From positions 169 to 64,168 of the forward strand of contig CAZMED010000001.1 of the NCBI GenBank assembly GCA_964565045.1: a stretch of 64,000 nt of DNA, in the 5' to 3' direction. Source of the DNA: an uncultured Thermoanaerobaculia bacterium (GTDB taxonomy: Bacteria > Acidobacteriota > Thermoanaerobaculia > Thermoanaerobaculales > Sulfomarinibacteraceae). Below the pieces are notes generated by a model, which was given only the letters and a program-made list of their open reading frames with translations, made no database searches and had not been told where the DNA came from. Shown one piece after another: positions 1 through 64,000 of this stretch (position 1 is its first letter; every line of letters begins with the position of its first letter). The position numbers were made by a program, and so were the translations under genes.

Positions 1-1389
1 GAACGGGCCCTGCAGGTAGTGCGAGACCGTCGGGTGGACGGTGAGCGAGATCTGCTGGCCGACGTCCGCGGCTGCCGCCGCCAGCAGCTCGCGCCGGATC
101 TCCAGGCAGATGGTCGGCAGGGCCTTGATGCGGCCGGAGCCGCGACAGTATGGACACTCGCGGCTGAGGGTGCGCTCGAGGCTGGGCCGCGTGCGCTTGC
201 GGGTCAGCTGCACGAGGCCGATCTCGCTCATCGGCAGGAGCTGGGTGCGCGCCGGGTCGCGCTGGAGCTCCTCGGCGAGGGCCTCGTAGACCCGGCGGCG
301 GTGGTCCGGGTCCTCCATGTCGATGAAATCGATGACGATGATGCCTCCGAGGTCCCGCAGGCGCAGCTGGCGGACGATCTCCACCGCCGCCTCGACGTTG
401 AGCGTGAACACCGTCTCCTCGAGCGACTGCTTGCCCACGAACTTCCCGGTGTTGACGTCGATCGTGACCAACGCTTCGGTCTGATTGATGACCAGCGAGC
501 CGCCCGACTTCAGCCACACCTTGGGGTTGAGGGCCTTCTCGAGCTCCCGGTCGATCCCGAAGGAGCTCATCAGGTCGGTCGCCTGGCGGTAGAGCTTCAC
601 CCGCTCCACCAGGCCCGGTTCGGTCTGCTCGAGAAAGTCCAGCACCTCCTGGAAGCTCTCCTCGTCGTCGATCCACACCTCGGACACCTGGTGGGTGTAC
701 ATGTCGCGCACCGAGCGCAGGACCGGGCTGAGCTCGGGGTGGACGAGGGTCGGCGCCCGAGCGCAGTCCGCCGCGTCCTGCACCCGGTGCCACAGCTGCA
801 GGAGGTAGTTCCGGTCTGCCTCCAGCTCGTGCCGGCCCTGGTCTTCGCCGGCCGTGCGGACGATCCAGCCCCCGGAGCCGTCGAAGGCCTCCACCAGCTC
901 CTTGAGCCTGGCACGCTCCCCGGGATTCGCGATCCGGCGCGAGATGCCCACCTGGCGCACGTTCGGGAGGTACACGAGGAAGCGGCCGGGGAGACTGATG
1001 TGGGTCGTCAGCCGGGCGCCCTTGGTGCCGATGGGGTCCTTGACGACCTGCACCAGGATCTCCTGCCCGGGCCGCAGGAGGTCGGAGATGTCCGAGCCCG
1101 ACGGGTCGGGCAGCAGGCTTTCGTCCTCATCGGTGAGGAAGATGTCGGTGAAGTCGTCGAGGATCCCGCCCGCCTCGCGGACGTAGAGGAATGCGTTGCG
1201 CTGCAGGCCGATGTCGACGAAGGCCGCCTGCATGCCGGGCAGGACCCTCGTCACGCGGCCCTTATAGAGGTTGCCGACCACCGAGCTCGCGCGATGACGT
1301 TCCGCCCGATAGGACACCAGGCGGGAGTTCTCCTGCAGCGCGACCCGGGTCTCGAATGGATTCACCGACAGGAAGAGGACGGTGCCCAT
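1..1389 (-). CDS. rng: Ribonuclease G/E-family endoribonuclease; C-terminus cut by window edge
   Basis: My own minus-strand translation from the ATG (complement of 1387-1389) reads MGTVLFLSVNPFETRVALQEN... It has the S1 motif VGNLYKGRVTRVLPGMQAAFVDIG, the catalytic-core motif TIDVNTGKF, and a Zn-link CPYCRGSGRIK near nt 130-160. It is absent from the ORF track because it is open at the edge. Its start overlaps the rodA stop (ATGA). Confidence 0.9.
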   Translation of the reverse strand, partial: MGTVLFLSVNPFETRVALQENSRLVSYRAERHRASSVVGNLYKGRVTRVLPGMQAAFVDIGLQRNAFLYVREAGGILDDFTDIFLTDEDESLLPDPSGSDISDLLRPGQEILVQVVKDPIGTKGARLTTHISLPGRFLVYLPNVRQVGISRRIANPGERARLKELVEAFDGSGGWIVRTAGEDQGRHELEADRNYLLQLWHRVQDAADCARAPTLVHPELSPVLRSVRDMYTHQVSEVWIDDEESFQEVLDFLEQTEPGLVERVKLYRQATDLMSSFGIDRELEKALNPKVWLKSGGSLVINQTEALVTIDVNTGKFVGKQSLEETVFTLNVEAAVEIVRQLRLRDLGGIIVIDFIDMEDPDHRRRVYEALAEELQRDPARTQLLPMSEIGLVQLTRKRTRPSLERTLSRECPYCRGSGRIKALPTICLEIRRELLAAAAADVGQQISLTVHPTVSHYLQGPF

Positions 1390-2465
1390 CACTGGTTCAC
1401 GAGCCGCTGGCGGAACACGGCCTGGACGATGCCGAGGGCTGCACACGTCGAGATCAGGGAGGAGCCGCCGTACGAGAACAGCGGCAGGGTGACGCCCGTG
1501 GTCGGAAGCCAACCCAGGACCATGCCGAGGTTGATGACGAGCTGGAAGACCAGCCAGGCGACGACCAGAACCGCGAGGATCGTGCCGTGCCGGCTGGCGG
1601 CGCCCAGAGCGGCGGCGCCGATCCGCCCCAGCAGCAGGGCGTAGGCGAGGAGGAGAACGGTGGTGCCGATGAAGCCGGTCGCCTCAGCCCATACCGCGAA
1701 CGCGAAGTCGGTGTGCTGGGCAGGCAGGAATCGCAGCTGCGACTGCGTGCCGGAACCCAAACCCTGGCCGGCCACGCCCCCCGATCCGACCGCGATCTTC
1801 GACTGCCGAACCTGGTAGCCGGCGCCGAAGGGATCGCGGCCCGGCTCGAGGACGGTGAGAACCCGCTCCTTCTGATAGGGCTTGAGGAGATACTGCCAGG
1901 TGGTGTAGGCGCCGAGCATGGCGAGAACGATCAGGATCAGCCACACCATCCGCGGCAGCCCGCCCAGCCACAACGCCGCCGCCAGCACGGGCAGGAAGGT
2001 CAGCGCCACCCCGAGATCCGGCTCGAGCGCGATCAGGATCACCGGCGCGCCGACCATCGCCGTCACGGCTGCGACCTCGCGGATCTTGAGCCGGGGATCG
2101 CTGCGCTGGGCGAGCCAGGCCGCGACCATGAGGATCGTCGTGACGCGCGCGAACTCGCTCGGCTGCACCGAGACCGGCCCGACGGCGATCCAAGCCCGGT
2201 TCCCGCCGCGCGAAACGCCGAACACCAGAACCGCCACCAGCGCCAGCAGCCCGGCCCCGTAGAGGATCGGTGCGACCCTCTCGTAGACGTCGAGGCGGAT
2301 GCCCGACAGCAGCCACAGGATGAGCAGCCCGGCGGCGCCCCACGCCGCCTGGCGAAGCAGGAGATTGCCGCCGACCACCCACGACAGGGTGTGCAGGGTC
2401 GGCAGGGACGCACCGAGGATCCCGACCACGGCGAGAATCAGCCACGGATCGATGCGGTGTTCCAC
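1389..2465 (-). CDS. rodA: Peptidoglycan glycosyltransferase RodA (FtsW/RodA/SpoVE family)
   Basis: 358-aa polytopic membrane ORF with the SEDS-type motif LPAQHTDFAFAVWAEATGFIG. It lies immediately downstream of the PBP2 gene. Confidence 0.9.
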   Translation of the reverse strand: MEHRIDPWLILAVVGILGASLPTLHTLSWVVGGNLLLRQAAWGAAGLLILWLLSGIRLDVYERVAPILYGAGLLALVAVLVFGVSRGGNRAWIAVGPVSVQPSEFARVTTILMVAAWLAQRSDPRLKIREVAAVTAMVGAPVILIALEPDLGVALTFLPVLAAALWLGGLPRMVWLILIVLAMLGAYTTWQYLLKPYQKERVLTVLEPGRDPFGAGYQVRQSKIAVGSGGVAGQGLGSGTQSQLRFLPAQHTDFAFAVWAEATGFIGTTVLLLAYALLLGRIGAAALGAASRHGTILAVLVVAWLVFQLVINLGMVLGWLPTTGVTLPLFSYGGSSLISTCAALGIVQAVFRQRLVNQ

Positions 2466-2474
2466 GGGCCGATT

Positions 2475-4259
2475 CTACCCGCGCGGCGGCGCGGCCGCGA
2501 TCGCCTCGCCCGCACTGAGATGGGCCTCGATCACGCGGCCCGCCACCGGGGCGGCGGCGGCCCCGCCGTCGCCTCCGTGCTCGACGATCACCGCCACCAC
2601 CAACTCCGGGTCCTCGAGCGGCGCCCAACCGACGAAGAGCGCGTGGTGGCGCAGGTGCGGCGCCAGGTCGGCCGCCGCCACCCCCTCCTGGAGGCGGGCC
2701 ACCTGAGAGGTGCCGGTCTTGCCGGCGACGGGCAGCCCGGCCAGGCGCCGGGCGGTGCCGTGGGCGCCCTGGACCACCCGTGCGAGGGCGCTGTTGACGA
2801 CCTCGAGGTGGCGTCGGTCGAGCTCGAGCGGAGCCTCCGGTTCGCGGCGGGGCGCGGCCAGGTAGGGCCGCACCGAGCGGCCGTGATTGGCGAGGATCGC
2901 GTAGGCGTAGGCCAGTTGGACCACCGTCGCCAGCACCGGTCCCTGGCCGATAGACACCGAGACCGCCTCGCCTGCGTACCACGCGGTCTTGCGCACGCGG
3001 CGGCTCCATTCGGGCGTGCCGATCAACCCGCTGGCTTCGAAGGCGAGGTCGAGCCCGGTCGCACGGCCGAAGCCGAAGCGGTGCAGCCATTCGGCCATGC
3101 CGTCGATGCCGAGACGTTGGCCGAGGAGGTAGTAGTAGACGTCGCACGACTCCTCGAGCGAGCGCTCGAGATCGACGAAGCCGTGACCGCCCCGCCGCCA
3201 GCACCTGAAGCGATGGCCGTGAAGCACCACCGATCCGTTGCAGTAGACCGTGTTGTCGGGGGTCACGAGGCTTTCGCTGAGGCCGGCGATCGCGAGGAAG
3301 GGCTTGATGGTCGAGCCCGGCGGGTACATGCCTTGCAGGCAGCGGTTCTGCAGCGGATGGCCGGGATCGTCCTGGAGCCGCATCCAGTCCTCGCGGCTCA
3401 GGCGACCGCTGAAGACCGCCGGATCGAAGCTCGGCGAGGAGTACAGCACCCGCACCGCCCCGTTGCGTGGGTCGATGGCGACCACGGCGCCCGCCCGCTC
3501 CCCGAGCGCGTCGGCGGCCACGCGCTGCAGCTCGATGTCGAGGGTCAGGCCGAGATCGTGGCCGGGCACCGGCTCCACCTCGCGCACCACGCCGAGCTGG
3601 CGCCCGACGGCCGACACCATCATCCAGCGCTCGCCGAAACGGCCGGAGATGAACTCGTCCTCGGACGCCTCGATACCGGTGGCCCCGATCATCGCGTCGG
3701 GCTCGAGACTGGGATCGTCTGCAATCTGCTGCTTCGAGACCGGGCGCAGGTGGCCGACCACGTGCGCCGTCAGCTCGCCGTAGGGGTAGTGCCTTCGGGA
3801 GCGGCTGACCACGGAGAGCTCGGGGAAGTCGCTCTGGCGGGCCCTGATCGCCGCGACCTGATTCCAGCTCAGGTTCTCGCCGACCACCACCGGCGCCATC
3901 CGGCTGACGCGACGTTCGGCGAGGATCTTGCGGAACATCGACGCCTCGCTGATGCCCTGGCGCGCCAGGAACAGGGCGGTCTCGTCGATGCTGCGCGCGT
4001 CCTCCGGGTACAGCAGCACCTCCCAGGTGGGCAGATTCTCGGCCAGTACCCGGCCGCGGCGGTCGTAGATCGAGCCCCTGGGCCCGGGCAGCGGCAGCCT
4101 GCGCAGGCGGTTGTTCTCGGCCAGGTCCCGCCACTGGAGGCCGTGCACCAGCTGCAGGTCGACGAGACGGAGATGGAGCAGCCCGAGCGCCGCGAACACG
4201 AGCACGAAGAGGGTCACGGCCCGGCGCCGCAGGGGAGCGGAGTCCTCGCGCAGCTCCAT
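2475..4259 (-). CDS. mrdA: Penicillin-binding protein 2 (elongasome transpeptidase)
   Basis: N-terminal TM anchor, SxxK motif GSTIKPF and KTG motif AGKTGTSQ. I chose the start at MELRED (ATG complement 4257-4259), 4 nt after the mreD stop; the track ORF extends to 4340. Confidence 0.9.
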   Translation of the reverse strand: MELREDSAPLRRRAVTLFVLVFAALGLLHLRLVDLQLVHGLQWRDLAENNRLRRLPLPGPRGSIYDRRGRVLAENLPTWEVLLYPEDARSIDETALFLARQGISEASMFRKILAERRVSRMAPVVVGENLSWNQVAAIRARQSDFPELSVVSRSRRHYPYGELTAHVVGHLRPVSKQQIADDPSLEPDAMIGATGIEASEDEFISGRFGERWMMVSAVGRQLGVVREVEPVPGHDLGLTLDIELQRVAADALGERAGAVVAIDPRNGAVRVLYSSPSFDPAVFSGRLSREDWMRLQDDPGHPLQNRCLQGMYPPGSTIKPFLAIAGLSESLVTPDNTVYCNGSVVLHGHRFRCWRRGGHGFVDLERSLEESCDVYYYLLGQRLGIDGMAEWLHRFGFGRATGLDLAFEASGLIGTPEWSRRVRKTAWYAGEAVSVSIGQGPVLATVVQLAYAYAILANHGRSVRPYLAAPRREPEAPLELDRRHLEVVNSALARVVQGAHGTARRLAGLPVAGKTGTSQVARLQEGVAAADLAPHLRHHALFVGWAPLEDPELVVAVIVEHGGDGGAAAAPVAGRVIEAHLSAGEAIAAAPPRG

Positions 4260-4263
4260 GGCC

Positions 4264-4764
4264 TCAGCGGAGCCTTCGCGCGCGGTAGGTGCGCCACATC
4301 TTGGGGGGGTCGAGAGCGAGGACCATTCCGACGACGCCACAGAAGGCCCCGCTCAGCAGCGCGGTTCGGATCAACTCCAGCGGATCGATGGCCGCGCTCA
4401 GGCCGAGCGGCGCCAGGGCGAGACGATGGACGGCCAGGATCAGCGCGGCCCCGACCGCTCCGAAACCCGCCCACGCCTTGGGCGAGCGGTCGGCCACGAC
4501 CGCAGCGAGACCATCGAGGGCGAGGGCGGCCGCACTCCAGGCGATGCCGCCGGGGCCGACAACCGGCTCGAAGAGCAGGTCCCAGGCGAGGCCGATGAGC
4601 AGGGCCTCGGTGGGCCACGCCCGCTCGCTGCGGCGTAGCGCCAGGGCGACCAGCCACACCACCGGCAGCAGCACGTCACCGGTCCACACCGGAAGCCCGG
4701 GCATGCCCAGCATGCGCTGCACCAGCAGCGTCAGCACCACCGCGAGGACGAAACCGGTCCTCAT
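4264..4764 (-). CDS. mreD: Rod shape-determining protein MreD
   Basis: Small, very hydrophobic protein between mreC and mrdA. The start at MRTGF overlaps the mreC stop (ATGA). The call rests mainly on position and hydrophobicity. Confidence 0.75.
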   Translation of the reverse strand: MRTGFVLAVVLTLLVQRMLGMPGLPVWTGDVLLPVVWLVALALRRSERAWPTEALLIGLAWDLLFEPVVGPGGIAWSAAALALDGLAAVVADRSPKAWAGFGAVGAALILAVHRLALAPLGLSAAIDPLELIRTALLSGAFCGVVGMVLALDPPKMWRTYRARRLR

Positions 4765-5651
4765 GACGGGGGGCCGTCGCCGCGCGGCGACCACTCGGGC
4801 ATCAACATGACCACCCGGACGACCAGGAGCTCGGCGGTCGGCGCCGCGGTGATCTCGAGGAAGGGGTCGTTGGTCTCCCGGATCCGGCTCACGCGGGCGA
4901 TCGGAATGCCGGGAGGGAAGATCCCGTCGCCGCCGCTCGTCAGCAGCACGCTGCCGCGCTCGAGCATCGCCTGGCGGGGGACGTAGGCGACCGTCAAGGC
5001 CTCCGCGCCTCCTCCGAGCACGAGCCCCTGCACGGCGTCGTCGGCCGAGCGGACCGCGGCCGCGGCAGCAGGGTGGGTGATGAGCTGCAGCCAGTGGCGC
5101 CTGCCGTCGCTGCGCACGACCCGGCCGACCAACCCACCCGCCGTGACCGCCGGCGCATCGCGACGGATGGTGAGGGGTTCGGCGGTGCGAACCTCCATGG
5201 TGCCGGCGCCGAGGTCCCGGTAGGCGCAGCGGGCGGCAACGGACCCGGTCGTGAACTGGGCGGCCTCCGCGGCCAACCTGATGGTTTCGCGCTGTGCTGC
5301 CAGGTCCTCCTCGAGGAGGATGTCTCTCGCCCGCAGCCTGTCGAGCTCGAGCTGCAGCTGTCGATTGACCACGATGACCCGCCGGAGGTCGGAAACGCCG
5401 AGGCTGAGGTCGACGGCGAAGTCATGACCCTGCTCGGCCACCCAGATCACGGGCTCGGCCACCCCACGCAGCCACGACATGAGCAGTGGCGAACCGTCGG
5501 CGGTCCGCACCTGCCAGGCGGCGAGGATCTCGAGAGCACTCCAGATCAGCAGTGTCCGGACCAGCGCGGCCTTCGCCCCGGTCACGGCCGAGACCTCGTC
5601 GGGCGCCTGCCGGAGCGCGGCATCGGGCGGGGCGGGTCGGGGTAGCGGCAC
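4761..5651 (-). CDS. mreC: Rod shape-determining protein MreC
   Basis: N-terminal anchor, a coiled-coil (QLQLELDRLRARDILLEEDLAAQRE), and the MreC beta-domain motifs GGLVGRVV and TSGGDGIFPPGIPIARV. It lies downstream of mreB. Confidence 0.85.
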   Translation of the reverse strand: MPLPRPAPPDAALRQAPDEVSAVTGAKAALVRTLLIWSALEILAAWQVRTADGSPLLMSWLRGVAEPVIWVAEQGHDFAVDLSLGVSDLRRVIVVNRQLQLELDRLRARDILLEEDLAAQRETIRLAAEAAQFTTGSVAARCAYRDLGAGTMEVRTAEPLTIRRDAPAVTAGGLVGRVVRSDGRRHWLQLITHPAAAAAVRSADDAVQGLVLGGGAEALTVAYVPRQAMLERGSVLLTSGGDGIFPPGIPIARVSRIRETNDPFLEITAAPTAELLVVRVVMLMPEWSPRGDGPPS

Positions 5652-5680
5652 ACCCCGTCATCATAACGTGCGGACGCGGC

Positions 5681-6706
5681 TCAGGCGATGGCGATCTTGC
5701 GCAGAAGATCGATGTTGGTGAGCATCATGCCGGTCCCCCGCACCACCGCCGAACCCGGTTCCTCGCAGTGGGCGACCGGCAGGCCGGTCTCCTCGCGTAA
5801 ACGTTTGTCCAGGTTCTTCAGCAGCGAGCCGCCGCCGGCGAGGATGATTCCCTTGTCGATGATGTCGGCGGAGAGCTCGGGAGGCGTCTGCTCGAGAGCG
5901 TTGCGAACCGCGTCCACGATGGTCGACACGATCTCGGTCAATGCTTCGCGGATCTCCTCGTCGGTGATGGTGAGGTTCTTCGGCACGCCTTCCACGAGAT
6001 CGCGGCCCTTGACCTCCATCGACAGCGGCTCGTCGAGCGGATAGGCGGAGCCGATCTGGATCTTGATCTGCTCCGCGGTCCTCTCGCCGAGCAGCAGGTT
6101 GTACTTCTTCTTCAGGTAGTGGATGATCGCCTCGTCCATCTCGTTGCCCGCGATCCGCACCGAGCGTGAGTACACGACACCGGCGAGCGAGATCACCGCC
6201 ACGTCCGAGGTTCCGCCGCCGATATCGACGATCATGTTGCCGGACGGCTCGGTGATCGGCAGGCCGGCGCCGATGGCCGCGGCGGTCGCCTGCTCGATGA
6301 GGTAGACCTCGCTCGCGCCCGCCTTCAGGGCGGTGTCGCGGACGGCCCGCTTCTCGACCTGGGTGATCTCGGACGGCACCGAGATGATGATCCGCGGCCG
6401 CACGAGGAAGGACCGCCCGTGGGCCTTCCGGATGAAGTGCTCGAGCATCTTCTCGGTCACCTCGAAATCGGCGATCACGCCGTCCTTCATGGGCCGGATC
6501 GCCTGGATATTCGACGGCGTCTTGCCGAGCATCTCCTTGGCCTTGGCGCCGACCGCCTCGACCCGGTTGGTGACGCGGTTGACGGCCACGATCGACGGCT
6601 CGACGACGGCGATGCCGCGGCCGCGGACGTAGACCAGGGTGTTGGCGGTCCCCAGGTCGATGGCGAGATCGGACGAGAACAGCCCGAGCAGGCTGGAAAG
6701 GCTCAT
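5681..6706 (-). CDS. mreB: Actin-like rod-shape protein MreB
   Basis: MSLSSLLGLFSSDLAIDLGTANTLVYV... with IVDIGGGTSDVAVISL actin-fold motifs; 341 aa. A GGAGG lies upstream. The longer 506-aa track ORF is an Arg-rich upstream extension and was rejected. Confidence 0.95.
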   Translation of the reverse strand: MSLSSLLGLFSSDLAIDLGTANTLVYVRGRGIAVVEPSIVAVNRVTNRVEAVGAKAKEMLGKTPSNIQAIRPMKDGVIADFEVTEKMLEHFIRKAHGRSFLVRPRIIISVPSEITQVEKRAVRDTALKAGASEVYLIEQATAAAIGAGLPITEPSGNMIVDIGGGTSDVAVISLAGVVYSRSVRIAGNEMDEAIIHYLKKKYNLLLGERTAEQIKIQIGSAYPLDEPLSMEVKGRDLVEGVPKNLTITDEEIREALTEIVSTIVDAVRNALEQTPPELSADIIDKGIILAGGGSLLKNLDKRLREETGLPVAHCEEPGSAVVRGTGMMLTNIDLLRKIAIA

Positions 6707-8070
6707 CAATAGACCTCCACGAACACGCGTTGCCGACGCTCCACACGGTTTCCCGAGGGGTCGGTGGCGACGACCAGGATGTCGTTCCAGCCCGCCTTCG
6801 AAATCTCGACGGTCTTGCGGAAGAAACCGCCGACCCCCATCTCGACCAGCTCGCCGTTGACGGTCACCGTGGCGCTGGTCTCGCTCGTGCCCTCGATGAT
6901 GAACATGTGGCCGAGTTGCTGCGCCGGCTTCAGAACCAGCTCGGGCGGCGTCGTGTCCTTGATCACCTGCTCGCTCGGGGTCGAGAAGACGCGAAACCGC
7001 CGCACCGTGCTCCACTCCGACGACGGCGAGTCGCCGTCCCGGCACGCGACCCTCCAGAAGTAGGTCCCGGGCGCGACCAGCTTCAAGCGCACGGCGTCCC
7101 GTGCGAGGTCGGGGGCGTCGACATCGAGCAGCGAAGCCTCGAAGCTCTTGGCGCGGCCGACCTGGAGGTGAACGGTCCCCCGCTCGGGCCGCCCGCGCCA
7201 CGAGAGCTCGACCTCCTGGCGTTTGCCGACGTCGAACCCGAGGTTGTTCTGCGGCGCCAGCGGCAGCGGCGCCGGCGGGATGTCCTGCTTGTCGGCCATG
7301 GCGCCGACAGAGTTGGCCGCGACCGCCTCGAGCTCCTGGATCACGACCTCGTCGCCGCGGGTGTTGCGCACCCGCGCCGAGCCCTGGAACGCCGACACGG
7401 TCGTGCCCTTGTCGTCGGGCGCGACATCGACCGCGACGCGGCTGTCACGATCGATCTCGGTCTCCACCGAGTCCGTCGTGACGGTGGACGGGGTTCCCGA
7501 GGTGTAGACGTTGATCTTTCCCACCACCATCTTGACCGAGCGCGGCGCGCCGCGGCTCGACTCCTGGTGGATCTCCAGCAGGGAGTTCGCAGCCACCCGA
7601 TACAGGCTGCCGTCGGCAAAGAGAATCTCGGCGTCGCCGTCCCGACCGGTGCGGACGAAGTCCCCGTTGAACACCGGTTGCTGCTGGCGGGCATCCTCCC
7701 AGGCCGATTGCCCGGCGCGCTGGATCTCGACCCGGCCCTCGAGACTGAAGAACTGCCCCGCGCCCACGAGCTCGCGCCCGCTCGCCCCCGCCAGGGCCTC
7801 GAAGCGCCTCCGCGCGCTGTCGGCCAGCGACGAGGCCTCCGGAAACTTGCCGTTGACGAAGGCGTTGCGCGCGGCATCGAGCTGCTGCGCGGCGTTGCGC
7901 AGCTCGCCGCGCCACTGCACCGGCAGCGGCTGCGCCTCGGCCTCGGCGTAGGCCGCCGCAGCGCGGTCGATGTCGTGCTGGGCGCGGGTCTGCGGCGAGA
8001 CGTTGAGGCTCTTGTACGCGAAGAACACCAGGCTGGCGGCGACCAGACCCACCACGCACACCGCGACCAT
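6706..8070 (-). CDS. FecR-domain membrane protein with C-terminal Ig/FN3-like domains
   Basis: TM helix MVAVCVVGLVAASLVFFAY and a FecR-type segment VFNGDFVRTGRDGDAEILFADGSLYRVAANSLLEI. The C-terminus is beta-rich (FYWRVACRDG..., TVTVNGELVEM...). Its stop overlaps the mreB ATG (TGATG). The start is uncertain; the track ORF runs to 8295. Confidence 0.7.
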   Translation of the reverse strand: MVAVCVVGLVAASLVFFAYKSLNVSPQTRAQHDIDRAAAAYAEAEAQPLPVQWRGELRNAAQQLDAARNAFVNGKFPEASSLADSARRRFEALAGASGRELVGAGQFFSLEGRVEIQRAGQSAWEDARQQQPVFNGDFVRTGRDGDAEILFADGSLYRVAANSLLEIHQESSRGAPRSVKMVVGKINVYTSGTPSTVTTDSVETEIDRDSRVAVDVAPDDKGTTVSAFQGSARVRNTRGDEVVIQELEAVAANSVGAMADKQDIPPAPLPLAPQNNLGFDVGKRQEVELSWRGRPERGTVHLQVGRAKSFEASLLDVDAPDLARDAVRLKLVAPGTYFWRVACRDGDSPSSEWSTVRRFRVFSTPSEQVIKDTTPPELVLKPAQQLGHMFIIEGTSETSATVTVNGELVEMGVGGFFRKTVEISKAGWNDILVVATDPSGNRVERRQRVFVEVY

Positions 8071-8315
8071 GGTGCGCAGCGGCTGCACACGGATCACTAC
8101 CCAGTCGAGCTCCAAACCACGTGCCACCGCCGCTCGTCCTCCAAAAAACACCGTAACACGGGCCTTTTCAAGCGGCAAGCAGCCTCGTCCGGGGGGCCTC
8201 GGGCGGCGCGTCCCGCCACTCGAGAAGGGCGGCGCCGGACTCCCACGTCGCTTGCGCCACCAACCGCGCTTCGGTACACTTCGCTGTCCCGACATCGGGG
8301 CGGGTGGAGGACCGG

Positions 8316-10271
8316 ATGGCTCTCAAGTGGCTGCGAGACAACCTGCGTCACCTCAAGTTCATTCTCTGGGGCGTGGTGGCGGTGTTCGTGCTCCTCGTGT
8401 TCGTCGACTGGGGCGCCGGTCGCGCCGGCCCGCAGGGCAGCGGGAACGCGGCCGTCCGGGTCGGGAGCACTTCCATTTCGGAGCAGGAGTTCCTCAACGA
8501 GATGCGACGGCTCGACCAGCGCTTCTCGCAGATCTACGGCGAGCAGTGGAATGAGCTGCGGTCGCAGGTGGACCTCGCCGGGCAGACCGCCAACTACTTC
8601 ATCGATCGCGAGCTGCAGCTCGCCGAGGCCAGGCGGATCGGACTCACGGTGTCGCCCGAGGAGCTGCGCGAGTCGATTCTCGCCAACCCGTCCTTCCAAC
8701 GCGAGGACGGGACGTTCGTCGGCGCCGAGACCTACGAGCGCATCGTGCGCGGGTACTTCCGGATGTCGACGCAGGAGTTCGAGCAGCGCCTCACCGAGGA
8801 TTTGATCATCGGCAAGCTGAACACCCTCGCGGAGCGCAGCGCGTGGGTCGGCGACGCCGAAGTCGAGCGCGAGTACCGCCGTCAGCAGGAGCGCGCGGAC
8901 CTCGAGGTCGTGCAGGTGCGCTACGAGCCCTACCTCTCCGACGTGACGGTCGACGAGGCCGAGGCGCGCGCGGCGTACGAGCAGTCGAAGGAGGACTACC
9001 GGCGCGACGAGGAGCGCCTCATCCGTTACCTGCTGGTGGAGACATCGAAGCTTCGTCGCCTGCTGCCGGTCGAAGAGGACGAGCTCCGCGCCTACTACGA
9101 GGAGCACAAGGACGAGTACCTCGAGGGCGAGCAGGCCAACGCCCGCCACATCCTGATCCGCGTCGCCCCCGACGCCGACGAAGCGACGCGCACGGATGCC
9201 GAGCTCCTCGCCAACGGGGTTGCGAAGATCGCGCGATCGGGCGCCGACTTCGCCGAGCTCGCGGCCAAGCACTCGCAGGACCCGGGTTCCAAGGACTCCG
9301 GCGGCGACCTCGGCTGGTTCGGCCGCGGACGGATGGTGCAGGAGTTCGAGGACGCGGTCTTCGCGGCCAAGCCGGGCGAGATCGTGGGCCCCATCAAGAG
9401 TCAGTTCGGCTACCACATCATCCGCGTCGAAGGCTTCCGGCCCGAGCACCAGCGGCCCTTCGAGGAGGTCGAGGAGCAGGTCCGGTTCGCCGTTGTCGAG
9501 GGGCGTGCGACGGCGGAGGCGGAGACCCGGGCTGCGGTCCTGGCGCGCCGGGTGCGGGCGGAGCCTCCCGCCAGCGAGGAGGCCTGGCAGGCGATCGCCG
9601 ACGAGGACGAGGCGGTGGTCCTCAATCAGAGCCCGTTGTTCGCCGCCGGCGAACCGATCCCTGGCGCCGCCCAGGACGGCTCGCTGGCCGACGCCGCCTT
9701 CGCGGCCGAGGTCGGCGAGATCGGCGGCCCGGTGGCGGTCCCGCGCGGCTGGATGGTGTGGCAGCTGGCGGAGGTCCGGCCCGAGGGCGTGCGTCCCTTC
9801 GACGAGGTCCGCGTCGAAGTCGAGCAGGCGCTGCGCAAGGACAAGGCCATGGAGCGTGCGCGGGAGCAGGCGCGCGACCTCGTCGCCCGCTGGCGCGAGG
9901 GTGCGGAACCTGCGGTGCTGGCCGACGAGGTCGGGAGCACCGTCACCGAGGTGTCCGACTACCGCCGCGGCTCGGCGCTCGACACGCTCGGCGTCGTGCC
10001 GGCAGTCGACGGCGCGGTCTTCGCCGCGGGCGGCGGCGAGGTCCTCGACCCGATCGATGCCGGGCCGCGCGGGGTCATGGTGGTCAAGGTCGGCGCGCTC
10101 GAGCTTGCCGATCCGGCGGGGTTCGAAGCCGAGAAGGAAGGCCTCAGGGCCCGGCTGATGGCCCAGAAGGCGGCCCAGCTCATGCGCGCGACCCTCAACG
10201 AACGCCGGCGCGACACCGTCGTCGAGGTCGACAACGAGCTCCTGCAGAGATTCGCTCCCGCCAGCTCATGA
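8316..10271 (+). CDS. ppiD: Periplasmic chaperone / parvulin-type peptidyl-prolyl isomerase (PpiD/SurA-like)
   Basis: N-terminal anchor LKFILWGVVAVFVLLVFV, a SurA_N-like region, and a parvulin signature ARHILIRV...GGDLGWFGRGRMVQEFEDAVF...QFGYHIIRVEG. A GGTGGAGGA RBS precedes ATG 8316. Confidence 0.8.
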   Translation: MALKWLRDNLRHLKFILWGVVAVFVLLVFVDWGAGRAGPQGSGNAAVRVGSTSISEQEFLNEMRRLDQRFSQIYGEQWNELRSQVDLAGQTANYFIDRELQLAEARRIGLTVSPEELRESILANPSFQREDGTFVGAETYERIVRGYFRMSTQEFEQRLTEDLIIGKLNTLAERSAWVGDAEVEREYRRQQERADLEVVQVRYEPYLSDVTVDEAEARAAYEQSKEDYRRDEERLIRYLLVETSKLRRLLPVEEDELRAYYEEHKDEYLEGEQANARHILIRVAPDADEATRTDAELLANGVAKIARSGADFAELAAKHSQDPGSKDSGGDLGWFGRGRMVQEFEDAVFAAKPGEIVGPIKSQFGYHIIRVEGFRPEHQRPFEEVEEQVRFAVVEGRATAEAETRAAVLARRVRAEPPASEEAWQAIADEDEAVVLNQSPLFAAGEPIPGAAQDGSLADAAFAAEVGEIGGPVAVPRGWMVWQLAEVRPEGVRPFDEVRVEVEQALRKDKAMERAREQARDLVARWREGAEPAVLADEVGSTVTEVSDYRRGSALDTLGVVPAVDGAVFAAGGGEVLDPIDAGPRGVMVVKVGALELADPAGFEAEKEGLRARLMAQKAAQLMRATLNERRRDTVVEVDNELLQRFAPASS

Positions 10272-10834
10272 TCGGACGCCTCGAGGGTCGGCTGCACCGG
10301 GTCGGTCTCGGCACGGTGCTGATCGACGCCGGCGGCGTCGGATACCAGGTGGCGACGACCCTGCGAGCGCTGCAGGACGCCGCCGACGGCGACCGGGTGG
10401 TGCTCTGGATCCACACCCAGGTGCGTGACGATGCCATCGTCCTCTTCGGCTTCCCGGAGCGCGCGGAGCTCGACGCCTTCGAGAAGCTGATCGCCGTGGC
10501 CGGGGTCGGCCCGCGGACCGCGCTCGGCGTGCTGTCGGCGATGACCGCGCCGGAGCTCGCCGAAGCGGTAGGTCGGGGGGACCTGGCGAGGCTGCAGCGC
10601 AGCCCGGGAGTCGGGCGCAAGACCGCGGAGCGCATCGTGCTCGAGCTCAAGGACCGGCTCGGTCCGGCGGCTGCCTCGAGCGGCGACCTCCGGGAAGACG
10701 CCGCCTCGGCGCTGATCAACCTCGGCTACAGCCAGCGCGACGCGGCGCGGGCGGTGGAGGCTGTGTGGTCCGAGGCCGGCGAGCGCGAGGTCGGCGAGAT
10801 CCTGCGGCTCGCGCTGCGGCGGCTCATGAAGTAG
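10268..10834 (+). CDS. ruvA: Holliday junction DNA helicase subunit RuvA
   Basis: MIGRLEGRLHRVGLGTVLIDAGGVGYQV... with HhH motifs (GVGPRTA, GVGRKTAERIVLELK). Its start overlaps the ppiD stop (ATGA). Confidence 0.9.
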   Translation: MIGRLEGRLHRVGLGTVLIDAGGVGYQVATTLRALQDAADGDRVVLWIHTQVRDDAIVLFGFPERAELDAFEKLIAVAGVGPRTALGVLSAMTAPELAEAVGRGDLARLQRSPGVGRKTAERIVLELKDRLGPAAASSGDLREDAASALINLGYSQRDAARAVEAVWSEAGEREVGEILRLALRRLMK

Positions 10835-11026
10835 TGCCGCCCGACCACCCGCCCACACGATGTTTGTCCTTGGATTTTGGATTCGCCCACCCGCCCGCTG
10901 ACGATTCGCTGGGCTGGGAATTTCATCTGTTGCATCCAACATCCAGGATCCGGCATCGAGCACCTCGCCGCTCGCGAACCGACTCCCCGTACCCAACCTC
11001 GCCCCCGATAGAGTAGAGTCGATCCC

Positions 11027-12061
11027 ATGAGTGACGAGGTCCTGACCGGCGACCCGCGGCCCGACGAGCGGCCGTTCGAAGAGAGCCTGCGCCCCCGGCG
11101 GCTGGAGGAGTTCGTCGGCCAGCAGCGCCTGAAGACCAACCTGGGCGTGTTCGTCAATGCGGCGCGCCACCGCAACGAGGCGCTCGACCACACCCTGTTC
11201 TTCGGGCCGCCGGGGCTCGGCAAGACGACGCTGGCGCACATCATCGCCAACGAGATGGACGCGCACCTCCACCTGAGCTCGGGTCCGGTGCTCGAGCGCG
11301 CCGGCGACCTCGCCGCGATCCTCACCAATCTGCAGGCCGGCGATGTCCTCTTCATCGACGAGATCCACCGCCTGCCGCCGACGGTCGAGGAGATTCTCTA
11401 CCCGGCGATGGAGGACTTCGAGCTCGATCTCATGATCGGCCAGGGGCCGGCGGCGCGCAGCGTGCGCCTCAGCCTGCCGCGCTTCACGCTGGTCGGGGCG
11501 ACGACCCGGACCAGCCTGCTCGCCGCGCCGCTGCGGGACCGCTTCGGCATCGTGCACCGCCTCGAGTTCTACCCGGGCGACGACCTGGCGGTGATCGTCA
11601 ACCGCTCCGCGGCCATCCTCGGCATCACGATCGCCGACGACGCCGCGGCCGAGCTCGCGCGCCGCGCCCGCGGCACGCCGCGCATCGCCAACCGATTGCT
11701 GCGCCGGGTGCGCGACTTCGCCCACCACCTCGGCTCCGGGACGGTGACCCTGGAGGCCGCCGCCTGGGGCCTCGAGCAGATGGAGGTCGACGCCTACGGC
11801 CTCGACAACCTCGACCGCCAGCTGCTGTCGACCATCATCGACGTCTACGGCGGCGGCCCGGTCGGGCTCAAAGCCCTGGCCTCCTCGATCGGCGAGGACC
11901 GCGGCACCCTCGAGGACATCCACGAGCCCTACCTGCTGCAGATCGGCATGCTGCAGCGCACGCCGCGGGGGCGCACGGTGACTGCCCGCGCCTACCATCA
12001 CCTCGGGCTCGAGGCGCAGGCGCCGTCGGCCCCCCTGTTCGACGGGACGGAGCGCGATTGA
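11027..12061 (+). CDS. ruvB: Holliday junction branch-migration ATPase RuvB
   Basis: [12 protein letters not shown], Walker [12 protein letters not shown], Walker [10 protein letters not shown], and GATTR sensor. Confidence 0.95.
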
Positions 12062-12954
12062 TCCCGGTGCCGGTCATCCTCAACCCGGCGGCCGGCGGCG
12101 GCCGGCTGCTGCGCCGCCGGCGCCGGCTTCTCGCCGCGGCGGCGGCCGCCGACGTCAAGCTCGAGTTCCGGGCCACAGGGGCGCCCGGTCATGCCTCGGA
12201 GCTCGCGGCAGAGGCCGCCGCCGCGGGGGCTCCGCTGGTCCTCGCCTACGGCGGGGATGGCACCTACAACGAGGTCGCGCGCGGGTTGGTCGGCAGCGCC
12301 ACCGCCATGGGCGTGCTGCCCGGCGGCACGACCTCGGTCCTGGCCTACGAGCTCGGCGTCCCGCGCCCGGCGGAGCGCGCGCTCGCCGCCCTCCTCACCG
12401 GAGAGGACCGCGCGATGCGGGTCGGCCGCAGCGACCGTGGAGACCTGGTGCTGCTCATGCTCTCGGCCGGCCCCGACTCCTACGTGCTCGAGCGCCTGCG
12501 GCCCTCCTTGAAGCGCTGCGGGGGCAGGGTCGGCGTCGCCCTCCAGGGCGTCCTCGAGGTTTTCGGCCCGGGCGCCCTCCCCCGCCTGCGAATGACCGTC
12601 GACGGCGACGTCGCCGAGGTCGGCTGGGCCATCGTCGGGAAATCACGCTGCTACGGCGGCCCCTTCCGCGCGACGCCCGGCGCCGACCCCTTCCGCGGCG
12701 ATCTCGAGGTCGTGGCGCAGCGGAGCTCGGGTCGGTGGGCGGCGCTGTCCTTCCTCGGCGGGATTCCCCGCGGCCGCCACGTGCTGCGCCCCGACGTGGT
12801 CCGCCGCCGCGTCGAACGCGTGCTCCTCGAGGCCGCGCCGGGCGCCCCCGCCGTCCCCTACCAGGTCGACGGCGACGTGGTGGGCGTGCTCCCGGTGGAG
12901 CTCGGCCTCGACCCGCGGCCGCTGCAGGTCCGGATGCCGCGGACGGCGCGCTGA
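12058..12954 (+). CDS. Diacylglycerol/lipid kinase family protein (YegS/DAGK catalytic domain)
   Basis: [10 protein letters not shown]...[18 protein letters not shown]...[13 protein letters not shown] (GGDGT motif). A TTG/GTG start overlaps the ruvB stop. Confidence 0.75.
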
Positions 12955-12982
12955 TCACGAGCCCGCGGCGACGGCGGGCGGC

Positions 12983-13912
12983 TCAGAGGTCCGCGAAGAG
13001 GTCGGTCGAAATGTAGCGCTCGGAGGTCGAGGGCACGACGAACACGATCAGCTTGCCCGCCATCTCGGCGCGACCGGCGAGCTCGAGGGCGGCCGCACAG
13101 GCCGCGCCGGACGAGATCCCGGCCAGGATGCCCTCCTCGCTGGCGAGACGGCGCGCGGTCGCGAACGCGGTCTCGTTGGCGACCGCGATCACCTCGTCGA
13201 TCACTCCGGGGTCGAGGTTGTCGGGGACGAAGCCGGCCCCGATGCCCTGGATCTTGTGCGAACCGGGCTCGCCGCCCGACAGCACCGGCGAGGCCGAAGG
13301 CTCCACGGCGACGATGCGCACGCCCGGCCGCCGCTGCCGCCACACCCGCCCGACGCCGGTCAGGGTGCCGCCGGTGCCGACCCCTGCGACGAACGCGTCC
13401 ATCTGCCCGTCGGTGTCGCGCCACAGCTCGAGGGCGGTGGTCGAGGCGTGAACCTCCGGGTTGGCGGGGTTCGAGAACTGGCGCGCGAGGACCGCACCCG
13501 GGGTCGCAGCGAGCAACTCCTCGGCGCGGGCGTTGGCCCCGCGCATGCCCTCCGCGGCCGGGGTGAGGTGAATCTCGGCGCCGAGCAGCTTGAGGACCTT
13601 GCGGCGCTCCAGCGACATCGACTCCGGCATGGTGAGGACGCAACGGTAGCCGCGGGCGGCGGCCACCATCGCGAGGGCGACGCCGGTGTTGCCCGAGGTC
13701 GACTCGATGATCGTCGACTCGCCCGGCACGAGCAGGCCCTGGCGCTCGAGGTCGTCCACCATGGCGACCCCGATGCGGTCCTTGACCGAGTGCGCGGGGT
13801 TGAAGAACTCGAGCTTCGCCACCACCCGGGCGCCGAGACCCTCCGCCATGCGGTTGAGCCGGACCAGGGGGGTGTTGCCCATCAGACGCGTGATATCGGA
13901 TGCGATGTTCAT
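12983..13912 (-). CDS. cysK: Cysteine synthase A (O-acetylserine sulfhydrylase)
   Basis: [15 protein letters not shown]..., PLP-lysine motif [11 protein letters not shown], and GTGGTLTG loop. Confidence 0.92.
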
Positions 13913-14012
13913 GCTGACCGCCTATCTCCCCTCTCACAACCGCTGCCAGACGGGCCTTGTTCCAATGGGCGGCCAACCTCCGGTGGGTTACAATGTCAGG
14001 CGGGGAGGAGCC

Positions 14013-15002
14013 GTGGATTTTCTCGAAACGATCGAGGAGCGTGCGTCCGCCGTCGGCGGCCGCGTCGTCCTCGCCGAAGGGCACGATGCCCGCATCGTCG
14101 AGGCGGCGTCCGAGTTGGTTTCCCGACAGCTGTGCGAGGTCACGGTGCTGTGTCCCTCCGCGAGCCGGCAGGCCGCCCACGAGAAGCTGGAGGCATCCGG
14201 CATCGAGGTCGCGGACCCGGCGACCGATGAACGCCGGGAGGTGCTCGCGCAGTACCTCTTGGAACGCCGCAAGGGCAAGGGCCTGACGTTGGAGCAGGCG
14301 CGATCGGCGATCGAGGACCCCCTCTACTTCGCCTCGCTCCTGGTCGCCACCGGTGCCGCCGACGCCTCGGTCGGCGGCGCGGTGCGCACCACCGCCGACA
14401 CGGTGCGCGCGGCCCTGCACTGCATCGGCGCCGCAGAGGGCCTGCGGACGGTGTCCTCGGCCTTCATCATGGTCCACCCGGATCCCTCCTGGGGGGACGG
14501 GGGCGTGATGGTGTTCGCCGACTGTGCGGTGCTGCCGGATCCCGACCCCGTGCAGCTGGCCGAGATCGCGGTCTCCGCCGCCGCCACCTTCCGCTCCATC
14601 GTCGGCGGCGAGCCCCGGGTCGCGATGCTCTCGTTCTCCACCAAGGGCTCGGCGACGCATGCCCTGGTCGACAAGGTCACGGCCGCGTGCGCCGAGCTCG
14701 AGCGGCGCAAGCCCGGGTTCGCCTTCGACGGCGAGCTCCAGCTCGACGCCGCGTTGATTCCCGGCATCGGCGAACGCAAGGCCCCGGGCTCCGCCGTCGC
14801 GGGGCGGGCCAACGTGCTCGTCTTCCCCGATCTCAACGCCGGCAACATCACCTACAAGGCGGCCGAGCGCCTCGGCGGGGCGCGGGCGTTGGGGCCGCTC
14901 ATGCAGGGCCTCGCCAAGCCGGCCAACGATCTCAGCCGCGGCTGCTCCGCGGGCGACGTGGTGCAGACCAGCCTCCTCAGCCTGCTGCAGGCGCGGGGCT
15001 GA
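14013..15002 (+). CDS. pta: Phosphate acetyltransferase
   Basis: RVVLAEGHDARIVEAA..., SVGGAVRTTADTVRAAL, and C-terminal ANDLSRGCS. GTG 14013 is preceded by GGGGAGGAG; an alternative in-frame ATG lies at 13965. Confidence 0.85.
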   Translation: MDFLETIEERASAVGGRVVLAEGHDARIVEAASELVSRQLCEVTVLCPSASRQAAHEKLEASGIEVADPATDERREVLAQYLLERRKGKGLTLEQARSAIEDPLYFASLLVATGAADASVGGAVRTTADTVRAALHCIGAAEGLRTVSSAFIMVHPDPSWGDGGVMVFADCAVLPDPDPVQLAEIAVSAAATFRSIVGGEPRVAMLSFSTKGSATHALVDKVTAACAELERRKPGFAFDGELQLDAALIPGIGERKAPGSAVAGRANVLVFPDLNAGNITYKAAERLGGARALGPLMQGLAKPANDLSRGCSAGDVVQTSLLSLLQARG

Positions 15003-15006
15003 CGGC

Positions 15007-16305
15007 ATGAGGGTCCTGGTCCTCGGCTCGGGCGCGCGCGAGCACGCGATCGTTCATGCGCTCCGCCGCTCGCCGGGTGTCGCCGCCGTCTTCGCCGCGC
15101 CCGGCAACCCCGGGATCGCCCGCGCCGCCGATTGTCTGCCGGTCTCGGCCGACGACCTGCCGAGCGTCGCCGAGGCGGCCGCGGACCTCAAGATCGACGT
15201 CACCATCGTCGGCCCCGAGCTGCCGCTGGCGCTCGGCATCGGCGACGAGTTCGCCCACCGGGGCCTGCGCCTCTTCGGGCCGCGCCGGGACGCCGCCGCC
15301 CTCGAGTCGAGCAAGGTCTTCGCCAAGGAGTTCTGCCGCCGTCACGACATCCCGACCGCCGACGGACGATGCGTGCGGTCGCAGGACGAGGCGGTGGCCG
15401 CGGCCCGCGAGCTCGGCCTGCCGGTGGTCTTCAAGGCCGACGGGCTGGCGGCCGGCAAGGGCGTGTTGATCGTGCGCAACGCCGACGACCTCGAGCGTGC
15501 TGTCGATGTTTTCTTCGTGCAGCGCCGCTTCGGCGACGCTGCCGAGCGGGTCCTCGTCGAGGAGTGTCTGGAGGGCGACGAGGTGTCGTACATGGTGATC
15601 ACGGATGGCACGCGCGTGCTGCCCATTGCCACCTCCCACGACTACAAGCGAGCGCGCGACAACGATGAAGGCTCCAACACCGGCGGCATGGGGGCGCACT
15701 CACCGGCCCTGGTCATCCCACCAGGCACCAGCCGCCTGATCCTCGACACGGTCGTCAAACCGACCATCGCGGGCATGGCGGCGGAGGGGCGGGAGTACCG
15801 CGGGGTGCTGTATGCCGGGTTGATGATGACCTCAGGAGGTCCCCGCGTGCTGGAGTTCAACTGCCGCCTCGGCGATCCGGAGACTCAGGCCATCTTCCTC
15901 CGCCTCGAAGACAACATCGCCACCGTGGCCCGCGATGCCGCCGACGGTGCGCTGCAGACCGCGAGCATGAAGTGGCGCAAGGAAGCGGTCGCCTGCGTCG
16001 TCCTCGCCGCCGAGGGCTACCCGGGCAGCCCGCGGCGCGGCGACGAGATCACCGGCATCGACGACGCGATGGCGCTGGCCGGGGTCACCGTCTACCACGC
16101 CGGCACCCGCACCGGCGACGACGACCGCCTGCTGACCTCCGGCGGCCGGGTGCTCTCGGTGTGCGGCCGCGGGCCGACCCTCGAGGAGGCCCTGGAGTCG
16201 GCCTACGGCGGCGTGTCCAAGATCCACTTCGAGGGCATGTGGTACCGCTCGGACATCGGGCGCGACACCCTGCGGACCCTGGGGGCCTCCAATGAGCGCG
16301 CCTGA
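15007..16305 (+). CDS. purD: Phosphoribosylamine-glycine ligase
   Basis: MRVLVLGSGAREHAI...APGNPGIA..., an ATP-grasp core, and GTRTGDDDRLLTSGGRVL. Confidence 0.95.
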   Translation: MRVLVLGSGAREHAIVHALRRSPGVAAVFAAPGNPGIARAADCLPVSADDLPSVAEAAADLKIDVTIVGPELPLALGIGDEFAHRGLRLFGPRRDAAALESSKVFAKEFCRRHDIPTADGRCVRSQDEAVAAARELGLPVVFKADGLAAGKGVLIVRNADDLERAVDVFFVQRRFGDAAERVLVEECLEGDEVSYMVITDGTRVLPIATSHDYKRARDNDEGSNTGGMGAHSPALVIPPGTSRLILDTVVKPTIAGMAAEGREYRGVLYAGLMMTSGGPRVLEFNCRLGDPETQAIFLRLEDNIATVARDAADGALQTASMKWRKEAVACVVLAAEGYPGSPRRGDEITGIDDAMALAGVTVYHAGTRTGDDDRLLTSGGRVLSVCGRGPTLEEALESAYGGVSKIHFEGMWYRSDIGRDTLRTLGASNERA

Positions 16306-16810
16306 GGTCCTCATCCTGATGGGATCGGGCAGCGACTGGAAGCACCTCCAGGGTGCGGTCGCGGTTCTGCGCGAGCTCGGCGTGAGCTGCCTTGCGCGCG
16401 TGACCTCGGCCCACCGGACCCCGGAACGGACGGTCGAGATCGTGCGCGCCGCCGAGGCGGAAGGCTGCCGGGTCTTCATCTGCGCCGCCGGGATGGCCGC
16501 GCATCTCGCCGGCGTCGTTGCCGCCCACACCCTGCGACCGGTCCTCGGCGTCCCGCTGCCGGGCGGGGTCCTCGACGGCGTCGACGCCTTGCTCGCGACG
16601 GTGCAGATGCCCTCCGGCATCCCGGTGGCGACCTTCGCGGTCGGCCCCGCGGGCGCCAAGAACGCTGCCTACTTCGCCGCAGCCATCGTTGCCGGCAGCC
16701 GCCCCGAGGTGGCCGACGCATTGTCCGAGGCGCGCCGCGCGGGCCGCGACAAGGTCGTCGAGAGCGACCGCGATGTGGCTTCCGCATCGGGCGGCGGAGA
16801 CCCGACCTGA
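16292..16810 (+). CDS. purE: 5-(carboxyamino)imidazole ribonucleotide mutase
   Basis: VLILMGSGSDW..., SAHRTP, and AGMAAHLAGVVAA. Confidence 0.92.
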   Translation: MSAPEVLILMGSGSDWKHLQGAVAVLRELGVSCLARVTSAHRTPERTVEIVRAAEAEGCRVFICAAGMAAHLAGVVAAHTLRPVLGVPLPGGVLDGVDALLATVQMPSGIPVATFAVGPAGAKNAAYFAAAIVAGSRPEVADALSEARRAGRDKVVESDRDVASASGGGDPT

Positions 16811-17505
16811 TGTTGGAGATCGTCCCGTGGGCGGTCGTGCCGGTGGAGGACGACTGGGTCCCGGTGATGGTCGACCCCGACCTGCCGCCGCTCGCCTGCC
16901 ACACCGGCGACGTCCGCTACCACCACGGCGAGTCGATCGTTGTCGAGACGCCGGACGGAAGCTTTCTCGGCCGGGTGACGGCGTTCTCACCTCCGTTTTT
17001 GAAGAAGCCGCGGCGCCCGGCCGCACGGGTGGTGCGCAGCGCGACGCCCGAGGACGAGAAGCGGCACCTGGATGGGAGCCATCTCGAGCGCGAGATCGAG
17101 CGTTTTTTGAGGCGGCGCACGCGCGAGCTCGAGCTCGAACTGCACCCCTTCAAGGTGCGGCTGCCGTTGTCGGGCCGCAAGGCGGTCATCTACTTCTCGG
17201 CCGAAAAGAGGATCGACTACCGGCCGCTGCAACGCGATCTCGGCCGCCGCTTCAGGCGGCGGATCGAGATGCGCTCGCTCGGCGTTCGCGACGGCGCGAG
17301 GTTGTGCGGCGGCCTCGGACCGTGCGGGCGCTGCCTGTGCTGCACGACCTTCATGGACCGCTTCCACTCGGTCACCGTGCGGATGGCCAAGCGGCAGAAC
17401 CTGAGCCTCAACCCGAGCAAGATCTCGGGTCTCTGCGGCCGCCTCATGTGCTGCTTGTCGCACGAGGTCGACCAGTACCCCGACGGGTCGCGCGGCCGGC
17501 ACTGA
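16810..17505 (+). CDS. PSP1 C-terminal domain protein (YaaT/RicT-like)
   Basis: GRKAVIYFSAEKRIDYRPLQRDL...IEMRSLGVRDGARLCGGLGPCGRCLCCTTF...SKISGLCGRLMCCLSHE (Cys cluster). The ATG overlaps the purE TGA. Confidence 0.8.
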   Translation: MLEIVPWAVVPVEDDWVPVMVDPDLPPLACHTGDVRYHHGESIVVETPDGSFLGRVTAFSPPFLKKPRRPAARVVRSATPEDEKRHLDGSHLEREIERFLRRRTRELELELHPFKVRLPLSGRKAVIYFSAEKRIDYRPLQRDLGRRFRRRIEMRSLGVRDGARLCGGLGPCGRCLCCTTFMDRFHSVTVRMAKRQNLSLNPSKISGLCGRLMCCLSHEVDQYPDGSRGRH

Positions 17506-17633
17506 GCAGCGCCCCCGCCCCTCTCGTCGAGGAAGACAGGCAGCCGCATTTCTGATAACCTGTTCCCCAGAACCTGAAGACTTCATGCTTCCGGATAACT
17601 TCGCCGCACAGCATGGGCCGCGGGGAGAGTTTC

Positions 17634-17972
17634 ATGTCCGATCGAAAGCTGATACGTCCCTCGATGAACGAGTTGATGGACAAGTACCCGAACCGTTCCA
17701 CCGGCCGCCGCAAACAGGCGCCGGCGGAGCAGACGAATGCCGAGAGCTTCTACTATCTCAAGCAGATGCAGAGTCGCACCGCGATGGTCGTGGTGCTGAC
17801 CGACGGCACCGAGCTGCGAGGCTGGATCGAGTGGTACGACAAGACCTGCATCAAGCTCAACCGCGGGGACGCGCCCAATCTGCTGCTCTTCAAACACTCG
17901 ATCAAGTTCATGTTCAAGGAAGAGGAGCTGCGCACCCGCCGCCGGCGGCGCGCCGCCGCCAGCGAACGCTGA
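17634..17972 (+). CDS. Sm-fold, Hfq-like RNA-binding protein with N-terminal extension and Arg-rich tail
   Basis: The core [44 protein letters not shown] parallels Hfq [48 protein letters not shown] lies 8 nt upstream of ATG 17634; an alternative ATG is at 17613. Confidence 0.6.
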
Positions 17973-18029
17973 TCCTCAGCCGGAAGCTCACGCGCCGGAT
18001 TCGCGACGCCTCCCGAACCGGGTGCCGAA

Positions 18030-18965
18030 TCAAAGGTACTTGAGCGTCTCGCTGGCGGTTGCCGCCTCGCTCCCATCGGGGGCGAGCTCGAGGTAGATCT
18101 CGAGGTGCTTCCTGGCGCCTTCCATGTCGCCCCGCCTGAGGAGCAGCATGCCGTACTCGAAGTGGCAGAGCGCGAACTCCGGGTCCGACGCGATGCACTG
18201 CTCGAGCAGCGGCTGCGCACTCTCGTCGTCGAGCTTGTTGAGGAACACAGCGGCGCTGTTGTAGAGCAGGGCCGGATCGTCCGGATTGAGCTCCTTGTAG
18301 CGGGCCATGAACTCGCTGTGGGCGGCCTCGTCGCCGAGCTCGCCGGCCGCGTTGGCGGCGATCGCCAGGCAGTCGACCGACTCGTCGTCGATTGCCAGGC
18401 AGCGACGGGCGGCCGCGAGGGCCTCCTCGGGCCGGCCGAGATCGAGGTTGAGGTCCGCCACTGCGGTCACCGCGGGCAGCAGACCGGGCACCGCCGCCTC
18501 CGCCTCCTCGAACTTCGCCAGCGCGCCTTCTTTGTCGCCGGCCTGGTAGAGCCTCCGCGCCTCGCCGATCTCCTTGTAGCCGGGTTGATCCAGGATCTCG
18601 GCGGTGGTGGCAGCCTGCGCCTCCTGGATCGAGGCGAGGGTGAACTCGAAAAGCGCGTCGGTGGAGCCGACAGCGACCTTGAACGGACGCTCCTGCGCCT
18701 GGTAACCCTTGGCTTCGACGTGCATCATGTAACGCCGGGTGGCATCGAGGATCAGGACCTTGAAGGTGCCTTTCTTGTCGGTTTTCACGACCTTTTCGAA
18801 GGCCGCGACGTCGGTGCTGGTGATCGTGACCACGGCATCGGCGATGGGCTGACCGTTGCTGTCGGTCACGCGCCCGGAGATCCGCGCCTGCGAGGCGGCG
18901 AAGGCGCCGGCAGCCTGGAGGGCGATCAGGGCGGTCGCGAGGACCGTGATGGTACGGATGCGCAT
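18030..18965 (-). CDS. Secreted carboxypeptidase-regulatory-like domain + TPR repeat protein
   Basis: Signal peptide MRIRTITVLATALIALQAAGAFA and a CarboxypepD_reg-type segment ISGRVTDSNGQPIADAVVTITS...KKGTFKV, followed by TPR-like repeats. Confidence 0.7.
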   Translation of the reverse strand: MRIRTITVLATALIALQAAGAFAASQARISGRVTDSNGQPIADAVVTITSTDVAAFEKVVKTDKKGTFKVLILDATRRYMMHVEAKGYQAQERPFKVAVGSTDALFEFTLASIQEAQAATTAEILDQPGYKEIGEARRLYQAGDKEGALAKFEEAEAAVPGLLPAVTAVADLNLDLGRPEEALAAARRCLAIDDESVDCLAIAANAAGELGDEAAHSEFMARYKELNPDDPALLYNSAAVFLNKLDDESAQPLLEQCIASDPEFALCHFEYGMLLLRRGDMEGARKHLEIYLELAPDGSEAATASETLKYL

Positions 18966-19086
18966 ATCGGCCTCCCCACGCGCAGGAGCGCGTACCGCGA
19001 GCATACCCGGTTTTCCGGGAGGGCTCAACGCCGCGGAGCGGTGCTGGGGCCGGGCGACGACGCGTCGGGCGAACCCGGCCGGACGA

Positions 19087-19989
19087 TCAGCGGAAGGGCA
19101 GCATCGCCTTCATGACGTGGCGGGCGACGGTGGGGTTCTCGCGCAACCGGCGCATGGAGTACGGGTACCAGTCCCGGCCGAAGGGCACGTACACCCGGAG
19201 CCGATGTCCGGCGGCGAGGATGATCCGCCGCAGCTCGGGGTCGACGCCGAGCAGCATCTGGAACTCGTAGCGGTCGCGACCGAGCTGCAGGCGGTCGGCC
19301 GCCGCCATTCCGTGGCACACGAGCAGCGGGTCATGGGTGGCGATGCCGACGTAGCAGCCTTGCCCCAGCAGCTTCTCCACGGCGGCGATGAAGTTGGCGC
19401 GGATGCTGTCGAAGTCCTTCCAGGCGATCGCCCGGGGCTCGCGGTAGATCCCTTTGCAGATCCGGATGTTCGGCCGCAGCGGCAGGAGATCGTTGATGTC
19501 GGGCAGGGTGCGGTGGAGGTAGGCTTGCAGCACCACGCCCACCGCCTGCGGATGGGCCTCGTAGACCCTGCGGTACAGACGCAGCGTTGCGTCCGTGCAG
19601 GTGTGGTCCTCCATGTCGATGCGGACGAAGTTCCCCCGGGCGGCGGCGTCGGCAACGATCGTCTCCACGTGCGCTGCGCACAGCTCCTCGTCGATCTTGA
19701 GCCCGAGCATGGTCGGCTTGATGGAGACGTTGGCGTCGAGGCCTTCCGACTCGATGCGCGCCAGCAGGGCCAGGTACTGCTCGACCGCCTCCGCCGCCTT
19801 GGCGCGGTCCCGCACCTCTTCGCCGAGGACGTCGACGGTGCCCCTGGCGCCCTCGTCGTTCATCGCCCGCAGGGTGCGCACGGCGTCGTCCATCGTCTCG
19901 CCGGCAACGTAACGCTGCGCGACCCGGCCGACGATGGGTTTCGGAATCAGGGGCATCCCGTGCTTGACCAGCGAGTCGAACAGGCTCAT
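19087..19989 (-). CDS. Proline dehydrogenase (monofunctional PutA-like)
   Basis: MSLFDSLVKHGMPLIPKPIVGRVAQRYVAGET...DVLGEEV...NVSIKPTMLG...RICKGIY...YEFQMLLGV...YVPFG. A GAGGAG RBS is present. The ATG overlaps the stop of the upstream comF-like gene. Confidence 0.85.
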   Translation of the reverse strand: MSLFDSLVKHGMPLIPKPIVGRVAQRYVAGETMDDAVRTLRAMNDEGARGTVDVLGEEVRDRAKAAEAVEQYLALLARIESEGLDANVSIKPTMLGLKIDEELCAAHVETIVADAAARGNFVRIDMEDHTCTDATLRLYRRVYEAHPQAVGVVLQAYLHRTLPDINDLLPLRPNIRICKGIYREPRAIAWKDFDSIRANFIAAVEKLLGQGCYVGIATHDPLLVCHGMAAADRLQLGRDRYEFQMLLGVDPELRRIILAAGHRLRVYVPFGRDWYPYSMRRLRENPTVARHVMKAMLPFR

Positions 19990-20702
19990 GTGATTCTCCT
20001 CGAGTCGGGTGTTCGAGCGAGCACGGCGGCGTACACGACCGCGGCGCCGGCTGTGCGGAGCGCGCCGGCCGCGCGGCGCAGGGTGGCCCCGGTCGTGGTC
20101 ACGTCGTCGACCAGGAGCACCGCCACACCGTGCCGCGGGCCCCGGGCCCGGAAGCTGTGGTGCGGCAGCTGCAGGCGTCGGGCGCGGCTGCCGCCGGTCT
20201 GACGGCCGAGCCCGCGCCTCGCGAGCAGCCGGCGCGCCGGCAGTCCGAGGACGTGCGCGATCTCGTGCGCCAGGAGCTCGGCCGCCGCCCACGGGCGCCG
20301 CAGGCGCCTGAATGGGTGCGAAGGGACCCAGCTCACGACCTCGAGCTCCTCGGCCCAGGGCGCCGAGGCCACGCGGGCCGCCAGGCGCATGCCGAGCGGT
20401 GCCGCGAGGTCGTCGCGTCGGCCGTGCTTGAGCGCCAGCAGGGCGGTCCGGAGAGCGCCGTCGTGCTCGCCCCAGATCGCCGTTCCGGCCTGCGGCGGTG
20501 GCGCCCGCAGGCACTCCAGGCAGGGTTCGAGCGCGTCGTCCGTCGCCCCGCCGCAGCGCGCGCAGATCGTGCCCGGGCGCGGAATCACCGCGGCCCAGCA
20601 GGCTCTGCACAAGCCGCGATCCCGCCCGGCGAGCGGCTGCTCGCAGTGCGGACAGAGACCGGGCACCAAGGCCTCGATGGCGGCCGTCGCCACGCCCCCC
20701 AT
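19986..20702 (-). CDS. comF: ComF-family phosphoribosyltransferase-domain protein
   Basis: N-terminal Cys pairs CPHCEQP...CRACW...CARCGG...CLEC and a PRTase motif VLLVDDVTTTGATL. The start is approximate (ATG complement 20700-20702). Confidence 0.75.
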   Translation of the reverse strand: MGGVATAAIEALVPGLCPHCEQPLAGRDRGLCRACWAAVIPRPGTICARCGGATDDALEPCLECLRAPPPQAGTAIWGEHDGALRTALLALKHGRRDDLAAPLGMRLAARVASAPWAEELEVVSWVPSHPFRRLRRPWAAAELLAHEIAHVLGLPARRLLARRGLGRQTGGSRARRLQLPHHSFRARGPRHGVAVLLVDDVTTTGATLRRAAGALRTAGAAVVYAAVLARTPDSRRIT

Positions 20703-20879
20703 GCTCACGGCGCGTATGGTAACAGAGGAACCCGCCCCCCAGCCGAGCCCTCCGGTGCGGAGCCCGTATACTGGCGTCGTGCGTGCCATCCACCACGAAG
20801 CCGTGGCCACAGCGAAGCCGGAGAGCCGGCTCCGGGCCCCCAACGCGGGCGCCCGCGCCGAGATTGCGGGCTCGTTCTG

Positions 20880-21257
20880 ATGCCGCACCTCATCCTCGAA
20901 CGTGCGGTCGACCCGCGCCGGGTGCTCGAGGAGCTGCCGCGGGAGGTTCGCCGCTGGCGGGCTGCGGTGCTCAAGACGACCGAAGTGTGGAGCCGTTCGG
21001 ACCGTGCCGCGGTGCTGGTCGAGGGCGTGGTCGTCGAGCACTCGCGTCCGCTGCACCCGGTCGCGCTGGTCGGTCTCGGAGGCGAGGAGACCAGCGTCCG
21101 CCTCTGGGACCCGGCGCCGATCGAACGGACGCCGGCAGTCCAGCGTTGGCTGGCGCTGGTGGCCGCCGATCTCAAGGGGCTCGGCGCGGGCGATGCGCGA
21201 ACCACGAACATCGCGGCGGAGATCCTCGAGGGCCTCGAGCTCGGCGCCCCCCGCTGA
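20880..21257 (+). CDS. Hypothetical protein (125 aa)
   Basis: Strong GC3 codon bias in this frame, and the ATG follows an in-frame stop. No family recognised. Confidence 0.5.
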   Translation: MPHLILERAVDPRRVLEELPREVRRWRAAVLKTTEVWSRSDRAAVLVEGVVVEHSRPLHPVALVGLGGEETSVRLWDPAPIERTPAVQRWLALVAADLKGLGAGDARTTNIAAEILEGLELGAPR

Positions 21258-21284
21258 GGCCGCGCGCCGCGGGGAAACCCTCCC

Positions 21285-21869
21285 TCACCGCTTGAGAGCT
21301 TCGTCCACCTCGAGCCGGCGCTCCTGCGCCGACTGCTGGAGGTTCTCGAGTTGGTCGCGGACCCCGTCGGTGGCGAGGCGGGGCCCGGGGTCTCCGGCGG
21401 CCTCGCCGGCGAGCGTCGCGCGCGCCGCGTCGAGCTTGAAACGCGCCCGATCGAGGTGGGCCGCGGAGGGGTTCAGGGCGTACGCCCGGAGCTCACCGGC
21501 CGCGCTGCGCAGCGACACCGCCACGTGCAGGTCGGAGCTCGCCGACGGCGCGACGGCGGCCCAGGACCCCGTCGTCTCGGCGAACACGCGGAGGTCGGCG
21601 AGACGGTCGTCGATGGTGTCGGGGGCCGCCAGCAGCGCCTCGAGGGCTGCGACCATGGAGGCCGCGGCGGTGGGGTCGAACGGTTGTCCGGACGCACCCT
21701 CCTCGCGAAGCCCGTCGGCCATCGTGGCGACTGCGTCGAGGCTGGAGTCCGCGTCCCGGCCGCTCAGGTAGAGCACGTAGCCGGCGGCCACCAGCACCGC
21801 GATCATGAACGCGCCCGAGAATCGCACGCCGCCACCTCCAAGCTTCCAGTATAGCCCGCGGTGTGTCAT
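21285..21869 (-). CDS. Hypothetical membrane-anchored helical protein
   Basis: A single TM (FSGAFMIAVLVAAGYVLYL) followed by an Ala/Leu-rich helical region. Start uncertain (21869 or 21806). Confidence 0.5.
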   Translation of the reverse strand: MTHRGLYWKLGGGGVRFSGAFMIAVLVAAGYVLYLSGRDADSSLDAVATMADGLREEGASGQPFDPTAAASMVAALEALLAAPDTIDDRLADLRVFAETTGSWAAVAPSASSDLHVAVSLRSAAGELRAYALNPSAAHLDRARFKLDAARATLAGEAAGDPGPRLATDGVRDQLENLQQSAQERRLEVDEALKR

Positions 21870-21968
21870 CTGCCGCGGACACTTCATCGAGGCTGCCGTC
21901 CCGCCTTCCCGATTTCCGCTGCCTCGAACGCGGCACGGTCCTTGCTGAAGCTCCCGGCGGAGGATGAC

Positions 21969-22853
21969 ATGCCACGCACGACCCGGCCCCTGGTTTCGGC
22001 CCTCGCCGCGCTCGCGGCGCTCACCCTGGCCCCGACGGCGTCGGCGCAGCTCGCCGCGGACTGGATGGTCCCGGCTTCCGCCCACAATCCCGGCGTCGGT
22101 GGGACGTTCTGGAGGACCGACCTGTCCCTCCACAACCCCCACCAGTACGAGCTCCCGGTGGTCGTGCAGATGTTGCCAAGCGACTCCGAGAACGTGAACG
22201 TCCCGACCCTCGACCTCACCCTGTACCCGTGGGAGACCGTGAACCTGTGGGACGTGCTGGGCGCGGGCGCGTTCGACTTCGAGGGCACGGCGGCGATCCT
22301 CGCTTACGCGGATCCTTCTCTGGACTGTGATCCCATCGAGTCCTGCCACTTCCTGGCGACCTCGCGGACCTACACGCCGGACGGGTCGGGCGCTGGCGAG
22401 TACGGCCTGACCGTTGCCGGCGTCGGCGTCGGCCGCGCCACCGACTGGTCGCACTTCGGCTACGCGGCCGGGATTCTCAACGACGGGGCGTTCTTCCGCT
22501 GCAACGTCGGCGTCGCCTCGTGGACTCCGGAGTGGACCACGGTGCGGGTCGATGTGCAGAGCGCCGAGGGGCAGATCGTGAGTTCGGAGACCTTCGAGCT
22601 CCCGCCATTCGGCCACAGCCAGCGGCGGCTGGCGACCGCAGTCGAGGGCGGCAGCCTCGTCTTCTACCTCGAGGCCGGGCCGGACGATGCGGCCGTCTTC
22701 CCCTATGCCACCGTCATCAACCAGGTGACCGGGGACGCCAGCTTCTTCTTCGCGGAGGCGTCCACCGTCGGCGTCTCGGCGAGCAAGGGGCGAGTTGCCG
22801 CCGGCCGCCCGCCAGTGCCGCGAGCCGGCCCGGCCGTGGCGCTCTCGCGCTGA
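21969..22853 (+). CDS. Secreted hypothetical protein
   Basis: Signal peptide MPRTTRPLVSALAALAALTLAPTASA, then a beta-rich sequence (GGTFWRTDLSLHNP...). GGAGGA lies upstream of ATG 21969. No family name recalled. Confidence 0.6.
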   Translation: MPRTTRPLVSALAALAALTLAPTASAQLAADWMVPASAHNPGVGGTFWRTDLSLHNPHQYELPVVVQMLPSDSENVNVPTLDLTLYPWETVNLWDVLGAGAFDFEGTAAILAYADPSLDCDPIESCHFLATSRTYTPDGSGAGEYGLTVAGVGVGRATDWSHFGYAAGILNDGAFFRCNVGVASWTPEWTTVRVDVQSAEGQIVSSETFELPPFGHSQRRLATAVEGGSLVFYLEAGPDDAAVFPYATVINQVTGDASFFFAEASTVGVSASKGRVAAGRPPVPRAGPAVALSR

Positions 22854-22889
22854 GACGGCGCCGCCCTCGGGAGTGCCGCCTTTCGACGG

Positions 22890-22919
22890 GTGACACCGCG
22901 GACGGGTGGGGTTCATAAT
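22890..22919 (+). promoter_or_regulatory. Putative sigma70-type promoter for the GTPase-kinase fusion gene
   Basis: GTGACA (22890-22895), an 18-nt spacer, then CATAAT (22914-22919), about 25 nt upstream of ATG 22943. Pattern match only. Confidence 0.3.
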
Positions 22920-22942
22920 GGGTACTCCAGGTTCGGAGGCCC

Positions 22943-25114
22943 ATGGTCCAGTTCGACAACCAGAACCGGCAGATCAAGATCAAGATCGTCTTCTACGGAC
23001 CGGCCGTGGGCGGCAAGACGACCTCGCTGCAGCACATCCACCGCATCACCGACCCCGAGCAACGGACCAAGCTCTACTCGCTCAACACGGCCAACGACCG
23101 CACCCTGTTTTTCGATCTGCTGTCGCTGAACCTCGGCCGCATTCGCGACTTCCGTCTCGTGCTCCAAGTCTTCACGGTGCCCGGCCAGGTCCAGTACGAC
23201 GCCACGCGGCGCACCGTGCTCGCGGGCGCGGACGGGGTGGTCTTCGTCGCCGACTCGCAGGCGGCGCAGCGGCAGGCCAACCTCGCCTCGCTGGCCGACC
23301 TGAAGACCAATCTGGCGGCCAACAACCTCGACGCGGCGGCGACCCCGCTGGTCTTCCTGTACAACAAGCGCGATCTCGAGCCGGTGCTCGGCATCGACGC
23401 GATGGACGCCGAGCTCAACCCGGACGGACGGCCCTCCTTCGCCGCCGTGGCGACGCGGGGCGAAGGCGTCCTCGAGGCCTTCACCGCGATCGGCGAGTTG
23501 ACCCTGACGTCGATCGCCGAACGGCTCGGCATCGGCACCAGCCCTCAGGCTGCCGAGCAGCTGCGGCAGCAGATGGCGAGGGCGATGCAGCCCTATCTCG
23601 GCGCCGCGCCCGCCGCGGCTTCGGATGACGTCGAGATCACCCTGCCGGCCGGCCAAGGTGACGAGACCGGGGTGTTCAAGGACCGGGACCTGGTCGCCGA
23701 GGCGGTGCGCTCGAGCCTCGCCGTCACCGATCTCAGCAGCCGCCTCGACCTCGCGCAACGCCAGCTCGAGCGTCGGGTCCGCGAGATGGAGAACATCTCC
23801 GAGTTCGGCCGCGCGGTCAGCAACGAGCGCGATCCGGCGGCCGTGCTCCGCCTCCTCATCACCACCACCATCCGCCTCCTGCAGGTCAAAGGCGCGTCGG
23901 TGCTCGTCCGCCACGACTCGGAAACGCTCCGCGAGGCGGTGCTGCACGGTTTCGAGACCGATCCGCTGATGCGCCACACCGAGCACGACGGCCACCCTCT
24001 CGCAATGGCGCTGCTCGACGCCCGGACCCCATGCCTTCTCGCCCGCGGCCTGGACGACGACACCCAGGCGATGACCCTGATGGCGGTGGAGAACGCCGGC
24101 TTCACGTCGGCCGCGGCGGTGCCCCTTCTGACCCAGGACAAGACGGTGGGACTGCTCGCTGCATACGGCGACAGGGAGCGCCGCGATCTCGACGAGGGAG
24201 ACCTCCAGGCACTCTCCGTTCTTGGCGCCACGGCCGCCATGGGTTACGCCAACGCCATCGCCTGGCGGCAGATGGAGGAGCTCAGCCAGGGCCTCGAGGC
24301 CCAGGTCGCGGAGCGGACCGCCGAGCTCCGCAACACGCTCGCGGAGTCGCGCCGCCTGGCGGCCGACGTGGCCGACAAGAAGGCCCTCCTCGAGAGCGCC
24401 TACCGCGACCTCGCGGCCCTCGACGAGGTCAAGAACCAGCTCATCAACCGACTGTCGCTGGAGTTCCGCACGCCGGTCACCTCGCTCTTCACCGCCGCCA
24501 AGGTCCTCGGCCGCAGCGATCCGGTGCCGCCCGACAAGGCCGCCCGGCTGGTCACCGTCATCCGCGACGAGGCCGAGAAGCTGCTCGAGATGATCGAAAG
24601 CGTTTTCCAGGCCTCGGTGCTCGGCAGCGGCGCCGGCCGGGTGCAGCCCAACCCCGCCCCGGCTCAGGAGCTCTTCCGAAGCGCGATCGCGCCGCTGCGC
24701 GACCTCGCCCGGCAGCGCGGCGTCAAGGTCCAGGTGATGGCTCCGAACGACCTCGAGACCGTCCTGTGCGAACCCGAGTCGATCGAGGCGGCCCTGCGGG
24801 CGGTCATCCGCAACGGCATCGAGTTCAACCACCCGGGCGGCGAGGTCCGGCTCGAGGTGCGGCGGGTGTCCAGGGACGGCAGGCCCTGGCTCCAGCTGCG
24901 GGTGATCGACACCGGGCCCGGCATCCCGGAGGCGGACCTGCCCGAGGTCTGCTCGCCCTTCTGGCAGGGCGACGACGCCGCCGCGGGCAAGCGCTACGGC
25001 ATCGGCCTCGGCCTCACGATCGCCAAGCGGGTGGTCGAGAACCACGGCGGCGAGCTCAGCATCACAAGCGATCAGGGCGAGGGCACGCGGGTGGTTCTGA
25101 CCCTCCCCCAGTAG
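22943..25114 (+). CDS. MglA-like small GTPase fused to a GAF domain and a histidine-kinase-like core (degenerate H-box, intact HATPase_c)
   Basis: aa 1-195 carry MglA blocks (KIVFYGPAVGGKTTSLQHIH, DRTLFFDLL, FTVPGQVQYDATRR, GVVFVADSQ, YNKRD). A GAF-like region spans about aa 283-440. The DHp-like helix reads LINRLSLEFRTPVTSL. HATPase_c motifs are RNGIEFN, DTGPGI, SPFW and GIGLGL. It is a single uninterrupted 723-codon frame with GGAGG before the ATG. Confidence 0.85.
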   Translation: MVQFDNQNRQIKIKIVFYGPAVGGKTTSLQHIHRITDPEQRTKLYSLNTANDRTLFFDLLSLNLGRIRDFRLVLQVFTVPGQVQYDATRRTVLAGADGVVFVADSQAAQRQANLASLADLKTNLAANNLDAAATPLVFLYNKRDLEPVLGIDAMDAELNPDGRPSFAAVATRGEGVLEAFTAIGELTLTSIAERLGIGTSPQAAEQLRQQMARAMQPYLGAAPAAASDDVEITLPAGQGDETGVFKDRDLVAEAVRSSLAVTDLSSRLDLAQRQLERRVREMENISEFGRAVSNERDPAAVLRLLITTTIRLLQVKGASVLVRHDSETLREAVLHGFETDPLMRHTEHDGHPLAMALLDARTPCLLARGLDDDTQAMTLMAVENAGFTSAAAVPLLTQDKTVGLLAAYGDRERRDLDEGDLQALSVLGATAAMGYANAIAWRQMEELSQGLEAQVAERTAELRNTLAESRRLAADVADKKALLESAYRDLAALDEVKNQLINRLSLEFRTPVTSLFTAAKVLGRSDPVPPDKAARLVTVIRDEAEKLLEMIESVFQASVLGSGAGRVQPNPAPAQELFRSAIAPLRDLARQRGVKVQVMAPNDLETVLCEPESIEAALRAVIRNGIEFNHPGGEVRLEVRRVSRDGRPWLQLRVIDTGPGIPEADLPEVCSPFWQGDDAAAGKRYGIGLGLTIAKRVVENHGGELSITSDQGEGTRVVLTLPQ

Positions 25115-25127
25115 ACGTACGCCCCGT

Positions 25128-26507
25128 TCACGGCGCGGACAGGATCTCCCGGCGGCAGCCGTCGCCCGCCTCGCGGGCGGCGTCCGTGGCCGCGTCGACG
25201 GCGGCCTCGGAGGCGATCTCGAGCACGCCGCCGCCGCCGTCCGGCAGGGTTCGCGGCCAGGCGCCGATCTCGGGGATCTGGGCGCGGCCGATGTGGAGGC
25301 AGGCTCCAAGAGGCGTCGCCCGCCCGGGGCCGAAGACCTCGCGCAGGGCCGGCGGGAAGTCGGCGAGCCGCGCCAGCCGCGAGCCGACCCGGCGCGACAG
25401 GCGATCCAGCAGTGCCCGCCGGAGACGGTCGTGCGGCACCGGCAGGGTGGCCAGGACGTAGAGCACGAGGTCGGCCGGGACCGATGCGAGGTGGACCGCC
25501 AGGGTGGCGGTGCCGGGATCGACGCTGAAGTGCGGCGCGGCCGCGGCCGCGGTGCGCGACCACATCGTCACCACCCTGTGAATGAAGGAGTCGAGCTTGG
25601 CGACGTCGGGGCGGCGGAGAAACACCGCGCCGGCGAGGTCCGGCCACACCTGGTGGCGGTTCGCCGAGCGCTCGAGCTCCTCCAGGGTCAACGGCTCGGG
25701 GACGCCGCTTGCCCGCACCGAGCGCGCGAACACCATCTGGTTCCAGGCCGCGTGCGGGAGCCCGAGGAGGCCGACCGGTTCGCCGTCGGCCGCGGTGCGG
25801 CCGATCCCCGCGACCCGGAGCCTGGGCATGGGAACCAGGCCCGGGCTCGAGGCCAACCACTGGGCGATGGCGCCGACGATGTCGTGCACCTGGTCGTGGA
25901 GGTTGCTGAGCTCGTGCCCGCTCACCGATTCGTCGGTGGTGACACCGACTCGGACGAGCTCCCAGAAGAGGCTCTCGAAGGCCTCCCCGGTCAAGGGCAG
26001 CTCGTGCTCGAAGAGGTCCTGCTGCGGGACCGCATACTCGTCGGTGCGTCTCGCCGCCTCCATCAGCAGCCGGCTCGGCTGGACGTCGAGCCTGAGGCCG
26101 AGCACGTCGAGCACCGGATGGCGCGGGTCGAAGTCGAAGTGCACCTCGGGCGACACCAGGAGCCGGCTCGTGATCACCTCGGCGAGCTCGGAGAGGGCGC
26201 GGTGCAGGCTCGTCCCGTCGACGGTCCCGTGGGCGATCAGCAGGTCGGTGAACAGGGTGCGCCGGAGCATCGAAACAGCGAGCAGGCGCTGCAGCTCGGC
26301 CACGGGCGCCAGCCCGCGGGCGGCGATCCACGACGCGAGACGCTCTTCCGCGATCGTCGACGAGACGTAGCAGACCCTCCCGGAGTTGAAGTCCAAACGG
26401 CGCTCGCCGCGGCGGTCCTTGAGGGCCAGGCGGCCGCTGATGCCTCCCATCTGAAACCACTGCAGGAGGTCTCCGAAGTGCAGTCGGTCCAGGCTGCCGC
26501 TGATCAT
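25128..26507 (-). CDS. PATAN/DUF4388 domain protein
   Basis: N-terminal MISGSLDRLHFGDLLQWFQMGGISGRLAL fits the DUF4388 (PatA N-terminal-like) signature GSL..h.l.DllQ......tG.L.l. GGAGGA RBS present. The remaining ~350 aa are unassigned. Confidence 0.7.
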   Translation of the reverse strand: MISGSLDRLHFGDLLQWFQMGGISGRLALKDRRGERRLDFNSGRVCYVSSTIAEERLASWIAARGLAPVAELQRLLAVSMLRRTLFTDLLIAHGTVDGTSLHRALSELAEVITSRLLVSPEVHFDFDPRHPVLDVLGLRLDVQPSRLLMEAARRTDEYAVPQQDLFEHELPLTGEAFESLFWELVRVGVTTDESVSGHELSNLHDQVHDIVGAIAQWLASSPGLVPMPRLRVAGIGRTAADGEPVGLLGLPHAAWNQMVFARSVRASGVPEPLTLEELERSANRHQVWPDLAGAVFLRRPDVAKLDSFIHRVVTMWSRTAAAAAPHFSVDPGTATLAVHLASVPADLVLYVLATLPVPHDRLRRALLDRLSRRVGSRLARLADFPPALREVFGPGRATPLGACLHIGRAQIPEIGAWPRTLPDGGGGVLEIASEAAVDAATDAAREAGDGCRREILSAP

Positions 26508-26544
26508 CCTCCAAGTATAACCAGGCGTGCGCTACCATCTGGCG

Positions 26545-27429
26545 ATGCGGCTGATGTTGCTCACCGCGCGCCCGGACCTGGCGATCAACCGTCGCTTCGC
26601 CGAAGCCGCCAACGCTTCCGGCATCGAGCTCGAGACGGTCGACGTGGCGACGCTCTGCGCCGCGTTCGGAGGCGGGGCGTGCCTGGTCGGCCCGCACGCG
26701 CCGCGGACCCTGCCCGAGGCGGCGCTCGCCCGGGTGGGGAACTGGCGTCCGGAGAGCGCCCTGGCGGTGCTCGAGGCGCTGGTCGGCCGGGGCGTCCGGA
26801 CCCCCAACCCTCCCGGCGCCATCCGCCGCGGGCGCGACCACTGGGCGACGCTCGAGCTTCTCGACCGCGCCGGGCTGCCGGTGCCCGAGACGATCGCCGG
26901 TTCGGATCCCGAGGTGTTGGCCGCGGCCGCGGCCGATCGCCTCGGGCTGCCGGTCGTGGTCAAGCAGCGGCGCTCGCGGATGGGGGTCGGGGTGATCCGC
27001 TGTGCGACCCGCGATCACCTCGAGGCGGTGCTCGACAGCCTGTGGCGGGTGGGCGACGAGCTCATCGTCCAGCGCTGGATCCCCGGCGGCGACACCAGCC
27101 TCCGCCTGCTGGTGATCGCGGGCTCGGTGGCCGCGGCGATGCGGCTCGAGGCCTCGGCCGGCGAGTGGCGCTCCAACGCTTCCCGCGGAGGCTCCGCCGA
27201 GGCCCACCACCCTTCGGTGTCCGAGACCTCGATCGCCACCGCCGCAGCGTCCGCCCTCGGCCTCCGGCACTGCGGGGTCGACCTCCTCGAGGGCCCGGAT
27301 GGGCCGCTGGTGGTGGAGGTCAACCCGACGCCCGGCTTCCTGCGCCTGGAAGCGGCCACCGGCGTCGACGTGGCCCGCGCCCTGCTCGCCGACACCCGGC
27401 GGCTCGTCGAGCCGACGAACCGGGCGTGA
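26545..27429 (+). CDS. RimK-family ATP-grasp ligase
   Basis: MRLMLLTARPDLAINRRFAEAA..., LPVVVKQRRSRMGVGV, GEWRSNASRGGS, VDLLEGPDGPLVVEVNPTPG. Confidence 0.75.
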   Translation: MRLMLLTARPDLAINRRFAEAANASGIELETVDVATLCAAFGGGACLVGPHAPRTLPEAALARVGNWRPESALAVLEALVGRGVRTPNPPGAIRRGRDHWATLELLDRAGLPVPETIAGSDPEVLAAAAADRLGLPVVVKQRRSRMGVGVIRCATRDHLEAVLDSLWRVGDELIVQRWIPGGDTSLRLLVIAGSVAAAMRLEASAGEWRSNASRGGSAEAHHPSVSETSIATAAASALGLRHCGVDLLEGPDGPLVVEVNPTPGFLRLEAATGVDVARALLADTRRLVEPTNRA

Positions 27430-27503
27430 CGGCGGCCGGTTCGGGGTGTGGTCGCCCAGCGGTCGCGAGCCGGCCGGGTCAGGAGGTCAGTGCGTTGTCG
27501 GGA

Positions 27504-28019
27504 TCAGGTCCCGGCGGGGTCGATCGGCGCGGCTGCCGGGCGTCCGGCGAGCTCGCGATCGATCATCAGCAGGCCGTGCGGGTTCGACTCCACCATCTTC
27601 ACCTGGTGGTACAGCGTGTCGGCGGTCGCCTCCTCCTCCACCTGCTCGTTGACGTACCAGTGCAGCACGACCGTCGTCGCGTGGTCGTTCTCCGAGTTGG
27701 CGAGGTCGACGAGCCGGTTGATCCGCTCGCTGATGTGCTGCTCGTGCTTGAGCACCGCCTCGACCGCGGCCGCCGGCGAGGACCACTCGGACTGGGGGGC
27801 GTCGAGGGCCATCAGCTGCACGGTGCCGCCGCGCTCGTTGAGGTAGTCGAAGAGCTTCATGGCGTGCCCGAACTCCTCCTGGGCCTGGATCCGCATCCAG
27901 TGGGCGAACCCGTCGAGGTGCAGCTTGGTGAAGAATGCGGCCACCGACAGGTAGAGGTAGAAGGAGAAGAACTCGGCGTGAATCTGCTCGTTGAGACCTT
28001 GCTCGACCTTGGCTTTCAT
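27504..28019 (-). CDS. Ferritin (non-haem, Ftn-like)
   Basis: MKAKVEQGLNEQIHAEFFSFYLYLSVAAFF..., di-iron ExxH QAQEEFGHAMK, and WYVNEQVEEE. Confidence 0.88.
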   Translation of the reverse strand: MKAKVEQGLNEQIHAEFFSFYLYLSVAAFFTKLHLDGFAHWMRIQAQEEFGHAMKLFDYLNERGGTVQLMALDAPQSEWSSPAAAVEAVLKHEQHISERINRLVDLANSENDHATTVVLHWYVNEQVEEEATADTLYHQVKMVESNPHGLLMIDRELAGRPAAAPIDPAGT

Positions 28020-28133
28020 GGGTGGGTTCCTTTCGCTTGACGCGCCCGGATGTCGGGCCGCGCCGGACATCGACGTCAGTATAACGTGCCGCCGCCGCTC
28101 TGTATGCCAGCCTGTGACGGCTCGTGCCGCGCC

Positions 28134-29033
28134 TCAGTCGCGGCCGGGAAAGGAACGGGGCGCGATCCACGGGCGGATGTTGTTGAAGTCGGAAGGCTCT
28201 GCCCAGAGCAGACCGGCCGCACGGCCATCCGCGAGCGGCCGCCCGGCGCCCCACAGCACGGCGCCCGCCAGCACGATCGTGACGGCCAGAAAGGCCGCGC
28301 CGCGCGCGCTCGGCGGCTGCATCCGACACACCGACGGCGCCGGGTATCGGAACCATGCCAGGATCAGGACCGCTGCGACCGGGACCGCGAGAGCGGCCAG
28401 GCTGCGCCCTCGGGTCTCGCCGCCGAGGATCGTGGCCAGGGCCGCCCAGGTCGCCGCCGGCAGCACGAGATGGGCCGCCACCAGCGCCGCGCGGCGGACG
28501 CGGCCGAGATTCGGCGTGCGCCTGCGGGCGAGCTCGAGAAGCCGGACGGCCGGCGCCAGCGCGACGGCGGCGGCGGCGAGAGGCGCCGCCCACAAGGCGG
28601 CGGCGGGCAACCGCTGCAGGGCGAGCCAGCGCACGAGGTGCCCGTCGTCCGCGTCGAGCAGCGGCAGCCAGGCGCCTGCGACCACCGCCGCCGCCCACGC
28701 CGCCTGCAGGACCGTCAGCTCGACGGTCCAGGTTCGCGACCGCGGCCGCAGCGCCATGAGGACCACCGCCGCCACCAACGGCAGCAGCCACGAGCCCCAC
28801 CAGTATCCGAAGGCCCGGGGCAGCGACGCGAAGTTGAGGACCGGCTGGTTGACCAGGGCCCACACCTGGCGGTCGATGGGCAGGCTGAGCCCGATCCAGG
28901 CGCAGCCGCCGAGGACCGCGCCCAGCCCCTGGCCCGCGGCGGCCAGAACCAGGGTCGACGGGAAGGCTGCGGCGGCCGCCAGCCACGACACGACGATCAC
29001 CTGGGGCGCGCCCGGACCCGCTTCGGTGGACAT
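28134..29033 (-). CDS. Hypothetical polytopic membrane protein
   Basis: 299 aa with multiple hydrophobic helices rich in Ala/Leu/Trp. Start guessed at MSTEAG (complement 29031-29033). No family recognised. Confidence 0.5.
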   Translation of the reverse strand: MSTEAGPGAPQVIVVSWLAAAAAFPSTLVLAAAGQGLGAVLGGCAWIGLSLPIDRQVWALVNQPVLNFASLPRAFGYWWGSWLLPLVAAVVLMALRPRSRTWTVELTVLQAAWAAAVVAGAWLPLLDADDGHLVRWLALQRLPAAALWAAPLAAAAVALAPAVRLLELARRRTPNLGRVRRAALVAAHLVLPAATWAALATILGGETRGRSLAALAVPVAAVLILAWFRYPAPSVCRMQPPSARGAAFLAVTIVLAGAVLWGAGRPLADGRAAGLLWAEPSDFNNIRPWIAPRSFPGRD

Positions 29034-29061
29034 CGGCCGGCATGCTACCATGCCCCCCGCT

Positions 29062-31050
29062 ATGAAGGTGCAAGGCACGTGGCTGCAGTGTTTTCTTTGC
29101 CTCCTGGCGGTCGGAGGCTGGCTCGCGCCGCCGCTCCAGGCGCAGACCCTGCACCTCGAACGCCTGGGCAACGGCACCGAGCTCGTGCTGATCGGGCAAC
29201 CGCTCGCCGATGCCACCACCGTGGTCTGGCCGGGCCTCGCGGCGGACGGCGGACGGCCGCGGGTGGTGGTCGGAGGCGCCTTGACCCTGGTTGCGGACCT
29301 CGAGGCCGCGATGGGCGGCCTGGCTGCGGCGCCTCCGGTGGTGGTCGCCGTCGGCGCGTCCCCGACGCTCGACCTCCGCGGGGCCCTCGAACGCCTGGCG
29401 CCCGAAGGTCCGCCGTCGGCGCCATCGCGGCCATCCCGGCGGCTCGTCGACGAAGGCCGCATCGAACGCCGCCTGGGACCGCCCGGGTCGGATGTCGAGA
29501 TCCGCCTCGAGGTCAACCTGCCGCCGTCGGAAGATCCGCTTCGGACCCCGGTCGAAGTGCTGTGGGACATTCTGCCGGAAGCCCTGTCGACCGAGCTCGC
29601 CGGCCTGCGGACCCGGGTCGACGGGGGTCTCGGGGTGCTCGAGGCGCGAGCCCGGGCGGCCGACGTGGACATGACCCTGCGCCGCCTGCGGTTCGGCCTC
29701 GCGGCGATCGCCGGCAACCCGAGCCTTCAGCCCGACATGATCGAGGCCGCCGCCGAGCGCCTCGTGGTTCGGCGGCGGGCGGCGCTCGAGCGTCACCCCG
29801 AGGCCGCGCTCGGAGTCCTCGATCTGTGGCTCGAGGGTGGGGCGGCCGCGGTGCGCGAGTTTCTGTTCGGCGGCGACGGGGTGACGGTCGCCAGCGTTCA
29901 GGAGGCGGCCCGGGCGTGGCTGCCGCAGCACCCGGGTGCCGCGGTCGTGGTCCTGCCTCCGCAGGCCTTCAACCCCCGCTTCGCGTCGCCGCCGGTGGTG
30001 GTGCAGCTCGAAAGCGGGCTCACGGCCGCGGTGCTGGAGCGGCCGGGCTCGCAGCTCGCCACCGCCTGCCTGCGGCCCGTGGTGGTGCCCGACCTCGACG
30101 ACGATGCCGCGGCGGCCATCCTCACCAGGGTCGCCGCCGAGCTCCGCGGCCTCGCCGAGCGGCCGGGCTCGGTGGAGGTGCGGACGGCGCCGTCGCGTCT
30201 CGAGCTGGCGGCCTCTCCGCAGGCCTTCGCCGAGATGTTGGAGTCGCTCCGAAGGGCCCTGGCTGCCGTCGCTGCCGACGAGCAGCCCGTGGCGCTGGGA
30301 CCGGGGGACGCCCGACGGCGGGCGCTGCACCTGGCGGCCGGTCTGCTCGGCGTGGCCGACGGCGCGGTCCTGTCACCCTCCGCCCTTCTGCGGTGGGACA
30401 ACCTCGCCCTCGGCGTGGTGGTCGAGGATGAGGAGACCGCGATCGAGGCGGTGCGGAAGTTCTGGGCCTTCGACAGCGCGCACGCCGGCGCCTCCGTTCG
30501 GATGCTGGCGCCGGTCCCACCCACCCGGGAGGCGGTCGCCGGCTCGTCCTCGACCGTGGTGGTGGCGCTCGACCTCGATGGGGTGGCGGGCGAGGCCGAC
30601 CGCCGGGTGGTGGCGGAAATCCTCGCGCGCCGCGGTGCGGCCCTGTTTTCCGAGCACTCGTTCGAGGTGCTGCGACCCTTCGTGCCGGGACGGAGGGGGC
30701 TGCTCGTCGTGGTTTCGGCCGCGGCTCCGGTCGAGGCGATCGAGCGGATGCTGCGCAAGGCCTGGTCCGAGCTGACCCGTGCCCCCGGTGCGCAGGAGAT
30801 CGAGGGGCTGCGTCGCGAGGTGGCGGCGGCGGACTCCGCGTTCTGGAGCGGCGCCTCGGGCCGCGCCCGCCGGTGCGCCGCGGTGGCCGTCGGCGAGGCG
30901 GGCTGGCGGCCGGCTGCCGATATGGAGCTGGCGGTTCTCTCGCTGCCCTTGGAGCAGCTCGAGGCCGTCTTCGAAAGCCTCCGCGAGCTGGAGGCGATGC
31001 CGCTGACCGCGGCCGGTCTGCTGCCGATCGTCGAATCCGACGCGCGCTAG
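29062..31050 (+). CDS. Secreted protein with weak M16 (pitrilysin)-like pattern and no HxxEH zinc motif
   Basis: Signal peptide MKVQGTWLQCFLCLLAVGGWLAPPLQA, then LERLGNGTELVLI (an M16-type opening strand). No HxxEH anywhere in the first 150 aa. The 662-aa frame has consistent GC3. Confidence 0.45.
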   Translation: MKVQGTWLQCFLCLLAVGGWLAPPLQAQTLHLERLGNGTELVLIGQPLADATTVVWPGLAADGGRPRVVVGGALTLVADLEAAMGGLAAAPPVVVAVGASPTLDLRGALERLAPEGPPSAPSRPSRRLVDEGRIERRLGPPGSDVEIRLEVNLPPSEDPLRTPVEVLWDILPEALSTELAGLRTRVDGGLGVLEARARAADVDMTLRRLRFGLAAIAGNPSLQPDMIEAAAERLVVRRRAALERHPEAALGVLDLWLEGGAAAVREFLFGGDGVTVASVQEAARAWLPQHPGAAVVVLPPQAFNPRFASPPVVVQLESGLTAAVLERPGSQLATACLRPVVVPDLDDDAAAAILTRVAAELRGLAERPGSVEVRTAPSRLELAASPQAFAEMLESLRRALAAVAADEQPVALGPGDARRRALHLAAGLLGVADGAVLSPSALLRWDNLALGVVVEDEETAIEAVRKFWAFDSAHAGASVRMLAPVPPTREAVAGSSSTVVVALDLDGVAGEADRRVVAEILARRGAALFSEHSFEVLRPFVPGRRGLLVVVSAAAPVEAIERMLRKAWSELTRAPGAQEIEGLRREVAAADSAFWSGASGRARRCAAVAVGEAGWRPAADMELAVLSLPLEQLEAVFESLRELEAMPLTAAGLLPIVESDAR

Positions 31051-31076
31051 GGCCGCGCGCCGCCTGGGAGGCGCTG

Positions 31077-32315
31077 GTGATCGATCTCGATGTCGATGAG
31101 CAACTGAAGTACCTGACCAAGGGCTGCGTCGACGTGGTGCCCGAGGAGCAGCTGGCCGACAAGCTGCGGCGGGCGCGGGACGGTGGCAGGAAGCTGGTGG
31201 TCAAGGTCGGGTTCGACCCATCGGCGCCCGACCTCCACCTCGGGCACACGGTGGTGATCCGCAAGATGCGCCACTTCCAGCAGCTCGGGCACACCGTCGT
31301 CTTCCTCATCGGCGACTTCACCGGGCTCATCGGCGACCCGACCGGCAAGAAGAGCACCCGCCCGCAGCTCACGCCGGCCGAGATCGAGGCCAATGCCGCC
31401 ACCTACAAGCGCCAGATCTTCAAGCTCCTCGACCCGCAGACCACCGTCATCGACTTCAACTCGCGGTGGCTCGGCGCGCTCAGCTCGGCTGACTGGATCC
31501 GTCTCGCGGCCAAGGTGACGGTGGCGCAGATGCTGGAGCGCGATGACTTCCGCACCCGCTACGAGTCCCAACAGCCGATCGCCCTGCACGAGTTTCTCTA
31601 CCCCCTCGCCCAGGGCTACGACTCGGTGGCGCTCGAGGCCGACGTCGAGCTCGGCGGCACCGACCAGCTCTTCAACCTCCTCGTCGGGCGCCACCTGATG
31701 CGCGAGCACGGCCTCGAGCCGCAGATCGTGATGACGCTGCCGCTGCTCGAGGGCCTCGACGGCGTCGAGAAGATGTCCAAGTCGCTCGGCAACTACGTCG
31801 CGGTCGAGGACCCGCCGGCCGAGATGTTCGGCAAGCTGATGTCGATCTCCGACGAGCTGATGTGGAAGTACTGGCTGCTGCTCAGCGACCGCACGGAAAC
31901 CGAGATCACTGATCTGCGCCGGGCGGTCGATGCCGGCGACCGCCACCCGATGGAGGTCAAGAAGGAGCTCGCGGGTCTGCTGGTGGCGGAGTTCCACTCC
32001 GCCGATGACGCAGAAGCCGCCCGCGTCGAGTTCGAGCGGGTCTTCGGCGGCGGCCAGCTGCCGCAGGACATCCCGGAGCTCGAGCTGGTGGCCCGGAGCG
32101 AGACGGCGCCGCTGGCCAGGGTCCTTGTGGAGGCCGGCCTGGCGGCGTCGAATTCGGAGGCGCGGCGCCTCATCCAGCAGGGAGGCGTCAAGGTCGAGGG
32201 CGAGCAGGTGACCGACATCAAGGCCGAGGTCGGGACCGTCGCGGTTTCCGGCCATCCGGTTCTCGTCCAGGTCGGCAAACGCCGCATCGCCCGGGTCCGC
32301 TTCACGCGCGGGTGA
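31077..32315 (+). CDS. tyrS: Tyrosine--tRNA ligase
   Basis: HIGH motif DLHLGHTV, KMSKS motif EKMSKSLGN, and a C-terminal S4-like domain. GTG 31077 is preceded by GGGAGG. Confidence 0.93.
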   Translation: MIDLDVDEQLKYLTKGCVDVVPEEQLADKLRRARDGGRKLVVKVGFDPSAPDLHLGHTVVIRKMRHFQQLGHTVVFLIGDFTGLIGDPTGKKSTRPQLTPAEIEANAATYKRQIFKLLDPQTTVIDFNSRWLGALSSADWIRLAAKVTVAQMLERDDFRTRYESQQPIALHEFLYPLAQGYDSVALEADVELGGTDQLFNLLVGRHLMREHGLEPQIVMTLPLLEGLDGVEKMSKSLGNYVAVEDPPAEMFGKLMSISDELMWKYWLLLSDRTETEITDLRRAVDAGDRHPMEVKKELAGLLVAEFHSADDAEAARVEFERVFGGGQLPQDIPELELVARSETAPLARVLVEAGLAASNSEARRLIQQGGVKVEGEQVTDIKAEVGTVAVSGHPVLVQVGKRRIARVRFTRG

Positions 32316-32326
32316 CCGCCGGGCGC

Positions 32327-32357
32327 AAAAAAACCCGCTCTGACGAGCGGGTTTCGG
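32327..32357. terminator. Bidirectional rho-independent terminator between tyrS and fur
   Basis: A perfect 10-bp stem AAACCCGCTC (32331-32340) / GAGCGGGTTT (32345-32354) with a 4-nt loop, an A-run on the left and a T-run on the right. Confidence 0.8.
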
Positions 32358-32374
32358 GTGGTCGAGACGCCGGA

Positions 32375-32842
32375 TCAGAAGAACGAGGTGTTCTGCTCGA
32401 CCTTCTGGCCCTCCTCGCTCAGGCCCTGGATCTGGATCGAGATGAAGGTCGGCCGGAACTTGTGGTCCTGGCACAGCCGCCGCAGCCGCTCATCGAGCTC
32501 GGCGTCCCAGAACTCGATGATCTTGCCGGTGGCTGTGCACACCATGTGGTGGTGGCCGCCGCCCGGCTCCATCTTCTCGTAGTAGTAGTGCTCGCGCCCG
32601 AGGCGGCTCTTGCGCACCAGCCCGCACTGCACCAGCAGGTCGAGGGTGCGGTAGACCGTGGCCCGCGACACCTTGCGCTGCTTGGACTTCATGCGCGCCA
32701 GCAGATCGTCGGCGTCGAGATGCTCGTCGGTGGCGAAGATCTCGTCCAGCAGCGCGAGGCGCTCCTGCGTCACCTTGAGGTTGTTCTCGCGCAGATATTG
32801 GATGAAAAGCTTCTGTGCCCGCTGTGCCAGTTTACTGCTCAT
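32375..32842 (-). CDS. fur: Fur-family transcriptional regulator
   Basis: RATVYRTLDLLVQCGLV (wHTH) and a HHHMVC metal-site region; 155 aa. Confidence 0.88.
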   Translation of the reverse strand: MSSKLAQRAQKLFIQYLRENNLKVTQERLALLDEIFATDEHLDADDLLARMKSKQRKVSRATVYRTLDLLVQCGLVRKSRLGREHYYYEKMEPGGGHHHMVCTATGKIIEFWDAELDERLRRLCQDHKFRPTFISIQIQGLSEEGQKVEQNTSFF

Positions 32843-33180
32843 AGCATTAATCCAGTCTCATTATCACCGTCTCAACCTAAGGTACTGTCGATGCGACGTT
32901 GTGTCAAGAGGAAGCGGAGCGGATTTTTCCGCCGGCGCGAAAAACACGCTGTTTGGGGCGACGGTCGCGCGCAAGCGGTGCGAACGCCCGACGCCAACAT
33001 GTGCGCGTTTGCTCACACTTAAGTATTTGCTTCGAGCACTTTACCGGGTGATGATGGGGATGATACCTTGTCGCGCACCCCTTCCTCCGTGCGGCCGGCC
33101 TTCGCCGGCGCCGACGAGAAGGGCGGGGTCGCCCGCAGGGGCACGACGGCGCCGGCTCAGAGCCGGCCGGGAGGCGAGGC

Positions 33181-34719
33181 ATGGACTATCCACTCTGGGA
33201 CCTCGCGATGGGCGGTGGCGTGCTGATGGCCCTGGTGGCGATTCCGCACGTCATCGTGGCCCACTTCGCCATCGGCGGAGGTTTGGTGATCGTGGTCGCC
33301 GAGTCCCTGTCGGTTGCTCGCGGCGACGCCGCGCTGCGGGACCTCGCGCGGCGCTCGTCGCTGATGCTGATCCTGGTGTCGACGGTCTTCGGCGCGATCT
33401 CCGGGGTCGGGATCTGGGTGGTGGCGGGGCTGATCTCGCCGGCCGCCATCTCGGCCCTGATCCACACCTTCGTCTGGGGGTGGGCCATCGAGTGGGTGTT
33501 CTTCATTCTCGAGATCGTCGCCGCGCTGATCTACTACACCACCTGGGACCGGATCTCGAAGGGCGCCCACCTCATGGTCGGCTGGCTCTACGTCGTCGGC
33601 GCCTTCATGTCCCTGGTGGTCATCAACGGCATCATCACCTTCATGCTCACGCCCGGAAGCTGGCTTCAGACCGGGGCCTTCTGGGACGGCTTCTTCAACC
33701 CGACCTACTGGCCGTCCCTGGTGCTGCGCACCGGTATCGCCCTGCTGATGGCGACGGTGTTCATGGTCTTCGTGGCGCTCGGGACGACCGCGGCGCGGCG
33801 CGCCTCCGTGCTCCGCTACCTGGGTGGTTGGCTGGTCGCCGGCGCGCTCATCGCCTACGCGGGGTACCGGTGGTGGGAGGCGGCGCTTCCCGACACGGCG
33901 CGCGCCCTGTTCGCCCAGCCGGCGCCGGCCCTGAGCGGCCTTGCGGCGACGCGCAGCCTCACGCTGTGGGCGCTGGCGGTGGCGCTCGTCGGCGGGTCCC
34001 TGATCCTGATCGCCGCGCCGAAGCTCGCGCACGCCCTCACCGCCGTCATCGTGGCCCTGGCCGCGTTCACGTTCTTCGGGGGCTACGAGCGGCTGCGCGA
34101 GGGCATCCGCAAGCCCTTTCTGATCCACAGCCACCTGTTCTCGAACGGGCTCCTCGTGCGCGACATCCCGCGCCTCAACGAGTCCGGGGTCGTCGCGCAT
34201 TCCGGATGGTCGGCACGAGCGAGCGCCGACGACGGCGACGTCGGGCGCCAGGTCTTCCGCACCCAGTGCTCGAGCTGCCACACCCTCGACGGCTATCAGA
34301 GCATCCGCCGTGCGCTGCCGAGCTTCGACGACCTGCTGGCGGTGGTCGCGGCGGACTCGGCGGAAGCAGCCGAACCCGCGTACCGTGCCGAGTGCGGCGC
34401 CTGCCATTCGGACGCCACGGCCGCCGAGATGCGCGAGATGCTGCCGTCCGCCGAGGAGATGCGGGAAGACCCGGAGATGATCCACGACCTCAACCACGGC
34501 ATGATCTACGGCACCGTGTCCCTCCTCCAGGAGATGGGGGCCGCCTACGAGGCCGCCCCCAGCGGGCAGATGATCGACACCTCCGAGCTCCACTCGTCCT
34601 ACATGCCGCCTTTCGTCGGCACCGACGAGGAGCTCGAAGCCCTGGTCGAGTACCTGGCGGCGCTGTCCAGGGGTGACGACCTGAGGGCGCAGCGCGCGCC
34701 CGCGGGAGGTACCTCATGA
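33181..34719 (+). CDS. Cytochrome bd subunit-I-like (CydA-family) membrane protein with C-terminal di-haem cytochrome c module
   Basis: N-terminal polytopic region with CydA-like features (AIPHVIVAHFAIGGG, WGWAIEWVFFILEIV). There are two CxxCH motifs: CSSCH (34267-34281) and CGACH (34393-34407). Confidence 0.65.
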   Translation: MDYPLWDLAMGGGVLMALVAIPHVIVAHFAIGGGLVIVVAESLSVARGDAALRDLARRSSLMLILVSTVFGAISGVGIWVVAGLISPAAISALIHTFVWGWAIEWVFFILEIVAALIYYTTWDRISKGAHLMVGWLYVVGAFMSLVVINGIITFMLTPGSWLQTGAFWDGFFNPTYWPSLVLRTGIALLMATVFMVFVALGTTAARRASVLRYLGGWLVAGALIAYAGYRWWEAALPDTARALFAQPAPALSGLAATRSLTLWALAVALVGGSLILIAAPKLAHALTAVIVALAAFTFFGGYERLREGIRKPFLIHSHLFSNGLLVRDIPRLNESGVVAHSGWSARASADDGDVGRQVFRTQCSSCHTLDGYQSIRRALPSFDDLLAVVAADSAEAAEPAYRAECGACHSDATAAEMREMLPSAEEMREDPEMIHDLNHGMIYGTVSLLQEMGAAYEAAPSGQMIDTSELHSSYMPPFVGTDEELEALVEYLAALSRGDDLRAQRAPAGGTS

Positions 34720-35834
34720 GCCCCGACCTCATCCCGGCGCTTGACGCCGCCGGTCTCCCCGGTCCGCCGTGGCTCTTTCACGTCCTGCTGGTGTTCACCT
34801 TCTTCCTCCACCTGGTGTTCGTGAACCTGACCCTCGGGGGCACCCTGCTGGCGGCGGTCGCCCACCTGCAGAGCGGCGGGCGCCGCGAGGACTTCCGCGG
34901 CGTCCTCTCCGGGCGCCTGATGGCGGTCAACAACTACGGCATCTCGCTCACCATCACCACCGGGGTCGCGCCGCTGCTCTTCATCCAACTGCTCTACCAG
35001 CAGTACTTCTACACTGCGACCATCCTCATCGCCTGGTTCTGGCTCTCATTGCTCGCCCTGCTCACCGTCGGCTACTACACGGCCTATCTCTACAAGTTCC
35101 GCGGCGCCCCGGCGCGCGGCCACGGCGGCGGCCTGTGGCTTGGTATGTCGGCGCTGATGTTCTTCCTGATCGCGATGATCCACGTCGCGGTGCACCTGAT
35201 CCACGCCCAGCCGCAGCGCTGGGCCGACGTCGCCGGTGGGAGCTGGAACGTGCTCGCCGATCCCACCTACGTGCCGCGCCTCCTGCACTTCGTGCTCGCC
35301 GGCCTCGGCTTCGCGGCCCTCGTGGCCACATGGTGGGCGGTACGCCGCGCCGCTGATGGCGTGGACGCGGACACCAACGCCGCGATCGCCCGCTGGGGCT
35401 GGAGGTGGGCGCTGTGGACGACCGTCCTGCAGGTGGTCGACGGCTTCGTGCTGCTCGCTCTGCTGCCGCCGCCGGTCCTGCGTGGGGTGATGGTCGGCGG
35501 TGCGGCGACCCTGGTCCCGCTCGGGCTCGCGATCCTGCTCGGCATCGGGCTGCTGATGATGCTCGCGCGCAGTGCCGACCCGGTGCGGCATCCGGCGCTG
35601 GTCGGCGGCGCGCTCGGCGCCATGGTGCTGGCGATCGCCGTCATGAGCCTCACCCGCCACCAGGTCCGGGCCCTCTACCTGGAGCCCTTCACCTCGCAGT
35701 CCACCCACGTCGTGACCTCTCAGTGGGGCACCTTCGGGCTCTTCGTGGTGATCCTGGCCGCCGGTCTGGCGACCGTCGGGTACATGGTGCGGCGGGTCCT
35801 GACCTCGCCCGCCGACGGGGCCGACGCGGCGTAG
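34716..35834 (+). CDS. Polytopic membrane protein, probable partner subunit of the CydA-like protein
   Basis: 372 aa with ~9 hydrophobic helices. ATGA overlap with the upstream gene suggests translational coupling. No family recognised. Confidence 0.55.
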   Translation: MSPDLIPALDAAGLPGPPWLFHVLLVFTFFLHLVFVNLTLGGTLLAAVAHLQSGGRREDFRGVLSGRLMAVNNYGISLTITTGVAPLLFIQLLYQQYFYTATILIAWFWLSLLALLTVGYYTAYLYKFRGAPARGHGGGLWLGMSALMFFLIAMIHVAVHLIHAQPQRWADVAGGSWNVLADPTYVPRLLHFVLAGLGFAALVATWWAVRRAADGVDADTNAAIARWGWRWALWTTVLQVVDGFVLLALLPPPVLRGVMVGGAATLVPLGLAILLGIGLLMMLARSADPVRHPALVGGALGAMVLAIAVMSLTRHQVRALYLEPFTSQSTHVVTSQWGTFGLFVVILAAGLATVGYMVRRVLTSPADGADAA

Positions 35835-35873
35835 CCGCGACGCGCCGCCGGGGGCTGTCGGCAGGCGATTGAT

Positions 35874-35894
35874 TTTTGTATACATTTTGTATAC
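35874..35894. promoter_or_regulatory. Tandem TTTTGTATAC repeat, candidate GntR-type operator
   Basis: TTTTGTATAC at 35874-35883 and again at 35885-35894, each with a palindromic GTATAC core, in an AT-rich island 10 nt upstream of the GntR-family gene's GTG start. Confidence 0.45.
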
Positions 35895-35903
35895 GATCCT
35901 GAA

Positions 35904-36596
35904 GTGACGAACGGCGCTGCGACCGCGGTCGGGGAGAGGCAGACGGTTGCGGAGTCGGTGTACCTCGCGCTCAAGCGCGACATCACGACGCTGAGGCACC
36001 AGCCGGGGGCCGCGCTCACCGAGCAGGAGCTGGCCGCGCTCTACGGATCGAGCCGGGTGCCCGTGCGGGAGGCCTGCCGCCGCCTGCAGCAGGAGAACCT
36101 GCTCATCGGGCGCCCCTACAAGGGCTACACGGTCAGCCGGATCTCGCTCAAGGAGATCGGCGACTGCTTCGACCTTCGCGAGGCACTCGAGTGCCACGCC
36201 CTCGAGCTCGCGGCGCGGCGCGCCGGCGCCGACGACCTCGGGCGGCTCGAGCGGCTCGCCGGCACCGGGTACACCTTCCACGACTGGGAGTCCTACGCCG
36301 GCTTCCTGGAGCGTAACTTCGACTTCCACATCCAGCTCGCGAGCCTGGCGCGCAACCAGCGTCTCCTGTCGGTGCTGCGCGACCTCCTCGGCTCGATGCA
36401 GCGCTTCTTCTTTCTCGGTCTCGACCTCGGCGACTTCGCGGCCGAGATGCGGGCCGAGCACGAGGAGCTGGTGCAGCTCCTGCAGCGCGGTCGGGCACCG
36501 GAAGCGGTGAGCTGCCTGCGCGGTCAGATCCGAAGCTCCCGCGACCGCATCCTGCGGGCGCTGATCGACGATCGCATCGACATCCCGCTGGAGTGA
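35904..36596 (+). CDS. GntR-family (FadR/FCD-type) transcriptional regulator
   Basis: wHTH LTEQELAALYGSSRVPVREACRRLQQENLL and a C-terminal all-helical FCD-like domain (DLREALECHALELAA...). Confidence 0.85.
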   Translation: MTNGAATAVGERQTVAESVYLALKRDITTLRHQPGAALTEQELAALYGSSRVPVREACRRLQQENLLIGRPYKGYTVSRISLKEIGDCFDLREALECHALELAARRAGADDLGRLERLAGTGYTFHDWESYAGFLERNFDFHIQLASLARNQRLLSVLRDLLGSMQRFFFLGLDLGDFAAEMRAEHEELVQLLQRGRAPEAVSCLRGQIRSSRDRILRALIDDRIDIPLE

Positions 36597-36604
36597 GGTC
36601 CGCG

Positions 36605-37798
36605 ATGACTGATTTCGTCTATCTCGACAACGCCGCCACGACCTTTCCGAAGCCCCCCGAGGTCGTTCAATCGATGTGCGACTTCTACCTGACGAAAGGG
36701 GTCAACCCCGGCCGCACCGGGTTCGACCTCGCGCTCGAGGCGGAAGAGACCCTGGCGACGGCGCGACAGACCCTGGCCGGGTTCTTCGGCGGCTCGAACC
36801 GCGACCGGCTGGTCTTCTCCTACAACGTCACCGACGCGCTCAACCTGCTGATCTCGAGCGTGCTGTCCCCCGGCGACCACGCCATCACCACCTGCCTCGA
36901 GCACAACTCGGTGCTCCGGCCCATGTACCGTCAGGCCGGGCTCGGGGTGGAGGTCGAGTTCGTGCCCTTCGACGATGCAGGGTACGTCGACCCGGACGAC
37001 ATCGCCCGCCGGATCCGCCCCTCGACCAGGCTCGTCGTCGTCAACCACGGCTCGAATGTGATCGGCACCATCCAACCGGTCGCCGAGATCGGCCGCCTCT
37101 GCCGCGAGCGCGGGGTCCTGTTCGCCATCGATGCCGCACAGACCGCCGGCCTGGTACCCATCGACGTCGTCGCCATGTCGGTCGATGTGGTGTGTTTCAC
37201 CGGCCATAAATCCCTCTTCGGCCCCTCCGGTTCCGGCGGGATGTACATCGGCGACGACGTCGAGATCACCCCCTGCCGGGCGGGCGGCACCGGGGTGATG
37301 AGCGCCTTGAAGAGCCAGCCGGACGCCTACCCCTGGCGCATGGAGTTCGGGACGGTGAACCTCATGGGGGCGGCAGGGCTGCTCGCGGCGCAGCGGTGGA
37401 TCGCGGAGCGAGGCGGCGTCGGGTCCATCTACGAGCACGAGATGCGGCACGCGCGGCGCCTGCGCGACGGCCTCGCCGCGATCGACGGCGTGCGCCTCTA
37501 CTGCGCCGATCTGGAGCGTGACCACCTGCCGGTCTTCGTGTTCAACATCGAGGGCCTGCCCGCGGACCAGACCGGCGCCTTCCTCGACGTCGAGCACGAC
37601 GTCATCACCCGTACCGGTCTCCACTGTGCCCCCCGCGTCCACGAAGGCATCGGCACGGCCGAGATCGACGGCGCGGTGCGCTTTTCACCGGGGGTCTTCA
37701 CCACGGATGCCGAGATCGAGCGCGCCATCGATGCGGTGGCGGACATCGCCGCCTACGGCCGCACACGCAACGGCGCAGCGGTCTCAGTCACCTCGTGA
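36605..37798 (+). CDS. Class-V aminotransferase-fold PLP enzyme, cysteine desulfurase-like
   Basis: VYLDNAATTFPKP..., FAIDAAQTAG, the PLP-lysine motif FTGHKSLFGPSGSGG, and TGLHCAP. Confidence 0.8.
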   Translation: MTDFVYLDNAATTFPKPPEVVQSMCDFYLTKGVNPGRTGFDLALEAEETLATARQTLAGFFGGSNRDRLVFSYNVTDALNLLISSVLSPGDHAITTCLEHNSVLRPMYRQAGLGVEVEFVPFDDAGYVDPDDIARRIRPSTRLVVVNHGSNVIGTIQPVAEIGRLCRERGVLFAIDAAQTAGLVPIDVVAMSVDVVCFTGHKSLFGPSGSGGMYIGDDVEITPCRAGGTGVMSALKSQPDAYPWRMEFGTVNLMGAAGLLAAQRWIAERGGVGSIYEHEMRHARRLRDGLAAIDGVRLYCADLERDHLPVFVFNIEGLPADQTGAFLDVEHDVITRTGLHCAPRVHEGIGTAEIDGAVRFSPGVFTTDAEIERAIDAVADIAAYGRTRNGAAVSVTS

Positions 37799-37804
37799 AC
37801 GCCG

Positions 37805-38098
37805 TCACGCGCCCCCGCCGGCCTGCCACTCGTCGGGCGTCAGCGTCCGCATGCTGAGGGCGTGGATCTCTGTGCGCATGAGCTCGCCGAGGGCCTCGTA
37901 GACCAGGCGTTGGCGGGCGAGGCGGCCGAGGCCCTCGAACCTCGCGGCGACTACCAGCAGCTCGAAGTGGCCGCCGCCCTGCCCGGCGCCGGCGTGCCCG
38001 GCATGGCGCGCGCTGTGATCGACGATCGCGACGCGCGTCGCCTCGAGCTCACGCTCGAGCGCGTCCTCGATGGCGCGGACCCGCGTTTCGGATGGCAT
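37805..38098 (-). CDS. bolA: BolA-family protein
   Basis: 97 aa; HAGHAGAG..GGHFELLVVAARFEGL....RQRLVYEAL....IHALSMRTLTPDEW. Confidence 0.85.
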   Translation of the reverse strand: MPSETRVRAIEDALERELEATRVAIVDHSARHAGHAGAGQGGGHFELLVVAARFEGLGRLARQRLVYEALGELMRTEIHALSMRTLTPDEWQAGGGA

Positions 38099-38227
38099 GG
38101 CGGCTGTTCCTCCACGGCGCGACTTCGCAGAATCGGCGGTCTCTGCGGGATGGGTGCTCCGCCGGCGCGCATCGTTCGCGCCGTGGCCTCCCGATTCATC
38201 GTGCGCGGCCGCTCGGCTGACGGGCCC

Positions 38228-38428
38228 TCAGCTGTCGCTGTTCTTCGGCGCCGAGGCGTCCTCACTCCCGGCATCGCCCTCCTTGCCCCCCGAGCGCACC
38301 GAGTCCTTGAAGTTGCGGATGCCTTCGCCGAGACCCTTGCCGAGCTTGGGCAACTTGTTGACGCCGAAGATCAGGACCACGATTGCGAGCAGGATCAGCA
38401 GCTCGGGGAGACCGAGACTTCCGAACAT
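38228..38428 (-). CDS. tatA: Twin-arginine translocase subunit TatA/E
   Basis: [41 protein letters not shown]. Confidence 0.92.
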
Positions 38429-38488
38429 GCGAACCTCCCAGACCCGCGCGGCGCCGGCAGGCCTCGTCCGAGCTTTCAGGCCGCGCGG

Positions 38489-39415
38489 TCACAAGTCTAG
38501 CAGAAGGTCGACCAACCCGGGGGGCGCGGCGGCCGATTGGAGCTTTCCTGGCAGCTGCGCCGCGAGCTGTTCGAGCCAGCGACCGTAGCCTGCGCGCCCG
38601 CCCGCCTCGAGCGCTGCGAAGGTGCCGAGGACCTTGAGGGCGCGCTGCAGGGCCACCAGGCGCATCCGCTGCCGCCAGTCGCCGGCGGCGCCGGTGGCCC
38701 AAGCCCACCGCTCTTCCAGTCTGAGTCGCACCTCCCGGCCGAGAAGGTCGGGCATGGCGCGCTCGTTGAGCAGGGACGCGACATCGTAGGTGTCCGGTCC
38801 CACCAGCACGTCCTGGGTGTCGATCAGGGCGATCTCGCCGCCTCCGAGCAGGAAGAGATTGTTGAGGTGGTAGTCGCGATGGCAGATGCGCTGCGGGTGG
38901 CCGGCGATCTCCTCCGCCAGGCCGTCCAGCCAGCGTCCGATCTCCGGGCCGGGCCGTCGGCCGCAGCGATGGCGAACGAACCACAGCTCGAAGCCGGTCA
39001 GCTCCCAGCGCAGCCGGTCCGCGTCCAGCGGGGGGTTCCAGCGCGGCAGTCGCGGCGGCGGAATCCGAGCCAGGGCCGCCAGGGGCTCGAGAGACCGCGC
39101 CGCGAGGGCCTCCCGGTCCTCGGCGTCCGCCTGCTCGAGCGCCGCTTCGGCATCGGTCTCCCCCAGGTCCTCGAGCACGGCCCAGCCGCCGCGACGGTCG
39201 CAGGCGATCAGCGCCGGCACCCGGAGGCCGTGGCCTTCAAACCAGGACCGCACCTCGAGGTCCCGCCCGAGCCGACCGCGGACCGGCTGCGGGTAGCGGA
39301 CCAGGATCGCGGTCCGCCCCGTAGCGTCCCAGACGCGTGCGTAGCACCGACTCGAGGCGTCGCCCGCCAGGGGCGCGCAGCGCAGCCAGGGCCGCGGGAG
39401 GGGGTCGCCAACCAC
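38489..39415 (-). CDS. Aminoglycoside-phosphotransferase-fold kinase (AmgK-like sugar kinase family)
   Basis: PLAGDASSRCYARV (N-lobe) and the catalytic loop CHRDYHLNNLFL...ALIDTQD. Confidence 0.65.
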   Translation of the reverse strand: MVGDPLPRPWLRCAPLAGDASSRCYARVWDATGRTAILVRYPQPVRGRLGRDLEVRSWFEGHGLRVPALIACDRRGGWAVLEDLGETDAEAALEQADAEDREALAARSLEPLAALARIPPPRLPRWNPPLDADRLRWELTGFELWFVRHRCGRRPGPEIGRWLDGLAEEIAGHPQRICHRDYHLNNLFLLGGGEIALIDTQDVLVGPDTYDVASLLNERAMPDLLGREVRLRLEERWAWATGAAGDWRQRMRLVALQRALKVLGTFAALEAGGRAGYGRWLEQLAAQLPGKLQSAAAPPGLVDLLLDL

Positions 39416-39506
39416 CCGCTGACGCTAGCAAAAGCGTCCACCCGCCGCAATGCGGTACGATGGGAAGAGGAGGGCCGGCCGGTCGGTTGTGGGAGGCGGA
39501 GGGTCG

Positions 39507-39869
39507 ATGGAAGAGTCCAGAACACGCAAGCTCCACCAGCTGCTGCGGCGCCTCGGCCAGGCGGTCCACGGGTCGGTCGTGCGCTCCGACGAGGTGCGTG
39601 GTTGTCTCGAAGAGCTGCACGAGGGCGGGTGGCGGGCCGTCATGCTGGTGGAGACCTCGGTTGCCTGCGACGAGAAGGGAGTGATCGGCGCCGACAAAGG
39701 GACGCTGCGCCTCCACGTCGACGGTGAGCGCGCGGCCCCGGCCTACCGCATGGACGTTGACGACGCCAGGATCCTGAGCTCTCTCGGCATCGCCCCGGGC
39801 CGTCACCGCGCCAACGGGACGCCGGTCTACCGCGAGCGCGCCGAGCGCGATCCCGAAGGCGACGCCTGA
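39507..39869 (+). CDS. Hypothetical protein (120 aa)
   Basis: GGGAGGCGGAGGG upstream of ATG 39507 and good GC3 bias. No family recognised. Confidence 0.45.
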   Translation: MEESRTRKLHQLLRRLGQAVHGSVVRSDEVRGCLEELHEGGWRAVMLVETSVACDEKGVIGADKGTLRLHVDGERAAPAYRMDVDDARILSSLGIAPGRHRANGTPVYRERAERDPEGDA

Positions 39870-39889
39870 GGTTCGGCCGCCGGGCCGCC

Positions 39890-40948
39890 ATGGAGGCACC
39901 CATCAATCTCGTCGGCCGGACCTCGGCCGAGATCACGGAGCTGGTCAGCCCCCACGTGGACCGCCCGTTCCGCGGCCGCCAGGTCGCGCACTGGGTGGTG
40001 GAGCGCAACGCCGTCGACTTCGACGACATGACCGAGCTTCCGGTCCCGTTGCGCGCCGCACTCGGCTCCCTGTTCACCATCGCCGAGCCGCAGCCGGAGC
40101 AGGTGGTGCCGAGCAGCGACGGGTCCCTCAAGTACCTGCTGCGCCTCGCCGACGGGACCGCCGTCGAGTGCGTCGCCATGCGCGAGGGAGCGAAGGCGAC
40201 CTTCTGCCTGTCGTCGCAGGCGGGCTGCGCGGTGGGCTGCACCTTCTGCGTCACCGGGGCGCTCGGCGCGGGCCGCAATCTGGAGGCGCACGAGATCGTC
40301 GGCCAATACCGGTTCATGCTGCGCGAGGTCGAAGCCGACGTCGAACGCGTCAACCTGGTCTTCATGGGCATGGGCGAGCCGCTTCTCAACACCGGGCATC
40401 TCGGGCGCGCGCTGGCGGTGCTCTTCGAGCGCGTGAGCCCGAAGCGGATCACGGTCTCCACCGCCGGCATCCTGCCCGGCATCCGCTGGCTCGCGGCCCT
40501 CGAGCGCCGACCGAAGCTGGCCTTGTCCCTCAACGCGCCGGACCAGGAGAGGCGCCAGCAGATCATGCCGATCGCACGCCGCTACCCGCTCGAGGAGCTG
40601 ATTGACGCTCTGCGCGCCTTTCCGCTCGAGAGGGGGCGCCGGATCACCTTCGAGTACGTCCTGATCCGCGACTTCAACGACGCGATCGCCGACGCCGTCG
40701 CGGTCGCTCGGCTCATCCGCGGCATCCCGGCCAAGCTCAACGTCATTCCCCTGAACGAGGACGCGGTCCATTTTCCGCACCTCAAGCGGCCCGACACGGA
40801 GGTCGTGGAACGCTTCGCGCTGGCCCTCCGCGACGCCGGTCTCACCGTCACCGTCCGCTGGTCTCGCGGCGCCGATGTGGCCGCCGCCTGCGGTCAACTG
40901 CGGGGCCGAGCTCCCGCGTCGGGCGGCGGCACTCAAACGGTGCGGTAG
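39890..40948 (+). CDS. rlmN: 23S rRNA/tRNA (adenine-C2)-methyltransferase RlmN (radical SAM)
   Basis: Radical-SAM CAVGCTFC, NLVFMGMGEPLLN, ALSLNAP, and GADVAAACGQL. Confidence 0.92.
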   Translation: MEAPINLVGRTSAEITELVSPHVDRPFRGRQVAHWVVERNAVDFDDMTELPVPLRAALGSLFTIAEPQPEQVVPSSDGSLKYLLRLADGTAVECVAMREGAKATFCLSSQAGCAVGCTFCVTGALGAGRNLEAHEIVGQYRFMLREVEADVERVNLVFMGMGEPLLNTGHLGRALAVLFERVSPKRITVSTAGILPGIRWLAALERRPKLALSLNAPDQERRQQIMPIARRYPLEELIDALRAFPLERGRRITFEYVLIRDFNDAIADAVAVARLIRGIPAKLNVIPLNEDAVHFPHLKRPDTEVVERFALALRDAGLTVTVRWSRGADVAAACGQLRGRAPASGGGTQTVR

Positions 40949-41598
40949 ACGAGTGACCACTGGCGCCCGGCGGCGGTGCCGTCGCGCCTGAAGGAGGCCA
41001 GCCCGGGGGTCGACGCGGTGCATGGGCCGACGGTTTCGACGCGCTCGCGGCAGAGCCCGAGGGCCCCGAGCCGCGCCGCGAGAAAGCTCCTCAGGTCGAC
41101 ATGGTTGCCGTCCCGCCAGCTGGCCTCCGCGATGCCGAAGCCGCCGAGGGCCTCGATGACCTCGGCGCCGACCGGGTAGGCGGGGCCCGAGATCGCGGGC
41201 CCCAGCGCGGCGTGCAGTCCATCCGGGGCGACGCCGTACTCGGTACGGAAGCGGTCCACCACCGCGCCCACGATGTCGGCGGCCGCTCCCCGCCAGCCCG
41301 CGTGCACGGCGGCGACCACGCCGCCGCCCGACATCAGCACCGGCACACAGTCGGCGGTCCAGACCAGCAGTCCGAGCCCGGTTTCGGCCGTGATCAGGGC
41401 GTCGCACCGGCCCACGCACGCCGCTCCCACCAAGGGGCGGGCGGGCTCGGAAGCCAGCGACGCCACCACGCGGCCGTGAACCTGCCGACCCCAGCGCAGG
41501 GCGCGCAGGCCGGGCCGCAGCGCCTCCAGCAGGTCCTGCGCCCGCGCCTCGGCCGGCCTGCCCGTCCCTGCCGGTCCGAGGCCGAAGCGTAGGCGCAC
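40933..41598 (-). CDS. pgeF: Peptidoglycan editing factor PgeF (YfiH/laccase-domain protein)
   Basis: VWTADCVPVLM...AAVHAGWRG. Its 3' end overlaps the rlmN 3' end by 16 nt (convergent). The start is approximate. Confidence 0.8.
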   Translation of the reverse strand: MRLRFGLGPAGTGRPAEARAQDLLEALRPGLRALRWGRQVHGRVVASLASEPARPLVGAACVGRCDALITAETGLGLLVWTADCVPVLMSGGGVVAAVHAGWRGAAADIVGAVVDRFRTEYGVAPDGLHAALGPAISGPAYPVGAEVIEALGGFGIAEASWRDGNHVDLRSFLAARLGALGLCRERVETVGPCTASTPGLASFRRDGTAAGRQWSLVYRTV

Positions 41599-41780
41599 GT
41601 CGTCCGAGGCCCGGCTGAGGGCGGGTTCGGATGCGAGATCGAGCGCCGACCAGGAGTCGATGGCTTATCCTCCGGTTACCGGCGCCAATGATACAATCCG
41701 GAACCCGGAGGTGTCGTGACGCTTTCTGCCTCGGCGGCCGACCGTGCGGCCCGCGCGCCGACAGTTCCGGCCGTCAACCC

Positions 41781-42449
41781 GTGATCCGGCTCCGCGGCGT
41801 CTCGAAGGAGTACGAGCAGCGTACCATCCTGCGCGGGCTGGATCTCCAGGTGGAGGCCGGCGAGTTTCTCTTTCTCACGGGACCCTCCGGCGCCGGCAAG
41901 ACGACGCTTCTGAGGCTGTTGTACGCCGCCGAGAGCCCGACCGAGGGCGAGGTCTGGGTGGCGGGCCGACGGGTCGACCAGCTGCACCGCCGCCGGCTGC
42001 CGCTGCTGCGGCGCAAGATCGGGGTCATTTTCCAGGACTTCAAGCTTCTGCGCCGCAAGACGGTGCTCGAGAACGTCACTTTCGTGCTCCGCCTGCACGG
42101 CGTGCCGCCGCGCGAGGCCCTGAGGAGGGCGACCCAGGTCCTCAAGCGGCTCGGCCTCCAGCACCGACAGAGCGCCTTGCCCGACGCCCTGTCGGGGGGC
42201 GAGCAGCAGCGGGTCGCCATCGCCCGCGCGCTCGCCTACCAGCCGCGGCTGATCCTCGCCGACGAGCCGACCGGAAATCTCGACGCCGATCTCGCATCCG
42301 AGCTGCTCAGCCTGTTGTGCGACATCAACTACCAGGGCGCCACGGTCCTGGTCGCGACCCATGACCACGCCATCCTGGAGTCGATTCCGGCACGGACGCT
42401 GATGCTCCACCAGGGACAGATCCACTACGACGGGATGTGGCCGCCGTGA
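41781..42449 (+). CDS. ftsE: Cell-division ABC ATPase FtsE
   Basis: GTG start giving VIRLRGVSKEY, Walker A GPSGAGKTT, signature LSGGEQQRV, and Walker B LILADEPTGNLD. Confidence 0.9.
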   Translation: MIRLRGVSKEYEQRTILRGLDLQVEAGEFLFLTGPSGAGKTTLLRLLYAAESPTEGEVWVAGRRVDQLHRRRLPLLRRKIGVIFQDFKLLRRKTVLENVTFVLRLHGVPPREALRRATQVLKRLGLQHRQSALPDALSGGEQQRVAIARALAYQPRLILADEPTGNLDADLASELLSLLCDINYQGATVLVATHDHAILESIPARTLMLHQGQIHYDGMWPP

Positions 42450-43300
42450 TCCGGCACGCCCTCGCAGAAGGGTGGCTTCTGCTGCGGCAACGCGCCGCCA
42501 CGAGCCTCGTGCTCGCGCTCGCCCTGGCGGTGCCGATCGCCCTTGCCGGGGTCGGCCTCACGGTCAACCTCTGGTTGGGTCCGGTGGCCGCACTCTCGCC
42601 CGAGATCTCGAGGGTTGCGGTGCTCCTGCATCCGAGCCTCGACGACGAGCAGCGCCGGCAGTGGATCGCCACCGAGGCCTCAGCGCACCCCGATTGGGTG
42701 CTGCTCGAGGTGTCGGCGGGCGAGCTCGCGGATCGCCTCGGCCGCTGGTTCCCCTATCTCGGCGAGCTGCTGGCGTCGGGCGACGCATCGATGCCGCCCT
42801 TAATCGAGATCGAGACCGCCGAACCCGAGACGGTCGGAGTGCTGGAGGGTCGCCCGGAGGTGCTGGCCGTCGGGCCCCGCTCCTCCCTTCCGGTGCTGTT
42901 CGGCCGCGTCGCCCGCGGCCTCGCATGGGGCGTCGGCGCCGTGAGCGCCGTCCTGCTCGCATCGGCGCTGCTGCTGGCGGCGGTGTGGGTTCACCTCGAG
43001 CTCTTCCGTCATGCCGACGAGCTCACGATCATGCGCCTGGTGGGCGCCACCGAGGGCACGGTGCGTGGGCCCTTTCTGGTCGCGGTGGCGGTCCCGGCAG
43101 CGGTCGCCGGCGGACTCTCGGTGGCGGTCTCGTCGGCGATCGTGGCAGGTCTCGGGGGCCTGGTCGCGACCCTCGGTCTGCCGCCCCTCACGATGCCGCC
43201 GGCGGTGCTGCTGCTGCAGGCCACCGCCGCAGTCATTCTCCCGGTCGCCGCGGCGCTCGTCACCCTCGCGCGCCACACCGCCGATCAGATCGACGGCTGA
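42437..43300 (+). CDS. ftsX: Cell-division permease-like protein FtsX
   Basis: Overlaps the ftsE stop. Four TM segments with a periplasmic loop; typical FtsX length and position. Confidence 0.8.
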   Translation: MAAVIRHALAEGWLLLRQRAATSLVLALALAVPIALAGVGLTVNLWLGPVAALSPEISRVAVLLHPSLDDEQRRQWIATEASAHPDWVLLEVSAGELADRLGRWFPYLGELLASGDASMPPLIEIETAEPETVGVLEGRPEVLAVGPRSSLPVLFGRVARGLAWGVGAVSAVLLASALLLAAVWVHLELFRHADELTIMRLVGATEGTVRGPFLVAVAVPAAVAGGLSVAVSSAIVAGLGGLVATLGLPPLTMPPAVLLLQATAAVILPVAAALVTLARHTADQIDG

Positions 43301-43317
43301 CCCTCGAACTCCGGGAT

Positions 43318-43343
43318 GAAAAAACGCGGCCCGGAGGCCGCGT
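43318..43343 (-). terminator. Rho-independent terminator downstream of the TPR gene (minus strand)
   Basis: An 8-bp stem ACGCGGCC (43324-43331) / GGCCGCGT (43336-43343) with loop CGGA. The A-run 43318-43324 becomes the T-tract on the minus strand. Confidence 0.65.
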
Positions 43344-43365
43344 CGTCGTCGGCTCCCGGCCGGGC

Positions 43366-44598
43366 TCAACGGCAACGGTCGGCGTAGTCCTTCTCGAGGG
43401 TCGGCAGCTGCTCCTGGAGGAGCTTCGCGTTCTCCATGTCGCCGAGCTTCTGGAGCTCCGCAACCTGCATTTTCAGAGCGTCGATCTTGCGCTTGAACTC
43501 GGCGCACTCCTGTTCGGCGGCTCGGTTCTGCGCCGCCGCGCCCTGCTTCTCCCGCATCTCGGCCACCTTGCGATCGTTGCCGGCGTTCTGGTACCACTGG
43601 ATGGCCTGATCGTAGTTCTTCATCTTGTCGTAGACATAGCCGCCCTGGTTGTAGATCTGGGTGCGGACCTTGCCCGTCGGGCCGACCTTGAGTGCCTGCT
43701 GGAGGTCCGTCACGGCGGCGCTGAGCTGGTCGGTCGACGTCTTGCACTGCGCCAGGTAGAGGTAGACCAGGGCGTTGTTCGGCTGCTGCGCCTTGGCCTT
43801 CTCGAACCAGCTCTGCGCCTTGCGATAGTCCCCGGCGCCGAGCCAGGCCTCGCCGGCGAGCAGGTTGTGGTCGAAGGAGGGGTGGCTGGCAGCCAGACGC
43901 TCGGCCACCTGCGCGGCGCCGCTGTAGTACCGCGCCTTCTCGGCGTCCGTGGTGGCGCGGCGGGCGGCGAGAATGCCGGCGCGGACGGCGTTGCTGCCGC
44001 TCGACGAGTCCTTCGGATCGATCTCGAACGCGGCCTTGAACGCGTTGAACGCCCGACCGTCATCACCCTTGGCGTTGTAGGCCGCACCGAGTGCCTGCTG
44101 CAGCCGCGCGTTCTTGGCGTCGGCCTTGACCTGGGTCGAGACGACGCTGATGGCCTCGTCCTCCCGGTTGGTCCTGGTCGCGGCCTGCGCGAAGAGGAGG
44201 GCGTAGCTCGAACGCAGCGAAGCTTCCATGGCGCTCATGTTGAGCGGCTTGAGGAGCTCGTAGGCATTCTGGTACTGATCGGCCTGGAGCAGCGCCTGGG
44301 CGAGCGCGATCTTGTACGACGGCTGGCTTCCGTCGAGCTCGACCGCCTTGCGCAGGCTGGCGATGGCCGGGCTCACCTGGCCGAGAGCCCGCTGGGAGAC
44401 CCCGAGCATGTAGAACCCGCCCGCGTAATCCGGGTTGGTCTTGGTGACCTCCTCGAACTCCTTGACCGCGGTGCTCCAGTCCCTCGCTTTGTAGGCCTCG
44501 AGGCCCTTGTTCCACTCAGCGTCGGCAGGCGCGGCCGCGGCCAGCAGCAACGCGATCGCCGCCGCTGCGACCCTCGCACGGGCGGTTTTCGATGTCAT
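43366..44598 (-). CDS. Periplasmic TPR-repeat protein (last gene of the ExbBD-TonB operon)
   Basis: Signal peptide MTSKTARARVAAAAIALLLAAAAPADA and many TPR units (W..G..Y...DY..A...F..A). C-terminal coiled-coil flanked by two Cys. GGAGG RBS present. Confidence 0.8.
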   Translation of the reverse strand: MTSKTARARVAAAAIALLLAAAAPADAEWNKGLEAYKARDWSTAVKEFEEVTKTNPDYAGGFYMLGVSQRALGQVSPAIASLRKAVELDGSQPSYKIALAQALLQADQYQNAYELLKPLNMSAMEASLRSSYALLFAQAATRTNREDEAISVVSTQVKADAKNARLQQALGAAYNAKGDDGRAFNAFKAAFEIDPKDSSSGSNAVRAGILAARRATTDAEKARYYSGAAQVAERLAASHPSFDHNLLAGEAWLGAGDYRKAQSWFEKAKAQQPNNALVYLYLAQCKTSTDQLSAAVTDLQQALKVGPTGKVRTQIYNQGGYVYDKMKNYDQAIQWYQNAGNDRKVAEMREKQGAAAQNRAAEQECAEFKRKIDALKMQVAELQKLGDMENAKLLQEQLPTLEKDYADRCR

Positions 44599-44618
44599 GA
44601 TCCGGTGCCTCCAAGTTT

Positions 44619-45470
44619 TCAACGGGATTCTCCCAGATTTTGTTGCAGCTCGCCCAGCAAGGGCCGCACCTGCTCGTCGAACATCGCGGCCGTGTCGGCG
44701 CCCTTGAGCAGCGAGATGGCCTTGGTGTTCTGTTCGACCATCTCCCGCAGCGCGTGAAAACCCTCGCCGCGTTCGATCAGGGTGCGCGCTGCACCGTACT
44801 GTTTGTCGATCGTCCGCTGGCCCCCGGTACCGACGACGTCGAGCGCCACCGCGCGGATCTTCTCGGCCAGCCCGAGCAGGGTAACAGGGCTCGCCCCCGC
44901 CTGCCAGCGCTGGCCCCGTTCTCCGGCCTCGCTCGCGCTGCCGAGCGCCACCAGGCCGGTGGTGATCAGCCCGAACAGGAGCTTCGAAACGTCGAACGGC
45001 GCCCACTTCAGCGCCCCCGCGATCTCCTCGATGGAGTGCTGGCCGTCGATCCGGGTGACCAGGATCCACTCCTGGGGGCTGAGGGTGACCTGGTCGGCGC
45101 CGCGGTCCCGTGGCGTGAAGTACGGCACGAGGTCGAGCGACGGGATCTTGCGCCGCAGCACCCGCCACTCGTCCAACCGGCGCGCCGCCTCCATCATCAG
45201 CGAGGCGTTCGACACGTGGATGGTGACCTGCTCGCACTCTTCGCCGGGCAGGAACTCGAAGGTTCCGTCCGCCCACATCGCCATCTCGAACACCGCGTTG
45301 TCGCCGCGGAGATTGCCGACGGCGGCGTCCACGATCTGTCCGTCGCGCAGGACGATGCGCCCGGCCTGCTCGTCGCGCTGGATGTTGAACGCGCCCGTCT
45401 TGCCGGAAACGCTCACCAGTTGGATGACGTCCGACAGCGGCAGCTCGCTCAACGACCCTTGCAGCGACAT
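44619..45470 (-). CDS. PATAN/DUF4388 domain protein (second copy in the window)
   Basis: MSLQGSLSELPLSDVIQLVSVSGKTGAFNIQ... (DUF4388 signature), followed by a SPQEWILVTRIDGQHSIEEIA wHTH-like segment. It lies 10 nt downstream of the tonB stop and 20 nt upstream of the TPR gene. Confidence 0.7.
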   Translation of the reverse strand: MSLQGSLSELPLSDVIQLVSVSGKTGAFNIQRDEQAGRIVLRDGQIVDAAVGNLRGDNAVFEMAMWADGTFEFLPGEECEQVTIHVSNASLMMEAARRLDEWRVLRRKIPSLDLVPYFTPRDRGADQVTLSPQEWILVTRIDGQHSIEEIAGALKWAPFDVSKLLFGLITTGLVALGSASEAGERGQRWQAGASPVTLLGLAEKIRAVALDVVGTGGQRTIDKQYGAARTLIERGEGFHALREMVEQNTKAISLLKGADTAAMFDEQVRPLLGELQQNLGESR

Positions 45471-45480
45471 TGTGGAGAGT

Positions 45481-46215
45481 CTACTGCAGATTGAATCGCA
45501 CCGTGAGGATGTAAAGGACCTCCACCGGCTTGCCGTTGAGCGTGGACGGCTCGAAGCGCCACTTCTGGACGGCGTCGACCGCGGTCTCGGTGAGCCCGAG
45601 CGGCAGGCCGCGCAGGACCTTGACGTTCTGCACCCGCCCGTCCTTGCCGATCGTGCATTCGAGCACGACAACGCCCTGGATCCGCGCCCGACGGGCCGCT
45701 TCCGGGTACACCGGCGAGGGGCCGCTGATCTTGACCGGCTCGGTGATGTTGCCGCCGACCACGAAGCGGACGGGGCCCTCCGGCTCGGGCGGGGGGGGCG
45801 CGTCGGGGACGCCGAGCACCAGGTTGTCGTCGGGCACGAAGTCGATGTTCTCGTCCGGCTGCTCGTCGCGGATCGGCTCGGGCTCGTCCGGCGTCGGATC
45901 GGGGATCGGGACCTTCTGGGTCTTCGGCTTGGGGATCTGCTGCATCTCGCGCCGTGGCGGCTGCTTGAACTTGACCTGCTTGACGACGTAGATCTTGCTC
46001 TTCTTCTCTTTGGCATCCGACAAGCCGCCGGCGAAGGAGGGCCACTGGACGGCGAAGACAATGACGTGGAACACGATCGCAATGCCGAAAGCCCAGCGCG
46101 CGAACTTCCGATCCTGGGTTTCCTCCGCGGCCAGCATTTCGGCCGTGGTCATCGGCATGTCGGAGTCGTCGACCGCGTCCGGCTTGGTCTTCTTGGGCTT
46201 CCCGGCGTCGCTCAT
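45481..46215 (-). CDS. tonB: TonB-family energy transducer
   Basis: TM anchor FARWAFGIAIVFHVIVFAV, a Pro-rich spacer (PPPPEPEGP), and the TonB_C motif YPEAARRARIQGVVVLECTIGKDGRVQNVKVL. GGGAG precedes ATG 46215. Confidence 0.88.
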   Translation of the reverse strand: MSDAGKPKKTKPDAVDDSDMPMTTAEMLAAEETQDRKFARWAFGIAIVFHVIVFAVQWPSFAGGLSDAKEKKSKIYVVKQVKFKQPPRREMQQIPKPKTQKVPIPDPTPDEPEPIRDEQPDENIDFVPDDNLVLGVPDAPPPPEPEGPVRFVVGGNITEPVKISGPSPVYPEAARRARIQGVVVLECTIGKDGRVQNVKVLRGLPLGLTETAVDAVQKWRFEPSTLNGKPVEVLYILTVRFNLQ

Positions 46216-46226
46216 GGCATTCTCCC

Positions 46227-46676
46227 TCACTGGATCCCGAGCATGGACCAGAGGTTCTCGATCTCGCGTCGGGTTGGAATCGAAATCGTCTTGATCTCCA
46301 TGTCGATCTTGTCGGGCGCTTGTCGCAGCTCGTCGAAGACCGTGATCATGTCGCCGTAGGTCGCGTCGGGGTCGGTGCGCAGGATCACCGGCTTGTCCGG
46401 GTTCTGCTTCAGCTTGTCCCCGATGTACGGCAGCATCGCCTCGAAGGACATACCCTGACCGTCGACCTCGATCGCGCCGCCCCGCATGACGTGGACGTCG
46501 ATCGAGTCTTCCTGCTTGATCTCGGGCGTCTGGGTGTCCTCGGGCAGGGCGAAGTCGAGCCCGCGGGTCGCCGAGAACGCCGAGGTGATCATGAAGTAGA
46601 TGATCAGCAGGAACGAGATGTCGGCCATCGATCCGGTGAAGATCTCGGACGGGACTTCCTTCTTCTTTATCTTCAT
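46227..46676 (-). CDS. exbD: Biopolymer transport protein ExbD/TolR (copy 2)
   Basis: Membrane anchor region (ADISFLLIIYFMIT) followed by an ExbD periplasmic domain; 149 aa. Confidence 0.88.
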   Translation of the reverse strand: MKIKKKEVPSEIFTGSMADISFLLIIYFMITSAFSATRGLDFALPEDTQTPEIKQEDSIDVHVMRGGAIEVDGQGMSFEAMLPYIGDKLKQNPDKPVILRTDPDATYGDMITVFDELRQAPDKIDMEIKTISIPTRREIENLWSMLGIQ

Positions 46677-46692
46677 CGTCGTCCCTCCGCCG

Positions 46693-47136
46693 TCAATTGA
46701 CGGTCTTCTGTTCGGACAGGAGGTAGATGAACTTCACCTTCGACTGTTTGAGCGCATCGAGCACCGCGTCGACCCTCTCGTAGGGCACGGCGTCGTCGGC
46801 CTTGATGATGAACTCCTTGTCCGGGTTCTGGGCGACCTCGGTCGAGGCGAAGGTGACGACCTCCTCGTCGGTGCTGACCGGCAGCGACATCTCCTCGCCG
46901 GTCGAGACGCGAACTGTCAACGGCGGGTTGGCATCGGGCGGCGAAATCGAAATCACGGCCGCCTTCTCCGGAACCTTCATCCGCACCCAGGTGTCGGGCA
47001 GGTCCATCTTCGTGCGGTCGACCTCGACCTTGTAAGTGAGGACGAAGAACACGATCAGCAGGAAGACGATGTCCGCCATCGATGCCGTGAAGATCTGCGC
47101 TCCGGTTTTGCGGTCCCTTCCGCGGATGAGTGCCAT
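46693..47136 (-). CDS. exbD: Biopolymer transport protein ExbD/TolR (copy 1)
   Basis: Membrane anchor region (ADIVFLLIVFFVLT) followed by an ExbD periplasmic domain; 147 aa. Confidence 0.88.
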   Translation of the reverse strand: MALIRGRDRKTGAQIFTASMADIVFLLIVFFVLTYKVEVDRTKMDLPDTWVRMKVPEKAAVISISPPDANPPLTVRVSTGEEMSLPVSTDEEVVTFASTEVAQNPDKEFIIKADDAVPYERVDAVLDALKQSKVKFIYLLSEQKTVN

Positions 47137-47150
47137 CGGCGGACTCCCTT

Positions 47151-47807
47151 CTAGGCCTGGCCCTCGCCCCCCTGGGCGTAACGCTGGCTGTCCATCTCGA
47201 CGAAGGTCTCGACGAGCATGTTGGAAGCGGTCTCGATGTCACGCACGAAGCGGGTGATCTTGGTGGTGTACCAGTTGAAGACCAGCTGCGCCGGGATGGC
47301 GATGATGAGACCGGTGGCGGTCGTGATCAGCGCCTCGGAGATGCCGACAGCCACCGCGGCGGGGTTCGTCAGACCCTGCTCGGCGAGGGTGGCGAAGGAC
47401 TTGATCATGCCGGCGACGGTGCCGAGGAAGCCCAGCATGGGGGCCACGTTGGCGGTTGTGGCGAGCACGCCGAGGCGCTTTTCGAGCCGATCGAGCTCGT
47501 ACAGAGCGGCGTTCTCGATGGTCTTCTCGATGTCTTCCCGGGAGTGGCCGTAGCGCAGCAGACCGGCCTTCATGACCGAGGCCACCGGGCTCTTGTTCTG
47601 CTCGCAGACCTTGATCGCCTCTTTGACGTTGCGGTTGACCAGCAGCGCCTTGCGGATCTTGGTCAGAAACTCGTTGACATTGATCTTGGCCTTGGAAAAG
47701 ACAATGAAACGCTCGATTGCTACGGTGGCGGCCAACACCGAGAAAAAGAGCAGCGGGTACATGAAGATCCCACCCTGGCGGAAATACTCTGCAACCTGTC
47801 CAGTCAC
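47151..47807 (-). CDS. exbB: MotA/TolQ/ExbB proton-channel protein
   Basis: GGIFMYPLLFFSVLAATVAIERF and the C-terminal channel helices GLTNPAAVAVGISEALITTATGLIIAIP. GTG start with a GAGGAGG RBS. Confidence 0.9.
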   Translation of the reverse strand: MTGQVAEYFRQGGIFMYPLLFFSVLAATVAIERFIVFSKAKINVNEFLTKIRKALLVNRNVKEAIKVCEQNKSPVASVMKAGLLRYGHSREDIEKTIENAALYELDRLEKRLGVLATTANVAPMLGFLGTVAGMIKSFATLAEQGLTNPAAVAVGISEALITTATGLIIAIPAQLVFNWYTTKITRFVRDIETASNMLVETFVEMDSQRYAQGGEGQA

Positions 47808-47997
47808 GGCTCTGCCTCCTCTTGGTTCGAGTTCTCAGGCGGGGATGAGTTCCAGCCTCATCCGGAAATCCTTCGTGTATCGTCCGGTGGGCCCGAGGAT
47901 CCGACCCGAAAACACCGTCGCGATACCCTGTCGTTGCGTCGCGCGTGCTTCATCCGAGAATGAAGGCAGGGCATCGTAGCACGGGCCCCCGGGGGCG

Positions 47998-48489
47998 TCA
48001 ACGAGTTGCCCTGCAGGCTCCGGAGTGAATGTGCGTGAGGGCCACGGCCATCGCGTCGGCGGCATCCACCGGTGGTGTTTCCCGGAGGCTGAGCAGGCGA
48101 ATCACCATGAAGACGACCTGCGGTTTCTCGGCCCGCCCGGTGCCGACGATGGCGGATTTGACCTCGGCAGGGCTGTACGAACGCACGGCGAGCCCGGCGG
48201 CGCCCAGGGCCGCGAGAATCACGCCCCGGCTCTCGGCGAGCGCCAGTCCGGACCGCGGGTTGAGGCCGGAAAACGAGGACTCGACAGCTGCTGTGTCCGG
48301 CGCGAGCTCGGCCAGCAGCGCGCGAAGACGCGCCAAGAGGTCGGCCAGCCGACCGGGCCGGTCCTCGCCGCGCGGCCGGATCACGCCGCTCGCCTCCAGG
48401 CGGTAGCGGTTGCCGACCGCGACCACCAGCGCCCACCCGGTCGCCCGCGAGCCGGGATCGACGCCGAGGACGCGAACGCCGCTGACCAT
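47998..48489 (-). CDS. ruvC: Crossover junction endodeoxyribonuclease RuvC
   Basis: VLGVDPGSRATGWALV..., and the acidic catalytic residues DAADAMAVAL near the C-terminus. Confidence 0.9.
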   Translation of the reverse strand: MVSGVRVLGVDPGSRATGWALVVAVGNRYRLEASGVIRPRGEDRPGRLADLLARLRALLAELAPDTAAVESSFSGLNPRSGLALAESRGVILAALGAAGLAVRSYSPAEVKSAIVGTGRAEKPQVVFMVIRLLSLRETPPVDAADAMAVALTHIHSGACRATR

Positions 48490-48498
48490 GGCGCCCGG

Positions 48499-49248
48499 TC
48501 AGCTCTCCGCCAGCAGCTCGTCGTCGATGTCGAAGTTCGCCCACACGTTCTGCACGTCGTCGTGGTCGTCGAAGGCCTCCATGAGGCGGATCATCTGCTG
48601 CGCCTGTTTGCCTTCGAGCCGGGTCGTGGACGAGGGCTCCATCTCGAACTGCGCGGCTTCGACCATGAGCCCTTCGGCCTCGAGCCGGTCCTTGACCAGG
48701 TGCAGCTCCTCGGGGCTGGTGAAGATCCGGAAGTAGTCCTCGTCGTCGAGGTCGAGGTCCTCCGCACCGGAATCCAGGACCAGCTCCATGACGCGGTCGT
48801 CGTCCAGGTCCTCGGACCGCGGGATGAGGATCAGGCCCTTGCGGGCGAACAACCAGGACACGCAGCCGTTCTCACCCAGGTTGCCGCCGTGCTTGGAGAA
48901 CAGGTGGCGGATCTCCGGCGTGGTGCGGTTGCGGTTGTCGGTGAGCAGCTCGAGCATCACGGCGACGCCGCCGGGACCGTAGCCCTCGAAGCTGATCTCC
49001 TCGTAATTGACCCCGGGAAGCTCGCCGGTGCCGCGCTGGACCGCCCGCTTGATGTTGTCGGCCGGCATGTTGGCGGCCTTGGCCGCGGCCACCGCGGCCC
49101 GCAGGCGGGGGTTGGCGTCCGCGTCGCCTCCCCCCTCCCGCGCCGAGACCGTGATCTCGCGGATGATCTTGGTGAAGATCTTGCCGCGCTTGGCGTCGGC
49201 CCGGCCCTTCTTGTGCTTGATCGTGCTCCACTTGCTGTGGCCCGACAT
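48499..49248 (-). CDS. yebC: YebC/PmpR-family transcriptional regulator
   Basis: MSGHSKWSTIKHKKGRADAKRGKIFTK...; classic yebC-ruvC pairing. Confidence 0.93.
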   Translation of the reverse strand: MSGHSKWSTIKHKKGRADAKRGKIFTKIIREITVSAREGGGDADANPRLRAAVAAAKAANMPADNIKRAVQRGTGELPGVNYEEISFEGYGPGGVAVMLELLTDNRNRTTPEIRHLFSKHGGNLGENGCVSWLFARKGLILIPRSEDLDDDRVMELVLDSGAEDLDLDDEDYFRIFTSPEELHLVKDRLEAEGLMVEAAQFEMEPSSTTRLEGKQAQQMIRLMEAFDDHDDVQNVWANFDIDDELLAES

Positions 49249-49350
49249 GGACCCTCCTCGTGTCCCGCCCCGCGCGGCTGCTGCGGATGCGGAGGTTGGG
49301 CATTATACCTCGGGGCCGGCGCCGGCCGCCGGGGATGCGGCGGCCTTCGG

Positions 49351-49378
49351 TTGACTTTGCAAACCCGTCACACATAAT
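49351..49378 (+). promoter_or_regulatory. Putative sigma70-type promoter for the Ser/Thr kinase gene
   Basis: TTGACT (49351-49356), a 16-nt spacer, then CATAAT (49373-49378), about 47 nt upstream of ATG 49425. Pattern match only. Confidence 0.4.
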
Positions 49379-49424
49379 GAGGTTTGGACACTTCGACCAC
49401 GGCAGGGGCTGCGAGGGCGGTTTG

Positions 49425-52355
49425 ATGCGTGCGAACATCCTTGTCATCGAGTACGAACCGCGGTCCGTGGAGCACGTGCAGGCCGCGCTGGCGGATGCCG
49501 GCTACCGACTCGAGATCGCCTCCACGGTCAACGACGCGGTCAATCGCTGCGCCCACTTCGAGCCCACCGTGGTGATCATCACCTCGCTGCTGCCCAACCT
49601 CAAGATCGAGGACGCGATCACCCAGTTGCGGGCGCGCGCCGGACTGCGCGCCACCCCCTTCCTGATCCTGATGTCGGGCTATCGCGGCGACACGCCGCGC
49701 CAGGACGCGGTTCGCTTCGGGGCCCAGGACATTCTGCCCCGGCCGTTCGGCCGCGATGATCTGCGGGCCCGCGTCGAGGAGCTGGTGAGCGCCGCGCCCA
49801 ACCCCGCGGCCACCCAGGCGATTCCGCAGGAGATGTTGGAGACCCTGCGCCGCAGTGCGGGCCTCGACGGCGGGGGGGGTGCAGTGACCTCGGACGATCT
49901 CTTCGGCGACATCGTCTTCGACGTCGAAGGAGGCGAGCCCCCCCCGACGGCCGCGACCGACGACGTGCTGTCATCGGCCGCCGGCGGCAAGAGCTCCGAG
50001 CCCGCGCCGGGGGCGAAGCCGTCCGCGGTCGACGAGGCGCTCGCCGACCTTCTCGCGAGCACCAGGAGCGCCCCGACCTCGAAGCAGGACCGGGACGTCG
50101 CGGCGGACGTCGACAAGATGCTCTCGGAAACCCTGTCGGGCCTCGAGGTCCGCCACCGTAAGGCGCCGGCTTCGCAGCCGTCCGCGCCGCGTGCCGAGCC
50201 GCCGGCCGCGCCGCGCCCGAAACCTTCGCCCTCGGGGCCGCCGGCCGCCGGCCGGCAGCCCGCCGCTCCCGGGTCGCCGCCCGCGGCCAGGGTCGCGTCG
50301 CCCGCGCCGCCACCCGCGGCGGGTTCGACGCCACCCCGGGTGCGGCCGCCGGAGCAGGCGCCGAAGGCGCCCCCTTCCGCGCCCGCAGCCGGGACCCCGG
50401 CCGCGAGCGTCCCGCCGCCATCGAAGCCTTCACCCGCCGCACCGTCCGCCCGGGCGGCGTCCATACGCGGCAGCCGCTTCGGTCAGTACGTTCTCGAGGA
50501 GCACATCGCCACCGGCGGCATGGCCGAGGTGTACAAAGCGCGGATGATGGGCATGGAGGGCTTTCAGAAGACCGTCGCCATCAAGAGGATCCTGTCCAAC
50601 CTGACGGACAGCGACGAGTTCGTGCGCATGTTCATCGACGAGGCCAAGCTCGCGGCACAGCTCAACCACAACAACATCATCCACATCTACGATCTCGGCA
50701 AGGTCGACCGTTCGCACTACATCGCCATGGAGTTCATCGACGGCCGCGACCTGCGCTCGATCCTGGCGGAGTGCCAGGAGCGCGGCCTCCGCATGCCGAT
50801 CCCGCTCGCCCTCCACATCACCGTCCTGCTCGCCTCGGCGCTCGACTACGCGCACAAGAAGCGGGACTTCGAAAACCGCGATCTCGGCCTGGTGCATCGC
50901 GACGTGTCCCCTCAGAACGTCCTCATCTCGTACCAGGGCGACGTGAAGCTGTGCGACTTCGGCATCGCGAAGGCGGCGTCGAAGGCATCCCAGACCCGCG
51001 CCGGGGCGCTCAAGGGCAAGCTGCAGTACATGTCCCCCGAGCAGGCATGGGGCAAGAGCATCGACCACCGGTCCGACATCTTCTCGCTCGGTCTGGTGCT
51101 GTACGAGATGCTGACCTCGAAGAAGGCGTTCGCGGGCGACTCCGAGCTGTCGGTTCTCGAGCAGGTCCGCGACCCCATCATCGCTGCTCCGTCCTCACAC
51201 AATCCGGAGGTCGGTCCGGAGATCGACCGCATCGTCTTCCAGGCGCTGCAGGCGGACCGCGATGACCGCTACCAGTCCGCGTTCGAGCTCCAGCGGGACA
51301 TCGAGCAGGTCATGCGGAGCCGGGAGTGGAGCGCTGACCAGACGGCCATCGCCGATTTCCTGGCCGCACTTCAGCGCAAGGACCCGCCCCGCACCGGTCC
51401 GCCGGGCGAAGCTGTCGGGCAGAGCGCCGCCAGCCCGCCGCGCGAACCGCCGCCGCCGCGCCGACCCGCCCCACCGACGGGACCGGGTCCGCGCGGCCCC
51501 GCCATCGCGCCTTCCAAGCCGCTCGACGTGCCGGCGCCGGATGCCGAGCTCGAACGGGCGCTCGGCCCCCGCCGCGATCCGGTACCGCCGCCGCTGGCGG
51601 CCGAGCTCGACGACACCGGCAGTGCCGCCGCTGCGGGCGGCTCCCGTCAACTGTGGGTGCTGCTGGCGATCCTGATCGTGGTGGTGGCCGCGGCGGGCTG
51701 GTACTTCCTGCGCGGCGGATCGGGGCCCGGTTCGGTATCGGGCGAACCCATGGCGGTGCCGGTGGCGACCGAGACCCCGAGCCCGGAGCCGGCTCCGGGC
51801 CTGCTCACCGAGCAGGAGCTGATCGAGCAGGCCCGGGCGGTTGCGGCGGCGGAGATCGAGAAGCAGGAGGAGGCCCTGCGGCTGCGACTGGAGGACGAGT
51901 TCCCGACGCCGACGCCGTACCCTCCGACTCCGACCCCGACCGCGACCGCCACGCCGACCGTGACCTCGACCCCGACCAGGGTGCCGCCGACCCCGACCCG
52001 TCTCGCGCCGACCGCGACGCCGGTGCCCCCGACGCCGACGCCGGCGGTCCGTGAGGGTGATATCGTGGCGCTCGGCCCCGGGGTCGTCCCGCCGGTCGCG
52101 ATCCAGCAGTCCAGTCCCGAGTACCCGCGGCTGGCGCATCGCCTGCGCAAGTCGGGGGTGGTTGAAGCGGAGGCGCTGGTGGGAATCGACGGCTCGGTCG
52201 AGGAGTTTCGTCTGATTGCCGTCGACTTCCCCGGGGTGGGCTTCGAGAAGGCGACCGAGGACGCCGTCAGGAGCTGGCGCTACAAGCCGGCGACCAAGCT
52301 CGGGGTGAGGGTGCGGATGTGGGTCGCGGTCCGGGTTCCGTTCGTGCTGGAATAG
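49425..52355 (+). CDS. Multidomain Ser/Thr protein kinase: REC-like N-domain, Pro/Ala-rich linker, Hanks kinase, TM helix, Pro/Thr-rich spacer, TonB C-terminal-like domain
   Basis: The kinase spans about aa 350-625 ([39 protein letters not shown]). The TM helix [20 protein letters not shown] lies at nt 51651-51710. The PT-rich stretch is at about nt 51900-52045. The C-terminal ~100 aa align with the TonB_C of the tonB gene in this window ([34 protein letters not shown]...[10 protein letters not shown]). Confidence 0.85.
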
Positions 52356-52374
52356 ACAGGGTTGGAGGGGAGAC

Positions 52375-52602
52375 ATGGCTGGCCTTACCGAATCGCAGAA
52401 GAAGTTCTACGAGGAGGCGCTGCAGCAGACGAAGCGCGAGGTTCAGGAGATCGAGGGCCAGATCCAGGAAGAGCTCACCCGCGTCAAGGAGCGGATCGCG
52501 GACCTCCAGGTCGCCCAGAAGGCGGCCCGCCAGATGTACGACGCCGCGTGCCAACGTCTCGGGATCCCGAACGATCTCGACGGTGACGATTCGGACAGCT
52601 GA
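52375..52602 (+). CDS. Small acidic coiled-coil protein (75 aa)
   Basis: GGAGGGGAG RBS 5 nt upstream, strong GC3 bias, and heptad-like sequence QEIEGQIQEELTRVKERIADLQVAQKAARQ. It starts 19 nt after the kinase stop. Confidence 0.55.
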   Translation: MAGLTESQKKFYEEALQQTKREVQEIEGQIQEELTRVKERIADLQVAQKAARQMYDAACQRLGIPNDLDGDDSDS

Positions 52603-52727
52603 GTGCCTCCTCGCGGGACGGCAGAAGGGCCGGCAGCGACCATGGCGCGTCCCGATCTGCAGACACCTTTCCGCCCGGGCCGATGAGTTTCTGAGGATCG
52701 CGCCGGCGGCGCAGGACGGAGAGATCG

Positions 52728-53528
52728 ATGGACGAAGACAGTCGCGGACCGCAGGGCCTGTGGGTCAAGTGTCTGGGGTGCTCCGAGATCCTCTACCACA
52801 GCGAGGTTTCGGGGAACTTCCACGTGTGCCCGCGCTGCGGTTATCATTTCAGGATCTCCGCCGAGCTCCGCCTGCAGATGCTGTTCGACAACAGTCGCTA
52901 CAAAGTGCTCTTCGGCAGGATCCGTTCCGCCGACCCGCTCGGTTTCGTCGACTCCAAGCCCTATCCCGAGCGCCTCAAGGTCTACAACAAGAAGTACGGC
53001 GGCTCGGACGCGGTCGTGGTGGCGCAGGGCGAGATCGGCAAGACGCCCGTCATCGTCGCCGCCATGGAGTACGGCTTCATGGGCGGCTCCATGGGTTCGG
53101 CGGTGGGCGAGAAACTGGCCCGGGCCGTCGACCGCGCCGTCGACCGCAAGCTGCCGCTGATCATCGTGTCGTGCTCCGGCGGGGCCCGGATGCAGGAGGG
53201 CATCCTGTCGCTGATGCAGCTCGGCAAGGTCTCCGCCGGGCTCGCGCGGATGCGGGCCAGGGCCCTGCCCTTCATCTCGGTCCTGACCGACCCCACGACC
53301 GGCGGGGTGACCGCCAGCTACGCCATGCTCGGCGACCTCAACATCGCCGAGCCCGGAGCACTGATCGGGTTCGCCGGGCCGCGGGTCATCGAGCAGACCA
53401 TCCGGCAGACGCTCCCGGAGGGTTTCCAACGCTCCGAGTTCCTGCTCGCGCACGGCATGCTCGACATGGTGGTGCCGCGGCCCGAGCTCAAGAGCACCCT
53501 CGCCCGATGCCTGCCGCTGCTCCGTTGA
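52728..53528 (+). CDS. accD: Acetyl-CoA carboxylase carboxyltransferase beta subunit
   Basis: Zn-ribbon CLGCSEILY...CPRCGYHFRISA and GGSMGSAVGEK...SGGARMQEG. Confidence 0.93.
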   Translation: MDEDSRGPQGLWVKCLGCSEILYHSEVSGNFHVCPRCGYHFRISAELRLQMLFDNSRYKVLFGRIRSADPLGFVDSKPYPERLKVYNKKYGGSDAVVVAQGEIGKTPVIVAAMEYGFMGGSMGSAVGEKLARAVDRAVDRKLPLIIVSCSGGARMQEGILSLMQLGKVSAGLARMRARALPFISVLTDPTTGGVTASYAMLGDLNIAEPGALIGFAGPRVIEQTIRQTLPEGFQRSEFLLAHGMLDMVVPRPELKSTLARCLPLLR

Positions 53529-54721
53529 GGCTCGAGCGGCGCGGGGCGAGCAGGATCCGGCCCGACCTCGACCGTCTGCGGGCGGCGCTGGCCGCCCTCG
53601 GCGATCCGCAGCGCCGGTTCCCCTCGATCCTCGTCGTCGGCACCAACGGCAAGGGGTCGAGCGCCGCGATCACCGAAGCGGTGCTGCGCGCCCATTCGCT
53701 CCGCACGGGTCTCTACACTTCGCCGCACCTCATAAGGGTCGAGGAGCGGATCCGCGTCGGCGGCGCAGCGGTGGCTCCCGGGGAGCTGGAGCGCCAGCTC
53801 GACCGCCTCGACGGCTTTCCGGAGCTCACCTACTTCGAGACCCTGACCGCCGCGGCATTCGCGATCTTCGCCGAGGCCGGCGTCGAGGTCGTGGTGCTGG
53901 AGGCTGGCATGGGCGGCTCCTGGGACGCGACGCGGTTGGCGGAGAGCGCCGTCGCCGGACTCACCAACGTCGGGACCGACCACCGCGCCTGGCTGGGCGG
54001 CGACCGCCGGGCGATCGCGCGCGACAAGGGGCGCGCCCTGGCGGCCGCGTCCTGGCCGGTCGTCGGCACGGGCGTCGGCGCGGACATCCTGCAGGCCCTG
54101 GCGGCGCCGGCCGCGGTGCCCGCCGGGTCCCTGGTGCAGTGCCGTCCGGTCGCCGGCGGCCGGGTCGCGCTGTCCTGGGGTGGAGGCCGGACAACGGTGC
54201 GCCTTCCCCTACCCGGCGCCCACCAGCTCGAAAACGCCCAGCTCGCGCTCGCTCTCTGCCTCCAGGCGGCGGCGGCCGGCTGGCTCGGAGGGCTCGAGCC
54301 GCAGCGGGTGCGCGCGGCGGTCGAGGGCGTACGCTGGCCGGGGCGGCTCAGCCGACACCGGCTCGGCGGCCGCGAGGTGCTGATGGACTGCGCCCACAAC
54401 CTCGAGGGTGTGACGGCTCTCGCCGCGCACATCGGTGGTCTCGGCGAGCGCTACAACCTCCTGTTCTCCTGTCTCGACGACAAGCCCCTCGAGGCGATGG
54501 CGGCCGTGCTGAGGCCGGTGGCCGGCGAGGTCGCGGTGTGCGAGCTCGCCGACGAGCGCGCGATGCCGCTTGCGCGCCTGCTCGCCGCGTTCCCGGGGGC
54601 GCGGGCGGCGTGCGACCCGGAGACGGCGCTGGCGGCGCTGCCGGACCCGGTCCTGGCGGCGGGCAGCGTGCGCCTGGTCGGCTCCCTGTTGGCCGGATCG
54701 GACGGAGGTGCGGCATGGTGA
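53507..54721 (+). CDS. folC: Folylpolyglutamate synthase / dihydrofolate synthase
   Basis: VVGTNGKGSSAA (P-loop), YTSPHLIRVEERI, LEAGMGGSWDATR. Overlaps the accD 3' end by 22 nt. Confidence 0.88.
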   Translation: MPAAAPLRLERRGASRIRPDLDRLRAALAALGDPQRRFPSILVVGTNGKGSSAAITEAVLRAHSLRTGLYTSPHLIRVEERIRVGGAAVAPGELERQLDRLDGFPELTYFETLTAAAFAIFAEAGVEVVVLEAGMGGSWDATRLAESAVAGLTNVGTDHRAWLGGDRRAIARDKGRALAAASWPVVGTGVGADILQALAAPAAVPAGSLVQCRPVAGGRVALSWGGGRTTVRLPLPGAHQLENAQLALALCLQAAAAGWLGGLEPQRVRAAVEGVRWPGRLSRHRLGGREVLMDCAHNLEGVTALAAHIGGLGERYNLLFSCLDDKPLEAMAAVLRPVAGEVAVCELADERAMPLARLLAAFPGARAACDPETALAALPDPVLAAGSVRLVGSLLAGSDGGAAW

Positions 54722-56049
54722 GATCGTCGTGGGTTCGTGACCGCACGACGCTCGAGGCCGACGAGGCGCGGCGACTGTCAGTGGTGGCGGTGCGATCCGC
54801 GGAGGCGACCCGGCGGCGCCCCGAGGCGAGCGACCCCGGCGATCTCCGGCTCGCCTTCCAGCGCGACCGCGACCGCATCCTGCACGCGCGCGCCTTCCGG
54901 CGCCTCAAGCACAAGACGCAGGTCTTCGTGCCCCACGTTGGCGACCACCCCAGGACCCGCCTCACCCACACCCTCGAGGTGGGGCAGCTGGCGCGGACCA
55001 TCGCCCGCGCCCTGGCCCTCAACGAGGACCTCGCCGAGGCTTCCGCCATGGGCCACGACGTCGGCCACACCGCCTTCGGCCACACCGGCGAGTCCGCCCT
55101 CGACGAGATCCTGCGCGGGGTCAACCCCGAGGTGCCCCTGCCCCCCGCGGTGGTCGACGAGGTCGGGCGCTTCAAGCACAACTACCAGTCGCTGCGGGTG
55201 GTCGACCTCTTCGAGCGGCGCTACGCGCAGCCCGGTATCAACCTCACCGACCAGGTGCGGGAGGCGATCCTCAAGCACACGTCGTGGAAGGTGGACTACC
55301 CGTTCCCCCTACCGGGCGGTGAGGGCCTCCGCCTCGACAGGTCCTGCCACCTCGAGGGGCAGGCGGTGGCAGTGGCCGACGAGATCGCCCAGCAGACCCA
55401 CGACCTCGAGGACGGCCTGCGCGCGGGTGCGGTCGGGCTCGAGGCGGTGGAGAAGCTCGCGGTCGCCGCCCGGGTGCGGGAGGCCGCCGGCCCATCGTAT
55501 GGTGACGAGCGCCCGTGGGACCGCCAGAACTCGCTGGTGCGGGGGATCATTAGGCTCTTCGTTCACGACGTGGTCGAGGCCTCGGCCGCGCGTATCGAGC
55601 GCTTCTGCGAGCAGCACGGGATCGCGGACCACGAGGGCTGGAACCGCCACCGCCACGAGGCCTCTCAGACCACGGTCTGGTTCTCCTCCGAGATCGAGCA
55701 GCTCTTCGTCGAGCTCAAGGGCTTCATCTATTCACGGATCATCAACCGCGGCCCGGTCAGCCGCCAGGACTGGCGCGCGCGGCGCGTGATGACCGGCCTC
55801 TTCGACGCCTACTGGCGCGAGCCCGCCATCCTCCCCGACTACGTTCTGCTGCGGGCCGCCGAGGAGCTCGCGCTGCCGCACCTGCGCGAGCTGCCGCTGC
55901 AGCGTATTGCAGGGGTGGTCGGCGACCGGTACCATACGTGCGCCGGGTTCGCGCGGCTGATCGTGGACCACCTCGCCGGCATGAGCGACCGCTACGCCCT
56001 CGAGGAGTACCGCGCACTGCACCTGCCGTCGCCCGACCGCGAGCCCTGA
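54715..56049 (+). CDS. dgt: dGTP triphosphohydrolase-like HD-domain protein
   Basis: FQRDRDRILHARAFRRLKHKTQVF, RLTHTLEV, and the HD motif HDVGHTAFGHTGE. Confidence 0.88.
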   Translation: MVRSSWVRDRTTLEADEARRLSVVAVRSAEATRRRPEASDPGDLRLAFQRDRDRILHARAFRRLKHKTQVFVPHVGDHPRTRLTHTLEVGQLARTIARALALNEDLAEASAMGHDVGHTAFGHTGESALDEILRGVNPEVPLPPAVVDEVGRFKHNYQSLRVVDLFERRYAQPGINLTDQVREAILKHTSWKVDYPFPLPGGEGLRLDRSCHLEGQAVAVADEIAQQTHDLEDGLRAGAVGLEAVEKLAVAARVREAAGPSYGDERPWDRQNSLVRGIIRLFVHDVVEASAARIERFCEQHGIADHEGWNRHRHEASQTTVWFSSEIEQLFVELKGFIYSRIINRGPVSRQDWRARRVMTGLFDAYWREPAILPDYVLLRAAEELALPHLRELPLQRIAGVVGDRYHTCAGFARLIVDHLAGMSDRYALEEYRALHLPSPDREP

Positions 56050-56059
56050 AAGGAACGCC

Positions 56060-56496
56060 GTGATCGTCATCGCTTCCGACCACGCCGGCTTCGAGCTCAA
56101 GGCGCGGGTGATCGAGCTGCTGAAGGGGGCGGGTCACGAGGTCCGCGATCTGGGGCCGGGCGATTCGAGCGCGGTCGACTATCCCGACTTCGCGCACCGC
56201 GTCGCCGGAGCCGTCGCCTCCGGCGAGGCCGAGCGTGGGGTCCTGATCTGCGGCACCGGCATCGGCATGAGCATGGCCGCCAACCGCCACCCGGGGGTGC
56301 GGGCGGCGCTCTGCCACGATGCCTTCACCGCCGAGATGGCGCGCCGGCACAACGACGCCAATGTGCTGTGCATGGGCGGGCGGGTGACCGGCGTCGGCGT
56401 GGCGGAGCAGATGGTGCGGATCTTCCTCGAGACCCCGTTCGAGGGCGGCCGCCACCGGCGGCGCGCCGAGCGGATCGAGACCGAGCGGGAGGACTG

Positions 56497-56497
<1 letters not shown>
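56060..56497 (+). CDS. rpiB: Ribose-5-phosphate isomerase B
   Basis: [13 protein letters not shown]..., [13 protein letters not shown], and [12 protein letters not shown]. Confidence 0.92.
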
Positions 56498-57801
<1,304 letters not shown>

Positions 57802-57835
57802 CCCGTTTCCGTGCCCGTTTCCGTGCCCGTGCCCG
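57802..57835. repeat. Tandem 12-mer CCCGTTTCCGTG x2 plus a partial copy
   Basis: Read directly: cccgtttccgtg cccgtttccgtg cccgtgcccgg, immediately after the glyA stop. Confidence 0.8.
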
Positions 57836-57845
57836 GAATCAGCAT

Positions 57846-57899
57846 CAGTGACAGCGCCAGATGGCAGTGACAGATCCAGCGGCAGTGGGCAGAGACAGG
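57846..57899. repeat. Imperfect ~19-bp tandem repeat (CAGTGACAG-core) x3
   Basis: CAGTGACAG at 57846 and 57865, and CAGTGGGCAG at 57883. Confidence 0.6.
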
Positions 57900-58085
57900 T
57901 TCAGCGGCCGCGGCATGGCCACCTCCGGGTCATTCACACGGATCGATCCGGGGAATCCGTCGAACCACAGAGGCACGGAGGGCACAGAGCCGCACAGAGG
58001 GTTTTCCGACTCATCGCAGGACCAGTTCAAGACCGCCGGGTTGCGGGATCTTGACGGCTCTCTGTGGTTCAGTTGGAGGGGCGGG

Positions 58086-58124
58086 AACGTTCTGACGTTC
58101 TAACGTTCCAACTTTCTAACGATC
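58086..58124. repeat. Five tandem 8-bp units (NACGTTCN)
   Basis: aacgttct gacgttct aacgttcc aactttct aacgatcg. It overlaps the stop codon and last two codons of the PHP gene. Confidence 0.75.
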
Positions 58125-59198
58125 GCCCAGCCAGGCCTCGAACTCGTCGGCGTGGCGCACGTTGAGGATCCGCTCCCGGGGCACCTCGGCACGCATGGCG
58201 ATGGCGGCGGCGTAGGCGTCGAACTCGAGGTGCGGTACGGCGTGCGCGTCCGACGCGAGCACCACCTCGCAGCCCGCTGCGACGGCGAGCCGCGCGAGGT
58301 CCGCGTCGAGGTCCTGGCGGCGCGGGAAGCCGTTGATTTCGACCGCGACGCCGAGCTCGGCGCACGCCGCGAAGACCGTCTCCCAGCGCGCCTTGAGTCC
58401 GGGCCGGTGGTGGAAATGGCGGCCGCGCGGGTGGGCGAGAACGTGCACTCCCGGGGTCGCGACGGCGCGCAGGAGCCGGTCGGTCTGGTCGCGCTCGGGA
58501 TCGAAGATGCTGTGCACCGCGGCGAGAACACACTCGACCTCGAGGCGCTCCCCCTGGGGAACGTCGAGGGTGCCGTCGGCCAGGATCTCCACCTCGAGGC
58601 CCTGGAAGACACGGTGGTCCTCGCCGTGTCGGGAGTTCCAGGACTCGATGCGCCGGCGCTGCAGCCGCAGGCCCTCCCGGTCGAGCCCGGAGGCCACCTC
58701 GAGCCCCCGTGAGTGGTCGGTCACCATGGACCAGGCGAAACCCCGGCGTCCGCAGGCGCGGGCCATGGCGTCGAGGGAGGCCTTGCCGTCGGAGTCGCGG
58801 GTGTGCCAGTGGCAGGCGCCGCGCAGACGCGCCGGCTGCAGCTCGGCCGGCCCGTCGCGCAGGGTTTCGGCGACCGCTGCACGCGACAGGTAACCGGCGC
58901 GAGCGGCGCGCCGCCGCTGCGGGCGGTCGAGCGCCAGGCGCTGGACCGCGGCCTGCACCGCGTCCTCGCTGCGGCAGGCCGCGAGCTGCTCGATCAGCGG
59001 CCGCAGCCAGTCGGGGGCGTCCTCGAGGGCTGCGCGGTGGGCGATCCCCGGGGTGTCGAAGGCCGCGTAGCCGGCGCGCAGGAGGGCCACCCTGCGGTCG
59101 CCGGGCGGCTCCGACTCCGAGAGGGTGAACAGGGCTTCGGCGAGGGCGCTGTTCGGCAGCCCGGTGCGCGTGTGGGGTGGTGTCGTCGAAACCGTCAT
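58116..59198 (-). CDS. PHP-domain phosphoesterase related to the PolX C-terminal domain; polymerase core absent
   Basis: PHP metal motifs ACHWHTRDSDG, MVTDHSRGL and VLASDAH. The N-terminal ~60 aa resemble the PolX 8-kDa helical domain (NSALAEALFTLSE...LLRAGYAAF). At 361 aa it is far shorter than the ~570 aa of a full PolX. Confidence 0.7.
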   Translation of the reverse strand: MTVSTTPPHTRTGLPNSALAEALFTLSESEPPGDRRVALLRAGYAAFDTPGIAHRAALEDAPDWLRPLIEQLAACRSEDAVQAAVQRLALDRPQRRRAARAGYLSRAAVAETLRDGPAELQPARLRGACHWHTRDSDGKASLDAMARACGRRGFAWSMVTDHSRGLEVASGLDREGLRLQRRRIESWNSRHGEDHRVFQGLEVEILADGTLDVPQGERLEVECVLAAVHSIFDPERDQTDRLLRAVATPGVHVLAHPRGRHFHHRPGLKARWETVFAACAELGVAVEINGFPRRQDLDADLARLAVAAGCEVVLASDAHAVPHLEFDAYAAAIAMRAEVPRERILNVRHADEFEAWLGDR

Positions 59199-59256
59199 CA
59201 CTCCACCATAACCCGCCACCGTCGGGCCGGCTTCCAGGCGCGGTCGAAGCCCGCCG

Positions 59257-61872
59257 CTACGGCGTATCCCCGCCGGCCGGAGCGTCCGCGGAGTCGAGCC
59301 GCTCGAGATCGGTTCGGATCTTGCCCGCGTAGTGCGCCACCGCCGCCGGGTTGCCCATGATCATGTCGAGCTGCCGTGTGTGCATGATCAGATAACCGAC
59401 CACCTCGAGCTGCCGCTCCATGGCCGCGGCCGGGAGGCCGGCGAGGCGGGCGGTGGCGTGGTCCTCGCGCGCCTCGACGGTGAAGCCGCGCTCGTCGAGG
59501 AGCTCGCAGATCAGGCGTACCCGGGCCGCTTTGCGCATGAGGTCGGCGGCGCCGCCCTTGAAGGAGAAGCTGAGGTAGTTCTCGTGGTCGCGGCTTCCGA
59601 CCACCGACTCGACGGCGGCGAAGTGGAAGCCGAAGCGCGACTGCAGGTTCATGAAGCTCGAGGAGATCATGAAGTAGTTCTGCTGCGCGTAGGGCGTGCG
59701 GAAGGGGGTCGCCAACGCCGGGTTGGCGGTGGCCTCGAAGAGCACCGACGCGAAGCCGCGGCCGCTCATGGCGGGTGGCCCTTCCCAGGGAACCGCGACC
59801 ATCCCCCGCCAGACCGCGAGCATCGGCCGGCTCGCGATCTCCTCGAGGCGCACGTACTTGCCGACGATCTCGTGGGTGAAGCCGTCCTCGAGATCGAGCA
59901 CCCACCACTGCATGGGGACGTTGTGGTGGAGCTGCTTGCTGGCGTGCCTGGGGAAGCGGTGGCTCTTGCCGAAGTCGAACATCTCTCGCACCGCCTTCTC
60001 GTGGCAGAAGCGGGTGATGTCGTGCAGCGTGCGGCAGGCCGAGGGTCGGAAGGACACGTCGTCCGGGTCGAGGAGGTTGAGCGGGCTGATCAGCCGCAGC
60101 GCGTCGCGCAGGGTGGCGTGGACGGGGCTGCCCTCCATCGCCGACGGCCGCGCTCGTTCTTCGCCGAGCAGGGCCTCCACCCGGCCGGGGTAGACCGCGC
60201 CCCCGTCGGCGTCGACGGTCACGACGGCGCCCTCCTCGAGGGCCTCGAGGGCGGAGACGCCGAACAGCGCCGGCAGACGCGACTCGCGCGCGACCGTGGC
60301 GAGGTGGCCCGCAATCCCTCCCTCGGCCGCGACCACCGCGACGGCGCGCGACAGCAGGGCCGCCCACCGCGGCAGCGGGTGCGACACCACGAGGACCGCG
60401 CCGTCGGGAAACCGCAGCGCGTCGCTGTCGCGCTCCACCCTGATGACGGGTCCGGAGGCGCGGCCCGGGCTCACGCAGAGGCCGCCCTCAAGCAACGGCG
60501 TGACGTCCTGCGGCCGCGCCGGCGGGAGGGCTTCCGCTTCCACGACCTGCTGCAGCGGGCGGCTCTGCAGCACCACCACGTCGCCGGCGCCGTCGATCGC
60601 CCACTCCACGTCCTGCGGCAGGCCGTAGTGGTCCTCGAGATCGAGTGCCGCCGCCGCCACCCGCGCCGCCTCCTCGTCGCTCAGCGAAGGCCGGGATCGG
60701 TCGGCTGCCGGGACCTCCTCCCGCGCCACCCCTTCTGCGGGATCGAGAACCAGCCGCGCCCTCTTGTCGGCGATCCGGCGCTTCAAGATCCGCGGCGGAC
60801 GCTCCCGCGAGAGGATGAACTGGTCGGCGGCAAAGCGGCCGTCGACGACCGATTTCGGGAGGCCGAGGGTCGAGCTGACGACGACCGTGTCGTCACGGGC
60901 GTCGCCCGGGTTGGCGGTGTAGGCGACCCCTCCAGCCCGGGCGTCGACCATGACGGTGCAGCCGACGCACATCGCGAGCCGATCGTCGCGCAGGCCGCGC
61001 TGCAGCCGGTACTGCATGGCCTGCGGCGTGTACTTGCTGGCCACCACCTGCCGATAGGCGTCCGCCAGGTGCTCGGGCCGCAGATTGAGCTCGGTGGCGT
61101 ACTGGCCCGCGAAGGACGCTTCAGGGCTGTCCTCGCCGACCGCGCTCGAGCGCAGCGCCACCGAAGGTCGCCCGCCGGCCGCGGCCGCGAGGTCCTCGTA
61201 GGCCGAGCCGATCGCCTCGCCGAGCTCGGCCGGGACCTCGGCGTTGACCACCAGCTGCTGCAGCTCGGAGCTCAGGCGGAAGATCTCGGCCGGCTCGTCG
61301 CTGTCGGAGGTCTGGATGAGGCGGTCGATCTCCGGCTGCAGGTCGTTGTGCTCGAGCAGCAGCTGGTACGCCCGCCCCGTGATGGCGAATCCTTCCGGCA
61401 CCGACAGCCCGACGACGTTGGCCACCTCGCCGAGGTTGGCCATCTTCGAGCCCACCTCGTCGACCAACGCCCGGTCGATCGACGACAGCGGAACCACCAG
61501 CGGCGCGTCCTCGCTCGGCGGGCGAGCCGCCAGCAGGCCCCGGATCTGCCCCTGGATACTGTCCAGGACGCCGAAGAGCTCGCGGTACGTCCCGGGCGCG
61601 AGCTCGTCGAGGTGGCGGACCATGGCGAAGACGCTGACGCCGGCCGCCGTGCAGCGCGAGTGCACGAAGGCCATCCCGTACAGCTGGCCGCCCGCCAGCG
61701 TCTGCTCCATCTCGGCCATCGTGTCGAGGGCCTTGTTGTTGGCCGCCAGCAGCAGCCGCAGGGCGTGGTAGCGTTCCTTGAAGAGGGCGGTGCCGTCGTC
61801 TCCGCCGAGGCCGGCGGTCGGTCGCAGTCGGCCGGTCAGCCAGCGGAGCAGCCGATCAAGGACCGCGACCAC
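59257..61872 (-). CDS. PEP synthase-like protein: N-terminal helical domain, PPDK_N ATP-grasp, PEP-utilizer phosphohistidine domain, unassigned C-terminal domain
   Basis: VGSKMANLGEVANVVGLSVPEGFAIT (PPDK_N opening) and a swivel-domain motif AAEGGIAGHLATVARESRLPALFG, with the His codon at complement 60304-60306. The last ~270 aa lack the TIM-barrel NDL/CGE-type motifs I associate with PpsA/PPDK. Confidence 0.75.
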   Translation of the reverse strand: MVAVLDRLLRWLTGRLRPTAGLGGDDGTALFKERYHALRLLLAANNKALDTMAEMEQTLAGGQLYGMAFVHSRCTAAGVSVFAMVRHLDELAPGTYRELFGVLDSIQGQIRGLLAARPPSEDAPLVVPLSSIDRALVDEVGSKMANLGEVANVVGLSVPEGFAITGRAYQLLLEHNDLQPEIDRLIQTSDSDEPAEIFRLSSELQQLVVNAEVPAELGEAIGSAYEDLAAAAGGRPSVALRSSAVGEDSPEASFAGQYATELNLRPEHLADAYRQVVASKYTPQAMQYRLQRGLRDDRLAMCVGCTVMVDARAGGVAYTANPGDARDDTVVVSSTLGLPKSVVDGRFAADQFILSRERPPRILKRRIADKRARLVLDPAEGVAREEVPAADRSRPSLSDEEAARVAAAALDLEDHYGLPQDVEWAIDGAGDVVVLQSRPLQQVVEAEALPPARPQDVTPLLEGGLCVSPGRASGPVIRVERDSDALRFPDGAVLVVSHPLPRWAALLSRAVAVVAAEGGIAGHLATVARESRLPALFGVSALEALEEGAVVTVDADGGAVYPGRVEALLGEERARPSAMEGSPVHATLRDALRLISPLNLLDPDDVSFRPSACRTLHDITRFCHEKAVREMFDFGKSHRFPRHASKQLHHNVPMQWWVLDLEDGFTHEIVGKYVRLEEIASRPMLAVWRGMVAVPWEGPPAMSGRGFASVLFEATANPALATPFRTPYAQQNYFMISSSFMNLQSRFGFHFAAVESVVGSRDHENYLSFSFKGGAADLMRKAARVRLICELLDERGFTVEAREDHATARLAGLPAAAMERQLEVVGYLIMHTRQLDMIMGNPAAVAHYAGKIRTDLERLDSADAPAGGDTP

Positions 61873-61914
61873 CGACCACCCTCACGAGATCCGCGACGAA
61901 CGGCCGCGGCAGCC

Positions 61915-62346
61915 TCACCCGGACTCCGGGTCGCGTTCGCCGCCGCCATCCGACCGGGAGCGCGCACCTTCCAGCCGCAGGGTCCGGCGCCGGTGGGCGT
62001 CCTCGATCTTGAACATCAGCTCGTCGATGCTGACCGGCTTCAACAGGTAGTCGAAGGCGCCCATGGTCATCCCCTCCAGCGACGCCTCGAGGCTCGCGTG
62101 CCCGGTGAGCAGGATGACCTCGACCGTCGGATGGGCGCTGCGGATCTCCTTCGTCGCTTCGATGCCGCCCATTCCCGGCATGCGGACGTCGAGGACCACG
62201 ACGTCCACCTCCTCCCGGTCGAGCGTCGCCAGCGCCTCGGCGGCGCTCGCAGCCGTCAGTACCTGCAGCCTGCGCAGGGCGAGCCGCCTGCTGAGCGTCT
62301 CCACGAAGCTCGTCTCGTCGTCGACGAGCAGCACCTTGATCGTCAT
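61915..62346 (-). CDS. Single-domain response regulator (REC)
   Basis: KVLLVDDE, VVVLDVRMPGMGG, LLTGHAS, AFDYLLKP. Confidence 0.9.
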   Translation of the reverse strand: MTIKVLLVDDETSFVETLSRRLALRRLQVLTAASAAEALATLDREEVDVVVLDVRMPGMGGIEATKEIRSAHPTVEVILLTGHASLEASLEGMTMGAFDYLLKPVSIDELMFKIEDAHRRRTLRLEGARSRSDGGGERDPESG

Positions 62347-62355
62347 GCGTCCTCC

Positions 62356-63492
62356 TCAGGCCCGGCGGCGGGGCACCACCACGCGGAAGGTACAGCCCGC
62401 CCCCGGCCTGCTCTCGACCTCGATGCGGCCGCCGAGCTTCTCCACGATACCCCGCGACACGGACAACCCGAGGCCGGTTCCGTGGCCCGCCTCCTTGGTG
62501 GTGAAGAACGGCTCGAAAATTCTCTCGATGTGCTCGTCGGGAATGCCCGGTCCGTCGTCGATGACGGCCATCGTGACCTGGTCTCTCGCGCCGTCGACCG
62601 CGATCTCGACACGGCCCCCGCGGGCAACCGCCTGCACCGCGTTGGTGACCAGGTTGAGAAGCACCTGGCGCAGCTGGTAGGGGTCGGTTTCGGCTGTCAG
62701 GTCGGCGTCCTCGGGCCTCGTCACAACGACCTCGATGTTGTCGGTGGCCGCCGAGCGCCGGGTCAGCTCGCGAACCTCCAAGGCCAGCTCGCCGAGGTCG
62801 GTGGCGCGCACTGTGGCGTCCGGCGCGCGGGCGAAGTGCAGGAAGTTCCGGCTGATGCGGGCCGCGCGATCGACCGCGGACTCGATCTTGTCGAGGGCCC
62901 GGGCCGAGGCCTCCCGCAGCTCCTCGGCGGAGAGCTCGGGCCGGCCGGCACGGGAGCGCAGCCAGCCGGCTGCTTCGGAGATCACCGCCAGTGGATTGTT
63001 GATCTCGTGCGCGATGCTGGCCGCGAGCTCGCCGAGAGAGGCGAGCCGGTCGGCGACGATCATGTGCTCCTGGAGCTTGTCGGTGAAGGTCTCCCGACCC
63101 GCCACCTCCTCGCCGCGCCTCCGGCTGAAGGCTTCATCGATCTTCTCCACCAGCTGCGCCAGCTTGACGGGCTTCGTGAGGTAGTCGAAGAACCCGAAGC
63201 GCATGCCCTCGATGGAGGACTCGAGGTCGGCGTGGCCGGTGAGCATCACCACCTGCACCTGCGGGTGGCGGTCCTTGATGCGGCGCAGGGTCTCGATCCC
63301 GTCCATGCCCGGCATGCGCACGTCGAGAACGACGACGTCGAGCGGCTCGCGGTCCAGGATTTCGAGCGCCTCGGGCCCGCTGCCGGCGGTCAGGACCGGC
63401 AGCCCGCGCAGCTCGAGGCGCTGGGCGAGGCTCGACAGGAAGTCGATCTCGTCATCGACCAGAAGGACGCGGGGTCGGGTCGTCTCATTCAT
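62356..63492 (-). CDS. Hybrid REC-histidine kinase (REC + HisKA + HATPase_c)
   Basis: RVLLVDDE, VVVLDVRMPGMDG, the H-box LAASIAHEINNPLAVI, DDGPGI, and GTGLGLSVS. Confidence 0.9.
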   Translation of the reverse strand: MNETTRPRVLLVDDEIDFLSSLAQRLELRGLPVLTAGSGPEALEILDREPLDVVVLDVRMPGMDGIETLRRIKDRHPQVQVVMLTGHADLESSIEGMRFGFFDYLTKPVKLAQLVEKIDEAFSRRRGEEVAGRETFTDKLQEHMIVADRLASLGELAASIAHEINNPLAVISEAAGWLRSRAGRPELSAEELREASARALDKIESAVDRAARISRNFLHFARAPDATVRATDLGELALEVRELTRRSAATDNIEVVVTRPEDADLTAETDPYQLRQVLLNLVTNAVQAVARGGRVEIAVDGARDQVTMAVIDDGPGIPDEHIERIFEPFFTTKEAGHGTGLGLSVSRGIVEKLGGRIEVESRPGAGCTFRVVVPRRRA

Positions 63493-63520
63493 CGTCGAAC
63501 CGGCGTCTGATCGCGGTGTG

Positions 63521-63910
63521 TCACTCGGCGTCGAGCCCCCGACGCCGGCGGAACGCCGCCTGGATCCTCTCGAGGATCGCGTCGAGACGGATCGGCTTGA
63601 TGAGGTAGTCGAACGCGCCGAGCTCGCGGCCGAGCCGGCTGAACTCCTGTGAGGCGTGGCCGGTGACGACGATCACCTCGGTGTCGGGGCAGCAGGACTT
63701 GATCTGCCGGAGGGCCTCGATGCCGTCCATTCCGGGCATCTTGATGTCGAGCAGCACGACGTCCACCGCGTCGGGGTTGGCCTTCAGGTACTCCAAAGCC
63801 GCGGCGCCGCTGGTGACCCCCTCGACCTCGATGCCCCGCAGCTCGATGCGCATGACGATCGAGCGCAGGAAGTCCTCTTCGTCGTCGACCACCAGCAGTC
63901 GTAGGGCCAT
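63521..63910 (-). CDS. Single-domain response regulator (REC)
   Basis: RLLVVDDEE, VVLLDIKMPGMDG, VVTGHAS, AFDYLIKP. Confidence 0.9.
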   Translation of the reverse strand: MALRLLVVDDEEDFLRSIVMRIELRGIEVEGVTSGAAALEYLKANPDAVDVVLLDIKMPGMDGIEALRQIKSCCPDTEVIVVTGHASQEFSRLGRELGAFDYLIKPIRLDAILERIQAAFRRRRGLDAE

Positions 63911-63942
63911 CGACCTGGTCTCCTTTCACCGCCCGCGGGCGG

Positions 63943-64000
63943 TCAGATCTGCGTCCTCGGCAACCGCACCCTGAAGATCGTCCCCTCGCCCGGCGCGCTG
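63943..64000 (-). CDS. 3' end of a histidine kinase (HATPase_c tail); N-terminal part outside the window
   Basis: My own minus-strand translation reads ...SAPGEGTIFRVRLPRTQI*, the typical G3-box/C-terminal strand of HATPase_c. Only 19 codons are visible. Confidence 0.6.
   Translation of the reverse strand, partial: SAPGEGTIFRVRLPRTQI

Follow-up and report, generated by a model that had tools for sequence, protein, structure and literature searches.

The question raised by this locus is why a membrane Ser/Thr kinase of an uncultured Thermoanaerobaculia bacterium ends in a TonB-type domain and what the kinase may read with it. The gene lies in a 64,000-nucleotide stretch of DNA (the window). 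An open frame spans 49260 to 52355, and the ATG at 49425 yields a product of 976 aa that is identical to the deposited 976-aa protein P0001 (100% identity, full length). The original prediction had described a single 976-codon frame with a receiver-like domain, a linker, a Hanks kinase, one transmembrane (TM) helix, a PTPTP-type stretch and a TonB-like C terminus, and each of these parts was located where it had been placed (Table 1). Response_reg, Pkinase and TonB_C were all detected on one chain above their Pfam cut-offs; the occurrence of the latter two on a single chain, which had been proposed as a check, was confirmed with these profiles. In the full-length AlphaFold model, the domains were good, the kinase N-lobe was poor, and the inter-domain information was unusable. 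The promoter-like site upstream of the gene agrees with the consensus at 10 of 12 positions (1 found, 0.1 expected).

Table 1. Features of the kinase-TonB_C locus and its neighbours (positions in the window)
Feature	Positions	Strand	Basis or description
Promoter-like site, TTGACT-16 nt-CATAAT	49351..49378	+	47 nt 5' of ATG; match to consensus alone
Kinase-TonB_C gene, whole	49425..52355	+	976-aa bitopic membrane Ser/Thr kinase; pseudo-receiver, linker, kinase, TM, helix, Pro/Thr stalk, TonB_C
Asp-less pseudo-receiver domain, aa 1-125	49425..49799	+	Pfam Response_reg; predicted fold; alignment to 3lte
Disordered Pro/Ala/Ser-rich cytoplasmic linker	49800..50474	+	Composition; pLDDT < 50
Hanks-type kinase domain, aa 351-640	50475..51344	+	Pkinase profile and motifs
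Pro-rich cytoplasmic juxtamembrane linker, poorly conserved, aa 641-742	51345..51650	+	pLDDT < 50
Single TM helix, aa 743-762	51651..51710	+	Sole hydrophobic segment; Kyte-Doolittle 2.5
Conserved charged periplasmic alpha-helix, aa 796-825	51810..51899	+	Conservation; predicted helix, pLDDT ~75-84
Pro/Thr-rich stalk, aa 827-873 (47 aa)	51903..52043	+	Composition; extended in the model, low confidence
TonB C-terminal domain, aa 890-976	52092..52352	+	Profile; 1u07 match; predicted fold; YP motif and C-terminal beta-strand
Gene for 75-aa helical cytoplasmic protein, co-transcribed	52375..52602	+	ORF directly 3' of the kinase gene
Canonical Ton system: exbB 47151-47807, exbD 46693-47136, exbD 46227-46676, tonB 45481-46230	45481..47807	-	Context

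A protein of this composition may arise when an error in sequencing or assembly joins two genes, or it may be the product of a decaying gene. We consider the probability of this to be negligible. The kinase-TonB_C architecture was found in more than 115 protein clusters and 80 species-level loci; the clusters carried it uninterrupted at 50-78% identity in independent assemblies, all three domains were conserved, and Pkinase and TonB_C occurred on one chain in 68 of 69 informative species-level loci. A frameshift or an artefact of gene fusion was ruled out on the basis of these clusters and loci. The members are almost all labelled Thermoanaerobaculia or Acidobacteriota, and we concluded that this is an orthologous family that spans the class Thermoanaerobaculia. 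The architecture itself is not unique because TonB_C, in one to three copies, also occurs on unrelated kinases (P0126, P0270, P0281, P0283, P0287, and P0318), and the module has therefore been recruited by kinases repeatedly. These proteins similarly combine a Hanks kinase and a periplasmic TonB_C on one chain. However, their kinase domain is N-terminal and has the canonical HRDxKxxN, they lack a pseudo-receiver, and TPRs sometimes follow TonB_C. A full-text literature search revealed no paper on a kinase-TonB_C protein; approximately 1.4 million PMC manuscripts are outside this search, and absence from it is not proof.

The N-terminal domain had been described as REC-like, which its profile match (Response_reg at aa 5-118 with 35.1 bits; cut-off, 30.2) and its fold support. 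The model consists of five strand-helix units, (beta-alpha)5, with pLDDT of 85-90, and matches were obtained to 67 solved receivers, the best being 3lte (E 2.1e-8). However, the phospho-acceptor Asp and the acidic pair of receivers are missing. T53 stands opposite the acceptor Asp in the alignment to 3lte, and the pair DD is represented by E9-Y10; furthermore, the conserved Thr of receivers is S84 and the conserved Lys is R106 (Arg in 33 and Lys in 26 orthologues). Among 66 orthologues, the acceptor position is occupied by Ser (30), Thr (26), Ala (5), or Asn (4), and by Asp in none. Published definitions of pseudo-receivers include an aspartate-less kind (PMC12632262), and by these definitions the domain is, as judged from its sequence, an aspartate-less pseudo-receiver. 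The Pro/Ala/Ser-rich linker, previously put at ~220 aa, measures 215 aa (aa 136-350; P 19%, A 20%, and S 12%). Three conserved motifs are present in this region, TQAIPQEML (aa 130-138), TSDDLFGDI (aa 155-163), and LSxTLSGL (aa 233-240), and the latter two are also kept in distant orthologues.

The kinase domain was recognized with a wide margin (Pfam PF00069, aa 355-617, 135.9 bits against a cut-off of 31.7). Its motifs are VAIK (K387), HRD (491-493) with N498, DFG (511-513), and SPE (537-539), and the activation loop contains T524. These residues, including T524, are invariant in 66 orthologues, with the exception of SPE, where S537 is Ala in three, and catalysis is therefore under selection. 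However, the catalytic loop reads HRDVSPQN. In the canonical HRDxKxxN, a Lys stands where all 120 family proteins and all 66 orthologues have Ser; this Lys is present in all 119 other bacterial kinases that we compared. The description of a complete Hanks kinase is slightly too strong for this reason: VAIK, HRD..N, DFG, and SPE were found as described, and the catalytic-loop Lys is Ser throughout the family. Kinase activity appears plausible from these motifs, and its catalytic strength is uncertain because the Lys is absent.

The best NCBIfam match of the kinase was to the PASTA kinase model NF033483, with 292 bits against a cut-off of 450 and a match confined to aa 354-662. PASTA kinases (PknB, PrkC, and StkP), which report the state of the cell wall in Gram-positives, share with the present protein a Hanks kinase, a disordered juxtamembrane region, one TM helix, an extracytoplasmic binding module, and the status of a core gene of a lineage. 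In contrast, no PASTA repeats were detected in the kinase-TonB_C protein with Pfam, and the present family is distinguished by a Gram-negative envelope, a sensor directed toward the outer membrane, the N-terminal pseudo-receiver, and the HRDVSPQN loop. We concluded that the family is an uncharacterised variant of the receptor Ser/Thr kinases.

The single TM helix, for which a position had also been predicted, was recovered at exactly that position, and the AlphaFold model has a helix at aa 741-762 that covers it. The protein has a single TM helix but lacks a signal peptide, its kinase depends on ATP, and K/R residues are abundant on the N-terminal side of the TM helix among orthologues. These features point to a periplasmic C terminus and a cytoplasmic kinase, and the proposed topology was supported. 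The periplasmic helix that follows is conserved even in distant orthologues, and the PTPTP-type stretch, expected at nt ~51900-52045, corresponds to the Pro/Thr-rich stalk. The whole periplasmic spacer comprises 133 aa here, with a median of 150 aa among orthologues, and is comparable to that of TonB itself. This length suggests that it reaches the outer membrane.

The C-terminal domain, approximately 100 aa of which had been reported to align with the TonB encoded in the window, does so with 35% identity over 94 aa (E 5e-14). Its assignment to TonB_C by profile searches had been set as a test, and PF03544 matched aa 897-975 with 46.8 bits (cut-off, 24.6) over positions 2-79 of the 79 in the profile; the NCBIfam model TIGR01352 (tonB_Cterm) gave 26.2 bits, 0.9 bits short of its cut-off of 27.1. 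A match to the C-terminal domain of Escherichia coli TonB (1u07) was also obtained (E 1.4e-7). The predicted structure, a three-stranded sheet packed on helices, has pLDDT > 90. In a Foldseek search against the PDB, the top 17 matches were all C-terminal domains of TonB, FusB, HasB, or TonB2 (1u07, 2gsk, 6i97, and 2grx among those of TonB), with a best E of 1.8e-6 and a target-normalised TM-score of up to 0.85, while TolA was matched with an E of ~0.6. Superposition on TonB bound to BtuB (2gsk), FhuA (2grx), and FoxA (6i97) gave target-normalised TM-scores of 0.84-0.85. Of 63 aligned orthologues, at least 60 keep the YP motif, and the last beta-strand is conserved. On its primary structure and its predicted fold, we regard this as a genuine TonB-type domain.

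The protein resembles TonB of the E. coli type in its single TM helix, its long proline-rich periplasmic spacer, and a TonB_C with the YP motif. However, the cytoplasmic part of TonB has ~10 residues, whereas here it has ~740 aa with the pseudo-receiver and the kinase. The TM helix of TonB is N-terminal and carries SxxxH, while that of the present protein is internal and unconserved; furthermore, the spacer of TonB is built of EP/KP repeats, whereas here it is Pro/Thr-rich and preceded by the conserved helix. The SxxxH motif was found in 0/66 orthologues and a His in the TM helix in 2/66, in accordance with the earlier statement that an SHLS-type motif is lacking, and no TM residue is conserved across the wider family. 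The Ton system of the window lies 1.6 kb from the kinase gene, with ruvC and yebC in between, and its TonB scores 83.6 bits on TonB_C and has a His in its TM helix. The kinase-TonB_C protein may be viewed as a second functional TonB that draws on the neighbouring ExbB-ExbD and is equipped with a large regulatory cytoplasmic extension; its spacer and C-terminal domain are TonB-like, and exbB-exbD-exbD is close to it here and in 22 of 43 informative loci. We consider this very improbable: the exb cluster already possesses a TonB of its own, the coupling motif and any family-wide conserved TM residue are missing from the kinase, and roughly half of the orthologues no longer show the linkage to the Ton system. 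The differences from TonB, namely, the kinase part, the TM helix without SxxxH, and the separate TonB nearby, also make the name under which the family is deposited in databases, 'TonB family protein', misleading about function.

Our working proposal, held tentatively and at a little short of an even chance, is that the protein is a receptor-type inner-membrane Ser/Thr kinase that reads the state of TonB-dependent transporters (TBDTs) through its TonB-type domain. This domain would pair by a beta-strand with the TonB box, or a TonB-box-like strand, of an outer-membrane TBDT, and the docking would proceed without energisation by ExbBD. Docking may alter kinase activity, for example, by clustering or dimer geometry by way of the periplasmic helix. 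Phosphorylation would then tell the cell that a TonB-dependent substrate is at the outer membrane, probably a metal chelate (siderophore, haem, or cobalamin). The data show the architecture, the fold, the conservation, the operon partner, and the gene context, whereas the topology, docking on a TBDT, a signal that runs from outside to inside, and its outputs are our inferences.

The gene context supports a link between the kinase-TonB_C protein and TonB-dependent uptake. Forty-three loci from across Thermoanaerobaculia were informative on both sides of the kinase gene. exbB-exbD-exbD-tonB was located upstream in 22 of them, and an importer of the siderophore/haem/B12 type (Peripla_BP_2, FecCD, and ABC_tran) directly followed the gene for the 75-aa protein in 18. 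The Ton cluster or the importer was present beside the kinase gene in 40/43 loci, both in 0/43, and neither in 3/43; in one of these three (L033), the binding protein is kept and a TBDT-like outer-membrane protein is encoded upstream. A CarboxypepD_reg protein with an outer-membrane beta-barrel (TBDT-like) is encoded two genes upstream in seven loci. On the tree, the adjacencies to the Ton cluster and the importer require at least four and at least three changes, respectively. No TBDT was consistently adjacent to the kinase gene across loci, and Pfam searches of ~30 other ORFs of the window revealed no TBDT, PP2C phosphatase, or FHA protein. No riboswitch reached the Rfam gathering threshold in the window or in six importer-bearing loci, and none therefore points to the substrate of the importer.

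The context signal comprises few independent events, and the neighbours ruvC, yebC, accD, and folC are syntenic as well. The exbB-exbD-tonB linkage was found in 26 of 51 loci with enough upstream sequence, mostly close relatives, and we rejected this co-location as proof of function.

The TonB-type domain may have a partner other than a TBDT. The protein may be a kinase of envelope state or growth, anchored by this domain to peptidoglycan or to another periplasmic or outer-membrane protein, and may report the integrity or spacing of the envelope. The gene is a core gene that occurs once per locus across the class, among the housekeeping genes ruvC, yebC, accD, folC, and ftsEX. Most of the closest non-orthologous relatives of its TonB_C carry two to five TonB_C in tandem and are not classical TonBs, and sister kinase families, among which TonB_C fusions are rare, carry the modules PEGA, PD40/TolB-like, and TPR, which belong to the envelope, as well as CarboxypepD_reg. 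GltG and GltJ of the Myxococcus gliding machinery provide a precedent: they consist of cytoplasmic modules (FHA domains in GltG; ZnR and GYF in GltJ), one TM helix, a long disordered periplasmic segment, and a TonB-CTD-like domain that is predicted to bind GltD and not the TonB box of a transporter (PMC11761067). However, their match to TonB is weak (Foldseek E ~1e-2; PMC11761067), in contrast to 1.8e-6 here, and they operate with the Agl motor and have no kinase. There are no Glt-like genes near the kinase-TonB_C locus. The canonical signature of TonB is retained in the domain, its match to TonB is much better than that to TolA, and the genes that recur beside the kinase gene belong to the Ton system or to chelate importers rather than to the cell wall. 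Overall, we regard an envelope-state function as rather unlikely.

Signalling in the opposite direction was also considered. The un-energised TonB domain may compete for TonB boxes as a decoy, with the kinase and the pseudo-receiver setting its availability or place, thereby throttling uptake. Periplasmic C-terminal fragments of TonB inhibit TonB-dependent transport in E. coli, the present domain has the fold and signature of TonB without the motif for ExbBD coupling, and the kinase gene adjoins a canonical exbBD-tonB cluster in 22/43 loci. However, the invariant catalytic residues and an invariant small cytoplasmic partner point to an output in the cytoplasm, and we know of no route by which cytoplasmic phosphorylation would reach a periplasmic domain through a single unconserved TM helix and ~130 disordered residues. 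This alternative appears improbable to us.

The cytoplasmic partner is the 75-aa protein, the gene of which adjoins the kinase gene downstream in 69 of 69 informative loci, at a median gap of ~27 nt (76 loci). Its homologues form 488 clusters, every one of them stand-alone. T5(S), Y12, T19, Y55, the motif QMYDAAC.RLG.PNDLE, and an acidic tail are conserved, and no Pfam family was matched above the cut-off, with sub-threshold coiled-coil noise at most. The names given to this protein by other sources are inconsistent guesses. If the kinase does read transporters, its likeliest first substrates or adaptors would be the 75-aa protein and its own pseudo-receiver and linker. We further speculate that Thermoanaerobaculia have a third trans-envelope route for signals from TBDTs, in which the un-energised TonB domain senses the exposure of TonB boxes and drives a kinase that phosphorylates the Ser/Thr of its own pseudo-receiver and/or the 75-aa partner and in this manner controls the uptake of metal chelates. 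We think it unlikely that this fuller scheme holds as a whole; if true, the family would possess a self-contained phospho-relay of its own, in which Ser/Thr chemistry imitates that of a two-component system. The invariant operon partner, the Ser/Thr at the acceptor site of the pseudo-receiver, and the unusual catalytic loop offer handles for future investigations on this family.

Inward signals from a TBDT are known to take the FecA-FecR-sigma route, and this route depends on energised TonB. With a kinase physically fastened to a TonB-type docking domain, the cell would have a route that differs from this one and is simpler; the reach of receptor Ser/Thr kinases would also be widened to the outer membrane in a Gram-negative phylum on which, to our knowledge, there is almost no experimental work. 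In hundreds of acidobacterial genomes, the automatic annotation 'TonB family protein' conceals what is probably a signalling protein. As in FecA-FecR-FecI, the proposed function is to report a loaded TonB-dependent receptor, and a bitopic inner-membrane protein would touch the periplasmic face of this receptor; the resemblance is functional only and unproven. The contact in the Fec system is made with the N-terminal signalling extension of the receptor, whereas here it would be made with the TonB box. The Fec system employs FecR and a sigma/anti-sigma pair, whereas the output here would be Ser/Thr phosphorylation; Pfam detected neither a FecR domain nor a sigma or anti-sigma factor in the kinase-TonB_C protein, and no sigma factor is encoded next to its gene. 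A separate FecR-domain protein is encoded at 6709-8322, 41 kb from the kinase gene.

The frame 49260-52355 (+) is open, and an ATG at 49425 yields a protein of 976 aa that is identical over its full length to the deposited database protein P0001. The original prediction placed a receiver-like domain, a Ser/Thr kinase, and a TonB_C domain on one chain, and all three were recovered as Pfam domains above the curated cut-offs. The position proposed for the TM helix was exact, and the Pro/Ala/Ser-rich linker and PTPTP-type stretch were also found. The observation of this architecture was confirmed, and the architecture is certain. The linker motifs TS...FGD and LS.TLSGL persist in distant orthologues inside an otherwise disordered cytoplasmic region, and the charged periplasmic helix is also conserved in orthologues. 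No terminator-like site was detected between the kinase gene and 52800.

Features of the kinase locus, the surrounding window, and two related loci
Feature	Residues	Nucleotides (strand)	Description
Promoter-like site		49351-49378	TTGACT-16-CATAAT; 1 found vs 0.1 expected
Kinase gene	1-976	49425-52355 (+)	
Response_reg	5-118		Pfam 35.1 bits vs cut-off 30.2
Cytoplasmic linker			215 aa; 19% Pro, 20% Ala, 12% Ser
Pkinase	355-617		Pfam 135.9 bits, above curated cut-off
Catalytic loop	491-498	50895-50918	HRDVSPQN
TM helix	743-762	51651-51710	Sole hydrophobic segment
Pro/Thr stretch	827-873	51903-52043	PTPTP-type
TonB_C	897-975		Pfam 46.8 bits vs cut-off 24.6
Small partner ORF	1-75	52375-52602 (+)	
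TonB of the window		45481-46230 (-)	
DUF4388/PatA_N protein, next to tonB		about 44619-45480 (-)	
DUF4388/PatA_N protein, second		25131-26531 (-)	
FecR-domain protein		6709-8322 (-)	FecR + Glucodextran_B-like domains
CarboxypepD_reg protein		18033-19109 (-)	~359 aa; CarboxypepD_reg domain + TPR repeats
Long ORFs on both strands		27982-31047 (+) / 28137-29726 (-)	High third-position GC; no Pfam match at E up to 1e-5
ORFs with no Pfam family		21855-22850 (+), 34677-35831 (+), 58119-59360 (-)	
ATP-synt_ab protein, related locus L033		8218-9585 (-)	
ATP-synt_ab protein, related locus L056		7492-8850 (-)	

The same three Pfam domains recurred in more than 115 protein-database clusters (870-1040 aa, 50-78% identity). 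The named clusters were called 'TonB family protein' with Acidobacteriota as the organism label. A scan with one genome per species yielded 80 loci, nearly all labelled Thermoanaerobaculia, Thermoanaerobaculales, Ca. Sulfomarinibacteraceae, or Acidobacteriota, and the TonB_C end was present in 68 of the 69 with sufficient sequence. The kinase belongs to a family and is no chance fusion. These results ruled out a fusion created by a sequencing or assembly error, the probability of which is negligible, and the gene is not split by the frameshift that the original prediction had considered.

The alignment of the kinase C-terminus with the TonB of the window held (35% identity over 94 aa, E 5e-14), as did its assignment to TonB_C by a profile search, and the NCBIfam tonB_Cterm score was 0.9 bits under the model cut-off. 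The domain also matched solved E. coli TonB C-terminal domains (1u07, E 1.4e-7; also 2gsk and 2grx). The periplasmic region was modelled with AlphaFold from 24 family sequences. In the model, aa 796-825 form a 30-residue helix, the Pro/Thr segment is extended and of low confidence, and the C-terminal domain has pLDDT >90. When this domain was compared with the PDB using Foldseek, the top 17 matches were all TonB-family C-terminal domains, including chains solved with BtuB, FhuA, FoxA, and TbpA (best E 1.8e-6; target-normalised TM-score up to 0.85), whereas TolA domains reached an E of about 0.6 only. We concluded that the C-terminal domain of the kinase is a TonB domain. Among the 150 closest TonB_C representatives, 119 of the 137 non-kinase proteins carried 2-5 tandem TonB_C domains (proteins P0122-P0269, outside the window).

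Since the protein has a single TM helix and lacks a signal peptide, with the ATP-dependent kinase N-terminal of the helix and a Lys/Arg-rich cytoplasmic flank in the orthologues, established rules place its C-terminus in the periplasm. The SxxxH motif was absent from the TM helix (0/66 orthologues), His occurred in 2/66, and no TM residue was conserved across the wider family; the TM helix of the window's own TonB contains His. The proposal that the kinase is not built for energisation by ExbBD, the energising partners of TonB, is supported at the motif level. An energised TonB paralogue is contradicted by these TM helix data and by the presence of a separate TonB, and is highly unlikely. A TonB fold without the ExbBD-coupling motif is consistent with a decoy or an inside-out regulator of uptake; however, no plausible route exists for outward signal transmission, and we consider this function unlikely.

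The domain predicted as a complete Hanks kinase retains the VAIK Lys (K387), HRD, N498, DFG, and SPE, but its catalytic-loop Lys is replaced by Ser. K387, HRD, N498, DFG, and the activation-loop T524 were invariant in 66 orthologues, and SPE was kept save for Ala at S537 in three. Relative to the canonical HRDxKxxN, Ser took the place of the Lys in 120 of 120 family members and 66 of 66 orthologues (all 186 sequences examined), whereas all 119 other bacterial kinases compared had Lys. Therefore, the kinase is not fully canonical. RIO-type atypical kinases likewise have Ser at this position. We found no literature on the HRDVSPQN-type motif.

The receiver-like domain was recovered by its profile match and predicted (beta-alpha)5 fold (pLDDT 85-90), but lacks the acceptor Asp. 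In an alignment to the solved receiver 3lte, T53 occupies the phospho-acceptor position, with E9-Y10 for the acidic pair, S84 at 'T', and R106 at 'K'. The acceptor position in the 66 complete orthologues was Ser (30), Thr (26), Ala (5), or Asn (4) and never Asp, and few parts of the protein are as well conserved as this domain. Under the definitions in PMC12632262, it counts as an aspartate-less pseudo-receiver.

The small ORF starts 20 nt past the kinase stop codon and encodes a helical, cytoplasmic protein with an acidic tail. It was directly downstream of the kinase in 69/69 informative loci (50-88% identity; median gap about 27 nt) and was better conserved than the pseudo-receiver or TonB_C domain. 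No Pfam family scored above the cut-off; its own family comprised 488 clusters, all stand-alone proteins of 73-80 aa, with conserved T5 (Thr/Ser in 70/77), Y12, T19 (72/77), and Y55. No other gene is functionally tied as closely to the kinase as the small ORF, and we infer that its product is a candidate substrate or adaptor. An exact copy, HSO23220.1, lies on a 65.8-kb contig and carries the NCBI organism name 'Chondromyces sp.' (Myxococcota). Every related locus is labelled Thermoanaerobaculia or Ca. Sulfomarinibacteraceae, with neighbouring genes at up to 96% protein identity, and the source MAG appears to carry the wrong organism name. The related locus L074, labelled Deltaproteobacteria, may be similarly mislabelled.

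In the window, yebC-ruvC diverge from the kinase gene, and past them lie exbB-exbD-exbD-tonB, then genes for a DUF4388 protein and a TPR protein; accD and folC are downstream of the kinase gene. Linkage to exbBD-tonB was found in 17/18 loci with a kinase domain >70% identical to that of the window and in 9/33 more distant loci, and taken alone could be inherited synteny. However, loci without this linkage carry genes for Peripla_BP_2, a FecCD permease, and an ABC ATPase immediately after the kinase and small ORF, and then accD. The first three of these encode an importer of the siderophore/haem/cobalamin type, the half of a TonB-dependent pathway that belongs to the inner membrane. In the 43 loci with information on both sides, 22 had exbB upstream only, 18 the importer downstream only, none both, and three neither. 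One of these three, L033, kept the binding protein and had an outer-membrane protein resembling a TonB-dependent transporter (TBDT) upstream; in seven loci, a TBDT-like protein (CarboxypepD_reg + beta-barrel) was two genes upstream. On a neighbour-joining tree, exbB adjacency fell in two deep clades with at least four changes, and importer adjacency required at least three. The association with Ton-pathway genes is thus recurrent, although the independent events behind it number a handful rather than 40. No riboswitch naming the importer substrate was found. Rfam over window 1-64000 gave no family at the gathering score and no tRNA, rRNA, or riboswitch matches, and no TBDT, PP2C phosphatase, or FHA protein was present within the window.

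As the best-supported reading, we tentatively propose, at close to an even chance, a receptor-type kinase that reads the state of TBDTs through its TonB domain. The periplasmic domain, on a spacer of TonB-like length, would dock on TonB boxes, or strands like them, that outer-membrane transporters expose when loaded. This engagement may then induce cytoplasmic Ser/Thr phosphorylation, with the small partner protein, pseudo-receiver, and linker as putative proximal targets; the docking partner, signalling direction, and outputs are likewise all putative. The housekeeping-gene setting of the locus and the precedent of GltG/GltJ (PMC11761067) point instead to a kinase that senses the envelope state, its TonB-type domain binding a non-transporter partner or peptidoglycan, which we regard as possible but rather doubtful.

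The kinase shares the layout of PASTA-type receptor kinases; however, PASTA repeats are absent and the score was 292 bits vs a cut-off of 450. Its purpose may be similar to that of FecA-FecR signalling, but it has no FecR domain. It belongs to neither group. It also shares the true TonB_C domain of functional TonB, but fails the defining TM feature. The architecture is already in public databases under automatic names, and no published description was found in the literature. Receptor Ser/Thr kinases are a known kind; this one differs in its previously unstudied sensor module, and the family is broad and untouched. Against its novelty stand a key functional claim that is inferred and the existence of similar fusions elsewhere. 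A kinase became joined to TonB_C in other cases too: P0126, P0270, P0281, P0283, P0287, and P0318 belong to a different lineage, with the kinase at the N-terminus and 1-3 TonB_C domains. These fusions are scattered among sister kinases with PEGA, CarboxypepD_reg, PD40/TolB-like, or TPR modules.

In the window, the FecR-domain protein adjoins a SurA-like PPIase, and no sigma factor was identified beside it. The CarboxypepD_reg domain of the TPR-repeat protein also heads the TBDT-like proteins adjoining the kinase in distant loci. In the clade that has the TBDT-like neighbour, a protein of ~455 aa whose nucleotide-binding domain is ATP-synt_ab sits between this neighbour and the kinase; it is 77-90% identical across 13 loci and may be Rho or some other hexameric ATPase. 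One of the two DUF4388 genes lies directly after tonB and before the TPR gene; this arrangement is kept in relatives, and exbB-exbD-exbD-tonB-DUF4388-TPR may together form a functional module by themselves.
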